Source: an uncultured bacterium (GTDB taxonomy: Bacteria; Bacteroidota; Bacteroidia; Bacteroidales; Bacteroidaceae). Taken from it: 64,000 nt of DNA. The translations under genes and the position numbers were made by a program. Positions 1 through 64,000 of this stretch are shown one piece after another (positions within the stretch are counted from its first letter, which is position 1; each line of letters starts with the position of its first letter). The notes under the pieces are model-generated. The model made no database searches, was not told where the DNA came from, and saw nothing but the letters and a program-made list of their open reading frames with translations. The stretch spans positions 12,956-76,955 of the forward strand of contig CAMNOK010000001.1 of NCBI GenBank assembly GCA_946546825.1, written 5' to 3'.

Positions 1-41
1 AGCCTCAACGACTGTAGTGATTGAATTTTCATTATCAGTGA

Positions 42-2060
42 CTAAATATACATCAAGATGATGCCGCCCATCGGTTGGATGACAACCTGTGCCTCTCCCT
101 TCTTACTAACCTTCAGTTCTTTGAGAACAGACATAGGGATGACTTCTCCGTCTTTCTTTGGTTCATCAGTATAATACTTCACATTCTGTCCTGCAAACAT
201 AGGAAGCTGTAGTGTGAGTTTAATGGCCTTATCTGTACCATTGATACCACCCACATACCACTTACCACCCGTGCGACGGGCAATCACAGCATATTGAGTG
301 GGATAGCCATCGAGGAACTTCGTATCGTCCCAAGTCGTTGGCACATGACGTAGGAAATCCAGTTCAAACTGTGGTAGGTCTGTAAGGTTGTTCGGACACA
401 TAGCAACACAATTGACAGAAGTCTGATTGGTGATGGCCGTAGCCATTTCAAAGACATCACTTGTATAGCGCGGATGACGGCTCTTGTTGTCACGACTCAT
501 ATGGCGATTCATCATCATGCCACCCCAGTCAAAAGAGCCTACCGCATTGCGGGCAAAGGGATGCATGGCCATCTGGAATCCTTCCTTCTTGGCATGATAT
601 TCTGAGAAATAGACATTCTCAGATGCCAGCGCAGCCTCTGAAGCCACATAGTTCGGGTAGAGACGTTCCCACCCACGCGGCATGGTGCATCCATGGAAAA
701 TGACTTGGATGCCATAGTCGTTGGCGTCACTGAGAATATCTTCATACAGGCGCATGGTTTCTTGTTTATCGCCACCGAAGAAATCCACCTTAATGGCTTT
801 CACTCCGATACGTTTCATCCATGCCATATCCTGCTTACGCTTGATGCTGTTATTCATCACGCCACGCGGTCCTTGGGGTGCATCGTTCTCAGCCCCGTTG
901 GAGTTATACCAGAGCATCAGACTGACATTTTTCGTCCGTGCATACTTGGCCAGTTCCTCTATGCGGTTATATCCGATTTGCGAATCCCAGAGACCATCAA
1001 CCAGACAATATTCATACCCCATTGCAGCAGCCAGGTCGATGAATTTCACCTGGTCTTCATATACCGTAGCATCATCCTGCCAAATGAGCCAGCTCCAGGT
1101 GTATCGGCCGGCCCGATAGTCTTCTGAGGGAGCATAGAGTGGATCCAAGACATCAAAATGGACAGTGGTTTCCACGATGGGTTGGAGCGTCCTGCCGACC
1201 GTAATGGTTCGCCAAGGCGTACACCCAGGCAACATGATGGCTGCTCCCGTTGAGCCAAAGCCGTTGTTCTCCCCTTCCTGCGGATAGGCAATAGTATAGC
1301 CAACGCCCAGTGCATAGTCGGAAAGACGTGCCCCACAATAGTCACTGGTAACGCCAGTCTCACTGAGTAGTATCCATACATTCTCCTTCTTTGCCGCCAG
1401 TTTCTTACCCTTTGTCTCTTGCGTCATGCCATCGACTTCCTGTCTGAACAGGCAGGGGAAAGTGTAGCCAACTCCGAACTGAGATTTTGCGTTGACAGGT
1501 TCATCAGGCTTGTATTCCTCTTCATAGGAAGGCTTTGTGCGTTCCCAACCTTTCATGGGTGTTATCTGCGGACAAATGAACGAGCGGGTCTCCTCCGGTA
1601 AGTTGAAAGCTGTTGCCTCACTTTCCACAATTGCACACTTCGGATTATCCTTTGGTCCACGCCCCAACAGGTAGCGAAAGGCAATGTTGTTGTCCGACAC
1701 CCAGAACTCTACAGTCAGGGGAACCTTCTTCTCTGTCTGCAAGGTCACAGCCAGCGTATTTGCGTCGTAATGTATCTGCGACTTCTTCGTACGCGTCATC
1801 TGGTAATCCTTCACCTTGTTTCCCTCCTTGGCCTCCTGCCATGTCAGGTTCTTGGTGAAATCGCCAAGATTAGTACGGAGGCCTAAGGCCGAGCGACCCA
1901 TCACCTCATGACCATCATAGGCCACGGTATAGAAGGCACGACCTTCCTCTACAGCTACGGTCACACACAATTTACCATCCGGCGATACAACCGTTTTCTC
2001 TTCTGCCCATATAGCGAGGGGCGCAATCACGGCGCACAGCCATGTCAACAATGTTCTCAT
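42..2060 (-). CDS. Glycoside hydrolase family 97 (exported)
   Basis: 672-aa ORF with a signal peptide, N-terminal SPDGKL motif, FIDLAAAMGYEYCLVDGLWD, IKVDFFGGD, IFHGCTMPRGWERLYPN and VPTTWDDT, all typical of GH97. Confidence 0.9.
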   Translation of the reverse strand: MRTLLTWLCAVIAPLAIWAEEKTVVSPDGKLCVTVAVEEGRAFYTVAYDGHEVMGRSALGLRTNLGDFTKNLTWQEAKEGNKVKDYQMTRTKKSQIHYDANTLAVTLQTEKKVPLTVEFWVSDNNIAFRYLLGRGPKDNPKCAIVESEATAFNLPEETRSFICPQITPMKGWERTKPSYEEEYKPDEPVNAKSQFGVGYTFPCLFRQEVDGMTQETKGKKLAAKKENVWILLSETGVTSDYCGARLSDYALGVGYTIAYPQEGENNGFGSTGAAIMLPGCTPWRTITVGRTLQPIVETTVHFDVLDPLYAPSEDYRAGRYTWSWLIWQDDATVYEDQVKFIDLAAAMGYEYCLVDGLWDSQIGYNRIEELAKYARTKNVSLMLWYNSNGAENDAPQGPRGVMNNSIKRKQDMAWMKRIGVKAIKVDFFGGDKQETMRLYEDILSDANDYGIQVIFHGCTMPRGWERLYPNYVASEAALASENVYFSEYHAKKEGFQMAMHPFARNAVGSFDWGGMMMNRHMSRDNKSRHPRYTSDVFEMATAITNQTSVNCVAMCPNNLTDLPQFELDFLRHVPTTWDDTKFLDGYPTQYAVIARRTGGKWYVGGINGTDKAIKLTLQLPMFAGQNVKYYTDEPKKDGEVIPMSVLKELKVSKKGEAQVVIQPMGGIILMYI

Positions 2061-2827
2061 TTATAGAAATCTGTTTGCTTTTGAATGTTTGTAAAATCTT
2101 TCAGGAAGTCAGCATAAGCCTTTACTACAGCATGAACAAAACGTTCACCCTTCTCCGCGGTGGAAGCTGCGGGGTTGCCAATGCCCGTGTCTGTTGTAAC
2201 CAGCGTCCAGTGGCGAGGTATCCACACCTTTCCTTCTGCCAAAGCAGGAATGGAGAAACCCTTGGCCCTACCCTCTCCCGCCTCTTCCAGTCGAATGAGT
2301 TCCGGATGATAGTACAGCATCACAGAGGTTTCTATCTCATCGGCATGGTCGCCAGGGTTGTCGAAAAACTCCTTGGCAGGGGCCATCTTGAACCATTCGC
2401 TGGAGGCGATGATGAAGTCCGGATAGTCCACGGCCAGGTCACGGATCATTCCCTTGAAGAGGTTGCCGCCATGACCATTGATGATGAGGAGCTTCCTGAT
2501 GCCCTGATGGTGCAGGTTGGCAACAATGTCGGTGAGGATAGCCTTCTGCGTTTCCTGACGGAAGTGCATACAGAAAGGCAGGTCACGCTGTCCTGGATTC
2601 TGCGCACCCATATTCACCGGCGGCAGCACCATGCAGCGAATGCCCTCCTCCTCCATCACTTTCTGTGCCGCATCTACCGCCACGTCGTGGGAGAGAATGC
2701 TGTCGGTGAGGTAAGGAAGATGGAGGTTATGAGGCTCCGTGGCACCCCACGGCAGGATGGCGACATCATAGCGCTTGCCACGCGTTGCGCCATAGACCGA
2801 GATGCTTAAATCAATTTCTCTCTTCAT
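2057..2827 (-). CDS. Creatininase (creatinine amidohydrolase) family protein
   Basis: LPWGATEPHNLHLPYLTD, INGHGGN and DHADEIETS metal-binding motifs; overlaps both neighbours by 4 nt. Confidence 0.88.
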   Translation of the reverse strand: MKREIDLSISVYGATRGKRYDVAILPWGATEPHNLHLPYLTDSILSHDVAVDAAQKVMEEEGIRCMVLPPVNMGAQNPGQRDLPFCMHFRQETQKAILTDIVANLHHQGIRKLLIINGHGGNLFKGMIRDLAVDYPDFIIASSEWFKMAPAKEFFDNPGDHADEIETSVMLYYHPELIRLEEAGEGRAKGFSIPALAEGKVWIPRHWTLVTTDTGIGNPAASTAEKGERFVHAVVKAYADFLKDFTNIQKQTDFYK

Positions 2828-4029
2828 TTTTTCAGAATCTCATTACAGAGCATGAAGCTCTTGATTAACATACGAGGCACATGGAAGGGTCCCTTAAAAA
2901 TATTACCCTTGGCCGGCTGTGCCACACTGCCGTCGCGATGGAGGTAGCCGTACCACTCACCATACTCCTTGTCGGGGAAGAAGCGATAGGTCCAATCACT
3001 GATGAGCTGATGGCGTTCCAGGTATTTCTCATCACCCGTGGCATCAAAGGCATAGAGTGAGGCAATAATACTTTCACATTGAGGCCACCAGAACTTCATG
3101 TCCTGAGAATAGTCCTGAGGCGGCAGGTTCCGACAGTCACGGAAGTTGATGATACCACCGAACTTCTCGTCCCATCCCCACTGCCATGACCAGTCGAAGA
3201 TGGTCAGTGCCAGTTGCTTGAGGTGTTCGTCCCATCCACGGTAGCGGGCTTCCTCCAGAATGAACCATGCCGTTTCGATGCAGTGTCCCGGATTGATGGT
3301 TCGCCCCATGCCCGTATCGATGAATTCCCCATTGGGGCCGACAGTCTCTAAGAGCGCCTTGAACTCCGGGTGGATGAAATAACGTTCCAAGGCATCCAGT
3401 GAACGGTCAATCTGGTCATTGAGCAGTTGGATGTCTTCCATAGGAAGTCCAAGTTTCTCAGCAGCCTCACGAATGCGGGAGGCCGTGTTGATCAGAATCA
3501 TCGTCAGCGAATGTCCCTGACACTCCAGCGTGGGCAAGTACTTCGGTTCCAGAAGTCCCGGGGTCTGTGCATAGTGCTGTATCAGGCGGAAGACACCCAT
3601 GGCACGTTCCGCATAATCCCTGTTGCCAGTAGCCAGCGCATACTCCGCCATGGCAATGGCGGCAAAGGACTCCGAGAAGAGATAACGACGCTTCCGCAGC
3701 GGTGTACCATCTGCCTTCACCTCGAAATACATGCGGCCGTCAGCGTCTGTGCAATGCTGTTCGATGAAATCGATGCAGCTCTTAGAGGCCTCTAACCATG
3801 CGGGATTCTTCTCTATATTGTTATAAGCAAAGGCCGCAATAAAGCCGAAACGTCCCTGAAACCACACAGATTTTGTCGTATCAATCAATGTTCCGTCACG
3901 ATCCAGACAAGTATAGACGCCGCCATGTTCTCGATCGAAGCCATGTTCCATCCAAAACGGCATGATATTGTGAAGCAGGTCATTCTTGTAAGAATCTGCC
4001 CAGGATTGTAGATAAGTCTTATATTCCAT
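2824..4029 (-). CDS. nanE: N-acylglucosamine 2-epimerase (AGE family, Bacteroidetes NanE)
   Basis: KSVWFQGR, INPGHCIE, KFWWPQCE and KGPFHVPR motifs; adjacent to the Neu5Ac lyase. Confidence 0.9.
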   Translation of the reverse strand: MEYKTYLQSWADSYKNDLLHNIMPFWMEHGFDREHGGVYTCLDRDGTLIDTTKSVWFQGRFGFIAAFAYNNIEKNPAWLEASKSCIDFIEQHCTDADGRMYFEVKADGTPLRKRRYLFSESFAAIAMAEYALATGNRDYAERAMGVFRLIQHYAQTPGLLEPKYLPTLECQGHSLTMILINTASRIREAAEKLGLPMEDIQLLNDQIDRSLDALERYFIHPEFKALLETVGPNGEFIDTGMGRTINPGHCIETAWFILEEARYRGWDEHLKQLALTIFDWSWQWGWDEKFGGIINFRDCRNLPPQDYSQDMKFWWPQCESIIASLYAFDATGDEKYLERHQLISDWTYRFFPDKEYGEWYGYLHRDGSVAQPAKGNIFKGPFHVPRMLIKSFMLCNEILKK

Positions 4030-4057
4030 GATTGATGTTTGTCAACAGATAACTTGT

Positions 4058-4975
4058 TTAGAACTGATTGCAACGCGAGAAGAAATTGATTTCCTCCAAT
4101 TCCTTGCGCATAGCCTTCTCTTCATCGTCCGTCATATTCTGGAACGGCACACGGTTGGGCCCGAGATCAAAGCCCATCAGTTTCATAATACGCTTACCAC
4201 CGACAATATTACCGCGATAATGGCAGATTACATTGATGACAGCCTGGGAGAAGTTCTGTTTCTCACGAGCCGTCTCTATATCACCTTTCTGCCAAGCCTC
4301 AATGATTCCTGTCAGTTCGCGACCGTTATAGTTGGTTGTTCCACCGATGCCGCCCTGTGCGCCACCCTGCGCCAGTGAGGGGAGAATGGTTTCGTCCTGA
4401 CCATGTAGCATATCATACTTGCCATTCTTATACAGGCGACACTGGTTATATTCATACAGGCTCTCGAAAGTATATTTGATTCCAGCAAAATTAGGAATGC
4501 GTCCATCGACAGCTTTCAACAGATCGAGCATCGGCAGGAAGGCTCCATTGAACGCAGGTATGTGATAATAGTAGAAAGGCAGTTCGGGTGCGGCAGCAGC
4601 AATCTGCTCACAATACTTCACAAGTTCCTCAATTCGTCCAATCTTTGGGAATGGAGGTGCCATAGAGCCTATGGCCCATGCCCCAATCTTCTGTGCATGC
4701 TCTGCCAGACGAACACTCTCACGCAGGCAGCAACTTCCCACATGAACAATCACCTTAAAACCTTGAGGAGCCACGCTGACCCAACGCTCTGCCAACAGCA
4801 TACGCTCCTCAGTGGTGAGCATGTAGCCTTCACCTGATGAGCCATTGATGAACACACCCTTCAGGCCATTTTTCTGCAACATGGCAGCATAAGCTGCTAT
4901 AGGCTCCAGATTTAAATCGCCGTTAGCATAGAACGGAGTAAACGGAGCATCAATCAATCCAATAATCTTTTCCAT
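4058..4975 (-). CDS. nanA: N-acetylneuraminate lyase (DHDPS family; NanL in Bacteroides nomenclature)
   Basis: NGSSGEG, YYYHIP and Schiff-base GIKYT motifs; nan operon context. Confidence 0.9.
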   Translation of the reverse strand: MEKIIGLIDAPFTPFYANGDLNLEPIAAYAAMLQKNGLKGVFINGSSGEGYMLTTEERMLLAERWVSVAPQGFKVIVHVGSCCLRESVRLAEHAQKIGAWAIGSMAPPFPKIGRIEELVKYCEQIAAAAPELPFYYYHIPAFNGAFLPMLDLLKAVDGRIPNFAGIKYTFESLYEYNQCRLYKNGKYDMLHGQDETILPSLAQGGAQGGIGGTTNYNGRELTGIIEAWQKGDIETAREKQNFSQAVINVICHYRGNIVGGKRIMKLMGFDLGPNRVPFQNMTDDEEKAMRKELEEINFFSRCNQF

Positions 4976-5045
4976 GATGTTATTTTTTTGGGTTTATCAA
5001 TTAACTGTTTCCTTTTTTCCAAAGTAATGTAATAGAATGCCGGCC

Positions 5046-6284
5046 CTATTCCATGTTGTCTGTCTTGGGGTGCAACACACTCAGCTGCACAACAAGGGCG
5101 AGCGCAGTGACGATGCCGAGGACTGCAAAAGCAGCACCCAGGTTGCCATCATCCTGCATACGTCCCAATACCAGTGTGCAGACATATCCCATGGCAACGC
5201 CCACGGTGTTCAGAAAACCATAGGCAGTGGCACGAAGGCGGCTCGGTACAAACTGGCAGAGGATGGGCATGTTGTTGGTATCAAACATTCCATAACCGAT
5301 ACCAAAGAGCAGACCGGCAGCAACAGCAGCGGCAAGACCATGGCCGAGACCGATGAGTACAAGTGCCGGTACCATCATGGCCAGGCCGATAGCACTTGTA
5401 TAGACACGTCCCTTGAGGTTCACCTTCACCCAGCGGTCAGAGAGCGGCCCGCCGATGAGCACTCCGATGAGCGATGCTGCTGCGATTGTGATGGTAGCGA
5501 TAGGTCCGGCCTGCTCCATTGGAATGTTTAACGAAGTCTGGAACAATGTCGGTAGCCAGTTCTTCGTAGCCCATCCCGGCATAGACGAAGAGGCAAAGAA
5601 GAACAGGATAGCCCAGAAGGCGATGTTTGAGAAAATGAGGCTAAAGCTCTTCCATACAGACTCCCTCGTTTCCGCGGCACACTTTGTTGATGAGGGCTTA
5701 ACCGGCACTCGGTTCTCCTTCAGGGCAAGCGACAGCACGACAGCATACGCTACGCCGATGACACCGAACCAATGGAAGGTCTGCTGCCAGGTGAGTGCCG
5801 ATGCCAACACAGCACCGAAGCCTCCCAGAGCTTGTCCGAGATAAAGACCTGTCATGTGGATTCCCACCGCGAGTGAGCGTGACTTACCCGTGTGATAATC
5901 TGCAATCAGCGAAAGACTGGAGGGGATGTAGAGCGCCTCGCTCACTCCCATAAGGCCACGCAGCCACATCAGCTGGTCGTAGGTGGTGCAATAGCCCATG
6001 AGAAGGGTTACCAACGACCACACCGCCAGAGAGCCTACAATGAGCCATTTACGGCTAAGTCGGTCGGCAACAGTTCCTGCAAAGGGGCTCACAAAAGCAT
6101 AGATGAGCAGGAAGATGCCCATCAAGGCGCCAAAGGCCTCAGCACTCTGTAGTTGGGCGATATCAATGGCCATGTATTCTCGCATGGTGGAAAGCATCTG
6201 GCGGTCCATATAGTTTAGCAGAGCTACTACCCATAACAGGGCAACAACCACCCAGGGATAAATTTTTTGGTTCTTCATTATCAT
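5046..6284 (-). CDS. nanT: MFS transporter, probable sialic acid permease
   Basis: LNYMDRQ and GTVADRLSRK MFS motifs, multiple hydrophobic segments, directly upstream of nanA-nanE. Confidence 0.8.
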   Translation of the reverse strand: MIMKNQKIYPWVVVALLWVVALLNYMDRQMLSTMREYMAIDIAQLQSAEAFGALMGIFLLIYAFVSPFAGTVADRLSRKWLIVGSLAVWSLVTLLMGYCTTYDQLMWLRGLMGVSEALYIPSSLSLIADYHTGKSRSLAVGIHMTGLYLGQALGGFGAVLASALTWQQTFHWFGVIGVAYAVVLSLALKENRVPVKPSSTKCAAETRESVWKSFSLIFSNIAFWAILFFFASSSMPGWATKNWLPTLFQTSLNIPMEQAGPIATITIAAASLIGVLIGGPLSDRWVKVNLKGRVYTSAIGLAMMVPALVLIGLGHGLAAAVAAGLLFGIGYGMFDTNNMPILCQFVPSRLRATAYGFLNTVGVAMGYVCTLVLGRMQDDGNLGAAFAVLGIVTALALVVQLSVLHPKTDNME

Positions 6285-6328
6285 TCTATTTTTTTTGATG
6301 TATTCATTCTTAGTTTTTTTCTTACCTT

Positions 6329-9300
6329 CTATTTTTCATAGAGCGTCAGCCGACTTACTTCCGGCACACGGATGCCGGGTTTCAGTTCTCCTCCGATGAC
6401 ATAGACCTTTCCCTGATGACAGACAACAGTGGCACCAGCCCTTGCCGTATGCTCACTCTGGCCCATAATTCGCCAGTATCCATCATAGAGGAAGACATTT
6501 GCATTGAACTGATACCACGAGGGTTCATGCGTCATATAGTCAGGTGCCGGGTTATTGAGTGCATTCAGGAATATGTTCTTGTTAACACCTCCCAGTGCCA
6601 CGATTACGTTTTCGCTGACATTGACAGCAGCACCTCCTCCCAAGAAAACACTTTGATACTGTCGTGTCACAGGGGTGGCACGCCGTCGTGTTTCCTTCCC
6701 CAGTGCCATGCCGTTAAGAGACAGGCTGGCTTTTTGATTGGCATCCTTGGGAGAGAAACCACCCCATACACAGAATTCACCTTGATAGTGACCGCTGACC
6801 GGCTGTACCCGTCGTACGTTAAATGTACGCTGCTGCTTCCATCCCTGCTGAAGGGCATTGAGCTCAAGTGAATACCACGTTGTATCTGCATATATATCGA
6901 TGCGATTGCCCCATAGACTTCCTGTGAAATTATCCATTGGGACAGGCAGTGACGGCAGTGGCTCTACGACAGCCTTACCACCACGAAGTCGGATCTTGAA
7001 GACCGAACGGAGCGACTCCTTCTCATTGTTGCCACCGATACAAATAATACCGTCATCAGTTGTCACACTGACGCCATAGGCAGCAGGGGCCGGAAGCCAA
7101 CCTACCTGTTTCCAGTGAAGTTCAGTACCCTCATTCAGTTCGGCGACATAAATGCCCCGATAGTAGCGTTTCTTGCCGCCTTCGGCAGCCGGTATCTCTG
7201 GGAAGTTACAGCCTCCAGCCATTATAAGACGGTTGTCGATGGTTCCGGCATAGCAGGCTGAGACACCTTTTTCAATACCCTTCTCTGAAGAGGGGAAGCC
7301 CTTCATAACTTCCACAGAGAGCGAAGCCTTGGCAGAGAATGTAGAGACCGGATAGCCTGTGATGCCTGTGAGGTTAGCCTTGGTGTAGGGTTGCCATGCG
7401 TAACGCATCTCCACGGGCAGAGAAACCTCTGGAGAACGGAGTGTCACGGTCTTGTCTGAGATAGTGGCAATAGCCTCATGGAAGAGGCCATCTGTGCCAG
7501 CGACCTCAAACCCTAACAGTTCCTTCCCGGAGTATTTCAGATTTTTGTTAAATTGTACATAGAGATTGTTACCCTCTGTGTTAACACTAACCAATGTAGG
7601 TTCTTCCACCTTGAAAGGACGTTTGTAAATGTTGCTGAGGGCACACTGGGCAAGTCGTTCTCCTATGGGACGTTTGTTGCGATAGTGCACGTCATATTCG
7701 TCTCCTACATCGTGGCTCACAACCATCCATGTATAACTTAACTGATTGGCCAACCGGCGTTGACTGTCACGGAAGCGGGGCCACGACGGACGGTTCAAGC
7801 CTGAGAGCTGAACGAAGCAGAATGGTAAATTTCTGCGACCGAAATATTCCCTCCAGCTCTTTTCCATCAGTTTGAAGAGGCGTTCATGGAGTTCTATGTT
7901 GTTGGCATTTGATTCGCCCTGATACCAGGCCACACCTTTTATATAATAGTGGTCGAGGGGGAGTATGCCCGCCTCAAACATATAGGCCGGTTCGTAAGGA
8001 TGGCGCTGAAGCTTCGTATCGGCTGCCTTTGCAATGTTTTTCAAGGCCCGACCGCGTGCCCATGCCTGTCCGTAGTCGGCATGATACCAGTCGTAAAGGA
8101 TGTTAGGGAATTCCCATTCCAGGGTATGACGGTCTATCCACGACTCTGTCGTCGTTCCGCCAACGGCGTTGCAGATAATACCTATGGGTATCTGCAGGCT
8201 GTCAGCGAGCACTCTTCCAAAGTGGGTGGCAATTGCAGAAAAGCGGCTTACGTTCTCTGCCGTACACTGTTGCCAGCGAGGCTGGTGCAGCAGTCGCAGG
8301 TGATTGACAGAATCGAGTGTGGCCTCCGACCACTCTACATTGTCTGTTGGATATAACGTAGAGAGATCGCAATATGAGATGAAGGACGAAGGATGAGAGA
8401 AGAGTGCCTTATCTTCTTCGGCCGTTGTAGTGCTACTTAACGGAAACTCCATGTTCGATTGTCCGGAGCAGAGCCACACTTCGCCTACCCACACACTATC
8501 ATAAACGATAGTCTGGCCGTCATCTTGCTGTTTCTTTGTTTTCTTCTGGGATTGAGTGCTAAAGCTCAACTGGTATGGGCCTCCTGCTTCCATGGCCGGG
8601 AAGGTTGTGCTCCATTTTCCGTCAGTGCCCGTACATGTCGTTTTGGAACATCCGTTGAAGGTCACCGCGACCTCCTTCCCGGCAGAAGCGGTGCCGTGGA
8701 AGACTATAGGAACATTGCGCTGGATAACCATTCCGTTGCCATACATGGGTGATGGAACTAAAGGTCCAAAGTTTCCCGTCAAGGTCTGAAAGACCGTCTT
8801 GGCAATGATGCCGGCTCCTTCTTCATTCGGATGGAGCGCATCGGGAAAAAGTTCTGGATGGTTATAGAGAGGAGCATGCAAGTCGATGAGCCCTACCCCA
8901 GTGGCGTCAGCCACCTTTCTGATGGTCTTCTGAATGGCATCATGCCAGTCACGAGTTCCGCTTTGAAAGCGGGGATGACGGTGAAAGATAGGAGTCATCT
9001 GGCAAATCCATATTTTGACATTGCGGTTGGCCATGCGAAACGAATCGATGAGTGCCCGGTAGTCGGTCAGGAACTCGTCGCCATAGTCAGGCCAGTTGCG
9101 TGGGTCGGTGTCATTCAGTCCCAGATGTATGACCACCATATCGGCCTTGAAGTCGAGAGCTCTTTTGAACTCTGGCTCCTTCACATAGGGACGGTGGCCA
9201 TGATAAAGCAGGGTTGCACCTGAATGACCGAAGTTGCGCACGTCATATCCTTCGCCGAGCATGCGTTGCAGCTGTGACGGATAAGACTGCGTGGCAGGGT

Positions 9301-9457
9301 CCTTTAGGCCGTAGCCATAAGTAACGCTGTTGCCCACACAGGCAACACGTATTTTGTTTGACGTTGTCAGTCTCTTACCATCCATGGGCAGTTGGAACAA
9401 CAGCCATGTTATGAGTAAAAGTACAAATTGTTTCTTCATGAGAAATAGGTTAGTCAT
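6329..9457 (-). CDS. Exported fusion: SGNH/GDSL esterase + sialate O-acetylesterase (SASA) + cyclically permuted Kelch NanM-like mutarotase
   Basis: GNSVTYG...DALHPN (SGNH); GEVWLCSGQSNM, WYQGESN and DVHYRNK (SASA); C-terminal AGGCNFPE...GGELKPGIR (Kelch mutarotase-like). The start may be at 9439. Confidence 0.85.
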   Translation of the reverse strand: MTNLFLMKKQFVLLLITWLLFQLPMDGKRLTTSNKIRVACVGNSVTYGYGLKDPATQSYPSQLQRMLGEGYDVRNFGHSGATLLYHGHRPYVKEPEFKRALDFKADMVVIHLGLNDTDPRNWPDYGDEFLTDYRALIDSFRMANRNVKIWICQMTPIFHRHPRFQSGTRDWHDAIQKTIRKVADATGVGLIDLHAPLYNHPELFPDALHPNEEGAGIIAKTVFQTLTGNFGPLVPSPMYGNGMVIQRNVPIVFHGTASAGKEVAVTFNGCSKTTCTGTDGKWSTTFPAMEAGGPYQLSFSTQSQKKTKKQQDDGQTIVYDSVWVGEVWLCSGQSNMEFPLSSTTTAEEDKALFSHPSSFISYCDLSTLYPTDNVEWSEATLDSVNHLRLLHQPRWQQCTAENVSRFSAIATHFGRVLADSLQIPIGIICNAVGGTTTESWIDRHTLEWEFPNILYDWYHADYGQAWARGRALKNIAKAADTKLQRHPYEPAYMFEAGILPLDHYYIKGVAWYQGESNANNIELHERLFKLMEKSWREYFGRRNLPFCFVQLSGLNRPSWPRFRDSQRRLANQLSYTWMVVSHDVGDEYDVHYRNKRPIGERLAQCALSNIYKRPFKVEEPTLVSVNTEGNNLYVQFNKNLKYSGKELLGFEVAGTDGLFHEAIATISDKTVTLRSPEVSLPVEMRYAWQPYTKANLTGITGYPVSTFSAKASLSVEVMKGFPSSEKGIEKGVSACYAGTIDNRLIMAGGCNFPEIPAAEGGKKRYYRGIYVAELNEGTELHWKQVGWLPAPAAYGVSVTTDDGIICIGGNNEKESLRSVFKIRLRGGKAVVEPLPSLPVPMDNFTGSLWGNRIDIYADTTWYSLELNALQQGWKQQRTFNVRRVQPVSGHYQGEFCVWGGFSPKDANQKASLSLNGMALGKETRRRATPVTRQYQSVFLGGGAAVNVSENVIVALGGVNKNIFLNALNNPAPDYMTHEPSWYQFNANVFLYDGYWRIMGQSEHTARAGATVVCHQGKVYVIGGELKPGIRVPEVSRLTLYEK

Positions 9458-9474
9458 TTTCCTTTTTGGAAAGT

Positions 9475-9550
9475 CAAGGCGCTAAAGAGTCAGTTCCATT
9501 TTCGGCATTTTTCCTTAGCCGAAGGTTCGGCTTGACTCCTTAGCTCCTTA
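9475..9550 (-). repeat. Intergenic hairpin built from degenerate GGAGTCAA/TTGACTCC octamers
   Basis: 9475-9492 pairs with 9533-9550 (one mismatch, two G-U pairs on the minus strand); same unit as the arms at 11615 and 12082. Confidence 0.6.
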
Positions 9551-9606
9551 CAACATGGCTCCTGATCAGCAACTTATGGAAGTTGCATAACAAAACTCGC
9601 TATCAC

Positions 9607-11598
9607 CTACAGAGGCTTATACTCCACAAAGGCTTCCATGGCTTCGTAGCATGCCAGGCCGAGGTCGTCGTAGAGTTTTGCCGTGCCGCGGTTGCGGTCT
9701 TCTGCGCGTTGCCAGAAGAGTCGCTCGTCGTTTCCAAGGAAAGGCGCACTTTCCATCTGGCTCTGGTGTTTCAAGATAGAATTTCTCTTGGCACGGAGTT
9801 CTTCCGGGCTCATGGGTACACACATCTCTATATTTTCGATTTCCCACTCTGCCCAGGCACCACGATACATCCAGATGCGGCAGTCGTCAAGCCATTTGGC
9901 CTTAGCCTTCTTCTCCTCGTCAATGGCTGCCAGCACGGCATCGGTGCACTTACGGTGTGTTCCGTGCGGGTCAGCCAGGTCGCCAGCCACATAAATCTGG
10001 TGAGGCTTCACCTCTGCAAGCAGCTTCTTCACGATGAGAACATCGGGTTCTCCCATGGGCAGCTTTTCAATTTTACCACTCTCGTAGAACGGCAGGTCGA
10101 GGAAGTGGACACGTTCCAGGGGGATATGGTTGAAGGTGCAAGCCGTACGAGCCTCGCCTCTGCGAATCAAGCCTTTTATGGTCAAGATGTCACGGGTATC
10201 CATATCACCGTCTTTCTTGGCAGCAAGGAAGTTTTTTATCTCCTTGTACTTCTTGTTGATGACCTCATCCTTGGCTTCTCCGAAAAGCTGGTTGAAGCCG
10301 TTGATGAAGTGCATGAAGCGGGTGACTTCTTCATCGCCGACAGCAATATTACCAGATGTCTCATACGCAACATGAACTTCGTGTCCCTGAGAAACGAGTC
10401 TTTGGATGGTACCTCCCATAGAGATGACATCATCGTCAGGATGGGGAGAGAACACGATGACACGTTTGGGGAACGGCGTAGAGCGCTCCGGACGGTAGGT
10501 GTCATCGGAATCTGGCTTGCCACCAGGCCAGCCCGTAATGGTATGCTGCAAGTCGTTGAAGATCTTGATGTTGGCATTGTAGGCCGAACCATACAGCGCC
10601 AGCAGTTCCGACAGTCCGTTCTCGTTGTAGTCTTTGTTAGTGAGTTTCAAGATGGGCTTACCCGTTTCCTGACAGAGCCAGACCAATGCTGAGCGTACGA
10701 GTTTGTCGGTCCACTTCAAGGATGTCACCAGCCAGGGATGTACGATGCGCGTGAGCCGGCCGGCTGCCGCCAGGTCGATGACAACGTGCACGTCGTTGTG
10801 GGTTTGCAGGAACGAAGCCGGAATGGTATCGGAAATAGCACCTTCAACGGTCTTCTGTATAATCTCTGCCTTCTCCTCACCCCATGCTGTCAGGAAGATT
10901 TTGCGCGCAGAGAGGATCGTGGCAACACCCATGGTGACGGCACAGGGCGGAACGGGTTCGTTGGTACCGAAACTTAAGCTTGACTCTTCACGGGAAATGG
11001 CATCAATCAGCATCAGTCGTGTAGAAGAATTGATACCAGAACCCGGTTCGTTTATGGCAATATTACCAATACGCCCGATACCAAGAAGCATCAGGTCGAT
11101 GCCTCCGAAAGTTTTGATGCGCTGCTCGTAGAGCTGGCAGTACTGCTGAACGCTGTCCTGTGGGATGCTGCCATCGGGTGAGAAGATGTTTTGCGGATCA
11201 ATGTCCACATGGTTCAGGAAGCGCTCACGCAGTTGTACGAGAGCGCTATGCTGGGCCCCTTTTGCCAGGGGAAAATACTCGTAGGCATTAAAGATCACCA
11301 CATTGCTGAAGCTGAGGCCCTGTTCCTTGTGACGGCGGATAAGCTCCTCATAGACAGGTGTGAGTGAGTTTCCGGTGCCAAGTCCTATCACGCAGAAGCG
11401 TCCTTCACGCTGACGTTGCTTAATTTCGGTCTCTACGGTGTCGGCAATGGCCTGTGCACCCTCTTCTATTTTTGCATATATATCGGTCAGTATTTTCTCC
11501 TGACGCGTAATTTCTGAGCGGTCAACCGCTGTTTTGGGTTTGTAAAATTCCTCTGGCACTTTATTAAGTACCACCTGAGAACTTAGGTTTAGTCGCAT
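9607..11598 (-). CDS. Glucosamine-6-phosphate deaminase-like domain fused to a PIG-L/LmbE deacetylase domain
   Basis: N-terminal NagB fold (GLGTGNS, LGIGRIGNIAINEPGS); C-terminal FSPHPDDDVISMGG and DPHGTH PIG-L motifs. Confidence 0.88.
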   Translation of the reverse strand: MRLNLSSQVVLNKVPEEFYKPKTAVDRSEITRQEKILTDIYAKIEEGAQAIADTVETEIKQRQREGRFCVIGLGTGNSLTPVYEELIRRHKEQGLSFSNVVIFNAYEYFPLAKGAQHSALVQLRERFLNHVDIDPQNIFSPDGSIPQDSVQQYCQLYEQRIKTFGGIDLMLLGIGRIGNIAINEPGSGINSSTRLMLIDAISREESSLSFGTNEPVPPCAVTMGVATILSARKIFLTAWGEEKAEIIQKTVEGAISDTIPASFLQTHNDVHVVIDLAAAGRLTRIVHPWLVTSLKWTDKLVRSALVWLCQETGKPILKLTNKDYNENGLSELLALYGSAYNANIKIFNDLQHTITGWPGGKPDSDDTYRPERSTPFPKRVIVFSPHPDDDVISMGGTIQRLVSQGHEVHVAYETSGNIAVGDEEVTRFMHFINGFNQLFGEAKDEVINKKYKEIKNFLAAKKDGDMDTRDILTIKGLIRRGEARTACTFNHIPLERVHFLDLPFYESGKIEKLPMGEPDVLIVKKLLAEVKPHQIYVAGDLADPHGTHRKCTDAVLAAIDEEKKAKAKWLDDCRIWMYRGAWAEWEIENIEMCVPMSPEELRAKRNSILKHQSQMESAPFLGNDERLFWQRAEDRNRGTAKLYDDLGLACYEAMEAFVEYKPL

Positions 11599-11614
11599 AG
11601 GTTTTTAATTTTGG

Positions 11615-11651
11615 GGAGCCAAGGAGTCAAGGAGTCAAGGAGTCAAGACAT
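11615..11651. repeat. Tandem octamer array (GGAGTCAA x4), left arm of an inverted repeat
   Basis: ggagccaa-ggagtcaa-ggagtcaa-ggagtcaa-gacat read directly. Confidence 0.95.
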
Positions 11652-11701
11652 TAGTTTTACTCTTGTCCGACAGAATGACGCCTGACTTCTTCTGCTCATT
11701 G

Positions 11702-12076
11702 TTAATCGATAATACCACTATTGTTTTTTATTCCGTTGACATACAGATGCAAGAACCGGCTTGTCTCTTCAATCATAGCATTCAGTTCCGCATAAGTAGA
11801 TTCGTTCATGTAGCCCAAGTCGAGAGAGAGGATGACATAATCGCGACATTCTTCAAGACTTCCCTGAGAGATATTCATGAATCTCAACTTATCAGACCGG
11901 CTGACCTTTCCATATCCTTCTGCAATATTAGCCTCAATAGAAACCGCAGCCCGACGAAACTGAGAGGTTAACCCGAACAACTCTTCGCGAGGGAAACTGC
12001 GCGTCACTTGATATACTCGCAGTACAAACGCATGAGCACGTTGCCATGCAAGGACCTCTCTAAACGTCTTACTCAT
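11702..12076 (-). CDS. Four helix bundle protein (23S rRNA IVS protein / Avd-like family)
   Basis: 124 aa with AWQRAH, FPREELFGLTSQFRRAAVSIEANIAEG and ISQGSLEEC family signatures. Confidence 0.92.
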   Translation of the reverse strand: MSKTFREVLAWQRAHAFVLRVYQVTRSFPREELFGLTSQFRRAAVSIEANIAEGYGKVSRSDKLRFMNISQGSLEECRDYVILSLDLGYMNESTYAELNAMIEETSRFLHLYVNGIKNNSGIID

Positions 12077-12113
12077 ATGTCTTGACTCCTTGACTCCCTG
12101 ACTCCCTGACTAC
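12077..12113. repeat. Tandem octamer array (TTGACTCC x4), right arm of the inverted repeat
   Basis: atgtc-ttgactcc-ttgactcc-ctgactcc-ctgactac; 12077-12097 is the exact reverse complement of 11631-11651. Confidence 0.95.
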
Positions 12114-12123
12114 TTAACAAAAA

Positions 12124-12915
12124 TCAAAGATTCTCCTTCTCAATATCCTTGAAGTACTTGTAAGTACCGACCTTCAATTCATCTGTAGCAGCCTCGTCGC
12201 AGACGATGATACCATGGCGATGGGTCTGCAGGGCACTGATGGTCCACATCTGAGTGACAGCGCCTTCGATGGCTGCCTGCAGGGCACGGGCCTTGCCGTG
12301 GCCATTGACAAGAATCATCACCTCGCGGGCGTCAAGAACGGTTCCTACACCTACTGTCAGCGCTGTGGTGGGAACTTTCTTCACATCGCCGTCAAAGAAG
12401 CGAGAGTTGGCAATGATGGTATCGGTGGTCAGCGTCTTCACGCGGGTACGGCTGGCCAATGAGGAGCAGGGCTCATTGAAGGCAATATGGCCGTCAGGGC
12501 CGATGCCGCCAAGGAAAAGGTCAATACCGCCTGCTTCACGAATCATCTCTTCGTAGTGTGCACACTCGGCTTCAAGATCGGGAGCATTACCGTTGAGGAT
12601 ATGAATATTTTCTTTCGGACAGTCTATATGGTCGAAGAGGTTGCGGGCCATGAATGAATGATAGCTCTCCGGGTGCTCTTCGGGCAGGCCGACATACTCA
12701 TCCATGTTGAATGTCAGCACATTCTTGAACGACACGCGCCCTTCCTTGTTGGCCTTTACCAATTCTGCATACATACCCTCGGGCGAAGAACCTGTAGGCA
12801 GACCAAGCACAAACTTGTGGTCGGGAGTTGGATTAAACTCGTTGATTCTCTTGATGACATGCTCTGCAGCCCATTTTGACATGCTGGCATAGTCCGGTTC
12901 GATAATAACTCTCAT
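12124..12915 (-). CDS. nagB: Glucosamine-6-phosphate deaminase
   Basis: [18 protein letters not shown] and [13 protein letters not shown]; start re-assigned to MRVIIEPDY at 12915 (263 aa), downstream of a promoter. Confidence 0.95.
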
Positions 12916-12975
12916 AATGGTTTTTGTGTATAAATTGTTAAAGTGATTATTTTCTTTTCGCGCATAAACTATGTG

Positions 12976-13007
12976 CAAAAGTAAAAAAAACTCTCCAAAC
13001 AAACAAA
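12976..13007 (-). promoter_or_regulatory. Bacteroidetes primary-sigma promoter of the nagB-nan operon
   Basis: Minus strand TTTG (13007-13004), 20-nt spacer, TACTTTTG (12983-12976). Confidence 0.75.
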
Positions 13008-13726
13008 CATTATACTTATTTTTTTCACAGACCAAAGTATAGAAGCAATAGAAAAAATGTATAGGAACGACTTTCAACTGTTAAATTCCAAGAATTTTAT
13101 TTACAGTTTTAACAGAAGTTCACGTTTAAAATTCACAAAACCTCCTCCTGAACGAAAACAGGCCCGTCATCGCATTTCATGCCTGCTAAAACACAAGTCA
13201 CTGATAATCAACGGGCTACAAACAAATCTTCATATCCGAAAACCTTCGTACGAGGTCTTCAACTCTTCAAAAGATGTACTTTTAGAGGCAAAAGTAAGCC
13301 ACTTTCCGCTCATCTCATCAACTCGCTTCCACCTCCAACCTATTTGTTTGCTGTTTCAAAAAAGGCCCATTTTTGTCGCTAATATCAATCTTTTTCACTC
13401 GAAAAGTGATTGACTTTGAGTACTAAACTGCTACACTTTAGCAGCTAAAAACATAGACATTAGGGGCAAAAATGTCACGTTTTCTTTCTCAACAGCTCAT
13501 CATGAAGGAAAACGAACGGCCTGCATAAACATTTCAATTGCACAAAAACTTCATAGTGAGCAATATTTTTTCCCAGAAGCAATAGAAACATAATGTTAAT
13601 TTTATGACAGAAAGTTGACAATTCTTAAGCAGAACCATCAAAGCCGGAAGACTGAACATCTGAGGGCCTGGTCAGGTTATATAGCCTCGCTTCGCGTGTA
13701 AACTTATTATAAAATAACAATTTTCC

Positions 13727-13757
13727 TTTGTCAACCCATCAATTTTTCGTACTTTTG
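13727..13757 (+). promoter_or_regulatory. Bacteroidetes promoter of hflX
   Basis: TTTG at 13727-13730, 19-nt spacer, TACTTTTG at 13750-13757. Confidence 0.75.
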
Positions 13758-13761
13758 CAGT

Positions 13762-15072
13762 ATGAAAGAATTCGTCATATCGGAAGCCAAGACAGAGACA
13801 GCCGTACTCGTGGCTCTTATCACTAAAGAACAAAACGAAGCCAAGACCAAGGAATACCTGGACGAGCTGGAGTTTCTGGCCGACACCGCCGGTGCTGTCA
13901 CCGTAAAACGGTTCACTCAGAAAGTGGCCGGCCCGAGTCAGGTGACATACGTCGGGAAAGGCAAACTGGAAGAAATCAGGGCCTATATACAGAAATGCCA
14001 AGACGACTACGACGAGGCTATCAAGCAACTTGAGCTATTTCCCCAAAGCGAGGAGGAAATGCAGAATATTCCTCAGCCCGTGGGAATGGTCATCTTTGAC
14101 GACGAGTTGTCGGCCAAGCAGCTCCGCAACATTGAACAGGAGCTGAAGGTGAAGATTCTCGACCGCACCTCGCTCATCCTCGACATCTTCGCCATGCGCG
14201 CACAAACGGCCAATGCCAAGACACAGGTTGAATTGGCGCAATATCGCTACATGCTTCCCCGCCTGCAACGACTTTGGACACACCTGGAACGTCAAGGAGG
14301 CGGCTCCGGTTCGGGCGGTGGCAAAGGAAGCGTTGGATTGCGCGGACCTGGTGAAACCCAGCTGGAGATGGACCGCCGCATCATTCTTTCACGCATGTCG
14401 CTGCTCAAAGAGCGACTGGCAGAAATAGACAAGCAAAAGACCACCCAGCGCAAAAACCGAGGACGACTCATTCGAGTGGCACTCGTGGGCTACACCAATG
14501 TCGGAAAATCGACCATCATGAACATGCTGGCCAAGAGCGAGGTCTTTGCTGAGAACAAACTATTCGCCACCCTCGACACCACCGTCCGAAAAGTGGTGGT
14601 TGACAACCTGCCATTCCTGCTGGCCGACACAGTGGGCTTCATCCGAAAACTGCCCACCGACCTGGTCGATTCCTTCAAATCAACACTCGACGAGACGCGT
14701 GAGGCCGACCTGCTGCTCCATGTCGTGGACATTTCACATCCCGACTTTGAAGAACAGATACAGGTCGTAGAAAAGACTTTGGCTGACCTCGGCTGTGCCG
14801 ACAAGCCCTCAATGATAGTTTTCAACAAGATTGACAACTACCACTGGGTGGAAAAAGAAGAAGACGACCTGACACCTTCCACCAAGGAGAACATCTCACT
14901 CGACGAGCTAAAACGTACCTGGATGGCCAAACTCAACGAGAACTGCCTCTTCATCAGTGCCCTGCACAAACAGAACATAGAGGAGTTCCGCGAAGTCATC
15001 TACAAGAAAGTGCGCGAACTTCATGTTCAAAAATACCCCTACAACGACTTTCTTTATAACAGCGAATATTAA
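13762..15072 (+). CDS. hflX: Ribosome-splitting GTPase HflX
   Basis: VIFDDELS, GPGETQLEMDRR, GYTNVGKST, LFATLDTT, DTVGFI and NKID. Confidence 0.97.
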   Translation: MKEFVISEAKTETAVLVALITKEQNEAKTKEYLDELEFLADTAGAVTVKRFTQKVAGPSQVTYVGKGKLEEIRAYIQKCQDDYDEAIKQLELFPQSEEEMQNIPQPVGMVIFDDELSAKQLRNIEQELKVKILDRTSLILDIFAMRAQTANAKTQVELAQYRYMLPRLQRLWTHLERQGGGSGSGGGKGSVGLRGPGETQLEMDRRIILSRMSLLKERLAEIDKQKTTQRKNRGRLIRVALVGYTNVGKSTIMNMLAKSEVFAENKLFATLDTTVRKVVVDNLPFLLADTVGFIRKLPTDLVDSFKSTLDETREADLLLHVVDISHPDFEEQIQVVEKTLADLGCADKPSMIVFNKIDNYHWVEKEEDDLTPSTKENISLDELKRTWMAKLNENCLFISALHKQNIEEFREVIYKKVRELHVQKYPYNDFLYNSEY

Positions 15073-15165
15073 TATCAACATTATAACAACGAATAAGAAA
15101 CACCTGCCATGCACCTCCACTAACTGGCAGTTCCTCCGCTAAAGGGGGAATGGAGGGAAAAAACT

Positions 15166-17019
15166 ATGACTTACAGAACATTAACTGAACAAGAAATCAA
15201 CGTATTGGAGAACAACAGCTGCTGGGCTGAGGACTGGAACCGGCTAAAGGTGGCAGAAAACTTTCGGCCTAACTACTTCCATCGCGTTATGTTCTATGGA
15301 GACATCCAACTGGGAGACTTCGAGAAAAACGTGGAAGTCAGCAAAGGCTTTGTCAAACACTCGGGCATCAACAACGCCACCCTGCGCAATGTCAGCATTG
15401 GCGACAACTGCCTGATTGAAAACATCTCCGGCTTCATCAATAACTATACCATCGGAAACGACTGCTACATCTCCAACGTATGCACCATGGAGACAACGGA
15501 AGGTGCTACCTATGGAGAGGGCAACCTCATCTCCGTGCTCAACGAGGTGGGCGACGGAAACCTCATCCTCTTCAAAGAGCTGAACAGCCAGTTTGCCGAC
15601 TTCATGGTGAAACACTTCAGCAATAAACCGCTGAAAGACGCTATACGCCGCCTCATCAACGAAGAGATTGAGCGCACACAACCTAAACGCGGAACACTGG
15701 GAAACAGCGTGAAGATTGTGAACACCAAAGAAATTACCAATACGGTCATCTACGACGGATGTGAGATTTGCGGTGCCGCACGACTGAGCGACTGCACCAT
15801 TAGCAGCTCGCCAACCAATACAGTGTATATTGGCACAGGTGTCATCTGCGAGAATTCTATCATCTCCGACGGCTCCAGCATCATTAATTCCGTGAAGATG
15901 CAAGATTGTTTTGTAGGCGAAGCATGCCAAATCAGCAATGGTTTCACAGCCGAGAAAAGCGTTTTCTTTGCCAACAGCTACATGTCTAACGGCGAGGCCT
16001 GCGCCGCCTTCTGCGGACCTTTCTCCGCCTCTCACCACAAGAGTTCACTACTGATCGGAGCCTCCTACTCTTTCTATAATGCCGGTAGCGCCACAAACTT
16101 TTCCAACCATGCCTACAAAATGGGGCCTATGCACTATGGAACGCTGGAGCGAGGAACTAAGACAGCAAGCGGTGCCTACCTGTTGATGCCGGCTCACATC
16201 GGTACATTCAGCGTGCTCTTCGGCAAACTGATGTATCACCCCGACACACGCGACCTCCCCTTCGCCTACCTCATCGCCTACGGAGACACCATGTATCTGG
16301 TTCCGGGACGCAACCTCACAACCGTAGGACTCTACCGCGACATCCGCAAATGGCCCAAGCGCGACAAACGCTCAAAAGACTCCAAGAAGAGCATCGTGAA
16401 CTTCGACTGGCTCTCCCCGTTCTCCGTTGGCGAGATTCTCCGGGGCAAGAAAATCCTGGAAACCCTGCGCGAGGCTTCCGGTGACAGCGTCTCTGAATAC
16501 AACTACCACGAATATGTCATCAAAAACTCTTCCCTGAAAAAAGGCATCAAATACTACGACATCGCCTTGCGCATCTACATGGGGGCCGTGCTGAAGCGTC
16601 ATGCACTGGAACAACCCAAAACCAAAGTCGGCCTGGGCAACTGGAACGATCTCTCCGGCATGCTGCTTCCCGAGAGCGAGGAGCAAAGACTCATCAACGA
16701 CATCATCAGTGGAGAAGTGGAAACCATCGAAGATGTGCTCAAACGCTTTGAGCAAATACATGCCAACTATTCTGAATATCGCTGGGCATGGACTTACCGA
16801 ATGATTTGCGACTACTACGGCATCACTGAGATAACACCCGATGACGCCGAACGAATCAAGAAAGACTACATCACCGCCCGACGTGCATGGATTGCAGAAA
16901 TACGCAAGGATGCCGAGAAAGAGTTTGCCTTGGGCGACTTGGAGCCAGAGGTCTTCGAAGACTTCCTCACACAACTTGACCGTGAGATAGACTTCGAGAA
17001 TCAGAAACTTTACATGTAA
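15166..17019 (+). CDS. DUF4954 family protein (left-handed beta-helix-like repeats)
   Basis: MTYRTLTEQEI...CWAEDW start, hexapeptide-like repeats, SHHKSSLLIG and NAGSATNFSNHAYKMGP; typical neighbour of hflX in Bacteroidales. Confidence 0.75.
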   Translation: MTYRTLTEQEINVLENNSCWAEDWNRLKVAENFRPNYFHRVMFYGDIQLGDFEKNVEVSKGFVKHSGINNATLRNVSIGDNCLIENISGFINNYTIGNDCYISNVCTMETTEGATYGEGNLISVLNEVGDGNLILFKELNSQFADFMVKHFSNKPLKDAIRRLINEEIERTQPKRGTLGNSVKIVNTKEITNTVIYDGCEICGAARLSDCTISSSPTNTVYIGTGVICENSIISDGSSIINSVKMQDCFVGEACQISNGFTAEKSVFFANSYMSNGEACAAFCGPFSASHHKSSLLIGASYSFYNAGSATNFSNHAYKMGPMHYGTLERGTKTASGAYLLMPAHIGTFSVLFGKLMYHPDTRDLPFAYLIAYGDTMYLVPGRNLTTVGLYRDIRKWPKRDKRSKDSKKSIVNFDWLSPFSVGEILRGKKILETLREASGDSVSEYNYHEYVIKNSSLKKGIKYYDIALRIYMGAVLKRHALEQPKTKVGLGNWNDLSGMLLPESEEQRLINDIISGEVETIEDVLKRFEQIHANYSEYRWAWTYRMICDYYGITEITPDDAERIKKDYITARRAWIAEIRKDAEKEFALGDLEPEVFEDFLTQLDREIDFENQKLYM

Positions 17020-17052
17020 TGACTATCGATTTGAATAACCAGTAGATTAGAA

Positions 17053-19980
17053 ATGAAACGAGCATTTAAAGCATTCAGCATTTTCTTACTGCTCCTATTG
17101 ACAGCATGCAGTGGGAAATACGACTATGAGGAGGTTAAAGGTGATATCACCAAAACACGCATCTATACGCTTAGCAACGGACTGAAAGTCTATCTCAGCG
17201 TCAATAAGGAGGCTCCACGCATCCAGACCTACATCGCCGTGCGCACCGGTTCCAAAAACGACCCGGCCGAAACTACCGGACTGGCCCACTATCTGGAACA
17301 CCTCATGTTTAAAGGCACCAAGCGGTTTGGCGTCACTGACACACTGAAAGAGGCACCGCTGCTCAACGACATCGAAGCCCGATATGAAGCCTACCGCAAG
17401 CTCACCGACCCAAAGGAACGACAACAGGCCTACCACGGCATCGACTCCGTAAGCCAGTTGGCTGCACAATACTTTATTCCTAACGAATATGACAAGCTCA
17501 TGGCTGCCATCGGAGGCGAAGGAACCAATGCATACACCTCTAACGACGTAACATGCTATACGGAAGATATTCCATCCAACGAAGTGGAGAACTGGGCCAA
17601 AATTCAGGCCGACCGCTTCCAAAACATGGTTATTCGCGGCTTCCACACAGAATTGGAAGCTGTCTATGAGGAATACAACATCCACCTCTCAAGCGACATC
17701 GATAAGCTTTACAATGCACTGATGGCCAAGCTCTTTCCCGGTCACCCCTATGGAACACAGACCACCATCGGCACACAAGAGCACCTGAAGAATCCTTCCA
17801 TCGTCAACATCAAGAACTACTTCCAGAAATGGTATGTTCCCAACAATGTTGCCATCTGCATGGCCGGCGACTTCGACCCAGACGAAGTCATCACTGTCAT
17901 CGACAAATACTTCGGTTCCTGGAAACCTGGCGACGACGTCACTCAACCGGAGTTTCCCACCCTGCAGGAACTGACGACACCACAAGATACTACCGTCATC
18001 GGTCTGGAGGCAGAGACACTGTGGATGGGTTGGCGCTTCGAAAAAGCTGCTTCCATGCAGGCCGACACACTGCAGGTCATCGGAGAAATGCTCAGCAATG
18101 GAACTGCCGGTCTCATCGATTTGAACATCAACCAGCAGATGAAAGCTCAGGAGGCATGGGCCGGAGCTGAAACCATGATGGACTACTCATTCTTCATCAT
18201 GGCCGGAACACCGAAAGAAGGACAAACGCTGGAGGAGGTACGCAGCCTGCTGCTTGCCGAGATTGACCATCTGAAGAAAGGTGAATTCTCCGACGACTTG
18301 TTGCCATCGGTCATCAACAATGCCAAACTGGCCTACTACAACGCCCTGGAGAGCAACCAGGCCCGCGCCAACATGTTTGTTCAGTCGTTTATCAACGGAA
18401 CTCCATGGGAACAGGAAGTAAATGCACTGAAACGACTTGAAGGCATCACCAAGGAACAGATTGTGGCCTTTGCACAGAAACACTTTCCAGATAACTACGT
18501 CACAGTGTTCAAACGTCAGGGAACTGATACAACACAAAAGAAGATTGACAAGCCTCTGATTACACCCATACCCACCAACCGAGAATTGGTTTCAGACTTT
18601 GTCAAGGAGATACAGAACACAAAGGTTAAACCCATTGAACCAAAATTTGTGGACTTCAAGGAAGACCTCCGCTTCGGCAACCTTTCCTCTCCCCTGTCTT
18701 CATCCTCTTCCAACATTCCCTACATTTATGTACAGAACAAGGAAAACGGTCGGTTCCAAATGGCCTTCCGATATGAGTTCGGCAACGATGCCGACCTGCG
18801 CTATGGCTATGCTGCCAGCTATCTGAACTTCCTTGGCACCGATTCACTCAGCGCCGAACAAATAAAACAGCAATTCTACAAGCTGGCCTGCTCTTTCAAC
18901 ATCACGACTTCTGACCGTCACATGGACATCAATCTCAACGGTCTGGCCGAAAACATGACACCGGCTCTGCAGCTCCTCGACCACTTGCTTCAACACGCAA
19001 AGGTTGATGAGCAGGCCTATCAAATGTTTGTAGCCATGGAAGCTAAAGAACGGGCTGACGCAAAACTGGAACAGCGCAGCTGCTTCATGAGACTGGTAAA
19101 CTATGGACTTTACGGAGAATATAACCCCAGTCGCAATGATCTCAGTATTGAACAACTCCAGCAAACAAACCCTCAGGAACTGTTGGACCTGCTAAAAGGA
19201 CTTAACAAGTTTGAGCACACCCTCCTATACTACGGACCACTCAAGGAGAAAGAACTCAGCAACGCCTTCGCCCAGCACATGACTTCACTGACCAACAAAT
19301 TTGCTCCTCTGCCAAGAGGCAAACACTATGTCATGCAAACCACGCCACAAAATGAAATCATCATTGCACCCTACGATGCTAAGAACATCTATATGCGCAT
19401 GATTCACAATGAACAACGTGGATGGAATCCTGATGAAGCTGCTGTCAAGGCTTTGTTCAACGAGTATTATGGAGGCGGCATGAACACCATCGTATTCCAG
19501 GAACTGCGTGAGGCACGAGGCCTGGCCTACAATGCCTATGCCGCCTATATGGAACCATGGTATAAGGGTGAGCCTGAATACTTCTTCACACACATCATTA
19601 CTCAAAATGACAAGATGATGGACTGCATTCACCAGTTCCATGCCATTCTCGACAACATGCCGGAGAGCGAACATGCTTTCAAAATTGCCAAAGAAGCACT
19701 CGCTAAGCGACTGGCCAGTCAGCGCACTACAAAGTTTGCACTCATCAACGCATGGATTGATGCCAAGAACAAAGGCATAGACTACGACCTGAACGAGCGT
19801 ATCTATGAGGCTTTGGACAAAGTCACGTTGAAAGACATCGCAGACTTTGAGCATCAGCAGATGGCCAAGAAATCCTTCCGCTATGTCATCCTCGGAAACG
19901 AACATGACCTTGACATCAAGTCGCTGGAGAAAATAGGTCCCATCCGCCGTGTTACAACAGAAGAAATCTTTGGATATTAA
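17053..19980 (+). CDS. M16 family (insulinase-like) zinc peptidase lipoprotein
   Basis: Lipobox LTAC; inverted zinc motif HYLEH; ELREARGLAY. Confidence 0.92.
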   Translation: MKRAFKAFSIFLLLLLTACSGKYDYEEVKGDITKTRIYTLSNGLKVYLSVNKEAPRIQTYIAVRTGSKNDPAETTGLAHYLEHLMFKGTKRFGVTDTLKEAPLLNDIEARYEAYRKLTDPKERQQAYHGIDSVSQLAAQYFIPNEYDKLMAAIGGEGTNAYTSNDVTCYTEDIPSNEVENWAKIQADRFQNMVIRGFHTELEAVYEEYNIHLSSDIDKLYNALMAKLFPGHPYGTQTTIGTQEHLKNPSIVNIKNYFQKWYVPNNVAICMAGDFDPDEVITVIDKYFGSWKPGDDVTQPEFPTLQELTTPQDTTVIGLEAETLWMGWRFEKAASMQADTLQVIGEMLSNGTAGLIDLNINQQMKAQEAWAGAETMMDYSFFIMAGTPKEGQTLEEVRSLLLAEIDHLKKGEFSDDLLPSVINNAKLAYYNALESNQARANMFVQSFINGTPWEQEVNALKRLEGITKEQIVAFAQKHFPDNYVTVFKRQGTDTTQKKIDKPLITPIPTNRELVSDFVKEIQNTKVKPIEPKFVDFKEDLRFGNLSSPLSSSSSNIPYIYVQNKENGRFQMAFRYEFGNDADLRYGYAASYLNFLGTDSLSAEQIKQQFYKLACSFNITTSDRHMDINLNGLAENMTPALQLLDHLLQHAKVDEQAYQMFVAMEAKERADAKLEQRSCFMRLVNYGLYGEYNPSRNDLSIEQLQQTNPQELLDLLKGLNKFEHTLLYYGPLKEKELSNAFAQHMTSLTNKFAPLPRGKHYVMQTTPQNEIIIAPYDAKNIYMRMIHNEQRGWNPDEAAVKALFNEYYGGGMNTIVFQELREARGLAYNAYAAYMEPWYKGEPEYFFTHIITQNDKMMDCIHQFHAILDNMPESEHAFKIAKEALAKRLASQRTTKFALINAWIDAKNKGIDYDLNERIYEALDKVTLKDIADFEHQQMAKKSFRYVILGNEHDLDIKSLEKIGPIRRVTTEEIFGY

Positions 19981-20003
19981 AACCTGAAAAAAAATAATAG
20001 ATT

Positions 20004-21647
20004 ATGAAACCTGAATTCAAGTACGCGCCCATGTTTCAGATGGGAGCAGACACAACCGAGTATCGCCTTCTAAGTAAAGAGGGTGTCACCACTTCTGAGT
20101 TTGAGGGGAAAAAGATTGTCAAAGTCAGTCCTGAGGCTCTCACCCTGTTGGCACAACAGGCTTTCCACGATGTAGAGTTCATGCTTCGTCGTGAGCACAA
20201 CCTGCAAGTGGCCGCCATCCTCAATGATCCCGAAGCCAGCGAAAACGATAAATATGTAGCCCTGCAGTTCCTGCGCAATGCTGAAACAGCATGCAAGGGC
20301 ATCCTTCCCTTTTGCCAAGACACCGGAACGGCCATCATTCACGGAGAGAAGGGACAGCAGGTATGGACGGGCTTCGAGGATGAAGAGGCTCTCTCACGCG
20401 GTGTATTCAACACCTTTACCGAAGATAACCTCCGCTACTCACAGAATGCTCCGCTGAATATGTACGACGAGGTAAACACTCGTTGCAACCTGCCTGCACA
20501 GATTGATATCGAGGCCTGCGAAGGTGCTGAATATCGCTTCGTCATGGTAGCCAAAGGCGGTGGCTCGGCCAACAAGACCTACTTCTATCCCATGACCAAA
20601 GCTACCATTCAGAACGAAGGAACCTTACTACCCTTCTTGGTGGAAAAAATGAAGAGCCTGGGCACCGCTGCCTGTCCTCCTTACCACATCGCCTTTGTCA
20701 TCGGTGGTACCAGTGCAGAAAAGAACCTGCTCACCGTGAAGCTGGCCTCCATCAAATATTATGACTCTTTACCGACAACGGGCGATGAAACCGGACGGGC
20801 CTTCCGAGATGTTGACCTGGAACAAAAACTGCTCAAGGAAGCACACCGAATCGGCCTCGGTGCCCAGTTCGGCGGTAAATATCTGGCTCACGACATCCGG
20901 GTCATCCGTCTGCCTCGTCATGGAGCATCCTGCCCCATCGGTATGGGCGTAAGCTGCTCTGCCGACCGAAACATCAAGGCTAAGATTAATGCCGACGGCA
21001 TCTGGTTGGAGAAGATGGACTGTAATCCCACAGAACTGATTCCCGAAGAACTGCGCCGTCCGGGTGAAGGTGGCAAGGGTATCGAGATTGATCTCGACCT
21101 CGGCATCGATGCCGTTCGCAAAGAACTGACGAAATATCCGGTTTCTACGAGAGTAAACCTGAAGGGTACCATCATTGTGGCACGCGACATTGCTCATGCC
21201 AAGCTGAAGGCTCGACTGGATGCAGGTGAAGGACTTCCCCAGTACTTCAAAGACCATCCCGTGCTCTATGCCGGACCGGCAAAAACTCCAGAAGGCTACC
21301 CCTGCGGTTCCATGGGACCAACTACCGCAAACCGCATGGATCCCTATGTTGACGAGTTCCAGGCCCACGGTGCCTCACTGGTCATGATTGCCAAGGGCAA
21401 CCGCTCACAATGTGTCACCGATGCTTGTAAGAAGCACGGTGGTTTCTACCTGGGCACCATCGGCGGCGTGGCTGCAGTACTTTCACAGTCAAGCATCAAG
21501 AGCATCGAATGTGTGGAATACCCGGAGCTCGGAATGGAGGCCGTATGGAAGATACGCGTGGAAGACTTCCCCGCCTTTATTCTCGTTGACGACAAGGGCA
21601 ACGACTTCTTTCAACAACTGAAGCCCTGGACACCCTGTTGTAAATAA
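20004..21647 (+). CDS. Class I (Fe-S) fumarate hydratase
   Basis: [23 protein letters not shown] and GPTTANRMD. Confidence 0.95.
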
Positions 21648-21662
21648 TCCGTTATGACAAGT

Positions 21663-21691
21663 TTGGGGATGCATCAATGATGCATCCCCAA
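21663..21691. terminator. Near-perfect palindrome after the fumarase gene, probable terminator or stabilising hairpin
   Basis: ttggggatgcatca-a-tgatgcatccccaa; no clear U-tract. Confidence 0.55.
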
Positions 21692-21735
21692 TATAGAATC
21701 CTGTTTCAATACCAACATCTAAACTTTTATAAAAG

Positions 21736-24700
21736 ATGAAAATCTATCATATACACAAGGCTTGCGTCTTACTGGTGATTGGAATGTTTATGCTACTACC
21801 CTTTACCTCTAAAGCACAGCGGCAAGTTCAGACTTTAGGACGTGGCGTGGTGGTAGCCAAAAACGGAAGCAACGCTTTGATAACCTGGCGCCGCTTGGCA
21901 CAAGAACCTGAACAAGCACGATGGAACATCTATGTCAACGGAACTAAACTGAACACAGAGCCTCTGACCAACACCAACTTCCAGACCACTTCTTCCAAGC
22001 TACCTGCAGGCTGCAAGGTCACCGTAACACTTGTCAATGGAACCGAGGAGTCTGCTCCAAGCAAAGCCTATGAAGTAAAGAACTTCGACTGTCGAAACAT
22101 GTTCATGAGCATCACCTTTGATCAGTCGCCACTCCAAGCAGAACTGTTCAACACCAGCTATGTCTGGCCTATCGACCTTGATGGTGACGGGGAGATGGAC
22201 TATGTTGTCAACCGACTCAGCACAACAAATGCACTCGATGCCTATGTGGAAGGATATCTCAACACGGGTGAGCACTTATGGACAGTACAGCTTGGACCAA
22301 ACGAGCTGAGCTGCTCCGGACAGGACGATATGATTACCGTGGCCGACATGGACTGTGACGGCAAGGGCGATGTCATCATCCAGAGTTCTGACGGCACCCG
22401 GTTTTGGGACCCCGAAACCAAAAGCTTCGGCCTTTATGTAAAGGGTATGACCACCGCCGACACCGACGGAGACGGCATTATTGACTACGAGACGCAATCC
22501 ACTCGTAACGCACCGCGCTACATCTCCATCATTGACGGTATGACAGGTCGTGAGAAAGCTTCCGTGGAACAATCTTACAACCAACACTACAACCGGACAA
22601 ACCGTGCTGCACTGATGGGAGACGAATATAACAAACACGTCGGACACATGGGCGTATTCTCTTTCGACGGCATCCATCCCGCCGTTGTCATGGAATGGCA
22701 CATGCGCACCACTGGCGGTACACATTATTATTATAATGGAGGCTGGGCTTATGACTTCTCTTCCGGAACTGCCGGCCAACTGAAAGAGCTCTTCAACGAG
22801 CCTACTGGTGCCCCTGCCTTCCACCAGATACGCATCGGAGACACTGATGGTGACGGCCGAGACGAAATGATCGTAGGTGGCTATACCATGGACCATACAG
22901 GAAAGGTGCTCTTCAACACCGGTATCTCCCATGGTGACCGCTTCCGAACATCTGACATCAATCCTGAACGGCCAGGACTTGAGACCTTCGCCGTACAACA
23001 ATATGCGCCAGATATGCTTGGACAGATTCTCTATGATGCTGCTACCGGCGAACCCATCAAGAAATGGTATCTCTCCGCTGTGGGTGATATCGGTCGAGGA
23101 GAATGTATTGACATCGACCCCAATCACCTCGGATGGGAGATGTGGTCAACGATGGACGGTAATGTATATGATGCCAAAGGGGATGTCATCAGCGGTCTTG
23201 CCAACCAGTATCCATGTGAAGGCTTGTGGTGGGATGGTGAGCTGGATCGTGAAGTCGTACAGACCAGCGACAGCCATTACAACGTCTATATTCAAGACTT
23301 CCATAAAGGCCGGGAGATTGAGATTGCCAAAGTTAGCAATTGGCGTTATGTCACCGTCTATGCTAAGCGCGCCGCCTTCTGGGGTGACATCATCGGTGAC
23401 TGGCGCGAAGAACTTATCTTGCTGCATAAGGAGAATGGCGTGTGTGTAGGTATTGCCGGTTTTACGACTGACTACACGACACCCGTGGATAACATTTACT
23501 GCCTATTGGAAGACCCGCACTATCGGGGCGACTGCTCCACCAAGGGCTATTACCAAAGCCCGAACCCTGGCTTCTACTTAGGCTACGACATGCCACGGCC
23601 TCAATTGCCACCAGTCATGGTTACAGATCTGGTGTTCTCCCCTGCGGCAACAAACTGGACAACAGGAAGCTTCACCAACTTTAAGCGTTCTGCCACAGTA
23701 CCCTATGCCGACGGGAAGAGCATCCTGCTCGACCTGACAACAGCCCGTGACATCACAGTGAATCAGACCGTCAGCCCTGGCACCGTCTATGCCATGCCCG
23801 TCAAGGGACAGACCATCTGTCTCAACGGTACAGGCTCACTCAGCGGCACCATGGAACTATGGAAAAGCCAGCAAGGGAATTTCACGGTGAACATCCCGAT
23901 GAACTTTACCGGTAAAACCTATATCTCTGAAGGCATCTTGGAAGTAAACAACACGATCAGCAGTGATGTAGAACTTCGTGCCAGAGGCACACTGGCCGGC
24001 AATGCTACTGTTAATGGCAATATTCTACTGGAAGGTGCACTCAACTATGAGGGCGGACGACTGATGCCTGGAACAGCTTCTGCACCTATAGGAACCATCA
24101 CGCTAAAGAAGTCGCTCACCATCGACAAGCGTCTCTTCGCGGAGATGGATATACACTGCAACGATGCCACTGCCGACCTCATTCGAGTAGAGGGAGACAT
24201 CAATCTGACAAAGGATGGCAGTCTGGTATTCACCATCGTTCCTGACATAGAGACTCCTACGGCTAACCGCTACAAGCTGATAGAATACACAGGAACCTTC
24301 ACTGGCGAACTCAACCAAATTAGTGTGCGTGGTCTTACGGGTATCAGCTATCAAATTGTTAACGAGGAGAAAGCCATTTTCCTGGTTATCAACAATCAGC
24401 GAGACCCATCCGATGGTGTGCGATGGATAGGCAATGAGACCAACAACTGGAACTACACCGACAATAACTTCTCACTACAAGGCAATGAAACCGAATTTGT
24501 AGCTGGCGACGGAATCGTCATCGGTGATGACGCCCAAAAGACTACCATCACGATAGACGAACTGATGCCCGTCAATCATGTAACCTTCGAAAACGACACA
24601 AAGACCATCACTATCAATGGTAATGGAGGATTCTCCGGGACAGGTTCATTGGTTATGAACGGCCAAGGACGCTTGCTGCTGAATGCCACCAAAAGCAATT

Positions 24701-26235
24701 ACACCGGAGCAACCGTCATCAACAGCGGTACTGTAACCGTCAAAGAACTGGCCGACGGCGGACAGGAAAGTTCTATTGGTGCAGCATCATCCGATGCCAA
24801 CAACCTACGCATTGGCAAGGCTACACTGGTCATCAGCAATGTGAACACTTCCACCAACCGCGGCATGACACTCACCGACACGGCTACCATACAAATTCCC
24901 AATGGCGTAGCTTCCATCAAAGGCATCATCAAGGGTACTAACGGCGTCCTCCACAAAACAGGTAACGGACAACTGAACATTACCTATGCCGGAGCAAACT
25001 CCTGGAAGAGCACTATACTTGAAGCCGGCACGATGGCCATGGGAACCTGGAACACAACCTTTGGAACCGCAACATCACCCATCATGGTGACTGGCAACAG
25101 TACCATCACGGTATTCAACAGCAATTCCAGCAGCACCATTCCCTCTCTGCGCAATGCCATTGACATTGCGAGCGGCAAGACCCTGACATTGAATGGAGGG
25201 CAACGATGCTCTATTCAAGGTACACTGACAGGCAAGGGAACGCTGAAAATCAACTTCCCCTATGTGCGAGGAGATGTATCAACAGATGTTTCCAACTTTG
25301 AAGGTACCATCGAGGTGACATCCGGTCAATATCGACTGATTGCTGCCATGGATTTATCCAAAGGTACCTTCCAACCTGATGCCGACGTCTATGCAGTAAG
25401 TACGAAGTCGGGGTCTGGTACAGAAAGTAGTCTGACTCATAAGATTGGTGCCTTGCAGAGCTCTGCAACGAACTGCACCCTCTCTACGGGTGTCTGGAAC
25501 GTAGGTTACTTAAATACAAACACTACTTATGCCGGAATCATCAATAGCAGTGCAACACTGAATAAGTATGGCGATGGTGTCCTGACGCTGACAGGCAGCA
25601 GTGCGTCCCCCATCAACATCTATGCCGGCAAAGTGAGCTTAGAGAATGCTACCTGTACGACAACAGGACTGGTGACTGTCAGGAGTGGTGCTACCGTCTG
25701 TGGTAACGGAACGACAGCATCTGTCACCGTGAACAACGGAGGAACACTTGCCATCGGCAAGGCTACTTCATCTGCCATCACTTCCCTTACACTTACAGGC
25801 AACCTCACTGTAAGAGCTGGAGCTAACATCCAGATTAAGAGCCGAAACCAACGTTGCGATGCGCTTAAGGTCAATGGCAATATCAGTCTTAACAGCCCGA
25901 ACTTCCTCATGGTACAAAACGGAACCTGGCAAGCAGATACAGACTATAAGATTTTTACCGGTACCATCACGCTGTCAGGAACGCCAACCTTTGAACCAAT
26001 GATTCCGATGGAAGGCTACCATTGGGATTTCTCACGTCTGGCATCCGAAGGTGTCATCACCATCAAAGCAGATGCTACAGGTATCAAAGGACTCTATGAT
26101 GAGCAAAAGAACATTGGACAGATTGAAGTCTATGACCTTAGTGGCCGCAAGGTGAGTACACATGATAAGACAAGCAAAGAGAACCTGTCCAAAGGTATCT
26201 ATATTATCAATGGTAAAAAAATTGTGATTAAATAA
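21736..26235 (+). CDS. Rhamnogalacturonan lyase (PL11-like) with autotransporter-associated beta-strand repeats and a T9SS-type C-terminal domain
   Basis: LGRGVVVA, WRRLAQE, DLDGDGEMDY, HGDRF, WWDGELDRE and GDIIGDWREE (YesW/YesX-like); repeats such as GSLVMNGQGRLLL..NYTGATVINSG; ends YDLSGRKV...KGIYIINGKKIVIK. Confidence 0.85.
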   Translation: MKIYHIHKACVLLVIGMFMLLPFTSKAQRQVQTLGRGVVVAKNGSNALITWRRLAQEPEQARWNIYVNGTKLNTEPLTNTNFQTTSSKLPAGCKVTVTLVNGTEESAPSKAYEVKNFDCRNMFMSITFDQSPLQAELFNTSYVWPIDLDGDGEMDYVVNRLSTTNALDAYVEGYLNTGEHLWTVQLGPNELSCSGQDDMITVADMDCDGKGDVIIQSSDGTRFWDPETKSFGLYVKGMTTADTDGDGIIDYETQSTRNAPRYISIIDGMTGREKASVEQSYNQHYNRTNRAALMGDEYNKHVGHMGVFSFDGIHPAVVMEWHMRTTGGTHYYYNGGWAYDFSSGTAGQLKELFNEPTGAPAFHQIRIGDTDGDGRDEMIVGGYTMDHTGKVLFNTGISHGDRFRTSDINPERPGLETFAVQQYAPDMLGQILYDAATGEPIKKWYLSAVGDIGRGECIDIDPNHLGWEMWSTMDGNVYDAKGDVISGLANQYPCEGLWWDGELDREVVQTSDSHYNVYIQDFHKGREIEIAKVSNWRYVTVYAKRAAFWGDIIGDWREELILLHKENGVCVGIAGFTTDYTTPVDNIYCLLEDPHYRGDCSTKGYYQSPNPGFYLGYDMPRPQLPPVMVTDLVFSPAATNWTTGSFTNFKRSATVPYADGKSILLDLTTARDITVNQTVSPGTVYAMPVKGQTICLNGTGSLSGTMELWKSQQGNFTVNIPMNFTGKTYISEGILEVNNTISSDVELRARGTLAGNATVNGNILLEGALNYEGGRLMPGTASAPIGTITLKKSLTIDKRLFAEMDIHCNDATADLIRVEGDINLTKDGSLVFTIVPDIETPTANRYKLIEYTGTFTGELNQISVRGLTGISYQIVNEEKAIFLVINNQRDPSDGVRWIGNETNNWNYTDNNFSLQGNETEFVAGDGIVIGDDAQKTTITIDELMPVNHVTFENDTKTITINGNGGFSGTGSLVMNGQGRLLLNATKSNYTGATVINSGTVTVKELADGGQESSIGAASSDANNLRIGKATLVISNVNTSTNRGMTLTDTATIQIPNGVASIKGIIKGTNGVLHKTGNGQLNITYAGANSWKSTILEAGTMAMGTWNTTFGTATSPIMVTGNSTITVFNSNSSSTIPSLRNAIDIASGKTLTLNGGQRCSIQGTLTGKGTLKINFPYVRGDVSTDVSNFEGTIEVTSGQYRLIAAMDLSKGTFQPDADVYAVSTKSGSGTESSLTHKIGALQSSATNCTLSTGVWNVGYLNTNTTYAGIINSSATLNKYGDGVLTLTGSSASPINIYAGKVSLENATCTTTGLVTVRSGATVCGNGTTASVTVNNGGTLAIGKATSSAITSLTLTGNLTVRAGANIQIKSRNQRCDALKVNGNISLNSPNFLMVQNGTWQADTDYKIFTGTITLSGTPTFEPMIPMEGYHWDFSRLASEGVITIKADATGIKGLYDEQKNIGQIEVYDLSGRKVSTHDKTSKENLSKGIYIINGKKIVIK

Positions 26236-26244
26236 AAAATTATT

Positions 26245-27150
26245 ATGGACCGAATCCATCAGAGACATAGCAACAGAGGCCAAATAGCCTCTGTTGCATT
26301 CGTTCTTCTTACCTCATTTGTATTCTCTGCTGCTTTCGTAAGTTGCAATGACAAGAGAGCCCAGCAGACATCCAATGACGTCCGGAATGACAGCAACTTA
26401 GTTGAAATGGAAGAACCGGAAGATACGCTCATCACCAAACTCTACACACGCGAGCAGAAAGACTCTACAGGAGATTATTCCATCACTGTTGAATGGCCAG
26501 AGGCAGATGACGATGACATGCAGCCGGCAGCCAGCATCAGAGAGTGGGCAAACGAGATATTGGGCGGCACTTACTATGATGATATGGAAAAGCCTCAGCT
26601 GATGGTAAATCATTACCTGACAGGGATATTGAACGAATATCATGACACCTACAAAGAGGGAGAGGTATTTCTTCGGCAGAATGACATCAAGCTCTTAAAC
26701 ACCTGCCGTATCATCAAAGACTTTGAAGCAGAAAAGTTCGTTACTTTCATCTATCATGCAGAAAGCTATCTGGGCGGGGCTCATGGGGGTGTTTCAAACT
26801 TTGGGCAGACCTTCCGTAAAGATGACGGAAGAAGAATAGGCTGGGAAATCTTCAAAGCCGGTACATCTGAAGACATGCAAGAAACCATCCGGCAGGGACT
26901 TTACGACTATTTCTCCTCAGATGGTGAGGAAATTAAAACTCCTCAACAGCTTAGTGAGATGCTACTCATTGACAATGCTGAATACTTCATTCCCCTCCCC
27001 CAGTGTCAGCCACTCTTCCTGAAAGACGGCATACTGTTCATCTACAATCAGTACGAAATTGCACCTTACGCAGCCGGAATGCCCCAATTTATTGTTTCCT
27101 ACAAGCAAGCCAAAAAGCTCATGAACGTCACAGGACAACGTCTTCTCTAA
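26245..27150 (+). CDS. RsiV/DUF3298-family lipoprotein
   Basis: Lipobox FVSC; YLGGAHG and YNQYEIAPYAAG motifs. Confidence 0.8.
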   Translation: MDRIHQRHSNRGQIASVAFVLLTSFVFSAAFVSCNDKRAQQTSNDVRNDSNLVEMEEPEDTLITKLYTREQKDSTGDYSITVEWPEADDDDMQPAASIREWANEILGGTYYDDMEKPQLMVNHYLTGILNEYHDTYKEGEVFLRQNDIKLLNTCRIIKDFEAEKFVTFIYHAESYLGGAHGGVSNFGQTFRKDDGRRIGWEIFKAGTSEDMQETIRQGLYDYFSSDGEEIKTPQQLSEMLLIDNAEYFIPLPQCQPLFLKDGILFIYNQYEIAPYAAGMPQFIVSYKQAKKLMNVTGQRLL

Positions 27151-27204
27151 TCATGAGCAAGATACTTATTAACATACGAATCATCAATATTATTCTATAC
27201 AATC

Positions 27205-27525
27205 ATGCTAAAAAGATTTGCTTTCAAGATGTTCCTCAAACCTGGATGTGAAAAGGAATACGAAAAAAGACATGCAGCTATATGGCCCGAGCTGAAACAG
27301 ATGATAAAAGATCAAGGTGTTGGAAACTATAGCATTTATTGGGACCGTGATACAAACATCCTCTTTGCCTACCAAGAATGTTCCAAAGAAGGAAACTCAC
27401 AAGACACCACAAATGTTGACCCTATCACCCAGCGTTGGTGGGACATGATGGCAGATATTATGGAAGTCGATTCTAACAATGCTCCTGTTACCATTCCGTT
27501 GGAAGAACTGTTCCACATGGAGTAA
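27205..27525 (+). CDS. rhaM: L-rhamnose mutarotase
   Basis: EYEKRHAAIWPEL, NYSIY and RWWDMMADIM. Confidence 0.93.
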   Translation: MLKRFAFKMFLKPGCEKEYEKRHAAIWPELKQMIKDQGVGNYSIYWDRDTNILFAYQECSKEGNSQDTTNVDPITQRWWDMMADIMEVDSNNAPVTIPLEELFHME

Positions 27526-27548
27526 AGACAAAAAAGGATAAAAAAAGA

Positions 27549-27581
27549 TAGGTCAGCAACAATCATCTGTTACTGACCTAT
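27549..27581 (-). terminator. Hairpin between convergent rhaM and dnaA
   Basis: taggtcagcaaca / tgttactgaccta stem; the A-run on its left gives a U-tract on the minus strand. Confidence 0.6.
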
Positions 27582-28987
27582 TTCTTTAATTTGAAAGAGT
27601 TCTCTATACTCCTCACTTCATCGAGGAAAGAGTGGTCTATCTTCATTCGTTGTTCTACCTGTGCACAACTGTGTAAGACTGTACTATGGTCACGGCCTCC
27701 AACCATTTTACCGATACGGGATGCAGGTATCTTGGTCAACTTCTGCGCAAAATACATAGACACTTGTCTGGCCGTTACCAACTCACGCTTACGGCTTTTA
27801 CTGTTCACTGCAGAAGTCGTTACATTAAAATGATGACAAACAGTCTCCATGATTTCGTCAACAGTCAATGGCCTGTCATCGGCTTTGACAGCACGTTTGA
27901 TAACACGTTCCGCCAAGCGCATGTCAACAGGGCTGTTATAGACAACACTATATGCCATCAGCGAGTTGACGACTCCTTCCAGATCACGAACACTGCCATT
28001 GGCTGACTCTGCAATAAATACCACGACTTCCTCTGGAATCTGAAGACCGTCTCTTCGAATCTTGCTATTCAGAATATCTATACAAAGTTGCTTGTTAGGC
28101 TTCTCAAGTTCAGCTATCAATCCACAAGAGAAACGAGTGAGCAGTCGTTCTGGCATTCCCTTTAGATCCACAGGAGGACGATCACTGGCCAAAATGATAC
28201 GTTTGCCGTTTCTAAACAAATGATCGAAAATGTGGAAGAAAGTATTCTGTGTACCCTCTTTACCCATCCACTCCTGAATATCATCTACAATCAAGACATC
28301 AATGGTTTGATAGAAAGCGATGAAGTCATTGAAATGGTTTTGTCTGACAGAATTGGTGTACTGAACCTCAAAGAGACGTGCACTGATGTACAGCACTCGC
28401 TTTTGAGGATAGAGTTGCTTAATGCGAACACCTATCGCATTGATGAGATGAGTCTTACCACAACCAGAGGGGCCATAGATAAACATCGGGTTGAACTGAC
28501 TGCTTTGCGGATGCTCTGCAATGGACATGCCGACACTGCGCGGCAGCTTATTTGTATCGCCCTCAATAAAATTATTAAAGTTCTGATGAGGATTCAACTG
28601 AGGGTCTAAATCCTGAGGGACAGCCGCATCTAAGGCTGTAGGAGACTGATTGGCGCGAGTTTGAGCCTGTACGGCTACTCCGTCAGCTGCTTCTTCTCCT
28701 TCTATAATCTGCGTACCATTGTGTTCCTTATCAACAATGACGCGATAGGCCAGACGCACACCAGTACCAAAGGTTCGTCTGAAGACTGTACTCAATAAGT
28801 CCAAAAAGTTCTCCTCCAGGTACTCGTACACGAACGGACTGGGCACCTGAACCAACAAAGTCTTCGTCTCCTCTTTGAAAGACTCAAAGACTATGGGCTT
28901 GAACCATGTTTCAAACTGCTGCTCGGTTACATTCTCACGGATAAGCGTAAGGCTGTTATCCCAAGAAGCTTTAGGACTTATTTTCAT
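27578..28987 (-). CDS. dnaA: Chromosomal replication initiator DnaA
   Basis: FETWFKP, NPMFIYGPSGCGKTHL, IVDDIQ, VRDLEG and GGRDHSTVLHS. Confidence 0.98.
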   Translation of the reverse strand: MKISPKASWDNSLTLIRENVTEQQFETWFKPIVFESFKEETKTLLVQVPSPFVYEYLEENFLDLLSTVFRRTFGTGVRLAYRVIVDKEHNGTQIIEGEEAADGVAVQAQTRANQSPTALDAAVPQDLDPQLNPHQNFNNFIEGDTNKLPRSVGMSIAEHPQSSQFNPMFIYGPSGCGKTHLINAIGVRIKQLYPQKRVLYISARLFEVQYTNSVRQNHFNDFIAFYQTIDVLIVDDIQEWMGKEGTQNTFFHIFDHLFRNGKRIILASDRPPVDLKGMPERLLTRFSCGLIAELEKPNKQLCIDILNSKIRRDGLQIPEEVVVFIAESANGSVRDLEGVVNSLMAYSVVYNSPVDMRLAERVIKRAVKADDRPLTVDEIMETVCHHFNVTTSAVNSKSRKRELVTARQVSMYFAQKLTKIPASRIGKMVGGRDHSTVLHSCAQVEQRMKIDHSFLDEVRSIENSFKLKK

Positions 28988-29046
28988 TTATAAATAAGAA
29001 TATTAACTTACTTAATATGTCTTTCAATCTTTAGTTATTGTCGTTG

Positions 29047-29078
29047 CAAAATTAAGAAAGATTTTTGGAATACACAAA
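29047..29078 (-). promoter_or_regulatory. dnaA promoter
   Basis: Minus strand TTTG (29078-29075), 20-nt spacer, TAATTTTG (29054-29047). Confidence 0.7.
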
Positions 29079-29356
29079 TCATGTTTTTTTCTCAATGATG
29101 GCAGAAAATGCTCAAAGTCTTTATATAAAGCTATTTAGCCATGATTTGATGGACCAGCATCAAAAAGTCTCATTTGCATAATTGTAAGTTCTTGAATTTC
29201 AAATGCTTAATAAAGATTTTGCGCTCACACCCCATGAAGTGAAACATTTCAACATGCTTCTTTAAAAGCATTAAATATCAAGCTGTTCGACAAAATAACC
29301 AATGTGAAACATTTATTTTTTTATTTAGACTTATTTTATATTACCTTGATGATCAA

Positions 29357-30256
29357 TTATTCTTTCTTTCCAAACACAGAGAAGTGAACATAACGCTTCG
29401 GATGCTGACGAAGATCTATCAGAAGAGTGTCTGCACTTTTCATGGTATGGTTCAGTTGATGATAGAGTTGCGGATCATTCATCAGCAGGCCAAGCGTGCC
29501 TTTGTTGTCATTCAGCCGTTCTGTCAAGAGCTTGACATTGGTAATGGTTTGGTTCACCTCATTCATCGTTTGCTGCAAGTCAAGTTCTGCCAGATTACCA
29601 GACAATTGTTCAGCATTGGCCAACACTTTGTTGGTGCGTGTCAGTACAGTGGGAACATCACGATTAAGCGATGCCATAAGGGTGTTTAACTCTTCCGAGG
29701 ATGTTTTCAGATTAGCAGAAACCCCTTCTATGTTATGAAGGGTTTGTTTGATAGAAGGGTCTGCCAGCAACATGTTCAGACTGGCCAGAATCGAGTCGAG
29801 CTTCGGTAACAATTTCTCCACATCGGGAATCATGGCAGCCAGACGTCCCAGATTTCCAGAGTTGATAGCTCCGATGATGGTATCACCGGGTTCCACACGC
29901 TTTCTCGGATTATTAGCCAGCAGAAGATTCATCTTGACATTTCCCATCAAGTCACTGACAATCTCTGCTGATGTTCCTTCCGGTATGCGCAGGTTTTTAT
30001 TGACACTGAAACACACCACGATGTCATCATTGGTATCATAATTATAACTGATTCCTTTGACAACACCCACCTGGTATCCGTCGGCGAAGATTGGATTTGA
30101 AGCCGACAATCCACTTATATCCTTGAATGTAATGTAGTAATCATCGTCATCAGAGAAAATAGACAATCCCTTCAGGAAGTCCATACCTAAGAACAGCAAT
30201 ACCAACGCTGTCAGACCAACAATGGCAATCTTTACCTCTTTTGTTAAAAATTTCAT
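29357..30256 (-). CDS. MlaD/MCE family protein
   Basis: N-terminal TM, GLSASNPIFADGYQVGVV MCE motif, coiled-coil tail ending DLRQHPKRYVHFSVFG. Confidence 0.9.
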   Translation of the reverse strand: MKFLTKEVKIAIVGLTALVLLFLGMDFLKGLSIFSDDDDYYITFKDISGLSASNPIFADGYQVGVVKGISYNYDTNDDIVVCFSVNKNLRIPEGTSAEIVSDLMGNVKMNLLLANNPRKRVEPGDTIIGAINSGNLGRLAAMIPDVEKLLPKLDSILASLNMLLADPSIKQTLHNIEGVSANLKTSSEELNTLMASLNRDVPTVLTRTNKVLANAEQLSGNLAELDLQQTMNEVNQTITNVKLLTERLNDNKGTLGLLMNDPQLYHQLNHTMKSADTLLIDLRQHPKRYVHFSVFGKKE

Positions 30257-30274
30257 CTTTTGTCTATGTTCTTT

Positions 30275-31480
30275 TTACTTGTTTTCTTTAATTGCATCGT
30301 TAACATTCACCTTCTGTCCATTCTTGAAAGCAATGATGAATGCCTCAGGAAATTTCTCCAACAGTTTTTTTCGTAAACGTACTATCTCACGATAATTCGT
30401 CGAAGCTCCGACCGTATATTTCACAAGACCTCCCTCTGCATAGCAGTCAAAATCCTCTATGCCCTTCAACCTGGCATCTTTGCTTTTCAGCTTTCTGCCC
30501 GAAGTTAAAATTTGAACTTTAAACACAGCCTTTTCATTCTTTTCGATGTCTGGAGATTTCTCAACGGTTTTCTCGCCGGATTTCTCATCCATGACAGGGG
30601 TCTCAGCTTTCTCCTCTTTAGCTTCATGAGATGTTGGATTCCTTTGAACAGGGTCTTCAGGAGTATTCATCTCCAGTGGCCGATAAGGGGAGTTGATGGC
30701 ATGATGTTTATTCTTATAAGTAATGAAAGCATTATAGAAGCCTCGCGCATACTTGCTCGTTGAAGACTCGTCATTCATAAATCGTTCTTCGTCAGCTGTA
30801 GAAATAAAGCCCAATTCCATCAGACAACCAGGCATGGAGGTCAGTCTAAGCACGGCAAGGTTGTCCTGGTGTGCTCCCATGTCCTGGCGACCCGTAGCCT
30901 GACATACATTGCGTTGCAGGTAGCGAGCCAGTTCTGCACTTAGTTCCATGTTTTTATCCTGTATAAACTCAAACATGATATTGCTCTCAGGCGAGTTGGG
31001 GTCAAAGCCCTGGTAGGTCTGCTTATAGTCTTTTTCCATGAAAATGACAGCATTCTCGCGCTTTGCCACTTCAAGATTCTCAATATAGCCTCTTCTGTTT
31101 CCGTCGCGGAGACTTCTGCCAAGTGTGTAAGTCTGGAAGCCGCGTGCAATACGCTTATTGGGCAATGAGTTGATATGCACCGAGACAAAGAGGTTTGCCT
31201 TGTGGTTGTTAGCAAAGTCAGCCCGTTCCTTCAAGGTCAGATATTTATCAGTCTTTCTCGTATATAAGACTTTCACGTCTGGACATTGTCTCTCTACAAG
31301 CTGGCCAAAGGCCAGTGCATAGCGTAGAGTTAGAGTCTTCTCTTTGGTGACAGCACCGACACATCCGGAATCATGACCACCATGTCCGGCGTCGATAACC
31401 AGAACAAACTGGTCACCAGCCACAGCAACCTTGACCGAGAGCAACAAGAGAGCAACGAACAGACAATATGTTTTTTTCAT
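30275..31480 (-). CDS. N-acetylmuramoyl-L-alanine amidase (Amidase_3)
   Basis: VIDAGHGGHD, FVSVHINS and LMELGFIS; signal peptide. Confidence 0.93.
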   Translation of the reverse strand: MKKTYCLFVALLLLSVKVAVAGDQFVLVIDAGHGGHDSGCVGAVTKEKTLTLRYALAFGQLVERQCPDVKVLYTRKTDKYLTLKERADFANNHKANLFVSVHINSLPNKRIARGFQTYTLGRSLRDGNRRGYIENLEVAKRENAVIFMEKDYKQTYQGFDPNSPESNIMFEFIQDKNMELSAELARYLQRNVCQATGRQDMGAHQDNLAVLRLTSMPGCLMELGFISTADEERFMNDESSTSKYARGFYNAFITYKNKHHAINSPYRPLEMNTPEDPVQRNPTSHEAKEEKAETPVMDEKSGEKTVEKSPDIEKNEKAVFKVQILTSGRKLKSKDARLKGIEDFDCYAEGGLVKYTVGASTNYREIVRLRKKLLEKFPEAFIIAFKNGQKVNVNDAIKENK

Positions 31481-31863
31481 CCTTTGTATTCCTTATTATT
31501 TGTCAGATGCAGCTCCACGCCAGCACCTTCACAGTCTCCTCCCATCGGAGGATTTATCTTATAGAGCGTGATATGGACGGAACTGATCAGCTCGAACCGT
31601 TCCATCAGTCGGTCAGCAATCCTATAGGCAACACTTTCCAACAGTCGGCCCGGCAGATCCATTTCCTTTTTTACCAGGTCATACACCTCAGCGTAGTTCA
31701 AGGTGTCGTTGACATCGTCAGAGAGACATGATTTCTCCAACGGATATGCCAAGCGCAGACTTACTTCATAGTCGTTGCCAACCACACGTTCCTGCTCCAT
31801 GACGCCGTGATAGGCATGAAACCGAAGATGTCTCAGCAAGACCGTTCCTTCTTTTACGATCAT
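31477..31863 (-). CDS. folB: Dihydroneopterin aldolase
   Basis: FHAYHGVMEQER, DTLNYAEVY, LLESVA and KINPPMG. Confidence 0.93.
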   Translation of the reverse strand: MIVKEGTVLLRHLRFHAYHGVMEQERVVGNDYEVSLRLAYPLEKSCLSDDVNDTLNYAEVYDLVKKEMDLPGRLLESVAYRIADRLMERFELISSVHITLYKINPPMGGDCEGAGVELHLTNNKEYKG

Positions 31864-31876
31864 ACCTTGCGGGATT

Positions 31877-32401
31877 TCAATCAGACACCTTTCCGTCCGG
31901 ATATTCCGTCATGCTTTCATCAGCAGAACCCTCTGAAGAATACTTCTTCAAAGCCTTAACCACACCAGACTTCCATGTATTGATACTTTCGTCGCGCAGG
32001 TCGAGTGAGGAAACCAACTTGATCACATGGTCGATAGGCATCCCGTAGCGCAAGACCCCGGAAATCAGCTTTGCATAGTTCCAACATTCTGGATTAAATT
32101 TCTCAGAGAGGCCTTCCACCGTAATTTTATAGCCACGACGGTTTTCAAACTGGAAGTCATAGCGTTTAGTCCCGTCTTCATTGATCTGCTTAATGATTTT
32201 CCCCTTGGTCACAGTCTTAGGAAGCACGATACCCTCTTCGTCATCCTGCAGTCCCGTGAAGATTTCATAGGGACGGTTGTTGAGCAGACCGACAAAGGCC
32301 ACCCACTTCTCTTTATTGTTTTGGAAGCGGACCACATCACATTCCAGTTCCTTCGGACGCACCTCGGTAACTTCCATTTTGTTTATTTCTTGGTAATCCA
32401 T
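31877..32401 (-). CDS. Stand-alone C-terminal (TSCPD-like) domain of class II B12-dependent ribonucleotide reductase
   Basis: RPKELECDVVRFQNNKEKWVAFVGLL..PYEIFTG...WNYAKLISGVLRY matches the Bacteroidales NrdJ C-terminus as I recall it; catalytic barrel and terminal Cys cluster absent; start placed at MDYQE (32401). Confidence 0.78.
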   Translation of the reverse strand: MDYQEINKMEVTEVRPKELECDVVRFQNNKEKWVAFVGLLNNRPYEIFTGLQDDEEGIVLPKTVTKGKIIKQINEDGTKRYDFQFENRRGYKITVEGLSEKFNPECWNYAKLISGVLRYGMPIDHVIKLVSSLDLRDESINTWKSGVVKALKKYSSEGSADESMTEYPDGKVSD

Positions 32402-32427
32402 TGACAACAGCTCTTTTGATTTGTTTG

Positions 32428-32486
32428 CAAAATTACAAAAAACTTTCATCTTTCATCTTCCATCTTTCATCTTTTTTATACCTTTG
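32428..32486. promoter_or_regulatory. Back-to-back -7 promoter elements separated by a CTTTCAT heptamer array
   Basis: TAATTTTG (minus, 32435-32428), TACCTTTG (plus, 32479-32486), four heptamers at 32443-32470. Confidence 0.6.
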
Positions 32487-32514
32487 TATCAAAATAGAGA
32501 AATCAATACACAAA

Positions 32515-33258
32515 ATGGAAACCATCAATACCAGAAGAAGCATTCGCCGATATGCCAACCGTGATGTTGAGCCCCAACTGCTCAACCGACTGCTCACCGA
32601 AGCCGAGCGCACTCAGACCATGGGCAACCTGCAGCTCTACAGCGTCATCGTAACACGTTCCAAGGAGATGAAAGCCCGCCTTGCTCCCGCCCACTTCAAT
32701 CAGCCGATGGTCTGTCAAGCACCGGTGGTGCTGACCTTCTGCGCCGACTTCCGGCGCACCACCCGCTGGGCAGAAGAGCGACAGGCTGCGCCAGGCTATG
32801 ACAATCTTCTCTCATTTATCAATGCCGCCTCCGACACCTTATTATATTGTCAGACCTTCTGCAACCTGGCAGAAGAAGCCGGACTGGGACTCTGCTACCT
32901 GGGCACCACCGTCTATATGCCCAGCCAGCTCATCGACATCCTGCAACTGCCCCGTCTGGTCTTCCCCGTTGCCACCATCACGCTGGGCTGGCCCGATGAG
33001 ACCCCCGCCCTCTCCGACCGCCTGCCGCTGGAGGCCATCGTCCATGAAGAAACCTATCAGGACTACACCCCCGAGCGCATCGACGCCCTCTACCGCGAGA
33101 AAGAGTCATTGCCCGAGAACCAGGAGTTCGTACGCATCAACCAGAAGCAAACCCTTGCTCAAGTTTTCACCGACTGCCGCTACACCCGCAAAGACAACGA
33201 AGCCCTCTCTGCCACCCTGCTGCAAGCTCTCCAGAAACAGGGATTCATGGAGAAGTGA
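32515..33258 (+). CDS. Nitroreductase family (NfsA/Frp-like) flavin oxidoreductase
   Basis: RRSIRRY, TMGNLQLYSVI, GLGLCYLGTT and SDRLPLEAIVHEETY; start re-assigned to 32515. Confidence 0.9.
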   Translation: METINTRRSIRRYANRDVEPQLLNRLLTEAERTQTMGNLQLYSVIVTRSKEMKARLAPAHFNQPMVCQAPVVLTFCADFRRTTRWAEERQAAPGYDNLLSFINAASDTLLYCQTFCNLAEEAGLGLCYLGTTVYMPSQLIDILQLPRLVFPVATITLGWPDETPALSDRLPLEAIVHEETYQDYTPERIDALYREKESLPENQEFVRINQKQTLAQVFTDCRYTRKDNEALSATLLQALQKQGFMEK

Positions 33259-33490
33259 ACAACAAATCATCATCACGAAAAAGAAAGTTCTCTCGCGCGC
33301 GCGTGCGCGCACTCAGAAAGTTTTTTTTTTGATTTTTTCCTCATTTCCTCATTCTGCGAGCTGAGATGCCGATAAACAAAGGCTTTGCGGGGTGTGAGGA
33401 AATTGTGAGGAAATGAGTTAATATTTCTTAAATCGCAGTTTTTCCTTCAAAAAAGGAAGAGAAAATGGGGGAAAAGTGAGAAAAAAAAAC

Positions 33491-33526
33491 TGTTGTCCTC
33501 ACGGCTGCAAGGCCGTGAGGACAACA
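33491..33526 (-). terminator. Intrinsic terminator of the gatC-like/kduI/exuT operon
   Basis: tgttgtcctcacggc / gccgtgaggacaaca stem; A9 at 33481-33489 is the U-tract on the minus strand. Confidence 0.8.
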
Positions 33527-33546
33527 ATGATATGAGTAGGACAACC

Positions 33547-35007
33547 TTAACTTACTTCAATAGGTTTATACTTCGGTACAAGCATCTTCATGACAACCCA
33601 CCCGATGAGGTAAGCCACGGCACAATAGCAGAACACAATCATGTAGCCGGCAGGCTTGCCTGTCTCGCCAAAGAAGGCAAAGGCCTCGCCTTGGGCTTCA
33701 GCATAGTCGAACAACACACCGGAAATCTTGTTGATGGCAAAGCTGCAAAGACCGCCAAACATCGTTCCGATACCGGTGATGGTTGCCACTGCCGATTTGG
33801 GGAACATGTCGCCAATGGTAGAATACAGGTTCGCCGACCAAGCCTGATGACCTGCTCCTGCCAGACCGATGATGACGGCTGGTATCCATGGGGAAATTCC
33901 GGACAGGGGCTGGGCAAACATGGCAAAGATGGGGAAGAATGCAAATATCAACATGGCACGCATGCGGCCAATGTAGGGATTCATGCCACGCTTCTCAACA
34001 AACAGCTTGGGCAGATATCCGCCATAGATGCTGACTACCGTTACGATGAGGTAGAGCACAAAGAGCAACATCTTACCCGTCATGGTGGTGACAGGATAGC
34101 CCAGTGAGTTGAAATAGTCAGGTGCCCAGAAGAGGAAGAACCACCACACACCGTCGGTAAACAGTTTGCCCATGATAAAAGCCCATGTCTGCCGGTACTT
34201 AAAGCAATCCCAAAGAGACAACTTGATTTCATCATCAGCATTGTTTGGGGTTTCAGCTTGACTCGTTTCTGCATCTTTGTCGGATTCGATATAGATGAGC
34301 TCTGCTTTGTTGACAAAAGGACTCTTGGCTGGTGACGTATAGACAAACACCCAGACTCCTGCCCACACAAAGCCGATGACACCGATGATGATGAAGGCCA
34401 TTTCCCAGCCGAAGGCGTCAGCCAGTGCCGGGATAGTGAGCGGTGCTATCAGGGCTCCGATAGAAGCACCGGCATTGAAGATGGAGGTGGCCAAGGCACG
34501 GTCTTTCTTGGGAAAATACTCAGCAGTGACCTTGATGGCTGCAGGGAAGTTGCCCGACTCACCCATAGCCAGAATCATGCGACAACCGATGAAAAGCCAC
34601 ACGCTGGCAGTCAGCCCGAAGAGGCCCACCTGTGAGGCCTTCTCGACCATGCGCAGGGTTTCTATGCTGTCAATGTCGTTCAACCAACAGGTGGCAACGC
34701 CACAACCTGCGTGCAGACAAGCACCGATACTCCACACGACAATAGCCCATATATAACCTTTCTTAGTGCCCATCCAGTCTATGAAGCGTCCGGCAAAGAG
34801 CGAGATGAAAGCATAGAAGAGAGAGAAGATGGCAGTGATGGTACCATAGTCATCATTATCCCAGTGAAACTCCGTAGAGATATAGTTGGTGTTGAGTAAA
34901 GACAACACCTGACGATCCATGTAGTTGATGGTGGTGGCCATGAACAACATGGAACAGATTACCCAACGATAGTTGGACATCTTTGTGGATGGTTGCATGG
35001 GACTCAT
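33547..35007 (-). CDS. MFS hexuronate transporter (ExuT-like)
   Basis: INYMDRQV, GESGNFPAAIK, EYFPKKDRA and HQAWSANL; adjacent to kduI. Confidence 0.85.
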   Translation of the reverse strand: MSPMQPSTKMSNYRWVICSMLFMATTINYMDRQVLSLLNTNYISTEFHWDNDDYGTITAIFSLFYAFISLFAGRFIDWMGTKKGYIWAIVVWSIGACLHAGCGVATCWLNDIDSIETLRMVEKASQVGLFGLTASVWLFIGCRMILAMGESGNFPAAIKVTAEYFPKKDRALATSIFNAGASIGALIAPLTIPALADAFGWEMAFIIIGVIGFVWAGVWVFVYTSPAKSPFVNKAELIYIESDKDAETSQAETPNNADDEIKLSLWDCFKYRQTWAFIMGKLFTDGVWWFFLFWAPDYFNSLGYPVTTMTGKMLLFVLYLIVTVVSIYGGYLPKLFVEKRGMNPYIGRMRAMLIFAFFPIFAMFAQPLSGISPWIPAVIIGLAGAGHQAWSANLYSTIGDMFPKSAVATITGIGTMFGGLCSFAINKISGVLFDYAEAQGEAFAFFGETGKPAGYMIVFCYCAVAYLIGWVVMKMLVPKYKPIEVS

Positions 35008-35008
35008 T

Positions 35009-35983
35009 TTACTTGATGTCTATAACGGGAATGTTGTCTTTGTCGTTGTAGTACAAGTTCTCACCGGCCATACCCCAGATGAAGGTATAGTAGTAGGTAC
35101 CGGCTGCAGCGTGGATGCTCCACTCTGGCGACATGATGGCTTGTTCGTTATGCAGCCATACCACCCTGCTCTCCTGCGGCTCGCCCATGATGTGGGCAAT
35201 GGTCTGTTTTTCGGGGAGGTTGAAGTAGTAGTAGGCCTCGATGCGACGTCCATGGGTATGGGGCGGCATGGTGTTCCAGGCAGCACCCGGGTTCAGTTGG
35301 GTCAAACCGAGTTGCAGCTGGCAGGGTCCTTCCTCCAGCACGTCGTTTACAATGAGCTTATACACCGTACGGTTATTACACTCTTCCAAGGAGCCCACTG
35401 GTCCCCAGACGGCAGCTTTTAGTGAACCTTTCCGACCGTCGAGGGTTATCCACTGAGTCTTATAGTGCTGATGGGCCGTAGCAGAGTTCAGGTAGAACTT
35501 GGCAGGCTTCTGAGCATCCTTTGAGCGGAAAATCACCTCTTTGTTCACATCCTTGTCTTTTCCAATGTGGCCACGCCCAATGTAGAGGGCCTCTTTGGGT
35601 GACAGGGCATACTCCTTTCCATCGACGATAACCCATCCGTCGCCCTCGCCGCAGTTCACCACGCCGAGCTCACGGTTATAGAGGAAATATTTGTCTTTGA
35701 TGGTGGGGTCAACATCGAGTCCCAATTCCAGGAAGTTCTCCAGTTTCAAGTCTTTAGTCACCGGCATGGCACCACCGAAGATGAAGCGGTCGTAATGAGA
35801 GTAGGTCAGGTGGATTTTGTCGGCCTCCATCACTTTCTCCATCACGAAACGGTCGCGCAGCGTCTTGGTGTCATAGTGCTTCACATCTTCCGGATGGCAA
35901 GCCGTCTGGAACTTCACATCCTGCTGGGCGTGCAAGCCCAGCGCGCCCATGAGCAGGGCAGAAACGATAAAAACTTTTTTCAT
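35009..35983 (-). CDS. kduI: 4-deoxy-L-threo-5-hexosulose-uronate ketol-isomerase with an N-terminal signal-peptide-like extension
   Basis: [41 protein letters not shown] and WGMAGEN; start taken at MKKVFIVS (35983). Confidence 0.92.
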
Positions 35984-35996
35984 GTTGATAGGTTGT

Positions 35997-37361
35997 TTAT
36001 TTATTTTTTTCATCTTTCACAATACGCATGCGGTTCCAAACCATCATGACGACGGTGACGAGTGAGAGGATGCCCATGCCTATCCACTGGAGGTATTTCA
36101 CGCAGGCATAAATGACATAGCCGAGAAGCGACGACGCAAAATCAAGGGCGCCGCCCAGGAAGCCTTCAGGAATCTTTGCTGCCGATGCTGTCGGGTCTGT
36201 CTTATAGACCTCATTGGCTGCCAAGGTGAAAGCTGAAGCCATATCGGTCACGAAATAGAGTCCCACGATGAGGGCCACCAGACCGATGACAAGACTCTTC
36301 ACCACGTTACCCTTCGTATAGGGAAGAATCAGGGGGAAGAGATAGAACATGCCGGCCAACGATGCCAGGGGCAAGAACTGGTTGCCGGGTATAAACACAG
36401 CGATGGCCAGGATGACGGGTATGAGAATGACGGAACACACCAACGTCGTGGGATGGCCGATGACCAATGCCGGCGACATGCCGATATAGACCTTCATACC
36501 GCCGAAACGCTTTTTGGCCACCTCCTGCGTCTTTTCTGCAATGGGCTTCAGACCGTCGATAAACAGGGAAGTGATGCGAGGAATGAGCTCCATCACGGCA
36601 CCCATTGTCACACCGAGGAACAACACTTTCTTGATGTCGAGCTGTGCGGCCCACCCGATGAGCACGCCCACGATGACGCCCAGCACCAAGGGTTCGCCCA
36701 GCACGCCGAACTTACGCTTCAGTCCCTCGGCGTCGATGTCAAGCTTCGAGAAACCGGGGATGCGGTCAAGCAGCCAGTTGATGCCCACGGCAAACAACGT
36801 AAAGCTCTGACAGAAAGGCTGCGGTATGGAAATGCCCTGCAGGTCGTAGTGTTGCTGGAACTTCTCTGCTGTGAGGTCGGCCATCACCAGCGTGACGATA
36901 TAACACACGATGGCGGCGAAGTACCCCCACAACAGGCTCTGACCCATCACGAAGTAGGCCACGGCCCCGATGAAGGCAAAGTGCCAGTAATTCCACAGGT
37001 CGATGTTGATGGTGCGCGTGCACTTGGTAAGCAGCATCAGCAGATTCACACCCAGACATATAGGGATGATGAGTGCTCCCACCGCTGTGCCATAGGCCAC
37101 AGCAGCCGCAGCTGGCCAGCCCATGTCAAAGACTTGAAGCTCCAGGTCGTAGAGCTTGGAGATCTCCTTCAGAGGTCCTTCGAAGTTGTTGGTAAGCAGA
37201 GCCGTTACGATGCCCAGTCCCACGAATCCTACTCCGACGTAGAGTCCCGACTTGAGCGACTTACCGAATTTCATGCCGATGCACAACCCGATGATTGTAA
37301 ACAAAATAGGCATCATCACACTGGCGCCCAGACTGATGATGTAGGAAAATACCTGTTCCAT
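35997..37361 (-). CDS. PTS galactitol-family EIIC (GatC-like) membrane protein, with no IIA/IIB genes nearby
   Basis: [37 protein letters not shown] and GHPTTLV. Confidence 0.85.
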
Positions 37362-37397
37362 AAAATTTTCTTATTCTTCTTAAAATATGTCTAATGA

Positions 37398-37913
37398 TTA
37401 ATCCACGGTGTGTCCGGCCCTGGTGGCTGTGTACCACTTCACGCCATCCTTAGAGAACTGGTAACTGTTGTCTGTGACCAGACGATAGTAGAAGTTGCCC
37501 AGTTGTGTGACGCCCAGGGCATTGGACAGCCCGTCTGGATTCTCCAGGAAAGTCTTACTCCAGGAATAGTCGTAAGGGGTCGTTATGCGTTGCTCCGACT
37601 GCGTTGCCACATCGTAGGTGATGGAGACGGCATTCGTGCCAATGCTCACACGAATGGTATAGGCGGTCTGGTCGGTGTTGTCGATAGCCTGTCTGCTGGC
37701 AGTCACTGTCATGTGGGAGACAGCATAGGTATAGGTATTGTTCGTTTCATAATATCCGGGCTCCACCGTCCATGTGCCGACAATCATATTTACCAGCTTG
37801 TCGTTGGTAGTGAGCGCCATGGGAGCATCGTCGTCACTGCTGCATGAGGAGAACGTCATGGCTACGCTGAAAACCATTGTAGCCATCAGGGCAAGTTTCA
37901 TCATCTTTTTCAT
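37398..37913 (-). CDS. Hypothetical lipoprotein (possibly lipocalin-like)
   Basis: Lipobox FSSC followed by acidic SSDDD; IVGTW motif; TATCTTTG -7 element at 37962-37955. Confidence 0.7.
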   Translation of the reverse strand: MKKMMKLALMATMVFSVAMTFSSCSSDDDAPMALTTNDKLVNMIVGTWTVEPGYYETNNTYTYAVSHMTVTASRQAIDNTDQTAYTIRVSIGTNAVSITYDVATQSEQRITTPYDYSWSKTFLENPDGLSNALGVTQLGNFYYRLVTDNSYQFSKDGVKWYTATRAGHTVD

Positions 37914-38042
37914 GTTCGTAGTTTTTGGGTTTTAAGTTTATTCTGAATTTCCGACAAAGATAATCATTTTTCAATGATTCCCCAAGTGAAAAGGCTGTTT
38001 TTTCCATCAGCTGACAAACTTGACAGCCTGCCTCTGCCTCTC

Positions 38043-39134
38043 CTATCTGCGACGCCCCCGCCGCACAGGTTTGGCAGACTTCGCCGTGCCGGGTCTCGAC
38101 ATCGTCAACGTCAGTGTGTTGTCGGCCGCCGTCTGCAACCTGGCGTTCAGTACTCCGTTGGTATAGGAGCCTTCCTTTTCGGTGTAGCCCATCCTTAGCA
38201 GGTCGGCCTTGACGAGCTCGGGCGTATCGTTGGCCGTAACGGTCACCGATGTAATCTCTCTGGCCTTCTTACCGATGCTGACCTTGGCTTTGTAGGCTCC
38301 CATCAAGAATTCTGCGGGTAGCACGGCAGCAGTCTCTCGTCCCACCGTATAGTCATAGACGGCCAAGGCTGCACGGGCTTTCTGCGGCGTGCCTGCCTGC
38401 ATGATGAGCTGCGCTATGCCAGCCATATCACTGTGGAGAAGCATTTCGGCCAGCCCACGCTCCGTGATCCTTCGCGGCTGCTCCTCAGCCGCCTGCCACT
38501 CTGCCTCGGCAAAGGCCTGTGCATCGGCCTTCGCGTCTTCTATGGCATAGCCCACCACAAAGCCGCCACCGCCGGTTGTGCGCTCATAGTGCAGCGTCAC
38601 GGTGCCCAACTGCGTGTTGATGACATACTGTTCGCCATTGTTGCAGACATAGCCTTTTCCATATACTTTTGTCAGCTCCTGTTTCAGCTCCTGGAAGCGC
38701 CTGCGCACCTCACTCTCACTTGGACGGATGGCAGACTCCTCAAGGTCAACGGCATACACGGTGTGCGTGCTGTCGCTCTGCATGAGTATGACACGCACGG
38801 TCTCACCCAGCGCCCTACCCTGATACAGATAGTAGTGTCCCTGCTGGTCAGTGGGTTCACTGAATCCCTGTTTCGTCAGCCGTTCATGAAAGCCTTTGGC
38901 ACTGATGCCGAGAGGAATGTCAAGAAAGGCCATGCGGTTCAGCCGGTTGTCCCGACAAGACGAGATGTCGGCCATTGGCAGCTGCAGTGTGTCGGTGTTC
39001 ACAACCTGCGATTGCTCCATGGCAACCTCTGTCTTCACCTTTTTCTTCTTCCACTTCTTAAACAGTTGGGCCTCTGCCGTGTTGCAAACCAACATGGCAA
39101 CAACCAACAAAAACAATATTTTCCAATATCTCAT
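38043..39134 (-). CDS. Hypothetical exported protein
   Basis: Signal peptide ending AEA-Q; 363-aa ORF; TATCTTTG -7 element at 39168-39161. Confidence 0.7.
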   Translation of the reverse strand: MRYWKILFLLVVAMLVCNTAEAQLFKKWKKKKVKTEVAMEQSQVVNTDTLQLPMADISSCRDNRLNRMAFLDIPLGISAKGFHERLTKQGFSEPTDQQGHYYLYQGRALGETVRVILMQSDSTHTVYAVDLEESAIRPSESEVRRRFQELKQELTKVYGKGYVCNNGEQYVINTQLGTVTLHYERTTGGGGFVVGYAIEDAKADAQAFAEAEWQAAEEQPRRITERGLAEMLLHSDMAGIAQLIMQAGTPQKARAALAVYDYTVGRETAAVLPAEFLMGAYKAKVSIGKKAREITSVTVTANDTPELVKADLLRMGYTEKEGSYTNGVLNARLQTAADNTLTLTMSRPGTAKSAKPVRRGRRR

Positions 39135-39283
39135 AGTCTAAAAATCACATGATGAGCCCACAAAGATACATAGAAAAGGTGTAACCGACAAGCCATTTTG
39201 GGAAGTTTAACGCTCCGCAGAATGATTCCCGCTTCCTCCACTTCACTCCCATCACAATAACAGAGCACATCTTTCTTCAGCTC

Positions 39284-39431
39284 AAAGCAAAGCTTCTAAG
39301 ACCTGAAAGCAAAGCTTTTAAAAGGTAAAATAAATTATATTACAAAGTAAAATAAATTATATTGCAAAGTAAAATAAATTATATTGCAAAGTAAAATAAA
39401 TTATTTTGGAAAGTAAAATAAATTATATTAC
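39284..39431. repeat. AT-rich 22-bp tandem repeat array
   Basis: Five copies of aaagtaaaataaattatattRc (39322-39431, minor variants), preceded in the same 22-bp register by two aaagcaaagctt units. Confidence 0.92.
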
Positions 39432-39474
39432 TTCTTGAAAGAGCAGGGTTGAGCGGATGAAACGGCACAATTTA

Positions 39475-39792
39475 GGGAGTGTGTCAATATTCAAGTATGC
39501 CATTTGCTAACTTACAATTTGAAAGATTGTTCACTGAAAGACGGGCTGAAAGCCCAACAAGCCAATAGCCCAAGGCAACGCCTTGGGTAGAATAAAATCA
39601 ACAAGAGTGTCGCCCTGTAAGGGCAAAAGCATTTCATTTTCAGTGCTTTTGCCCTTTTCAGGGCGACATTTCTTTGTATACCCATTACCCAGGGTGTTAC
39701 CCTGGGCTATTGGCTTGTTGGGCTTTCAGCCCGCGCTATTACTAACAATTTATTACTTACAAGATGTAATAGTCATATTTTGACACACCCCC
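39475..39792. mobile_element. Non-autonomous MITE-like element containing a REP/REPIN-like nested palindrome
   Basis: Terminal IRs gggagtgtgtcaatat / attttgacacaccccc; internal 48-bp arms 39542-39589 and 39686-39733; inner arms 39608-39631 and 39644-39668; no transposase. Confidence 0.7.
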
Positions 39793-39833
39793 TTGCAGTT
39801 AAGTTCATGATGATCTTTTACATGCTCAGGGCA

Positions 39834-42386
39834 TTACTCTTCGAAGTAGATTCGCTTGACGCGGTTGGAAACACTGGTGAGCACCTCATAGGGAATGGTT
39901 TCCAACAGGTCGGAGAGCATGCTGACAGGAAGGTCGTTGCCGAAAATCTCCACCGTGTCTCCCTCATGGCAATCAATGTCTGTCACGTCAATCATGGCAA
40001 CGTCCATACAGATGTTTCCAACGTAAGGAGCCTTTTGGCCGTTCACCAGACAGTAGCCGCGACGATTGCCCAGACGACGGTTCAGACCGTCAGCATAGCC
40101 AATGGGGATGGCACCGATGACGCTGTCGCGATCAACCACCGTCTTGCGGCTGTAGCCAATGCTGTCTCCAGCCGGCACACGGCGTAGCTGAAGGATGGTT
40201 GTCTTGAGGGTGCTCACGCACCTGAGTGGCCCGTGGGCTCCATGGGTCTCATTGATCACATTAGCCCCATTGGTCTCATTGGTCACATTAGCCCCATTAG
40301 GCTCATAAGGATCGACCCCATAGAGTCCGATGCCCAGGCGGCACATGTCAAGCTGGTGCCCGGGGAAATGCTCTATGCCGGCAGAGTTGCAGATGTGGCG
40401 CAGTATCTTGTGCGAGAAGGCTGCCTGAAGCTTCTTGCTCCCTTCGTCGAAGATGGCGAACTGGCGTTCCGAGAAGTCGTTGAAGTCATCGGAGTCGGAG
40501 CCAACGAAATGGGAGAATACCGACCGTGGGACGATGGCCATCTGGTGGTGCAGCCGCTCTACGACCTCGTCCACCTCTTCCAGGCTGAAGCCAAGGCGGT
40601 GCATACCCGTGTCGAGCTTGATGTGGACCGGCCAACCCGTGATGCCCTCCCGGCGGGCAGCCTTGATGAGAGCATCCATGAGCCGGAAGGAATAGACCTC
40701 TGGCTCCAAGTCGTAGTCAAAGAGAGTCTTAAAGGACGACATCTCGGGGTTCATCACCATGATATTGGCCTTGATGCCCGCCTTGCGCAGTGCCACGCCT
40801 TCGTCGGCAACAGCCACAGCCAGGTAATCGACATGATGGTCCTGCAAGGTCTTGGCAATCTCCTCAGCCCCTGCCCCGTATGCATCGGCCTTGATCATAC
40901 AGACCATCTTGGTGTCTGGTTTCAGGAAAGAACGGTAGTAGTTGAGGTTATCGACCACAGCAGAGAGGTTCACCTCCAGTATGGTCTCATGGACCTTCTG
41001 TTCTAACTGCTCGCTGATGTGGTCGAAGCCGAAGCTACGGGCTCCCTTCAGCAGGACGACCTCATCGTGCAGGCTGCGAAAGACCTTGCTCTGCATAAAT
41101 TGTTCAACGCTATGAAAGAAATATTTCTCGCCCACGGCAATGCTGGCTGCCTGCGACGATATCTCGTCGCCAATACCGATAAACTTCTTCACGCCACGCT
41201 CTACACAGAGATTGGAGACCTGCTGATAGAGCACCTGCGGGGTCTCACCACTCTGGAAAATATCGCTCAAGACGAGTGTTCCTCTTCCGGCATTTCCCTG
41301 CGTCCTGCGATGCATGAAGTCGAGGGCAATGTCCAGAGCATTGATGTCGTTATTGTAAGAGTCGTTGATAAGGATGAGTCCCCGCTGCCCCTGTTTCACC
41401 TCGAGTCTCATGGCCACAGGCTCTAACTGTGACATGCTGACGGCCAGCTCCTCGGGTGTCACCCCTAAGTAGAGAGCCGTGGCGGCACAGGTGATGCTGT
41501 TTTCCACGGATGCCTCGTCAATAAAAGGTATGGTGTATTGCCCTGGGGTGCCTTTCCAGACGTAGGAGACGACTGTGGTCTGAGCCTTTCCGTCATCATC
41601 GGCATGCTGATCTTTGACAAAGAACTCCGCCCTGCTGTCGGTGCGAGACCAGCCGACGCGCTCCCCACGGAAGGCAGAGCGACGTATGCAACGGCTCACG
41701 ACATCATCGTCAGACGGATAGACCAAGGCTTTGGCATCATGGAAGAGCAGCAGTTTCTCCTTGCACTTCTCTTCCATGGAGCGGAAGTTCTCCTGGTGGG
41801 CAGTTCCCAGACAGGTGAACACGCCAATCGTTGGCTGGATGATATCGCGCAGAGCATCCATCTCTCCAGGCTGACTGATGCCAGCTTCAAAAAGGCCTAT
41901 GCTCGTGTGCTCGTCCAGCAACCACACGGAGAGCGGCACACCGATCTGCGAGTTGTAGCTGCGCGGCGACCGAGTGACAGTGCCTCCCTGCCGTCTGCGC
42001 AGAGTCTGGTAGAGCCACTCCTTCACCATGGTCTTACCGTTAGAGCCCGTGATGCCCACCACATCGATGCCGAACTCGTCACGATGGCGCTCGGCCAACC
42101 GCTGCAGGGCGCGCAGCGTATCGGGCACAACAAGGAAGTTGGCCTTGTCGAAGTCAGCGATAGGAAAATCGTGTTGCTGGATGACAAAGTTGCGCACACC
42201 GCGCCGATACAGTTCCGAAATATATTTATGACCGTCATTGCGTGACGTGCGCAGGGCGAAGAACAAGGTCTCTTCCGGGAAGCTCAGCGAACGGCTGTCA
42301 GTCAGCAGGTAGCTGATCTCACTCTTCCCCATTCCCAACTGGCGTGCGCCTATCAGCGTCGCAATCTGCTCTATTGTGTATCTCAT
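39834..42386 (-). CDS. alr: Bifunctional MurF-like ligase / alanine racemase
   Basis: GITGSNGKT and INDSYNND (Mur ligase); MIKADAYGAG (PLP lysine), HIKLDTGMHRLG, PIGYADG, ICMD and TIPYEVLT (Alr). Confidence 0.95.
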   Translation of the reverse strand: MRYTIEQIATLIGARQLGMGKSEISYLLTDSRSLSFPEETLFFALRTSRNDGHKYISELYRRGVRNFVIQQHDFPIADFDKANFLVVPDTLRALQRLAERHRDEFGIDVVGITGSNGKTMVKEWLYQTLRRRQGGTVTRSPRSYNSQIGVPLSVWLLDEHTSIGLFEAGISQPGEMDALRDIIQPTIGVFTCLGTAHQENFRSMEEKCKEKLLLFHDAKALVYPSDDDVVSRCIRRSAFRGERVGWSRTDSRAEFFVKDQHADDDGKAQTTVVSYVWKGTPGQYTIPFIDEASVENSITCAATALYLGVTPEELAVSMSQLEPVAMRLEVKQGQRGLILINDSYNNDINALDIALDFMHRRTQGNAGRGTLVLSDIFQSGETPQVLYQQVSNLCVERGVKKFIGIGDEISSQAASIAVGEKYFFHSVEQFMQSKVFRSLHDEVVLLKGARSFGFDHISEQLEQKVHETILEVNLSAVVDNLNYYRSFLKPDTKMVCMIKADAYGAGAEEIAKTLQDHHVDYLAVAVADEGVALRKAGIKANIMVMNPEMSSFKTLFDYDLEPEVYSFRLMDALIKAARREGITGWPVHIKLDTGMHRLGFSLEEVDEVVERLHHQMAIVPRSVFSHFVGSDSDDFNDFSERQFAIFDEGSKKLQAAFSHKILRHICNSAGIEHFPGHQLDMCRLGIGLYGVDPYEPNGANVTNETNGANVINETHGAHGPLRCVSTLKTTILQLRRVPAGDSIGYSRKTVVDRDSVIGAIPIGYADGLNRRLGNRRGYCLVNGQKAPYVGNICMDVAMIDVTDIDCHEGDTVEIFGNDLPVSMLSDLLETIPYEVLTSVSNRVKRIYFEE
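40228..40308. repeat. Nine degenerate 9-mers in frame inside the Alr domain
   Basis: ggcccgtgg gctccatgg gtctcattg atcacatta gccccattg gtctcattg gtcacatta gccccatta ggctcataa, encoding YEPNGANVTNETNGANVINETHGAHGP. Confidence 0.85.
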
Positions 42387-42406
42387 GCTTTTTTAAAATT
42401 AAGATA

Positions 42407-42438
42407 CAAAGGTATTAATATCTTTTCAAACCTGCAAA
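42407..42438 (-). promoter_or_regulatory. murF-alr promoter
   Basis: Minus strand TTTG (42438-42435), 20-nt spacer, TACCTTTG (42414-42407). Confidence 0.7.
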
Positions 42439-42516
42439 TTATTTGCACAAAAGTAAAGAAGTATTGCCTACGGCAAGTAAAGGGTATGAGTTAAGAATTT
42501 CTGTTTCTTTGTTTTC

Positions 42517-42562
42517 AAGCAAAAGAGGATATGCCATCACTATGGCATATCCTCTTTTGCTT
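42517..42562. terminator. Strong hairpin terminator downstream of the large T9SS cargo gene
   Basis: aagcaaaagaggatatgccat / atggcatatcctcttttgctt perfect 21-bp stem. Confidence 0.8.
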
Positions 42563-42570
42563 CGTTGGCT

Positions 42571-42610
42571 TTCTTCCCCGCCCTATAGGGAGGGGTCGGG
42601 AGAGGGCCTT
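42571..42610. repeat. GC-rich REP-like hairpin with a G-rich tail
   Basis: tccccgccc-tata-gggagggg-tcgggagagggcctt; related copy at 47249-47287. Confidence 0.6.
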
Positions 42611-45600
42611 TACTTCACCACGACAACACGGCCATTGATGATATACATGCCACGGCTGGGGTTAGCCACTTTGCGACCCTGGAGGTCGTAGATAGCACCG
42701 TTCTTCACGCTCTGCTTTCCGTTGTCGATGCTACGAATGCCGGTTGTCTCGTCGTCCCACTGGATAGCAAAGCCGTTGACACGTGCACCGGCAGCAGCAG
42801 GTCTGTAGGGCAGATAAGCCTTGTTAGCTGCCAGCTTTCTACCTTCCGGAGCCAAATAGAAGCCGAGCGTATTGCTGGTCGTGCCTTTACCGAGTACCAG
42901 ATCATAAACGCCTTCATCACCCTCACGAGCGTCCTTGACGACACAAGTTCCTTCAAGGTCATTTTCTGTGGTCGTTGCTGTTGCATCGTCATTGATAGTC
43001 AGGGTGACACTTGCATCTGTACCCTTCAAGATAACACCTGTATTAGCAGGAATGTCCTTGCCAATGTTGGTGCCGATTGCCACATCGCCATCGATGGTCA
43101 TAATGTAAGCATCCACGTCACTTCCGCTATCGATTGTTACACCGAAGGGCAGATAGAGAGTTGCGTAGGTGTGGTCGTCACCGCCATCGTTCATGGTAAC
43201 GGAAATTGTTGAGACATCTTCAAGACTCCAAGTCGAAGCATTAGAACCATCGCCTTCATCCCAACCTACGACTCCATTCAGTCCTGTTGTTGAGTTATAC
43301 CAATTTGCCTCATGCAAATATCCATGTGTTGTTGACCCATCATTAATACTACATTTTCCTGACAGGCTTATATGGTTAAACGCAAAGCTCGGGGCAGCAC
43401 TTTCTGTAGCAGTAAAAAGAGTGTTGTCACCAGAATGTACCTGAACATTCAACCCCTGTACGGATATTTTGTAGTTTTTGCTCGAACCAACACGAGTCAG
43501 CTTAATAACAGTTCCGTAATCGCCATTCTTGTCATTGGCTGTGGTCAACAAACCAATTCCTTTTTCATCACTCAGTTTACCATAAGTAATATACGATGTT
43601 CGTCCACGTGAGCCACTACTCTTGATTCGATAGTAGCCCGATTCGGGAAGACGAGGGTTCATGTATCCTGACATCATTGATGAGAATGTATTATAATCTG
43701 ATTCTGTTACAGTCTCTTGCGCATTAACAGCTACGACCGTGTTATTATAAGCTGTTTCATCAACACCAAAGTACTGACCAAGAGCGTGAGAATTCGCATA
43801 AGCTTCCAAGTCAAGAAGTTCCAACGTCTTATAGGGTACTGCCGATACTGTAATGCAGGTCTGGTGGTAAGCTGCCGATGCTGCAGCAAAGATTCTCAAT
43901 CCTCCATCTCCTGTGTTGTAATTGCACAAGTAGTAGTCGTCATTATCCAATGTGAATCCAGCTCCGTTGGTATGTGCCTTGATACGCAATAGACTATATG
44001 TGGGGTATGTTGCATTGACCATACTTGGGTAGTTTGATAAATTCAGATAATATCCTTCACCAGAACCGTGGTTGACAATTCTCACCCCGTCGTATGGATT
44101 GCCCACGAAAGCCCAAATGCCATTATATCCGGCAGATTGTGCATCCTCAAGTGACACAAGCTGATAAGGAGTAGAGGCAGAGTACACACAATACTCAGGA
44201 TTGTCAGCCGTACTTCGGTTGATACCCAGATAATACCATTTGGCATGGGCATAGTCTGTCGAGAAATCGAACGGCCCATTCCAATTCAAAGGAATTGTCA
44301 CTTCTGTTGTCTCTGCTGTAATCGTTGCAGGTGTGCATGAGCCGAAAGAGCAATATGCAGGCAATTCCCAATCATAAGGAGCAGCAGCTGTCGCACCCAC
44401 CAATTCGTACAAATCCTTCGTGTATGAAGAGATTACATTACCATTGTAGGTGAGTTTATAGGTAACTTTTACAGGAGCCGCATCTTCAACAACAATGGCA
44501 GATCCTTTATCAGTAGCAGCAGCTGTGTTATTCCAAACAGCTAGTTGAGTACTATAATCATGGATGAAAACATATGTCCCGTCTTCCTTTAGAGTAAATC
44601 CACCATCACCCGTACCGATAACCCAGGTGTCACCACCTTCTTGCATCGTAATAGCATTGCCACTTGAACTCCCTGTTTTTTTCAAATATTTGCCATCTCC
44701 TGCTCGTGCATTCATTACTTTTATACCATCATATGGATTTCCTGTAAATGCCCATAGAGCCTCGGAAACACTAGGCTTACTTGTCTTATCAGGATAAGGT
44801 GTCGTATTGGGATCCATTTGCCAGTATTTTTTTCCATTGGCTCTGTTAAAATACACATAATACCATGTGGCACCATCAAAACCGGAAGAGATTTCAAATG
44901 GACCATCCCATGTCAATGTAACATCAACGCTTTTTGTTGAAGCCTCAATAGTAGATGGAGAATATGACAGATTGCAATAAGCGCAATTCCATCCATAAGG
45001 CAATGATGCTGAGGCAGCACCTAACACCTTTGGTACATCATCGTTGGTAGCTAATTTCTCACCATTATAATATAAATTATATGTAATATAGCCCGATGGT
45101 GCTTCCAATTGCCAATCATAGTGTTTTTCTTCTAAAGTTGTGCAATAACCAGCTTCTGGCACTCCATCATCATTGGTGTCATCAACCATCCAATAAGAAT
45201 TATCCGCATACCCGCTATTGTTTCGATTATTTGTAGAACGAATAGCATATTTGCCAGATGCGTTCAAAAATAACACTTGCCCTTCAAAGGTGTCTCTATT
45301 TTGTCCTGTTGTCGTGTTGATGCTTCCACGAAACACTGCAACCCCATCACTCTGACTTCCATTTGTAAAGTATTTACCCGGAGTTGATGTTATTCTCCAA
45401 GCTTTTCCAGCAGGAGCGTAATATGTTCCCGTGGTTGCCGTAAATGTAAAATAACATGCTTCTACCTCAGAAGCTGTCAAAGTTCCATCATCCTTCAGAT
45501 AGTATTTTGTATTACTATTACCGAACTCCGTGAAAATACGATATTGATTCCCTGATGTTATAGCTGACACAGCTCTATTTAAATCTGCGTGAGCGTATTC

Positions 45601-46074
45601 TTCCTCGAAATCGTCAGCTTCATATATATACCATTGACCACCTTGGTTGTCCCAACCATATAGAACAATATCTTTGCCAGCATTTGTTGATTGACTTATT
45701 AATTCTTTATTGGTCTGTCCTTTTGGGTATATATTCATAATGGTTCCACTTTGAACATCAATAGTCCAAAGGGTATTTTCACTTGTTTCCGCTGAAATGG
45801 TTGGAGCTATTCCATCGCTCAATGTTCCCCAAGTTAAATATCCACCCTTATCGGCTGAATAGATGTTGTAGTTTCCATCACTTTCTGTAAGCGTAAACTT
45901 GATGCCATTAAAAAGACAAGCATCAGTTTGCAAACTTGTGTTTATGTATTGACCAAAACGAGAATTGTAAAAATAATAAGCTTTACCACTCGTAATTGAT
46001 GTTACCGGTGTCAATGCTCCCGCCCCCATGCATACGAGCATGAGGAACATGAATATTGTAGTAATTCTTTTCAT
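42610..46074 (-). CDS. Large secreted protein with internal repeats and a T9SS-type C-terminal domain
   Basis: Signal peptide; two ~200-aa repeats (TY.L.YNG...W.GPF..S.....A.WYY...NR...WAF.GNPYDG); YATLYLPF..IPANTGVIL..ANKAYL; ends YDLQGRKV..RGMYIINGRVVVVK. Confidence 0.85.
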   Translation of the reverse strand: MKRITTIFMFLMLVCMGAGALTPVTSITSGKAYYFYNSRFGQYINTSLQTDACLFNGIKFTLTESDGNYNIYSADKGGYLTWGTLSDGIAPTISAETSENTLWTIDVQSGTIMNIYPKGQTNKELISQSTNAGKDIVLYGWDNQGGQWYIYEADDFEEEYAHADLNRAVSAITSGNQYRIFTEFGNSNTKYYLKDDGTLTASEVEACYFTFTATTGTYYAPAGKAWRITSTPGKYFTNGSQSDGVAVFRGSINTTTGQNRDTFEGQVLFLNASGKYAIRSTNNRNNSGYADNSYWMVDDTNDDGVPEAGYCTTLEEKHYDWQLEAPSGYITYNLYYNGEKLATNDDVPKVLGAASASLPYGWNCAYCNLSYSPSTIEASTKSVDVTLTWDGPFEISSGFDGATWYYVYFNRANGKKYWQMDPNTTPYPDKTSKPSVSEALWAFTGNPYDGIKVMNARAGDGKYLKKTGSSSGNAITMQEGGDTWVIGTGDGGFTLKEDGTYVFIHDYSTQLAVWNNTAAATDKGSAIVVEDAAPVKVTYKLTYNGNVISSYTKDLYELVGATAAAPYDWELPAYCSFGSCTPATITAETTEVTIPLNWNGPFDFSTDYAHAKWYYLGINRSTADNPEYCVYSASTPYQLVSLEDAQSAGYNGIWAFVGNPYDGVRIVNHGSGEGYYLNLSNYPSMVNATYPTYSLLRIKAHTNGAGFTLDNDDYYLCNYNTGDGGLRIFAAASAAYHQTCITVSAVPYKTLELLDLEAYANSHALGQYFGVDETAYNNTVVAVNAQETVTESDYNTFSSMMSGYMNPRLPESGYYRIKSSGSRGRTSYITYGKLSDEKGIGLLTTANDKNGDYGTVIKLTRVGSSKNYKISVQGLNVQVHSGDNTLFTATESAAPSFAFNHISLSGKCSINDGSTTHGYLHEANWYNSTTGLNGVVGWDEGDGSNASTWSLEDVSTISVTMNDGGDDHTYATLYLPFGVTIDSGSDVDAYIMTIDGDVAIGTNIGKDIPANTGVILKGTDASVTLTINDDATATTTENDLEGTCVVKDAREGDEGVYDLVLGKGTTSNTLGFYLAPEGRKLAANKAYLPYRPAAAGARVNGFAIQWDDETTGIRSIDNGKQSVKNGAIYDLQGRKVANPSRGMYIINGRVVVVK

Positions 46075-46107
46075 AAAGTACTTTGGTTTGATTGTTAAAA
46101 AGTTAGT

Positions 46108-46287
46108 TTAGTCATCCCAAACGGAGCGGGGAGAAACGGCTCCGTCGTCGTCCACAAAGTTATCAGATTCACGGGAGAATTGCGACACAGCCCTCTCTTG
46201 GTAGTTTATGTTCTGCGAGGCACTCAATAGCCTTAGGCCACGCAAGGGTACTTTCTCACACAAAGGTTTTAGATAGTTTCGTTTCAT
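46108..46287 (-). CDS. Small 59-aa ORF not in the supplied track: MKRNYLKPLCEKVPLRGLRLLSASQNINYQERAVSQFSRESDNFVDDDGAVSPRSVWDD
   Basis: Hand translation from ATG 46287 to TAA 46108; lies between a TACTTTTG -7 element (46360-46353) and the T9SS cargo start 33 nt downstream. Confidence 0.7.
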   Translation of the reverse strand: MKRNYLKPLCEKVPLRGLRLLSASQNINYQERAVSQFSRESDNFVDDDGAVSPRSVWDD

Positions 46288-46436
46288 CTCGATTAGTTTA
46301 TTTTAATTATTATTATTGGTTTAGTTAAATACATAGAAGCCCAAGTTCGGAACAAAAGTAACCACTTTTGTGCTAACAAAAGAATAAAAACAGTTAATTT
46401 AGGTTAACGGAACAAGAAAAGAACAAGCCCCCTAAA

Positions 46437-48001
46437 TCACTTGAAAGTCACGCTGCCTCTCACATCCTCGGCACTGGAGCAGATATAGGCTTTCAGGTTG
46501 CCAGGCACGGGCTGCCAGGCATGGGCAGTCTCCGACCAGTGTTGGTAGCTGTTACGAGCAATGGTGAACGCACGGTGGTGTGCACCACCTCTTTGCCATC
46601 GCGTGAGCCGGTGTTGGTAACATCCACTTCCACCTGCCAGCCCTCGGCAGTGGAAGAAACCTGTGGCTTTCCGTAACGGAAGGTGGTATAGGAAAGTCCG
46701 TAGCCGAAGGGGAACAACGCACGTTTCTTATTTTTCTCAAAGCCACGATAACCCACGAACACGCCTTCGCGATAATGCACTTGTTTGTTGATGCCCGGGT
46801 AAGCCTCCTGCCCGTACTTCACGTATGGATAATCCTCGTATTGGCGGGCGAAGGTGACGGGGAGCTTCCCGCTGGGGTTCACCTTACCGGTGAGCACATT
46901 GGCTAAAGCCGTTCCCGACTCGCTGCCCAGATACCAGCAATGCACAAGCGCCTCCACCTGGTTGAGCCACGGCATGGCGTAGGGGTTGCCGCCAAAGGTG
47001 ACCACCACCATTGGGGCGGGCAGCGCGGCAAGGTCGGCAATGAGCTGGTTTTGTCCGAACGAGAGGTTATAGTCTTCGCGGTCGCCGTTCTCACAGTCCT
47101 GCCGGCGGTTTTTGTTCATGCCGCCTATATATATAATAAGGTGTGCCTGCCGTGCCTGCTCGATAGCCTCATCGTGCAGTCGTTGCTGTTCGGCGGGATC
47201 GACTTCATCCACCTTGTCGTAGAGGGCACGTCCGGAGGTGTAACCCTGAAGCCCCACCCCCGAGCCCCTCTCGAAAGAGGGGAGTGATTTGTTGGCTTCC
47301 TCGATAGTCTGTTGCAGGGCTTCGAAGGGAGAAACTTCTTGGAGTGTTTTCAGTTCGCTGGAACCGCCGCCAAGGGTAAGACTGCGCGTGGCATTCTCAC
47401 CAACAATGAGCACGCGAAGGCCGGCAAGCTTTTCGGGAGTGAGCGGAAGCAACGGTGTCTTACGTTCCTGTATATAGGGCACCACCATTTCAGAAGCCAA
47501 ATAAGGGTCTTCGCCCATGTATTCGAAGGCCCGTCCGTTGAGCGGCGTTCGCTGGATGTTCACCCCCGGGCCGAGCATCACGTCTTTGCCACGGAAAGCA
47601 AACTCTTCGCTCACCGAATGTCCGTAGAGCGAGGCCAGAGCGGGGTTCCAAGTGGCAGCCAGGCAGGTGAGCGAAGGTAACGCCACAATGGAGTCGTTGG
47701 TCCAGTTGGCAGTCTTCCACTCATTCCAGTCGAGTTCCTCGCGCACCCCATGAGGTCCATCGTCCATATTGAGCTGCCGAATGCCCAACCGCGGTACGCC
47801 AGCAGAAGTAAACTTACTCTGTGCATGAACGAGTTTGATTTTCTCTTGAAGCGTCATACGGCTCAAGGCATCAGCTACACGCTCCTCTAACGGTGCATTG
47901 GTGTCTAAATACTTGGATTGCTGGGCCTGCATATCTGCTGACATCAAAAATAAAACAACCCAGAAAAGGAGTCTCATCAAATTGCAAGAACTAATCTTCA
48001 T
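46437..48001 (-). pseudogene. GH3 beta-glucosidase pseudogene (internal deletions plus a frameshift)
   Basis: DGPHGVR, GPGVNIQRTPLNGRAFEYMGEDP, NPSGKLPVTF and FPFGYGLSYTTF present. The segment with the KH and SDW-type nucleophile motifs is missing (VPYIQ joins ERKTPLLPL). The Fn3 tail FTIAR..WQPVPGNLKAYICSSAEDVRGSVTFK continues in another frame to a TGA at 46437. Confidence 0.85.
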
Positions 48002-48020
48002 CGTCTTTCTCTTTACACCG

Positions 48021-48052
48021 CAAAAGTACAACATCCGGTTGAAACTTCCAAA
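48021..48052 (-). promoter_or_regulatory. Promoter of the GH3 pseudogene
   Basis: Minus strand TTTG (48052-48049), 20-nt spacer, TACTTTTG (48028-48021). Confidence 0.65.
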
Positions 48053-48228
48053 TCTTCCGAATAGTTTGTGCAAAAAACACTGACTAAAGCAGTACTTACA
48101 AGGCCGCTAATGGACAACGGACACAAAACGCGAAGATCCCGACGGTGGTCAGAACGACACAGCGTCGGGAACTTCTCTGTTGAGCATCAGAGCCGCAAGT
48201 CTTTTGCGGCCATAAGTCACCTGAAGGC

Positions 48229-49761
48229 TTAGCGAATACGCAGGGGAGCTTTGGATCTGGCTGCTTTCAACCTCATTGGACGGGCCTGAACAGGGTAATT
48301 TTCATCAATATACTCCACATTGTTGTAAGTCACACCGTCCAACACTCTCGAATAGACGGCAACATAGAGCGAGGTATCGCCCTTGCGGTAGTAGGTCAGC
48401 GCACTGATGTTCGGGTCCTCACTGTCATATGTATCATAGTAAGTATAGCCCATTGATTGCACATAGGTCTTCAGGTTGTTTAAGCTGGCAACTTCGGGAT
48501 CGAAATAGTAAAGGATATAGTTGAGCTTTCCTTCATCGGAGAAGACGAAGAAGATATTTTCAGCGAGTAATTTTCCACCATACATGAGAAAGTGTGTTTC
48601 CTCTGTTTCCTCTGATTCAAGCGTATAGCCAAGGTTTGACATAATGTTCTTCACATCAGTGGCCCCAGACTGTCCGATGACGACGGGGAACTCTTCATAG
48701 AGCGAGACCGATATAGGTGTGTAAGAAACCCACTCATCATTGGTTGCCGGGCCGAAGTATGGGGAATTAGACCGAAGATAGTCCCAATAGGCAAGATAGG
48801 TGTTGCCAGGTGTGAGCGTGGTTGTGAACTCGCCCACCTGAGTAAAGCCTGTGCTGTTTTCCTTCATGTAGCCAAAACAGAGTGTCACATTGTCTTGAAG
48901 AACATAAGTCCAGCCAACGAGGTTCGTACGGAAATAATCCCAACTGGCGTCGAAGTATGAGGGGGCGAAGTTTTGCAGATAATACCACTGGTTGGAAGAG
49001 GTTTCTGAAAAGTAGTTGAACTTGGACGAAGCGTGCGGGTCAATGTTATAGGAGCTGGCTCTTCTTCTGGCATATAGGGACAATTGCCGTATCTGGTTGT
49101 CACCGACCGTGCCAGAGGTAGGACTCTGATACATAAAGTTCTGGAAATAATCGTAGATGATAGCTCCCAGAGGATGTGTAGTGACGTTCAGCTGAGTGGG
49201 CTGAGTAGGGCTGATGGTGACCATGTCTGTAGAGGTGGAGATGATGTTCCACCGGTCTAAGGTCTTAGGACTCCTTTCGCTATAGGATGTCGGCACCAGC
49301 TCACAGGTTGACAGCCTATCGAAGTTACGCAGGTTGCAGCGAGGATGAAAAGCTGCAGAGTTGGACCTATTGGCATTGGCAAAGTTCAGTATGGTCACAG
49401 CATAGTAGGTGCCGGGGCGAAGGTTTGCCGTTGCGGTAATTCGGTTAGAGGAGGAAACAAACTTCTTGATGGAATCTACAAGTTCCTCGGTTTGTGCATC
49501 GTAGAGCAAGACACGCGCCTCGATACACATATCGTGTTCCGAAAAGAAGGTACGATAATGCTCAGACAACTGCGTGATGTCGTGAGCATTGTCTTCAAAG
49601 GTATAACTGGAATACAGTTCTTGTGGATTAATCTGAACGGTCAGAGCGTTTTGAATGACGGCAGAGGTGACTTCAATAGGTATCTCGTCGTTGGAACAAG
49701 AAGTAAACGCTCCCACAAAAAGAGTGGCAAGAGCCAGAATGGAATATTTGATGGTTTTCAT
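48229..49761 (-). CDS. Lipoprotein, possibly fimbrillin/type V pilin-like; last gene of the kinase cluster
   Basis: Start re-assigned to MKTIKYS (49761); lipobox FTSC-SNDE; RVLLYD...LRPGTYYAV..NFAN resembles Mfa/Fim-type N-terminal domains (weak). Confidence 0.65.
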   Translation of the reverse strand: MKTIKYSILALATLFVGAFTSCSNDEIPIEVTSAVIQNALTVQINPQELYSSYTFEDNAHDITQLSEHYRTFFSEHDMCIEARVLLYDAQTEELVDSIKKFVSSSNRITATANLRPGTYYAVTILNFANANRSNSAAFHPRCNLRNFDRLSTCELVPTSYSERSPKTLDRWNIISTSTDMVTISPTQPTQLNVTTHPLGAIIYDYFQNFMYQSPTSGTVGDNQIRQLSLYARRRASSYNIDPHASSKFNYFSETSSNQWYYLQNFAPSYFDASWDYFRTNLVGWTYVLQDNVTLCFGYMKENSTGFTQVGEFTTTLTPGNTYLAYWDYLRSNSPYFGPATNDEWVSYTPISVSLYEEFPVVIGQSGATDVKNIMSNLGYTLESEETEETHFLMYGGKLLAENIFFVFSDEGKLNYILYYFDPEVASLNNLKTYVQSMGYTYYDTYDSEDPNISALTYYRKGDTSLYVAVYSRVLDGVTYNNVEYIDENYPVQARPMRLKAARSKAPLRIR

Positions 49762-49783
49762 AATGATATCTTTTCTGTAAATG

Positions 49784-50473
49784 TTAGAAATCGGCGACAT
49801 TGAAAAGGTAAGCGACAGAGACCTCGAAGGAATTCATCTTACAAGGAAAGTTCTTGGCCAGCTTGCAGGTGCCCAGATAGTAACGAGCATTGATGTCGAA
49901 GCCCACGTTGGGGACCGTATAGCCAAGGCCCACAATCCCTCTGACGTCAAAACCCTTGAGCTCGCCTGTGTGATAAGTAAATTCAGAATAGAGCGCAGGA
50001 TTGGTAACTGTGAGTTCACTTGGGCTCTTAGACAGTGTGCCAGCGAAGGCTGCACCAAGCTCAACATAAAGCGGATTAACGCCGCTCATGTGAGCAAGAG
50101 GATAAATCTGAGCCAGCACGGGAACCTCAAAATAACTGATGGTGAGGTCTTTGTCAGCAGTTGTTTTGACCTTGTTCTGCTTGTATTTCAATTCCAAAGC
50201 GACTCCAAACAGGCCTGTGCCAGCGACAGAGTTCTCCGTTGCACGTCCAAAACGAGTCTTGGCCTGAAGACCACCGGAGAGTCCCAGCCCATTACCATCA
50301 TAGAGATCGACCTCCTTGGGCTGTGTCATGGAGGTGAAAGTAACACCCACCTTCGGACCAACGAACAAGACATTGTTCTTTTCTTTCACCGTCTCATCGA
50401 AATCCGTGCTTTGAGCATAGATCGGAATCAGGTTGAATGAGATTAGTACTAATAATAAGATTTTTTTCATCAT
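49784..50473 (-). CDS. Small outer-membrane beta-barrel (porin/PorT-like family)
   Basis: Signal peptide; VGPKVGVTF, YFEVPVLA, INARYYLG and terminal FEVSVAYLF strands. Confidence 0.8.
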   Translation of the reverse strand: MMKKILLLVLISFNLIPIYAQSTDFDETVKEKNNVLFVGPKVGVTFTSMTQPKEVDLYDGNGLGLSGGLQAKTRFGRATENSVAGTGLFGVALELKYKQNKVKTTADKDLTISYFEVPVLAQIYPLAHMSGVNPLYVELGAAFAGTLSKSPSELTVTNPALYSEFTYHTGELKGFDVRGIVGLGYTVPNVGFDINARYYLGTCKLAKNFPCKMNSFEVSVAYLFNVADF

Positions 50474-50509
50474 AGATACATATTTGATTGGTTAATTTTT
50501 GCTATTGAC

Positions 50510-52024
50510 TTAATAGAACGGACGAAGCGTGAGTCCCTCCTGGGTGGCAGAGCCACCCTTGTCCGTGGTGACTGTGACCGACTGGTTGGAGTAGTCCTTG
50601 CTCTTGACCACAAAGTAGCCCTTAACACTTCGGCTGCCGTTGGCCGGAATGGTGACGGTCAGAGTCTCGTTGTGGAATGTTTCGCTGCCATGCAGGTGCA
50701 CTTTGGTGGTAACTTCTTCTGCATTGGGATTGACAATCGTTGCCGTCACATAGACGCGGTCATCCTCGTCGGCCTGCGTACCGTGAACGGTGAGGCTGCA
50801 ACGAAGCCTGACTTCCTGCTTCTTGAAGAAGTATGAGATCTCACCGGCCCAGAGTTTCAGTCCTTCGGCAAATGCCATCACATCATAGACCTGTTCAGCA
50901 GAGGACGGCACAATGGAGAAACTGTATTGCTCTCCACTTTCCTGCAGAGCCATCTGCTCACCGTTTGTCCGGCTGATGACCGCGATTCTGACATGCTCGG
51001 ATTGCCATACGCCGGGCCGTTCGAGGCTGAAGGCACAGGTGACGCTACGTCCCGGGGCATAGACCAAATGGTTTTGAGGAACGCTGAGAGTAAAGTTACC
51101 CGGCTCCCTACCATACTTCAGCAGGCCCGCTTTTCCCTTCAAGACAACTGCGGCATAACCGTCTTCAAAGGGAGTGGCGGCCGAAAACTGGCAAGGGAGG
51201 ATGAGGATACCGTTTTCACGGTAGCCGTAGAGACCGTCTTGAGAAAAGGGTGAGGGTCCTATCTGGCGGGGTTCGGTATCGGCCCAGTCATTGAAGTGAG
51301 GCGTCTTGCCACGCTTAGTAATACAGGAAAAGCATGAAAGATAATCCAACTGAAACGAGCTGGGTTTGCCGACAGAGACGCATTTCCGGGTCTTCACGTC
51401 ATAGGTGTAGAACTTTCCGTCAGCATCTTTCACATAGGCTTTCCCCTTATAGACATTGGTTCCACTCCACACCTCGCCCACTCCAATAATGATCTGGGCA
51501 CGATGGCCAGACTTGTCTATCAGAGCGTATCGCTTGTTGCGGAACACGGCTGCGTAACCTTCGGCAAAAGGTTTGATGACGTCGAACTTACCATCAAACC
51601 CTAACACAGGCTGGCCTTCTTCATCTATGTAGCCGGCCTTACCAGCACCGTTGGCAACGGAAAGCATTCCATCGGAATAGAAAGCCTGTCCGAGCAACGT
51701 GTAGTATTTCTGTGTCAGTGGGGTAAACTGCCCACGGTCGGAAAGGATACCGAGTATGCGCATACGTTCTTTCTCTTTCTTCAGCACCAATGCCTTATGT
51801 TCACGGAAACCGGTCAGCTCATCGTATGCCATAGGAACAACGGGTGTTCCGTCGGCATGTATCAACAGCGTTTCACCGGCTTTCGTTGCCTGATATACAT
51901 CCACAGCCACACGCTTCAGCTGAGTGAAGCCTTGCGACGGTGAAATCTGCCACACAGCGGTCTGAGCCTCAACGTAAGAGGCAACGGAAAGTGCGACAAG
52001 AAGGAAGAAAATGATTTTACGCAT
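50510..52024 (-). CDS. Exported WG-repeat protein with a C-terminal Ig-like domain
   Basis: Signal peptide; repeats GKAGYIDEEG, PFAEGYAAV...YALIDKSG, GLYGY...PFEDGYAAV. Confidence 0.8.
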   Translation of the reverse strand: MRKIIFFLLVALSVASYVEAQTAVWQISPSQGFTQLKRVAVDVYQATKAGETLLIHADGTPVVPMAYDELTGFREHKALVLKKEKERMRILGILSDRGQFTPLTQKYYTLLGQAFYSDGMLSVANGAGKAGYIDEEGQPVLGFDGKFDVIKPFAEGYAAVFRNKRYALIDKSGHRAQIIIGVGEVWSGTNVYKGKAYVKDADGKFYTYDVKTRKCVSVGKPSSFQLDYLSCFSCITKRGKTPHFNDWADTEPRQIGPSPFSQDGLYGYRENGILILPCQFSAATPFEDGYAAVVLKGKAGLLKYGREPGNFTLSVPQNHLVYAPGRSVTCAFSLERPGVWQSEHVRIAVISRTNGEQMALQESGEQYSFSIVPSSAEQVYDVMAFAEGLKLWAGEISYFFKKQEVRLRCSLTVHGTQADEDDRVYVTATIVNPNAEEVTTKVHLHGSETFHNETLTVTIPANGSRSVKGYFVVKSKDYSNQSVTVTTDKGGSATQEGLTLRPFY

Positions 52025-52039
52025 GAGTGGAGCACAAGG

Positions 52040-52687
52040 TTACAGGTTGATATTCAGGTCTTCCAAGATGCCTAAGCCCTTTTTCTTCTTCTCTTGATTT
52101 ACGATAAGGTTGACCTCTTTCTTACCACACACTATCGTGATGATACCAGAACGCTTCGTATAGGTGGTATTTTCAGTTACTTCCACTGAGATTTTGTTCT
52201 CGGCCCGATAAACAGTGACCCAGTCGGGATGGTCTGTCACTTTCCAATCATTATAGTTACACTTCACATCCACACTCTGCTGGCCAGTCTTGGGCTTGGC
52301 CTTGAAATCCAAGACGTTTGATGAAAGGCTGAGGCGGACGTCACCACGGGTTTCAACAATTTCTTCCTTAACCTCATTATTCTTTTCTTCTACTTCTTTT
52401 TTCTCAGTCACAGGTCTTTTTGCCCTGTTCTTGCCGGCAGAGAGTCTCTTAATATTCTCTCGGCAAATAACAATCTGATTGTCACACATCTTTTTCTTCT
52501 CTGCTGCCGTATAGACAATTTTGGCTGCCTGGAACTTCTTGATGGCTCCTTTCTGCGATGATACGTTCATCACTTTCTGCATCTGCTGTCCCTCCAAGAA
52601 TAGCTTATCACCATTGGATTGAGCCATCGCTTCTACAGAAAAAAGGAGAAGCAGGCTACACACAATTGCACTGATTACTCTTTTCAT
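52040..52687 (-). CDS. Exported protein with a helical N-terminus and a C-terminal BACON-like domain
   Basis: Signal peptide; W.V...PDWVTV...ISVEVTENT...RSGIITI.....VNLIVNQ BACON pattern. Confidence 0.8.
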   Translation of the reverse strand: MKRVISAIVCSLLLLFSVEAMAQSNGDKLFLEGQQMQKVMNVSSQKGAIKKFQAAKIVYTAAEKKKMCDNQIVICRENIKRLSAGKNRAKRPVTEKKEVEEKNNEVKEEIVETRGDVRLSLSSNVLDFKAKPKTGQQSVDVKCNYNDWKVTDHPDWVTVYRAENKISVEVTENTTYTKRSGIITIVCGKKEVNLIVNQEKKKKGLGILEDLNINL

Positions 52688-52759
52688 ATTTACTTTATTC
52701 TTTTTATTGACTTCAGTAACTTGACGAACTGCTTAGATAAGATGTAGTCCACTATTCTA

Positions 52760-54247
52760 CTATCTTTCTTTTTTTTTTATATTTTCCAGTGTTTTGCTCA
52801 TCTGGGACTGCTTCTTCTGCAGTTCCACCTTTGTCAGGAAATCTTGGACCTCCAATTGTCTCTTCTTATATGACGCCGCTAAATCCGGCATATCCAAGTC
52901 TTCGAGTTCCTTGGTCTGAACTCCGAACTGGTTCAAGGCAGTGGTCAACAACATTATAATCTCTCTCTTCTTTACATCTACGTCAGGTAACGTCACTTCA
53001 TACATTTTTGCTTGCTGAGCTTTCTTACCAATGTTCTCGTAAGCGGTATAGGCCTTCATCAAAGCCTGCTCATAATTGTCGGCCTCAGTATCCTTTCCGG
53101 CCTCCAACAACTGTCCAGCTTCATCGGATAAAGATTTCAGTGAAGAAGCGAACTCTACCTTCTGCTGTTCATAGCGGGCCATCTCCGCTTCATGTCTTTT
53201 GTTCTCACGCTCTTTATTAAACAACAGCAGAGCACCCCCAAGGATGATGACAAGACCGACGACAGCCGCAATCATGGTGTACTTGAGTTGTGAAGATATC
53301 GGCTTTTTGCCCGCATTCATGGTCTCTAAGGCAACACGCATCTGGGCAGAAGTCTGGTATCTGAGATCTTGCTTCTTCTCACACGCTATGGCAATAATAT
53401 GCCTGAGATTTTTATTCTTGATGACGTTGAGCGGCATCTTGGCCTTTAACTGCTTTTCAAGAATTTCATGACGGGCTCCTTCAAATGGTGTATGACCGAC
53501 AATACATTGGTAAAGCAAGATTCCCATAGCATAGATATCTGTGGTCTGGTTCTGATGTTTGATGTCGCCTAAAGCCAGTTCCGGGGCGGCATACTCCGGC
53601 TTACCCATGAACTTTCCGGCAACAGTCAACGACTTGTCATTTGTTGTTAAGCTATTCATCTGCTTAGCAATGCCAAAGTCAATGAGCTTGATATGGCCAT
53701 CTGATGTAACCATAATGTTCGACGGATCAATATCGCGGTGGATGTAGCCGGCATCATGAAGCGCCATCAAACCTGACAGAATATTCATCACAATGACACG
53801 GGCAAAATGCTCAGGGTCGTTCTTATAGTCTTGCAACAGCTTCACTGCATAAGGGACTTCCTCTCCCGTGCGATCTACGGTCTTTCCATCCAAGATGTCG
53901 GATAACGATACTCCTGTCAGCAGTTCGCTGACCACATGGTAATGTTTCTTCACCCCTCCCAATGCGTCACGCTCTTCCGTCTCGATGAAACCAAGCATCT
54001 CAACGAGATTATCATTACGCAGTTGGATAGAAGCTTCTCTGCGTGCACGTTCTATAGCATTTGCGGGGAGATCTTCATACATGAACTTGATGGCAACAGG
54101 TCGAGTCGCACCTGTACGCTCATCTACACAAAGGCCCTTGAATACCTGACCCATACCGCCTACTCCTATCGGCTCTTCAGCAGAGTCGAGTTGATAAAAT
54201 ACACGTTTTCTCTTTTCGGCTTCTCCCTGTAATCTAATCAGTGACAT
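52760..54247 (-). CDS. Membrane-anchored Hanks-type protein kinase, atypical HRDIDPSN/GKPEY variant
   Basis: GVGGMGQV, VAIK, REASI, HRDIDPSN, DFG and GKPEYAAPE; one TM followed by a helical C-terminal domain. Confidence 0.93.
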   Translation of the reverse strand: MSLIRLQGEAEKRKRVFYQLDSAEEPIGVGGMGQVFKGLCVDERTGATRPVAIKFMYEDLPANAIERARREASIQLRNDNLVEMLGFIETEERDALGGVKKHYHVVSELLTGVSLSDILDGKTVDRTGEEVPYAVKLLQDYKNDPEHFARVIVMNILSGLMALHDAGYIHRDIDPSNIMVTSDGHIKLIDFGIAKQMNSLTTNDKSLTVAGKFMGKPEYAAPELALGDIKHQNQTTDIYAMGILLYQCIVGHTPFEGARHEILEKQLKAKMPLNVIKNKNLRHIIAIACEKKQDLRYQTSAQMRVALETMNAGKKPISSQLKYTMIAAVVGLVIILGGALLLFNKERENKRHEAEMARYEQQKVEFASSLKSLSDEAGQLLEAGKDTEADNYEQALMKAYTAYENIGKKAQQAKMYEVTLPDVDVKKREIIMLLTTALNQFGVQTKELEDLDMPDLAASYKKRQLEVQDFLTKVELQKKQSQMSKTLENIKKKER

Positions 54248-54260
54248 CTTTGAATATTTT

Positions 54261-55787
54261 TTAAAGTTTTTTCTTCAATTCTTCTGCTATTGTTTTCATC
54301 TTCTTTAAATGCTCTTTGGCTGAATCCGTTGCTCTGTATTTCTTTGTCTTTGTATCGATGCTAATAACGGCCGCCGGCGATTGAGTTTTTCCCTTATTGG
54401 TCATTACACCACGGATGCCATTAGTTTTGGACTGGAATCTCCTGTTGGTCTTGTTGTCGAACTCATCCAACAAAGAAAGAATCTTTTTCTGATGGTCTGT
54501 GATTTGTTTATTAACTTTCTTCACATCAACTCCACTGATAGTCATCATTTGATTCAAACTGTTGATAATCTGATCAATGTCATTTTTAGCTCCGGATGAA
54601 GACGTTGCAGATTTAGCCGAGGCATAGTTCTGAGGTCTGTTAGTGGCTACTATCGGCTGAGATGATGGCTGAGATGGAGCCTGGACCTGCTTCTCTGAAG
54701 CTTCGGTGAGTTTCTGAGTCAGCGTAGAAACTTCTTCTTCTAATTCTTTAATCTTCATGCGAAGATTGTCGTTTTCGTCGGTCAAAACTTTCACTGCAGA
54801 GGTAAAGTCGGCCGAGCCCTCAGTGAAAATTTTGTTATAACGCGATTCTATTGCCTTGAGCCGTGTGTATTTTGCCTTGTCGATGGCAATTGTATTTTCT
54901 TCTACAGGCTTGGGACGAGTGAGCATACTTGCTATATTGAACAGAAGACTTATTGCGAGAAGTGCTGACAATGCAGCGAAAACAATTCTTAAGTGTTTAC
55001 TCATTTTGTCTTTTAGAAGAGAGTTGGTATTCGTTTCTATTATAATTATAGTATGATTATCGTGATAACCTCCTGACGCATTGCCTATCTTATCTGTTTC
55101 ATCTTGTAACTGAAGAACAAGATTTTCTATAGGGTAATGGGCGGCAAAGCGAGTGAGGAGGTCTTCATGTTGCATGATGCCCCACACGCCATCCGTACAG
55201 AGTATAAAGCGGTCACCCCGCAAATATGGCACTTCCGCAATTTCTGGATTATGGTTGCTGGTATTACCAAGCCCTCGAGTGATGATGTTTGACTGTGGCG
55301 ATGTGCGGGCCTGCTCTTCTGTAAGCGTCTTATTGCGAACGAGTTCTCCGACCAATGAATGGTCAGCAGTTCTGAAGAACACTTTCTTACCACACATACG
55401 ATAGCAACGGCTGTCACCGAGATGAGCGACGAAAGCTGCTTGCCGAGTGAAGAGTACAGCAACAAGAGTTGAACCCATGCCTTGCAGCGACGGCACCTCC
55501 TGCATCTTCATAAAGAGTGCATCATTGGCTTTGGCAATGGCAATCTTCATGGCTTCTTGAGGAGAAACTGTCGGTTCAAATCCCTGCAACGTCTCCATAA
55601 AGACAAACTTGGCGATGTAGGAAGCGGTCTTTCCACCAGGTCCACCACCCATGCCGTCACAGACAACAGCCAAAAAGCCGAGTGGGGTCTCAACGAAACC
55701 ATAGTCGTCTTGATTTTCAGGACGGCCGCCTTGGCGAGTGTCTGCGACACCTTTCAACTGATATGCTGGTGACTGAAAATGTTCCAT
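54261..55787 (-). CDS. Membrane-anchored PP2C/PPM Ser/Thr phosphatase with a C-terminal coiled coil
   Basis: RPENQD, VCDGMGG, HLGDSR, DHS, CTDGVW and HDNHT; TM IVFAALSALLAISLLFNIA. Confidence 0.93.
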   Translation of the reverse strand: MEHFQSPAYQLKGVADTRQGGRPENQDDYGFVETPLGFLAVVCDGMGGGPGGKTASYIAKFVFMETLQGFEPTVSPQEAMKIAIAKANDALFMKMQEVPSLQGMGSTLVAVLFTRQAAFVAHLGDSRCYRMCGKKVFFRTADHSLVGELVRNKTLTEEQARTSPQSNIITRGLGNTSNHNPEIAEVPYLRGDRFILCTDGVWGIMQHEDLLTRFAAHYPIENLVLQLQDETDKIGNASGGYHDNHTIIIIETNTNSLLKDKMSKHLRIVFAALSALLAISLLFNIASMLTRPKPVEENTIAIDKAKYTRLKAIESRYNKIFTEGSADFTSAVKVLTDENDNLRMKIKELEEEVSTLTQKLTEASEKQVQAPSQPSSQPIVATNRPQNYASAKSATSSSGAKNDIDQIINSLNQMMTISGVDVKKVNKQITDHQKKILSLLDEFDNKTNRRFQSKTNGIRGVMTNKGKTQSPAAVISIDTKTKKYRATDSAKEHLKKMKTIAEELKKKL

Positions 55788-55812
55788 GCTTGGATATTAC
55801 ATGTTTTCGATT

Positions 55813-56451
55813 CTACAATGAGATCAGAACTCCCCAGAACGCAAATAACACAAACGACAAAACAATAACATTAAGGATAAAAATAGCTATACCCCACATG
55901 TCCCAACTGTGCTGTGTTTCTTCGAAGTCTATCACACTATTCCACCTTCTGTTCTCCCATGCCAGGCTGTAGCCGTATATACCAAAGATGAAAGCTGGAA
56001 TAATAGCCCATCCAAAAAAGAAGAATACCAGTATCGCCCACCAACACCCGTTGAAGAACCCCCAAAGGGGATACAACATAAAAGCTCCCCAACTCCATTT
56101 AGAGAGATCCGGACCTGATTCGGACTCTGACACTGGACTCGTTTCATCAGATACAGTACCATTATAGTGTGGCGGCTGTGCTACTGTTGAGGGGAAAAAA
56201 GCGTCAATTTGATTCCAATTGACTTGATATTTCCCTGCGAGCATAATGATATCTCCTCGGCGGATAGGTACAGATCTATGCTTAACACTGACATTATTAA
56301 TCATTGTACCATTGGTGCTGGTATCCTTATACATTAACTGTTGGCCATCGTAGAAGATTGTGCCGTGATATTTACTTGCGTACTGACAACGCGGGTCAAG
56401 ATAAATGTCGCAATCTTTGGAACGACCTATCGTTACTTCTCTTAACAACAT
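55813..56451 (-). CDS. FHA domain fused to a multi-pass membrane domain (DUF2628-like)
   Basis: IGR..CDI...SKYH...STNGT (FHA); WSWGAF...LAWENRRW...Q..W membrane module. Confidence 0.85.
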   Translation of the reverse strand: MLLREVTIGRSKDCDIYLDPRCQYASKYHGTIFYDGQQLMYKDTSTNGTMINNVSVKHRSVPIRRGDIIMLAGKYQVNWNQIDAFFPSTVAQPPHYNGTVSDETSPVSESESGPDLSKWSWGAFMLYPLWGFFNGCWWAILVFFFFGWAIIPAFIFGIYGYSLAWENRRWNSVIDFEETQHSWDMWGIAIFILNVIVLSFVLFAFWGVLISL

Positions 56452-56464
56452 AATTCAAAATGCT

Positions 56465-57706
56465 TTATTCAACATTAAATGGAATCGATATATGCCGCTT
56501 GGTGTCATAAAGAGCATAAGTGCCAGTCTGTTTAATGACAAAGACGACTATCGTATTGCCATTAACACTGGTCTCTTCGCTCTTTGGTTCGATAGCGTTC
56601 AACAAGCTCTTGTAGCTAATACTTGTATTGTCTTTCAATTCAACCAACTTGAAGGCGTTCTCCCCATCAATAGATGAATTCTTGAATTGCAAGACCATCT
56701 CCAGGCTCTTGTCATCTTCCTTGGTGAATTTGGGAATAGAATCGCCATCAAAGCTCTCCAGTTCGATACTACTGTCACCTTCTGTTGCATTCACAGCCAG
56801 CATTTCTTTGCCATTCAACAGAATCTGGCCTGGCTCCAGCACGACATCAATCTTTCCCTGATACTGAGGATTTTTCTCCTTCTCAACACCTGTTACTCTA
56901 TTCAGATAAATCTTGCGCTGATTACCATTTTCTTCTTCAATCACCAGGAAGTATTCTGATTCGGTGTTGCCGCCATAGTTTTGCTCAATAATGATGCCTT
57001 TCACGGTCTCACCACCTTTTATTTTCACGATATCCAAGAGCGGACTGTGAAGGAAGATGCTCTGCTTGGGATTCAATGGCTTCACGGTATATCTCACGAC
57101 ATCATTGAGGCTGAAGGTTTCCAACATCCCATTACTGAGGTAAAGACTCAGGGTACTGTCAGTTTCCTCTGCATATTGTCCTTCTATCACATCACCATCG
57201 TTCAGCTCATATACTCGGTCTATACCGGTGAGTGCAAGTTTAGGGCGCTTGTCGGACTTGATGGCTACGACGTCTTTCCATTTGATGTCGTAAACGCTGG
57301 GCGTCAGTTCCATGTACTTTACCCTGGTGCCATTTTCCAAAAGCCTTACGCCATCAACAGATTCCATGCCATATATAGGCTGACGGAATTCAATGTTATG
57401 GAGAAGGAGAAAACTGTCAGTTCCCTGAACGGTGTAGGCGTCATTTTTCTTTGCCCATTCCTTCCAAGAAGCTTGCAGTTTGGAAATGTCGTGTTTCTTC
57501 TCAAAGACATTGATAACAAGTTTACCGTCCAAAGAAATGACAGCATTATCCGAATGGAAGACAATGATATTACTGTTAATATCTTGTCTTTCAATAAACC
57601 CGTTCAAGACAGAACCATTCTTTAGGATGATTCTTTGAACAGATGCCGCCTTAGCCGTTCCGAGAACGGCTAAGGTCAGCATGAGGATAGATAATATCTT
57701 TTTCAT
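56465..57706 (-). CDS. Exported hypothetical protein with three small beta-domain repeats
   Basis: Signal peptide; IILKNGSVLNGFIERQ, YELNDGDVIEGQYAEE and VKIKGGETVKGIIIEQ repeats. Confidence 0.7.
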   Translation of the reverse strand: MKKILSILMLTLAVLGTAKAASVQRIILKNGSVLNGFIERQDINSNIIVFHSDNAVISLDGKLVINVFEKKHDISKLQASWKEWAKKNDAYTVQGTDSFLLLHNIEFRQPIYGMESVDGVRLLENGTRVKYMELTPSVYDIKWKDVVAIKSDKRPKLALTGIDRVYELNDGDVIEGQYAEETDSTLSLYLSNGMLETFSLNDVVRYTVKPLNPKQSIFLHSPLLDIVKIKGGETVKGIIIEQNYGGNTESEYFLVIEEENGNQRKIYLNRVTGVEKEKNPQYQGKIDVVLEPGQILLNGKEMLAVNATEGDSSIELESFDGDSIPKFTKEDDKSLEMVLQFKNSSIDGENAFKLVELKDNTSISYKSLLNAIEPKSEETSVNGNTIVVFVIKQTGTYALYDTKRHISIPFNVE

Positions 57707-57722
57707 TATGACTTCTGTTTAA

Positions 57723-59351
57723 TTAATCTCTTGCCTTATTTTTATCATACAATTCCTTCAAATGCTTAATGTTACAAGCATAAGCGACATCAGTTCCTCT
57801 GTGACTTGCATTAATAACTCCTACAAGACGAAAATTCTTATCAATGACAGGTGAGCCGCTTTGACCGCCGACCACATTGCTTTGAAGCTGGAACATGTTG
57901 TCATCGGGGCGTTTACTGATATAAGTACGATGGACGGTCGGCAAGAATTCAGTACCTTTAGATATAATTCTCACATTAGTATTGTATTCTGCCGGGTAGC
58001 CAATGGTTGTCAGCTCATCTTCTTGTGGATTAAGAGAGAGTTCATCAGTGCGCGCCTTCTCGATATCAAAGAAGCCACCCTTCACGATTTCATCCGGCGT
58101 CTTCTTGGAATTCAGACGAATCAATGCAACATCCTTGAACTCATCACCACTTTCAGCAATAACTTGGCATGAGTGCAAATCAGCGATTGTAGTAAAGTTG
58201 GTTCCTGTTAAAGCGATGCCGAGATACTCAAAGCTTCCTGACAATTCATAATCTGACTTCTGAATTCTTGACAGCCATGCATCAATATTCTTTAAATCGG
58301 TAATTGTTTGGGCATAGTCACTTTGTGTAGCTGTTTTACTGAGATATTTAGATACAAAGGCATTTTTTACCTGTGTACTTAATGCCTGCGTTATACTATT
58401 TGCCTTTTCTGTTATAGACACAACAATCTGCTGACGTATATTATCTTTTAAGTCATTACTGATATAGTTCCACGGACATGCTATATGTCTGTTTGTACCC
58501 AACTCTCCTTTCTCTGAAATAAAGAAAGCCGTTCCTCGCGCTTCAAGCGGTGAAACTTTTATATCTTCATTCGGCCAGTTGGTTGCAAGGGTTACTTTAC
58601 CATCCTGAACGCCGAATGTCCATTTAGTAGGCCAATCCTTAATTTTACCAATGAATGGGTCATCCTTAATAGTGACTTCTATATAATACCTTTCAAACAC
58701 GCAAGTAGTGGCAGCCTGTAGAGATTTCAAAGAAGGGTGCGGGTCCGGGAAAAATATTGCCGCGATGGCAATCAACAGGAAGCAAGCAGCTGTACCGAGG
58801 ATATATTTCCACACAGGTGTAGGAATCATCTTCCAGACACGGTCCAACTCTGCCTTTGGAACAGGAACGCCACCACACACGATGGAACTCTTACGATTTA
58901 ACCGATAGGGATTATTTGGCGTAATCTTTGAACCGTTAACGGTAGTACCGTTTTTACTATGGTCAACGATATACACTTTATTATCTCTGCTTACTTTGAT
59001 AGTAGCATGATAACGACTTACTGTTGATCCGTTCAACGAGATATCATTGTTGAAGTTCTTTCCAATGTTAAAGATTGCTTTGTAGGCAGAATTGTCTTCT
59101 GGACGAGGAACCTGACTCCACTGTAACTCTGTGTCTGCAAAACGAATGGTATCGCCATATTTCACATTGACAGGTTGCCCAGGTTTAATAGGCTGGTTCA
59201 TCACAAATGTTCCATTGCGACTTCCCTTATCTTCCAACAGGATGTCACCGCTGTCCATTAACACCAATTCGGCATGAACAGAACTAACCTTTTCACTATA
59301 CAATACGATGTCGCAGTTCTTCGGATCACGACCAATTTTTAGTAGTCTCAT
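57723..59351 (-). CDS. FHA-FHA-TM-trypsin-like serine protease
   Basis: Two FHA motifs (IGR..SSVH..SRNGT; IGK..SRYH..SKNGT), one TM, then triad motifs TNRHIA, DVALIRL and GQSGSP. Confidence 0.9.
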   Translation of the reverse strand: MRLLKIGRDPKNCDIVLYSEKVSSVHAELVLMDSGDILLEDKGSRNGTFVMNQPIKPGQPVNVKYGDTIRFADTELQWSQVPRPEDNSAYKAIFNIGKNFNNDISLNGSTVSRYHATIKVSRDNKVYIVDHSKNGTTVNGSKITPNNPYRLNRKSSIVCGGVPVPKAELDRVWKMIPTPVWKYILGTAACFLLIAIAAIFFPDPHPSLKSLQAATTCVFERYYIEVTIKDDPFIGKIKDWPTKWTFGVQDGKVTLATNWPNEDIKVSPLEARGTAFFISEKGELGTNRHIACPWNYISNDLKDNIRQQIVVSITEKANSITQALSTQVKNAFVSKYLSKTATQSDYAQTITDLKNIDAWLSRIQKSDYELSGSFEYLGIALTGTNFTTIADLHSCQVIAESGDEFKDVALIRLNSKKTPDEIVKGGFFDIEKARTDELSLNPQEDELTTIGYPAEYNTNVRIISKGTEFLPTVHRTYISKRPDDNMFQLQSNVVGGQSGSPVIDKNFRLVGVINASHRGTDVAYACNIKHLKELYDKNKARD

Positions 59352-59369
59352 ATCTTTAGGTTTTTAAAA

Positions 59370-60026
59370 TTATCCACGAATTCTTTTCTTATCCTTTGAG
59401 GATTTCTTTAACTTATCTCCTTGTTCAACAGAAGTTTTTTGCTCATTGTTTTCAACTTTCTTCTCATCAATCTTCTTTACATTGTCTTTTGCTTTAGGCT
59501 TCTGAGAGCCGTGGTTTGAAGATACATGATGGCCGCGTCTGGCATGGGCTCGGTTGATTGAATCCTCGACATGCTTTCTGATAGAATCACGCTTTTGTTC
59601 TTCTATCTGTTTTAATTGATTTTCCTGCTGTTTGACAGCCGCTGTGTCAACGACTGGGATGACATCTTGACTGGAGTTACTTCCTCTAAACATTGTAAAA
59701 GAGATGACAGCACCTATAATAACTGCAAGCACAGCAAGTCCAACAAGAGAGAACTTAAGAATTTTTGCTCCTGTATTGGGCACGAGCTTCCAGTCTAACC
59801 TGGCCACATGTGCAAATGACACGTTATCCTTACGTGATACAGGGAATGGAACATTGGGGGAAATACGCATACCATTGACATAAGTTCCATTCTGACTCAG
59901 GTCAATTATGGTCATTTTTCCTGTTGACGTCACGTTCAGTGTTGCATGACGGCGGCTGACGACGTTGGAAAGATCGTTGATAACAATATCGCAGCCAGCT
60001 TCTCGTCCGATTGAATAGACTTTCAT
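59370..60026 (-). CDS. FHA domain protein with one TM and a charged C-terminal tail
   Basis: IGRE..CDI...VSRRHA...SQNGT; TM FSLVGLAVLAVIIGAVISF. Confidence 0.88.
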   Translation of the reverse strand: MKVYSIGREAGCDIVINDLSNVVSRRHATLNVTSTGKMTIIDLSQNGTYVNGMRISPNVPFPVSRKDNVSFAHVARLDWKLVPNTGAKILKFSLVGLAVLAVIIGAVISFTMFRGSNSSQDVIPVVDTAAVKQQENQLKQIEEQKRDSIRKHVEDSINRAHARRGHHVSSNHGSQKPKAKDNVKKIDEKKVENNEQKTSVEQGDKLKKSSKDKKRIRG

Positions 60027-60041
60027 AATATGTTTATTGTT

Positions 60042-61064
60042 TTATTTTAGTACTTTTTGTGCTTTATTGATTTTCTCGTTCAGTTTGACGATGGAACTAT
60101 TTTTCTCTTGAATGATTTGTTGATTCGTAGAATCCTTCTTCTTCAAAGACTCTACTTGTGCTTTTAGACCTGCCACATCTGTCGCCAACGCGATGTTTAG
60201 CACAATACTGATTGCACACACTGCCGCAAGGCTGAGCAGAATAATTTTTATTTTCTTTGACATATTGGGCTTAAGTTTTGAATTAATTTTTGTATCAACG
60301 ATTATTAGCGTCAAATTATCATGTCCTCCTCCATTTCTTCTTCCCGTATCATCGGCAGTGGTTGCTATATTGTCGCATACAGCACCGAGAGAAGATTTGC
60401 GATTGGTAGCCAACCTGATGAGGTCGCGTTCGGGCATGATTCCGTGAATCCCATCACTACACAACAAAAAACGATCTCCCTTCTCATAAGCAACTTCTTT
60501 CACTTCTACCTCTACATCAGGCGTGATGCCTAATGCTCTAGTAATGACATTGGACTCGGCAGATAGGCGTGCCTGTTCCTCAGTAATCAATCCCTGTTTT
60601 ACCAAATCAAAGACTACAGAATGGTCAAAGGTACGAAATATCTTCCTCTTTCCCCGAAATTGATAGACGCGACTATCTCCTACATGAGCCACAAATGCCG
60701 ACTGAGGAGAAAGGAGCAAAACTGTAGCAGTTGAACCCATACCCTTAAAAGCAGGATTTTCATTACCATACGAGATTATTGCCATGTTTGCCCTGCGAAT
60801 GGATTTGATTATAATATTAGGAATCTCTTCATCGGGTTCAGCTTCTTTGATACCAGTAATGATTTCCTGAACAGCTATAGTAGAAGCCGTTTTACCACCA
60901 GGACCACCTCCCATGCCATCGCATACTGTAAAGAGAAAGCCAAAAGGGGTTTCCAAGGCTCCATAAGAGTCTTGATTCTCTTGTCTTCCACCAATACGAG
61001 ACTCAGCGAATCCTATGAAGAAATCTTTATCTGATTTATGCAGTTGTTTGAGTTCCAATTCCAT
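60042..61064 (-). CDS. Membrane-anchored PP2C/PPM Ser/Thr phosphatase
   Basis: RQENQD, VCDGMGG, HVGDSR, DHS, CSDGIH and HDNLT; TM then a short coiled coil. Confidence 0.93.
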   Translation of the reverse strand: MELELKQLHKSDKDFFIGFAESRIGGRQENQDSYGALETPFGFLFTVCDGMGGGPGGKTASTIAVQEIITGIKEAEPDEEIPNIIIKSIRRANMAIISYGNENPAFKGMGSTATVLLLSPQSAFVAHVGDSRVYQFRGKRKIFRTFDHSVVFDLVKQGLITEEQARLSAESNVITRALGITPDVEVEVKEVAYEKGDRFLLCSDGIHGIMPERDLIRLATNRKSSLGAVCDNIATTADDTGRRNGGGHDNLTLIIVDTKINSKLKPNMSKKIKIILLSLAAVCAISIVLNIALATDVAGLKAQVESLKKKDSTNQQIIQEKNSSIVKLNEKINKAQKVLK

Positions 61065-61077
61065 AACAAAAGAATTT

Positions 61078-62076
61078 TTATAGTAGAATGATAATAATGA
61101 AGAAGATAATTACCGTAAGAGTTAGTACTCCTGCAAAAATGGCGATAGGATGTTCTTTAATCCATTGTGATAGCTGCTCAAATGGTGACGGGTCTGGCAA
61201 CAAAGCATTTTGAATAGCTTGCTTGAAATCAAGCGCTGTCTGATAGCGTCGGCTTTGCTCCTTTTCCGTGGCCTTCCATATCACTTGCATCAACTTTTTG
61301 GGAATCATATCACTTGAAGGAAGGCGGTCTTTCATCTGTCTTTTCAATGTTTCTGCCTCTGTTTCACAAGACATTGGATTCTTTCCTGTCAACAGTTCAT
61401 AGAAAGTGATTCCCAGTTCATAGATATCTGTTGTAGCATTGATTTGAACTTCTCCTCTGTTTTGTTCTCTCAGCATTTGTTCGGGAGCAGAGTATTCTGG
61501 CGTGCCAATGAATCCATAAGACGAGAACTGGTTTCCTCCATTCATGCGAGAGATGCCGAGATCCATCAGACGGACATTTGACCCATTCTCTATCATTATA
61601 TTAGACGGCTTGATGTCACGGTGAATAACTCCGCGTGAATGAACATAGTCAAGGGCATCAAGAACAGAGCAGATTGCTCTACAAATCTTCTCTACCCGTT
61701 CAGGATGTTCTGCAAAATTCTTCACATACTTGTCAATATTCTCTCCCTGTACAAAATGGCTCAATATGAAAATAGGGCCATTATCTGGAGCATACTCGCA
61801 ATAGCCAATCATTTCCACAAGATTGGGATGTCTAAAAGCGAGCGATGCCTCTTGTCGCGCGCGCTCGCGAATCATTCTATTATTAGCATAGGCATCAAGA
61901 ACTCTTTTTACGGCTATTATAGACCCTGTCTTGCATCTGTACCCTCTATACACTTCTCCCATTGCGCCACTGCCAATAGGTGGCTCCGAAGGATTGTAGC
62001 AATACCACTCCCCCATGACATATAGGTAAATGTATGGATCGTTTTTCCGCCTGACTACTGTTTGCATGGTATTCAA
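61078..62076 (-). CDS. Hanks-type Ser/Thr kinase with a C-terminal membrane anchor (canonical catalytic loop)
   Basis: GSGAMGEV, IAVK, HRDIKPSN, DLG and GTPEYSAPE; terminal TM. Confidence 0.93.
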   Translation of the reverse strand: MNTMQTVVRRKNDPYIYLYVMGEWYCYNPSEPPIGSGAMGEVYRGYRCKTGSIIAVKRVLDAYANNRMIRERARQEASLAFRHPNLVEMIGYCEYAPDNGPIFILSHFVQGENIDKYVKNFAEHPERVEKICRAICSVLDALDYVHSRGVIHRDIKPSNIMIENGSNVRLMDLGISRMNGGNQFSSYGFIGTPEYSAPEQMLREQNRGEVQINATTDIYELGITFYELLTGKNPMSCETEAETLKRQMKDRLPSSDMIPKKLMQVIWKATEKEQSRRYQTALDFKQAIQNALLPDPSPFEQLSQWIKEHPIAIFAGVLTLTVIIFFIIIILL

Positions 62077-62083
62077 TTTTTAG

Positions 62084-63679
62084 TTATCGAACAATATTCT
62101 CGAGCTTTTGAATATTCGTATTGATGCTCCTTACAAACTCATGGTCTTCAGCCTCTTTAGCATATTTGCCTGCTTCCCTGAAGAGTTTCAATGCCTCTGC
62201 CAGATTCCTCTTGTATTCACTTGCCCTACTACTTCCGCCATAAAAGTCACAACCAAGCTCGTAAAGAGCTTTATAGTTTGAAGAATCTTGCCTAACAGCC
62301 AGCAGAAGAAGTTCCTGCGCCTTCTTGTTATTGATACTTAACTCTGCATTGTTTCTCATTTCGATGATTGAGTCAGGGCAAAAGTCCTGAGCAGCAAGGC
62401 TTTTGAAATAGAGTCTGCTTAATAGATAGGAAGCTTCTGAATTTCCAGACTCAGAGAGGGCTAAAAGTTCCATTATACCATCTGAAGCAGATTCTTTTTT
62501 ATAAAGTCTTGATACAGCTTGGGCATAAGCATCTATAACATGATTTGCAGATTGGGAATCAGATTCATGATTTGTCACTTCTGCTACGAGTTGTGGATGA
62601 GGAGGCTGAGAGGGTGGTTTAAGTTGTTTCCAGCCCACTACAATGACACTGATGGCAATAACAACAGCTGCTATATATTCAACATACTTAAGCGGAACAC
62701 TATCATCCCACCAATGGCCGTTATTACTTAACGGAGTTGGTAGGTGGTCAATGGCAACTCTGAATTCTGCTGCACTGGCATAGCGCTTCTCTCTTGACTT
62801 TTCTACAGCCTTTGCAATGATTTTGCGAATATGCTTATTTTTGATGAGATGAAGAGGTGGCTTCTTATGTATCTGCATGTGAAGCACAGCCTGCTTATCG
62901 CCCTCAAAGGGGGGGTGGCCAACGATACATTGAAACAACAAGATACCAACAGCGTAGATATCTGTTGTCTGGTTTTGATGGCCGATGTCTCCAAGAACGA
63001 GTTCGGGTGCAGCATACTCTGGCTTTCCAATAAATGCACCAGCATTTGTGAGTGACTTGTCGTGGCTTGTCAGCGATCGAAGCTGCTTAGCTATGCCGAA
63101 ATCAATCAGCTTGACGTGTCCGTCACTGGTAATCATGATGTTGGTTGGATCAATGTCACGATGTATATAGCCCGCATCATGAAGGGCCATCAAGCCGGAA
63201 AGAACACTTCTTATTATGTAAACGGCAAAATGATTAACGTCTCTCTGATAGTCATTATATAACTTTTGTGCAAAGGGCATGATTCTTCCAGTTCTGTCAA
63301 CGATGCGCCCCTGAAGCAGGTCATCAAGCATGATACCTTCCAAAAGTTCACTGACAACATGATAATGTTTTCGGACTTCTCCAATGACATTTTTCTCTTC
63401 AGTCTCAATGAAGCCCAACATCTCAACAAGATTCTCATGTTTTATTTGAATAGAAGCTTCTCTACGGGCACGTTCTATCGTTTGAGGAGCTTGCCACTGA
63501 AGTTCGTCAAACATGAACTTTACAGCAACAAGTTTTCTGCTGTGCGTGTTTTCATCAACACACCAGCCTTTATACACCTTACCCATGCCGCCCACGCCGA
63601 GGGGTTCTTCTGCTGAATCAAATTCATAGAAGATGCCTCTGCGTTTTTCGGCTTTACCTTGTAGTCTGTATAACGACAT
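62084..63679 (-). CDS. Membrane-anchored Hanks-type kinase, atypical HRDIDPTN/GKPEY variant, with a Sel1/TPR-like C-terminal domain
   Basis: GVGGMGKV, VAVK, HRDIDPTN, DFG and GKPEYAAPE; TM; GNSEASYLLSRLY and KALYELGCDFY..EALKLFREA Sel1-like helices. Confidence 0.93.
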   Translation of the reverse strand: MSLYRLQGKAEKRRGIFYEFDSAEEPLGVGGMGKVYKGWCVDENTHSRKLVAVKFMFDELQWQAPQTIERARREASIQIKHENLVEMLGFIETEEKNVIGEVRKHYHVVSELLEGIMLDDLLQGRIVDRTGRIMPFAQKLYNDYQRDVNHFAVYIIRSVLSGLMALHDAGYIHRDIDPTNIMITSDGHVKLIDFGIAKQLRSLTSHDKSLTNAGAFIGKPEYAAPELVLGDIGHQNQTTDIYAVGILLFQCIVGHPPFEGDKQAVLHMQIHKKPPLHLIKNKHIRKIIAKAVEKSREKRYASAAEFRVAIDHLPTPLSNNGHWWDDSVPLKYVEYIAAVVIAISVIVVGWKQLKPPSQPPHPQLVAEVTNHESDSQSANHVIDAYAQAVSRLYKKESASDGIMELLALSESGNSEASYLLSRLYFKSLAAQDFCPDSIIEMRNNAELSINNKKAQELLLLAVRQDSSNYKALYELGCDFYGGSSRASEYKRNLAEALKLFREAGKYAKEAEDHEFVRSINTNIQKLENIVR

Positions 63680-63697
63680 AGACGCTAAAAAGTCAAA

Positions 63698-64000
63698 TTA
63701 CATCCCAATCGTTCCGCCCTTGTTATTTCCCAAAGTTCCGTCCAATCCTACCGTTCCAGGACTTGGGGTGAAGGGAGAGTTGCCAACTGACGACTGAGAG
63801 CCGAACGGTTGGAATGACTCGCCTGGTTTGGTAAAGCCTGGAGGAATGGAACCATTATAATCAAGGATTTCGTCTTCAGCATCTTCACTAACCTCTGTTC
63901 CGATAAATTTATCTGAAACATGTAGTCCAAGTGCTGCTGTATCTATAAGTACAAGGAACAACTCATAGTTATCACCAATAGTGATAATATCACCGTTTTG
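63698..64000 (-). CDS. Partial gene (5' end outside window), probable FHA-domain protein with a Pro/Gly/Thr-rich tail
   Basis: The frame is open to the window edge: QNGDIITIGDNYELFLVLID resembles the last strands of an FHA domain. Confidence 0.65.
   Translation of the reverse strand, partial: QNGDIITIGDNYELFLVLIDTAALGLHVSDKFIGTEVSEDAEDEILDYNGSIPPGFTKPGESFQPFGSQSSVGNSPFTPSPGTVGLDGTLGNNKGGTIGM

What the first reader, a model, noticed from the sequence alone, without database searches (positions are those of the whole stretch)
48229..64000. Candidate undescribed trans-envelope phospho-signalling system: 3 Hanks kinases, 2 PP2C phosphatases, 4 FHA proteins, a protease and an outer-membrane module in one apparent operon
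Seen: at least 14 co-oriented genes with gaps of 7-72 nt, continuing past the window edge. Transcription order: FHA (partial), kinase-TM-Sel1, kinase-TM, PP2C-TM, FHA-TM, FHA-FHA-TM-trypsin, exported repeat protein, FHA-membrane domain, PP2C-TM-coil, kinase-TM-helical, BACON protein, WG-repeat protein, OM barrel, lipoprotein. Every complete writer, eraser and reader has a TM segment after its signalling domain, and the downstream genes are exported. Much of 52-64 kb looks more AT-rich than the housekeeping genes. Established: kinase-PPM-FHA triads control Pseudomonas T6SS (PpkA/PppA/Fha1) and mycobacterial wall synthesis (PknA/PknB/PstP/FhaA/FhaB), but no T6SS or division genes are present here, and Bacteroidales signalling is mostly described through HTCS and ECF systems. 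Inference: an accessory surface-to-cytoplasm circuit that senses contact, envelope damage or phage and switches a periplasmic protease or surface structure. I do not know of a characterised equivalent.
Basis: partly seen in the sequence, partly recalled or inferred. Interest (0 to 1): 0.9.

Follow-up and report, generated by a model that had tools for sequence, protein, structure and literature searches.

The report
Gut-bacterial kinase switchboard across the envelope
A conserved 14-gene cluster of gut and rumen Prevotella-like bacteria encodes protein kinases, phosphatases, phospho-threonine readers and a protease predicted to sit in the inner membrane beside periplasmic and surface proteins; it likely relays surface contact into the cell, and in one lineage it lies in the same locus as a type VI secretion weapon in which the usual membrane-anchor genes were not found.

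Summary
Real. The 14 co-oriented genes begin just past the window edge with a soluble FHA protein behind a conserved hairpin leader; no T6SS, Ter or mobility genes lie upstream. The cassette occurs in 19 of 400 family genomes with a fixed core order. 13 of the 19 have no TssC, so it is mostly stand-alone. In 3 of 19, and in 18 of 22 metagenome loci (4 too short), it adjoins a divergent T6SSiii without detectable TssN/O/R. The window's copy lies outside that lineage. New anatomy: kinases K1/K3 carry a Lys-to-Asp catalytic-loop change paired with a Thr-to-Lys change (25 of 45 kinases), the first FHA has invariant Thr tails, the protease triad is invariant, the last lipoprotein has a type V pilin fold. 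Best reading (0.55): a threonine-phosphorylation envelope-sensing platform working like TagQRST-PpkA-Fha1, whose stand-alone output is likely a periplasmic protease. Nine literature searches found no description. The scan reported this family before on other genomes (e1-3892252, e1-3936728). Function is untested.

The parts
63698..64000 (-). FHA1, first gene (260 aa, completes outside the window at contig C1:77435): soluble FHA with disordered tails carrying conserved Thr motifs (T6, T243 invariant; T257 nearly); likely kinase substrate and hub
62084..63679 (-). K1, Hanks kinase-TM(330-348)-variable helical periplasmic domain; atypical HRDIDP + GKPEY motifs
61078..62067 (-). K2, canonical Hanks kinase (HRDIKP + GTPEY) with C-terminal TM and no periplasmic domain
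60042..61064 (-). PP2C-A phosphatase-TM; NQD, CDGMGG, CSDG and GGHDN motifs intact
59370..60026 (-). FHA-TM-charged periplasmic tail
57723..59351 (-). FHA-FHA-TM-trypsin-like serine protease; H289/D407/S498 invariant in 15 of 15 aligned orthologues
56465..57706 (-). F3, exported hallmark protein without Pfam hit; predicted Sm-like barrel repeats plus Ig-like C-terminal domain (best Z 6.2-6.4, modest)
55813..56451 (-). FHA plus C-terminal membrane domain
54261..55787 (-). PP2C-B phosphatase-TM-coiled coil
52760..54247 (-). K3, atypical kinase (HRDIDP + GKPEY)-TM-helical periplasmic domain
52040..52687 (-). Exported helical + BACON protein; directly follows a K3-type kinase in 4 of 4 loci that carry it
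50510..52024 (-). Exported WG-repeat protein
49784..50473 (-). Outer-membrane beta-barrel (OMP_b-brl_2)
48229..49761 (-). Lipoprotein whose N-terminal two domains have the Bacteroidia type V pilin/adhesin fold (Foldseek E 1.5e-9; Z 12.0, rmsd 4.6, 245 aligned)

Best explanation
This is a conserved, mostly stand-alone accessory cassette of gut Bacteroidaceae that likely works as a threonine-phosphorylation switch across the cell envelope, relaying a surface cue to a membrane platform of FHA proteins and a periplasmic protease. Steps: (1, inferred) the pilin-fold lipoprotein and outer-membrane barrel register contact or damage. (2, inferred; weak model support) periplasmic WG, BACON and F3 proteins bind and cluster the variable periplasmic domains of K1 and K3. 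(3, motifs shown, activity inferred) the atypical K1/K3 and canonical K2 phosphorylate the Thr tails of the soluble FHA1. (4, inferred) pThr-FHA contacts gather the TM-anchored FHA proteins and switch on the FHA-FHA-TM-trypsin protease in the periplasm. (5, motifs shown) two membrane PP2Cs reset the switch. In one lineage the cassette shares a locus with a T6SSiii in which TssN/O/R were not found; there it would trigger, and perhaps anchor, the weapon. The window's copy belongs to the T6SS-free lineages.
For: Core order FHA1-K1-K2-PP2C-FHA.TM-FHA2.trypsin is exact in the window and 12 of 18 fetched relatives; F3 is in 17 of 18. PP2C motifs are kept across the 26 PP2Cs listed except the last GxxDN in 6; the protease triad is invariant in 15 of 15; FHA1 Thr motifs are invariant. 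Cytoplasmic kinase domains are 52-78% identical and periplasmic domains 20-39%, as expected of sensors. K3 periplasmic domain + BACON protein: weak support, score 0.55, best control 0.01. That mark was reached by 116 of 157 solved and 2 of 215 mismatched pairs, but at 0.60 or under by only 18 of 157 and by both mismatches; the runs agree in at least 0% of contacts; partner pLDDT is at least 70. No TssC in 13 of 19 carriers, 11 of them at least 90% complete. T6SS-free copies form several deep lineages. The T6SS backbone also exists without this cassette in a sister clade. The analogy rests on TagQ/TagR clustering PpkA, which phosphorylates Fha1 (PMC13713981, abstract; PMC13584744, passages).
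Against: No stimulus, substrate or phenotype was measured. The tree roots are unresolved, so T6SS-linked ancestry with later loss is not excluded. G163 falls inside the T6SS-linked lineage by the protease tree and G351 by the kinase tree, yet both lack TssC and TssD hits; both contigs end in the cassette. The window's genome is only 62% complete. K1 is absent from G259 and G456, so it is dispensable. The D/K-swapped kinases could be inactive.
Confidence: 0.55

Rival explanations
1. The cassette is by origin the regulatory/anchoring half of a TssN-less T6SSiii. The window's copy is an orphan left after loss of the tube genes, or it serves a T6SS missing from this incomplete assembly.
For: Fused to ClpV-TssB-TssC-TssD-VgrG-DUF4280-TssG-TssK-TssE-TssF in 3 of 19 genomes and in 18 of 22 metagenome loci. 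A TssR homologue and an ABC transporter are inserted in the cassette in 2 of 19. The same leader heads the cassettes and sister T6SS operons. G163 and G351 may be recent losses.
Against: 13 of 19 carriers lack TssC, and the 3 unlinked TssCs are canonical and distant. Stand-alone copies are intact at 32-50% protease identity and spread over deep branches. No TssB/C/D/VgrG hit in the own assembly.
Confidence: 0.2
2. It is an anti-phage or abortive conflict system: phage adsorption or a phage protein activates the kinases, and the protease is a self-damaging effector.
For: Patchy, low-GC accessory locus; fast-evolving periplasmic domains; a terminator-like leader that suggests inducible expression; the kinase domains match defence kinases such as PD-T4-6 and Mad6.
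Against: The PADLOC matches cover only the generic kinase, PP2C and trypsin domains. Flanks are housekeeping or metabolic genes rather than defence islands in the loci I inspected. Two phosphatases imply reversible signalling.
Confidence: 0.13
3. It is a phosphorylation-gated adhesin or pilus system: the output is proteolytic maturation or display of the type V pilin-like lipoprotein, controlling aggregation or attachment.
For: Pilin fold. The OMP-lipoprotein pair occurs in 9 of 19 loci (own included), and in 6 of these a C10-, M6- or S41-type peptidase gene follows directly (one representative per family was scanned). Type V pilins mature by Arg/Lys-specific cleavage (recalled).
Against: 10 of 19 loci lack the pair while keeping the core, so it cannot be the general output. 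There is only one pilin-like gene per locus.
Confidence: 0.12

Closest known systems
T6SS threonine-phosphorylation pathway of Pseudomonadota (TagQRST-PpkA-PppA-Fha1)
   Same: Membrane Hanks kinase with periplasmic domain, PP2C phosphatase, FHA substrate with Thr-bearing tail, outer-membrane lipoprotein and periplasmic partner. In one lineage it is linked to a T6SS; in two genomes an ABC transporter is inserted.
   Different: Three kinases (two with swapped catalytic motifs), two TM phosphatases, four FHA proteins and a fused protease. No TagH/PpkA-level family match (TIGR03354 below cut-off). No T6SS in most carriers. Found in Bacteroidota, for which the passages of the 2026 accessory-factor review that I read name only TagA/B/C (PMC13584744).
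Bacteroidota T6SSiii (GA1-GA3; TssNQOPR membrane complex)
   Same: The linked relatives encode TssB/C/D, VgrG, ClpV and TssG/K/E/F homologues.
   Different: No TssN, TssO or TssR hit in G246, G259, G279 (control G379 positive). tssG directly abuts tssK, whereas PMC10781749 section 11 found tssN systematically between them. 'Kinase' and 'FHA' occur 0 times in PMC4714493, PMC10781749 and PMC8102008. The window's own locus has no T6SS genes.
Actinobacterial PknA/PknB-PstP-FhaA/FhaB cluster and the GarA/OdhI phospho-switch (recalled)
   Same: Kinase pair + PPM phosphatase + FHA proteins in one operon; FHA1 resembles an FHA with a phosphorylatable Thr tail.
   Different: No PASTA domains, no RodA/PBP genes; accessory and patchy (19 of 400); NCBIfam PknB/FhaB/OdhI scores are below cut-off.
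Bacteroidia type V pili (FimA/Mfa family)
   Same: The last lipoprotein has the two-domain pilin fold and lies next to an outer-membrane barrel.
   Different: A single pilin-like gene, with an extra C-terminal domain here, embedded in a kinase operon; the Mfa1 profile score is far below cut-off.

Membership tests
T6SS threonine-phosphorylation pathway (TPP) | Membrane Ser/Thr kinase + PP2C + FHA protein encoded together | tested here: met
T6SS threonine-phosphorylation pathway (TPP) | Located in or serving a T6SS locus | tested here: inconclusive
   Not in the window's locus or its 62%-complete genome; met in 3 of 19 relatives, no TssC in 13 of 19
T6SS threonine-phosphorylation pathway (TPP) | TagH/Fha1 or PpkA orthology at curated cut-off | tested here: not met
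   TIGR03354 scores 17-56 bits against cut-off 120
T6SS threonine-phosphorylation pathway (TPP) | Kinase phosphorylates the FHA protein or membrane complex and gates secretion | not testable with these tools
   needs phosphoproteomics and secretion assays
Bacteroidota T6SSiii, canonical (for the linked relatives) | Sheath, tube, spike and baseplate genes | tested here: met
   TssC, TssD, VgrG, DUF4280 by Pfam; TssK and TssF weak NCBIfam hits; TssG by profile comparison
Bacteroidota T6SSiii, canonical (for the linked relatives) | TssNQOPR membrane complex, tssN between tssK and tssG | tested here: not met
   TssN, TssR, TssO: 0 of 3 linked genomes, control positive. TssP query: one partial PKD hit on another contig in G246, none in G259, G279 not searched. 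Very divergent homologues cannot be excluded.
PknB-PstP-FhaA/B cell-wall cluster | PASTA kinase and neighbouring RodA/PBP genes | tested here: not met
   No PASTA hit and no such genes in the locus
Ter stress-response cluster | TerD/TerB/vWA genes in the locus | tested here: not met
   No Ter hit among the locus genes; upstream ORFs were read by eye, not scanned
Known anti-phage systems (PADLOC) | System-specific multi-gene match | tested here: inconclusive
   Only generic kinase, PP2C and trypsin domain matches; 8 of 14 proteins had none
Type V pilin | Lipoprotein with the two-domain pilin fold | tested here: met
   (model mean pLDDT 70)
Type V pilin | Proteolytic maturation and polymerisation by strand exchange | not testable with these tools
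   needs experiment

The most novel reading that the evidence does not exclude
The cassette is a self-contained, phosphorylation-assembled trans-envelope platform built on a new kinase subfamily in which the catalytic-loop lysine has moved to the P+1 loop. It works alone as a contact-triggered protease switch in most gut Bacteroidaceae. In one gut lineage it replaces the TssNQOPR membrane complex as trigger and anchor of a T6SS, defining a new T6SS architecture whose sister clade uses a transmembrane ubiquitin-like (E1/E2/RING/JAB) module instead.
Probability: 0.25. Interest if true: 0.9.

Novelty: new variant of a known kind. Interest (0 to 1): 0.72.

Why it matters
I found no account of Hanks-kinase/FHA signalling in gut Bacteroidales. 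This cassette is a widespread candidate (F3 has 343 clusters at 50% identity with E up to 1e-30) with directly testable parts. Its fusion to a T6SS lacking detectable TssN/O/R challenges the statement that all T6SSiii carry the membrane complex or part of it (PMC10781749, section 11), and offers a route to post-translational T6SS control in gut commensals. The paired K-to-D and T-to-K change is a clean natural experiment in kinase catalysis.

Tried and rejected
Genome-collection scan with the protease alignment: saturated by generic FHA words; 1 of 79 loci matched full length (L051), so it gave no named distribution. The F3 alignment was too variable for that scan. ESM Atlas gave no result for the lipoprotein. 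Foldseek on F3 gave only Ig-like noise, and VIA-align Z values are under 8. No solved kinase matched K1 at E 1e-25. A search with the K3 periplasmic region found only a near-identical protein, so the complex job used a 5-row alignment. Expression: contigs of 4 RNA runs (3 studies) cover 16-26 of 30 bins of the locus, but a neighbouring 20-kb stretch gave 21-26 of 30, so DNA carry-over is not excluded and expression is not shown. Rfam: no family on the leader at gathering (7 loci) or by E-value. FHA1 profile: 0 of 400 phylum-wide genomes at E 1e-15. F3 profile: 2 of 400 order-wide, partial matches only; this means not found in those searched, not absent. The careful IQ-TREE run did not finish (one search is the quick tree; one search is FastTree); no AU test was run. 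Searches (TssN in 5 sister-clade genomes, 0 of 5; TssD, 0 of 5) had no positive genome in the same call; the TssN profile rang on G379. Mobility genes: none recognised next to the window's locus (read by eye). Literature searches without a description of this system: 0 papers; 0; 0. Supplements were not read; Additional file 1 of PMC4714493 (two unclassified T6SS loci) and the supplements of PMC10781749 could contain such loci.
Full report
Observation. The 14 minus-strand genes are as described, with domains confirmed by Pfam. The window is contig C1:12956-76955 of a 1.7-Mb, 62%-complete assembly. Named homologues are Prevotella proteins, and runs that hold the DNA are labelled sheep or bovine gut where labelled. 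The partial FHA gene completes at C1:77435 and is the first gene. It is soluble, whereas all 8 complete kinase, PP2C and FHA genes have a TM after the signalling domain. Upstream I recognised only housekeeping-type ORFs, no T6SS, Ter or mobility genes. The signalling half is 0.425 GC against 0.498 for the genome.

Distribution and order. The K1 kinase domain hit 19 of 400 family genomes at E 1e-30, in 8 of 29 genera. I fetched 18 of these loci and G163 later. The order FHA1-K1-K2-PP2C-FHA.TM-FHA2.trypsin is exact in the window and in 12 of 18. G259 and G456 lack K1, G351 ends at a contig break, G373 and G411 carry a seven-gene insert, and G376 is rearranged. The Pfam-less exported protein F3 is in 17 of 18 and has 343 clusters at 50% identity. 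The subfamily was not found in 400 phylum-wide genomes, and only partially in 2 of 400 order-wide ones. Looser clusters of the same theme exist elsewhere in Bacteroidota.

Link to T6SS. In G246, G259 and G279 the cassette runs into ClpV, TssB, TssC, TssD, VgrG, a DUF4280 protein, TssG, TssK, TssE and TssF homologues and further kinases (TssB and TssE named by position and by similarity to the canonical or sister loci). Of 22 metagenome loci found with that TssC, 17 carry F3, 1 only the WG gene at a contig start, and 4 are under 4 kb; these loci are related and not independent. The three genomes (100, 99, 88% complete) gave no TssN, TssR or TssO hit, while control G379 did, and tssG abuts tssK. 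PMC10781749 (passages and section 11 read) reports tssN systematically between them and the membrane complex, or part of it, in all systems. Yet 13 of 19 carriers have no TssC, and 3 have an unlinked canonical one, against 33 of 400 in the family. In the protease tree (32 rows, quick IQ-TREE) and the F3 tree (33 rows, FastTree) the T6SS-linked copies form one side of a branch (100 and 99), and the window's copy sits among the stand-alone ones. Most T6SS rows (11 of 14 and 15 of 18) were picked by TssC similarity and the root is unresolved, so the direction is not proven. G163 and G351 lie in the linked lineage without TssC or TssD hits, which may be loss or incomplete assembly. A sister T6SS clade has the same backbone without this cassette. 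Cassette and backbone therefore each exist alone, which favours fusion (inference).

Anatomy. Among 45 kinases of the cassette loci, 25 have Asp for the catalytic-loop Lys together with Lys for the Thr of the GT motif, 19 have the canonical Lys/Thr pair, and 1 has Val/Lys. The atypical ones form one clade, so this is one event, not repeated covariation. The Gly loop, beta-3 Lys, alpha-C Glu, catalytic Asp and DFG are intact in K1 and K3. My inference is a lysine supplied from the P+1 loop; a pseudokinase is the alternative. The motif string gave 0 papers. FHA1 has invariant T6 and T243 and near-invariant T257 in repeated tail motifs, like a GarA/OdhI or Fha1 substrate (recalled analogy). The protease triad is invariant in 15 of 15. 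Kinase periplasmic domains diverge fast: 20-39% identity against 52-78% for the kinase domains. F3 folds (pLDDT 86) into Sm-like barrels and an Ig-like domain (Z near 6, modest). The lipoprotein has the type V pilin fold. The BACON gene follows a K3-type kinase in 4 of 4 loci; their predicted complex has weak support (0.55, best control 0.01; see Best explanation for the calibration counts). A conserved hairpin and U-tract leader precedes FHA1 and is shared with sister T6SS operons.

Mechanism. Shown: gene content, order, catalytic motifs, distribution and T6SS linkage in a minority. Predicted: topology and folds. Inferred: a surface or periplasmic cue clusters the kinases, FHA1 is phosphorylated, pThr-FHA contacts assemble a membrane platform that switches on the periplasmic protease, and the PP2Cs reset it. 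This is the logic of TagQ/TagR-PpkA-Fha1 (PMC13713981, abstract; PMC13584744, passages). I give it 0.55; T6SS orphan 0.2, phage defence 0.13, gated adhesin 0.12.

Known or new. It works like the threonine-phosphorylation pathway but fails the orthology test and is mostly T6SS-free. 'Kinase' and 'FHA' occur 0 times in PMC4714493, PMC10781749 and PMC8102008 (term counts and passages). The passages read in PMC7159879 and PMC12419801 concern other systems. Other papers were seen only as search listings, and no supplements were read. Nine searches found no description. The scan itself reported the family on two other genomes. I had reached the T6SS link before reading e1-3892252, and the leader was checked after e1-3936728 pointed to it. 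Verdict: a new variant of a known kind, interest 0.72.

Noticed in passing
contig C1:77530-77646, minus strand (L011:17531-17647), about 600 bases beyond the window edge, ending 95 nt before FHA1: Conserved ~105-nt hairpin followed by a U-tract, with no Rfam match. It heads the cassette in G000, G121, G127, G432, G373 and, via an intervening gene, G351 and L051. It also heads sister-clade T6SS operons (G090, G244, G341, G169) and a kinase-FHA cluster in G399. The intervening gene is NusG-like where scanned (G246, G226). 14 copies: 96% of cells paired, 5 of 23 pairs with changes on both sides. The lead came from e1-3936728. A second copy lies at C39:11513-11612.
   Followed up: partly
L154-L171, L172-L181 (G186, G418, G226, G331, G393, G090, G341, G399, G244): Sister T6SS clade (TssC 51-58% identical to the linked type) with tssG next to tssK and no TssN hit in 0 of 5 tested. 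It carries an E2 (UQ_con), an E1 (ThiF), exported proteins with weak JAB and RING hits, a 108-aa possible ubiquitin-like protein (no Pfam hit), and 3' kinase-WG(-PP2C) genes. This looks like a transmembrane ubiquitin-like system inside a T6SS locus and deserves its own study.
   Followed up: partly
L047-L050 (G373, G411): Seven-gene insert between K1 and K2 with a full-length TssR homologue, a barrel protein and an ABC transporter (FtsX permease), in genomes without TssC: TssR apart from a T6SS.
   Followed up: partly
L051, L057, L185-L186, L188, L026: Looser FHA/PP2C/kinase/trypsin clusters with canonical kinases in a Muribaculaceae MAG, a Chitinophaga MAG and other Bacteroidales families: the theme is wider than this subfamily.
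   Followed up: partly
window 46493-48073: GH3 beta-glucosidase-like ORF with only a short piece of the N-terminal domain (Pfam positions 84-155 of 316); it looks internally deleted.
   Followed up: no
window 42610-46074: 1154-aa exported protein with no Pfam hit and a Prevotella-type C-terminal tail.
   Followed up: no
L019 (G443 K1): The one kinase of the atypical clade with HRDIVP instead of HRDIDP; possibly degenerate.
   Followed up: no

Follow-up and report, generated by a model that had tools for sequence, protein, structure and literature searches.

In Ser/Thr kinases, the lysine of the HRDxK catalytic loop (position HRD+2, Lys168 in PKA) and the threonine that opens the P+1 loop (position APE8, Thr201 in PKA) are taken as signatures. 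APE8 is Ser or Thr in 95% of human non-Tyr kinases, and a passage of bioRxiv 10.64898/2026.02.19.706771 describes its hydroxyl as hydrogen-bonded to both the HRDxK lysine and the catalytic Asp in ordinary Ser/Thr kinases; therefore, the two sites touch. Elsewhere the role of Lys168 is taken over by the Arg of Tyr kinases, Lys677 of JAK2 JH2, or Arg245 of ROP5B, and the substitutes named in the relevant part of PMC4718504 come from the catalytic loop or the Gly loop, none of them from the P+1 loop. WNK kinases are comparable with what is proposed below in drawing a catalytic basic residue from a different part of the kinase, but there it is the beta3 Lys that is moved (PMC4718504). Wee1 kinases, with HxDLK and an EGD motif (PMC3818516), are likewise comparable in having an ion pair that spans the same two regions, although its charges are reversed and these enzymes are eukaryotic, Tyr-directed, and unrelated to the family reported here.

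Among solved bacterial kinases, the nearest relatives of K1 (see below), both in sequence and in fold, are receptor kinases of the PknB/PknA/Stk1 type. They have in common with the family of K1 the RD motif, an activation-loop Thr, and the layout kinase-TM-outer domain, but they retain HRDxK and GT, which that family does not, and their PASTA domains are absent here (K1 scores 148 bits on NF033483, whose cut-off is 450). The other system of interest is PpkA/TagE of the Serratia type, from the threonine-phosphorylation pathway of type VI secretion systems (T6SS); the PpkA entries 5HNV and 5X1Q-T presumably come from an organism of that type. S. marcescens PpkA has been reported to phosphorylate Thr438 of Fha (PMC6082577).

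Three kinases in one operon

The window, i.e., the whole stretch of 64,000 nucleotides analyzed here, belongs to an uncultured member of the Bacteroidaceae and carries an operon on the minus strand with three Hanks-type kinases. K1 (495 aa, 52760..54247) and K2 (531 aa, 62084..63679) have the catalytic loops HRDIDPSN (53717-53740) and HRDIDPTN (63140-63163), respectively, and share the P+1 motif GKPEYAAPE (53579-53605 and 63002-63028), of which the preliminary description had located the GKPEY part correctly while leaving out the remainder, down to 53579 and 63002. K3 (61078..62076) is canonical, with HRDIKPSN at 61600-61623 and GTPEYSAPE at 61480-61506, and has DLG in place of DFG. The contrast between HRDID…GK in two kinases and HRDIK…GT in the third, as first described, is confirmed from the sequence, and so is the integrity of the other motifs in K1 and K2 (Gly loop, beta3 Lys, alphaC Glu, catalytic Asp and Asn, and DFG). 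The exchanged residues at HRD+2 and APE8 are Asp174 (53726..53728) and Lys216 (53600..53602) in K1 and Asp177 (63149..63151) and Lys219 (63023..63025) in K2, and we call this state D/K, as opposed to the K/T of K3. Neither K1 nor K2 has the HxDxK and EGD of Wee1. The kinase domain of K1 (residues ~1-312) precedes a predicted TM segment (~325-343) and a C-terminal tail that is likely periplasmic; K2 has its predicted TM segment at ~330-348, and K3 ends in a C-terminal TM anchor. All three kinase genes are partly covered by RNA-library contigs from three studies, which, being assembled contigs, do not demonstrate transcription.

The operon starts with an FHA-like protein of 260 aa, whose C-terminal part lies at 63698..64000 and which continues past the window (G000:C1:76653-77435); its FHA motif is present with the first Arg missing. 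After K2 and K3 come a PP2C phosphatase (60042..61064), an FHA-domain protein with the G-R...S-x-x-H...NG motif (59370..60026), a trypsin-like protease domain fused to two FHA domains (57723..59351), a conserved exported protein without a named family (56465..57706), a protein with an FHA domain and a hydrophobic membrane region (55813..56451), and a second PP2C phosphatase with a C-terminal extension (54261..55787), followed by K1.

Conservation and distribution of the D/K family

Assembly error or chance as the source of the swap was excluded, since the top homologues share the residues (HRDID in 120/120 and GK in 118/120, the remaining 2 being unparsed). In the Bacteroidales clade that holds K1 and K2, 138 of the 142 readable representatives are D/K, and K3 groups with this clade in the tree. 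Across 134 family rows, HRD+2 is Asp in 133 and Ser in 1, and APE8 is Lys in 132 and Arg in 2, so that the canonical Lys and Ser/Thr are missing throughout. The Hanks-type fold is otherwise complete, with its Gly loop, beta3 Lys (134), alphaC Glu (133), HRD Arg and Asp (134), Asn (134), and DFG Asp (134). An RD-pocket Lys/Arg195 is found in 128 of the rows and an activation-loop Thr/Ser208 in 122, while a TM segment follows the kinase domain in 129/133 family members. Ten orthologous genes were compared, 2 of them skipped for indels, and Asp and Lys are retained in all 8 alignable ones in spite of saturated synonymous sites (pS 0.82-0.87, pN 0.10-0.16).

The kinase domains of K1 and K2 share 65% identity, both proteins belong to one clade, and we dropped the idea of two separate swap events; according to the trees, the swap within Bacteroidales was one event. 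Their shared residues, from which the preliminary description had argued for compensation, go back to this single inherited change and carry no such weight. The one A/T exception, P0250, is a singleton. It was considered as a member of a revertant clade and turned out to be an orphan, with all 73 new matches in a search from it being D/K.

D/K operons contain one to three variant kinases and one canonical kinase. D/K kinases were found in 9/300 genomes of the same family; searches of 400 phylum-wide genomes and of 400 order-wide genomes, the latter with 3 candidates scored per genome, recovered none. The HRDxDxxN pattern gave 6 matches in the 121 genomes searched from G1091's phylum, and a pattern search of viral contigs gave 9; none of these matches is a kinase. 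A PpkA-like query found no match in viral contigs. For one homologue (P0102), the ESM Atlas returned generic kinase names only.

The same swap in the PpkA-like lineage

PDB entry 5HNV (PpkA) reads HRDISLDN and LKPGFAPIE, i.e., as in the D/K kinases, HRD+2 is not Lys and APE8 is Lys. The assayed protein, Db10 PpkA, probably carries the same residues, judging from its orthologues; a plasmid search for the characterized Agrobacterium PpkA found none among the best 25 of 45 matches. Both PpkA and the D/K proteins are membrane kinases with FHA and PP2C partners, and in some relatives the module described here sits inside a T6SS locus: among 10 D/K genomes tested, T6SS genes lie inside the cluster in 3, with TssC elsewhere in 1 and not found in 6, including this genome, which is 62% complete. 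However, the two are not orthologous. When the two trait residues are masked, a common origin of every Lys-moved kinase is rejected (p-AU 6e-45), and in trees the D/K kinases fall outside the PpkA-like clade; we therefore did not file the family as PpkA. In addition, 5HNV is missing from the 15 PDB matches of K1 at E<=1e-20, PpkA has PxE instead of APE, and most PpkA-like kinases have Ser or Ala at HRD+2 instead of Asp.

The swap arose at least twice separately. In the PpkA-like family, a search pattern blind to both sites recovered 32 K/[ST] and 6 non-K/[KR] kinases and no mixed ones (n=38). Swapped and canonical states alternate within this lineage, a single clade of its Lys-moved members is rejected (p 0.003, trait residues masked), and D/K itself recurs there (L167, L178, L205, and L223). 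As a control for degeneration, three PpkA homologues that lack a basic APE8 residue (L326-L328) also lack the catalytic Asn and DFG.

Exactly one basic residue is present over the two sites in 276/278 resolved kinase segments. This is not the independent variation of the two positions that the preliminary description had set against coupling. Its proposal that K1 and K2 represent a subfamily that is conserved and probably functional, with the lysine supplied from the P+1 loop, is supported by these segments and by the recurrence in an unrelated lineage. Neither site is basic in P0250 and L285 (S/L), nor in L172/L203, which are D/T with a degenerate P+1 loop, and L131 has lysines at both. An independent-pairs test with 3 pairs on strongly supported branches gave a mean of 2.7 in the same direction and 0 in the opposite one (p 0.25; 0.5 with the direction reversed) and is underpowered at this number of pairs.

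Proposed function of the APE8 lysine

We consider it likely (probability about 0.75) that K1 and K2 are active, Thr-directed, membrane-anchored Hanks kinases in which the APE8 Lys now holds the gamma-phosphate of ATP. The predicted structure of K1 has a PknB-like fold (pLDDT 93; Z 29.8 and rmsd 2.4 over 253 aligned residues against 5u94), the activation loop being its least confident part (residues 208-210, pLDDT <50). The amine of the APE8 Lys would be placed where that of the lost HRD+2 Lys stood, and Asp174 might pin Lys216 through a salt bridge, which would help without being indispensable, given that PpkA-like kinases manage with Ser or Ala there. A signal would reach the outer tail of the D/K kinase, the conserved Thr208 would then be phosphorylated by the D/K kinase itself or by K3, and finally a target Thr would be modified, to be read by the FHA proteins of the operon and reversed by its PP2Cs. 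Against this reading, D/K kinases no longer have the hydroxyl group at APE8 by which the catalytic Asp is oriented, activity could suffer from an Asp close to the gamma-phosphate, and PpkA has Ser at HRD+2 where the D/K kinases have Asp. A complex prediction for the kinase domains of K1 and K3 together with ATP/Mg scored 0.00 with controls that did not fold, and it counts neither for nor against the reading.

The canonical kinase is a candidate partner, in a possible cascade or heterodimer, because the two co-occur: a K3-type kinase adjoins the D/K kinase in 25/27 distinct loci, the other two being an incomplete locus and one with other canonical kinases. This arrangement would also suit an ATP-binding pseudokinase or allosteric receptor, whose Asp-Lys pair would block the acceptor site and which would only sense the signal and activate K3, the sole maker of pThr. 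Most D/K kinases have an outer domain and K3 has none, and K3-type kinases are non-RD in 5/25 loci, as a constitutive enzyme would be. We find this unlikely, however, given that the three residues whose loss defines a pseudokinase in the bacterial STK atlas (VAIK Lys, HRD Asp, or DFG Asp) are invariant in the 134 rows, that PpkA, reported active, has the same swap, and that the true pseudokinases of these loci show decayed motifs (the kinase-FHA pseudokinases in three D/K loci have lost Gly loop, HRD Asp, and DFG). Activity on a changed acceptor, either Tyr or dual specificity, by comparison with the mirror-image Lys/Asp pair of Wee1, whose EGD Asp we take to occupy APE8, or an acid-labile N-linked acceptor, appears improbable as well. 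In its favor, APE8 touches the acceptor region and divides Ser/Thr from Tyr kinases in the account of bioRxiv 10.64898/2026.02.19.706771, where the Wee1 residue at this position is given as Asn, Wee1 has its HxDLK and EGD motifs (PMC3818516), and the pThr for the FHA domains could come from the canonical partner. However, the D/K family has neither the Pro at APE8 nor the catalytic-loop Arg of Tyr kinases, and the phosphatases of the operon are PP2Cs. DFG+1 is Ile or Val in 128/134 rows, which disfavors Ser selectivity, and a beta-branched residue at this position favors Thr. A large hydrophobic residue there favors Ser (PMC6835155), and the Lys-moved PpkA lineage targets Thr (PMC6082577). With PpkA reported to act on Thr, DFG+1 being Ile/Val, and the operon rich in FHA domains, we rejected a non-Thr acceptor as our main interpretation, and the altered acceptor chemistry first suggested for K1 and K2 finds no support.

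It is very improbable that two uncoupled founder substitutions were fixed in one clade and each kept separately, for instance for substrate docking, with no relocation of the Lys. The single event within Bacteroidales and the non-significant corrected pair test are compatible with such a history, but the pairing recurs with separate origins in an unrelated family, with 0 mixed among 38 unbiased matches, and in canonical kinases both sites are in direct contact (bioRxiv 10.64898/2026.02.19.706771).

Novelty and significance

A literature search, with the PpkA structure paper outside its reach, found no published mention of the swap, and the main text of the bacterial STK atlas (42 families) contains 0 mentions of "Bacteroid" or "PpkA". 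We tentatively propose, as a possibility that is more doubtful than the relocation itself, that bacterial Hanks kinases have a second active-site design, as yet without a name, which evolved repeatedly by a move of the gamma-phosphate Lys from the catalytic loop to the P+1 loop and which covers a whole Bacteroidales clade and the T6SS PpkA. Such kinases might have their own Thr-site code, because APE8 lines the substrate groove, and one operon could run two insulated kinases in series, K3 priming Thr208 of D/K receptor kinases that switch on T6SS in some Bacteroidales.

The importance of the swap is bounded, as ordinary Thr phosphorylation is likely and the arrangement is already present in a solved protein, PpkA. 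Still, D/K departs from both Ser/Thr-kinase signatures, and a natural, repeated swap amounts to a clean double-mutant test of the role of each residue. It also warns that absence of Lys168 should not earn a kinase the label "dead", and it invites a re-reading of the active site of PpkA, a studied T6SS regulator with structures already solved. The D/K kinases themselves form an unstudied signaling family, which occurs in Bacteroidales of the gut and rumen and whose active site differs from that of host kinases.

Genes downstream of K1

On the same strand, K1 is followed by a BACON-domain exported protein (52040..52687), a WG-repeat exported protein (50510..52024), and an outer-membrane beta-barrel (49784..50473). 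The final gene of the run codes for a probable lipoprotein (48229..49800) with a weak match to Mfa1, below the cut-off.

The operon and its kinases

The minus strand of the window carries a run of 14 genes (48229-64000, extending to position 77435 of contig G000:C1) in the order FHA-like, K2, K3, PP2C, FHA, FHA-FHA-trypsin, an unknown exported protein, an FHA-membrane protein, PP2C, K1, BACON, WG-repeat, OMP barrel, and lipoprotein. K1 (52760-54247) and K2 (62084-63679) have Asp at HRD+2, the position of PKA Lys168, and Lys at APE8, the position of PKA Thr201 (hereafter D/K), and K3 (61078-62076) has Lys and Thr at these sites (K/T), so that the residues read in the preliminary description are a real feature. 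The kinase domains of K1 and K2 share 65% identity, and either shares ca. 31% with K3; a motif scan of the genome (62% complete) found no Hanks kinase beyond these three. The exported protein (56465-57706) has no Pfam family, is kept in most D/K operons, and contains repeated segments of the type I.LKNG..I.G.IIE and a weak N-terminal match to LA_0442. A probable GH3 beta-glucosidase gene (46493-48073) is apparently frameshifted or internally truncated (526 aa, with an abrupt junction and an odd C-terminus).

A conserved Bacteroidales family

The D/K kinases form a clade of Hanks kinases that is conserved within Bacteroidales and in which the catalytic lysine has probably been relocated, a real feature that is convergent with PpkA, a kinase of type VI secretion systems (T6SS). 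Among 8000 scored candidates, 5605 matched as homologues, with named sources in Prevotella, Bacteroidaceae, Bacteroides ilei, Muribaculaceae, and Porphyromonadaceae, and the best 120 have HRDID in every case and GK in 118. From the best 150 representatives at 50% clustering we removed 2 multi-domain proteins of >1000 aa and 6 fragments or frameshifted sequences; the 142 readable at both sites, which reach down to ca. 40% identity, comprised 138 D/K, 2 D/R, 1 S/K, and 1 A/T. In an alignment of 134 rows (K1 and 133 of the 150 representatives, those excluded being mostly fragments, but also P0215 and the A/T orphan), the HRD Arg is invariant, Lys/Arg195 and Thr/Ser208 (K1 numbering) are found in 128 and 122 rows, and DFG+1 is Ile or Val in 128. 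A transmembrane helix lies C-terminal to the kinase in 129 of 133, and the AlphaFold2 fold is PknB-like (pLDDT 93.1). The distribution is patchy: of 300 genomes from the family to which the window belongs, 9 have D/K kinases, and samples of 400 genomes each across the order and across the phylum gave none. One contig labelled Oscillibacter (locus L008) carries a Bacteroidales D/K kinase and a BACON gene and is probably mis-binned or mislabelled.

Origins of the swap

A metagenome scan with a high-GC HRDxD pattern, aimed at other origins, gave 53 loci: 35 Bacteroidales D/K, 1 truncated, 1 unresolved, 4 APH-like, 7 that are not kinases, 2 D/T (L172 and L203, a nearly identical pair with a degenerate P+1 loop), and 3 unrelated kinases (28-34% identity) that again have Lys at APE8. 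For one of these three, L205, the sole PDB sequence at E<=1e-25 was PpkA (5HNV, which we take to be from Serratia, and 5X1Q-T; motifs HRDISLDN and LKPGFAPIE). A second pattern, blind to both sites, retrieved the PpkA-like family from genome samples, and the 38 loci returned were 32 with Lys at HRD+2 and Ser/Thr at APE8, 6 with non-Lys and Lys/Arg, and none mixed. All 20 additional loci hand-picked from Lys-bearing matches had Lys and Ser/Thr; the 11 plasmid matches had non-Lys and Lys (7), Lys and Ser/Thr (3), or Ser and Leu (1). Among 30 enterobacterial PpkA homologues, 25 had Ser with Lys or Arg, 2 were not parsed, and the 3 without a basic residue also lacked the catalytic Asn and DFG.

Fully supported, the D/K clade joins L110 (a K/S kinase) and the K3 clade in the tree. 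The swap within Bacteroidales is one event, and its recurrence in two paralogues, put forward in the preliminary description as evidence for a compensated subfamily, does not count as independent evidence. In a 51-row tree (LG+G4, quick mode, both swap residues masked), a single clade of all Lys-moved kinases was rejected (p-AU 6e-45), as was one of the Lys-moved PpkA-like kinases (p 0.003, for a hypothesis framed after the trees were inspected); the exact Asp/Lys pair arose at least twice. A tally of 289 distinct kinase segments, biased by the searches, with relatives and overlapping fetches retained and L172/L203 missed, gave 276 in which just one of the two sites is basic, 11 unresolved, 1 in which both are (L131), and 1 in which neither is (L285). 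L131 (G497:C538) has lysines at both sites (HRDVK and GK), suggesting that a two-lysine evolutionary intermediate can exist.

Neighbourhood and T6SS

In 27 distinct loci (19 from the homologue set and 9 genomes, minus one duplicate), there are one to three D/K kinases per locus; 25 of the loci have a K3-type kinase, and 26 have PP2C and FHA genes. The K3-type partners have HRD in 20 of 25 loci and HMD or HLD in 5 (L016, L018, L019, L148, and L152), in contrast to the D/K kinases beside them, which are always RD; on this contrast, a K3-type kinase may act on the D/K activation loop as a cascade. Genes of M6-family metallopeptidases lie within or end several D/K operons (L004:16192-18801, L143:17526-19586, and L151:3-1619).

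TssC is placed between D/K kinases in three genomes, where the genes of a T6SS are intermixed with PP2C genes, FHA genes, and D/K kinases, the last numbering two or three (G996:C33, ca. 22400-56000; G1038:C7; G1011:C6). G996 yielded TssC, Hcp, VgrG, and a ClpV-like ATPase, and G1038 yielded VgrG; in G890, TssC is on a different contig from the D/K kinases, and it was not found in six genomes, the window's incomplete genome among them. The interleaved TssC scores ca. 437 bits versus 759 for that of G890. These loci are possibly a Bacteroidales T6SS under phosphorylation control. The same three carry, immediately upstream of a D/K kinase, a conserved kinase-FHA fusion (HCQLTPEN; L135:15552-16850, minus strand; L139:11200-12495 and L141:17154-18449, plus strand) that has lost the Gly loop, the HRD Asp, and DFG and is, judging from these motifs, a true pseudokinase.

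Mechanism and relation to PpkA

In PKA, Lys168 and the Gly loop flank and position the gamma-phosphate, and in other kinases this basic group is supplied from other positions (PMC4718504). In ordinary Ser/Thr kinases the hydroxyl at APE8 forms hydrogen bonds with the HRDxK Lys and with the catalytic Asp (bioRxiv 10.64898/2026.02.19.706771); therefore, the APE8 Lys would be able to reach the spot of the lost HRD+2 Lys near the gamma-phosphate, and the HRD+2 Asp would pin it. PpkA of Serratia marcescens Db10 phosphorylates Thr438 of Fha (PMC6082577) and, judging from orthologues, probably has the same residues as 5HNV. The PpkAs of Agrobacterium (PMC3953482) and Acidovorax (PMC12607579), whichever residues they have at the two sites, are Thr kinases as well.

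Since a lineage with Lys at APE8 phosphorylates Thr, we favour K1 and K2 being active, phosphorylation-regulated Thr kinases (probability of roughly 0.75). That they bind ATP as pseudokinases is unlikely; all rows of the 134-row alignment keep the catalytic triad and the Asn, and the kinase-FHA fusion is an example of a catalytically released kinase in this setting. An active kinase with a changed acceptor is slightly less probable still, given the Thr phosphorylation by PpkA. Two uncoupled changes are the least credible reading. The covariation check proposed in the preliminary description came out in favour of coupling as regards the absence of mixed states in the blind-pattern loci and the separate origins; the tree-aware pair test is underpowered (3 pairs, 0 discordant, p 0.25). 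What supports coupling is thus the structural contact together with two or more clearly separate origins, and not a count that reaches significance.

The D/K kinases resemble PpkA in the relocated lysine but fall outside its clade, and they would work like PpkA without belonging to it. We found no description of the D/K family or of the HRD+2-to-APE8 swap in the literature covered. Neither is described in the available portions of PMC12599244, 10.64898/2026.09.18.752743, PMC6835155, PMC3818516, PMC1262709, PMC13584744, and PMC6426457, and the Results of the bacterial STK atlas preprint (one part of three) have no match for "Bacteroid", "P+1", or "PpkA". A family logo with these residues in the atlas supplements, or an earlier notice of the APE8 Lys in the PpkA structure paper, may exist. 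In the enterobacterial PpkA set (L300-L329), Arg is as frequent as Lys at APE8 (HRDIS...LRPG), and the divergent homologues L326-L328 look like pseudokinases.
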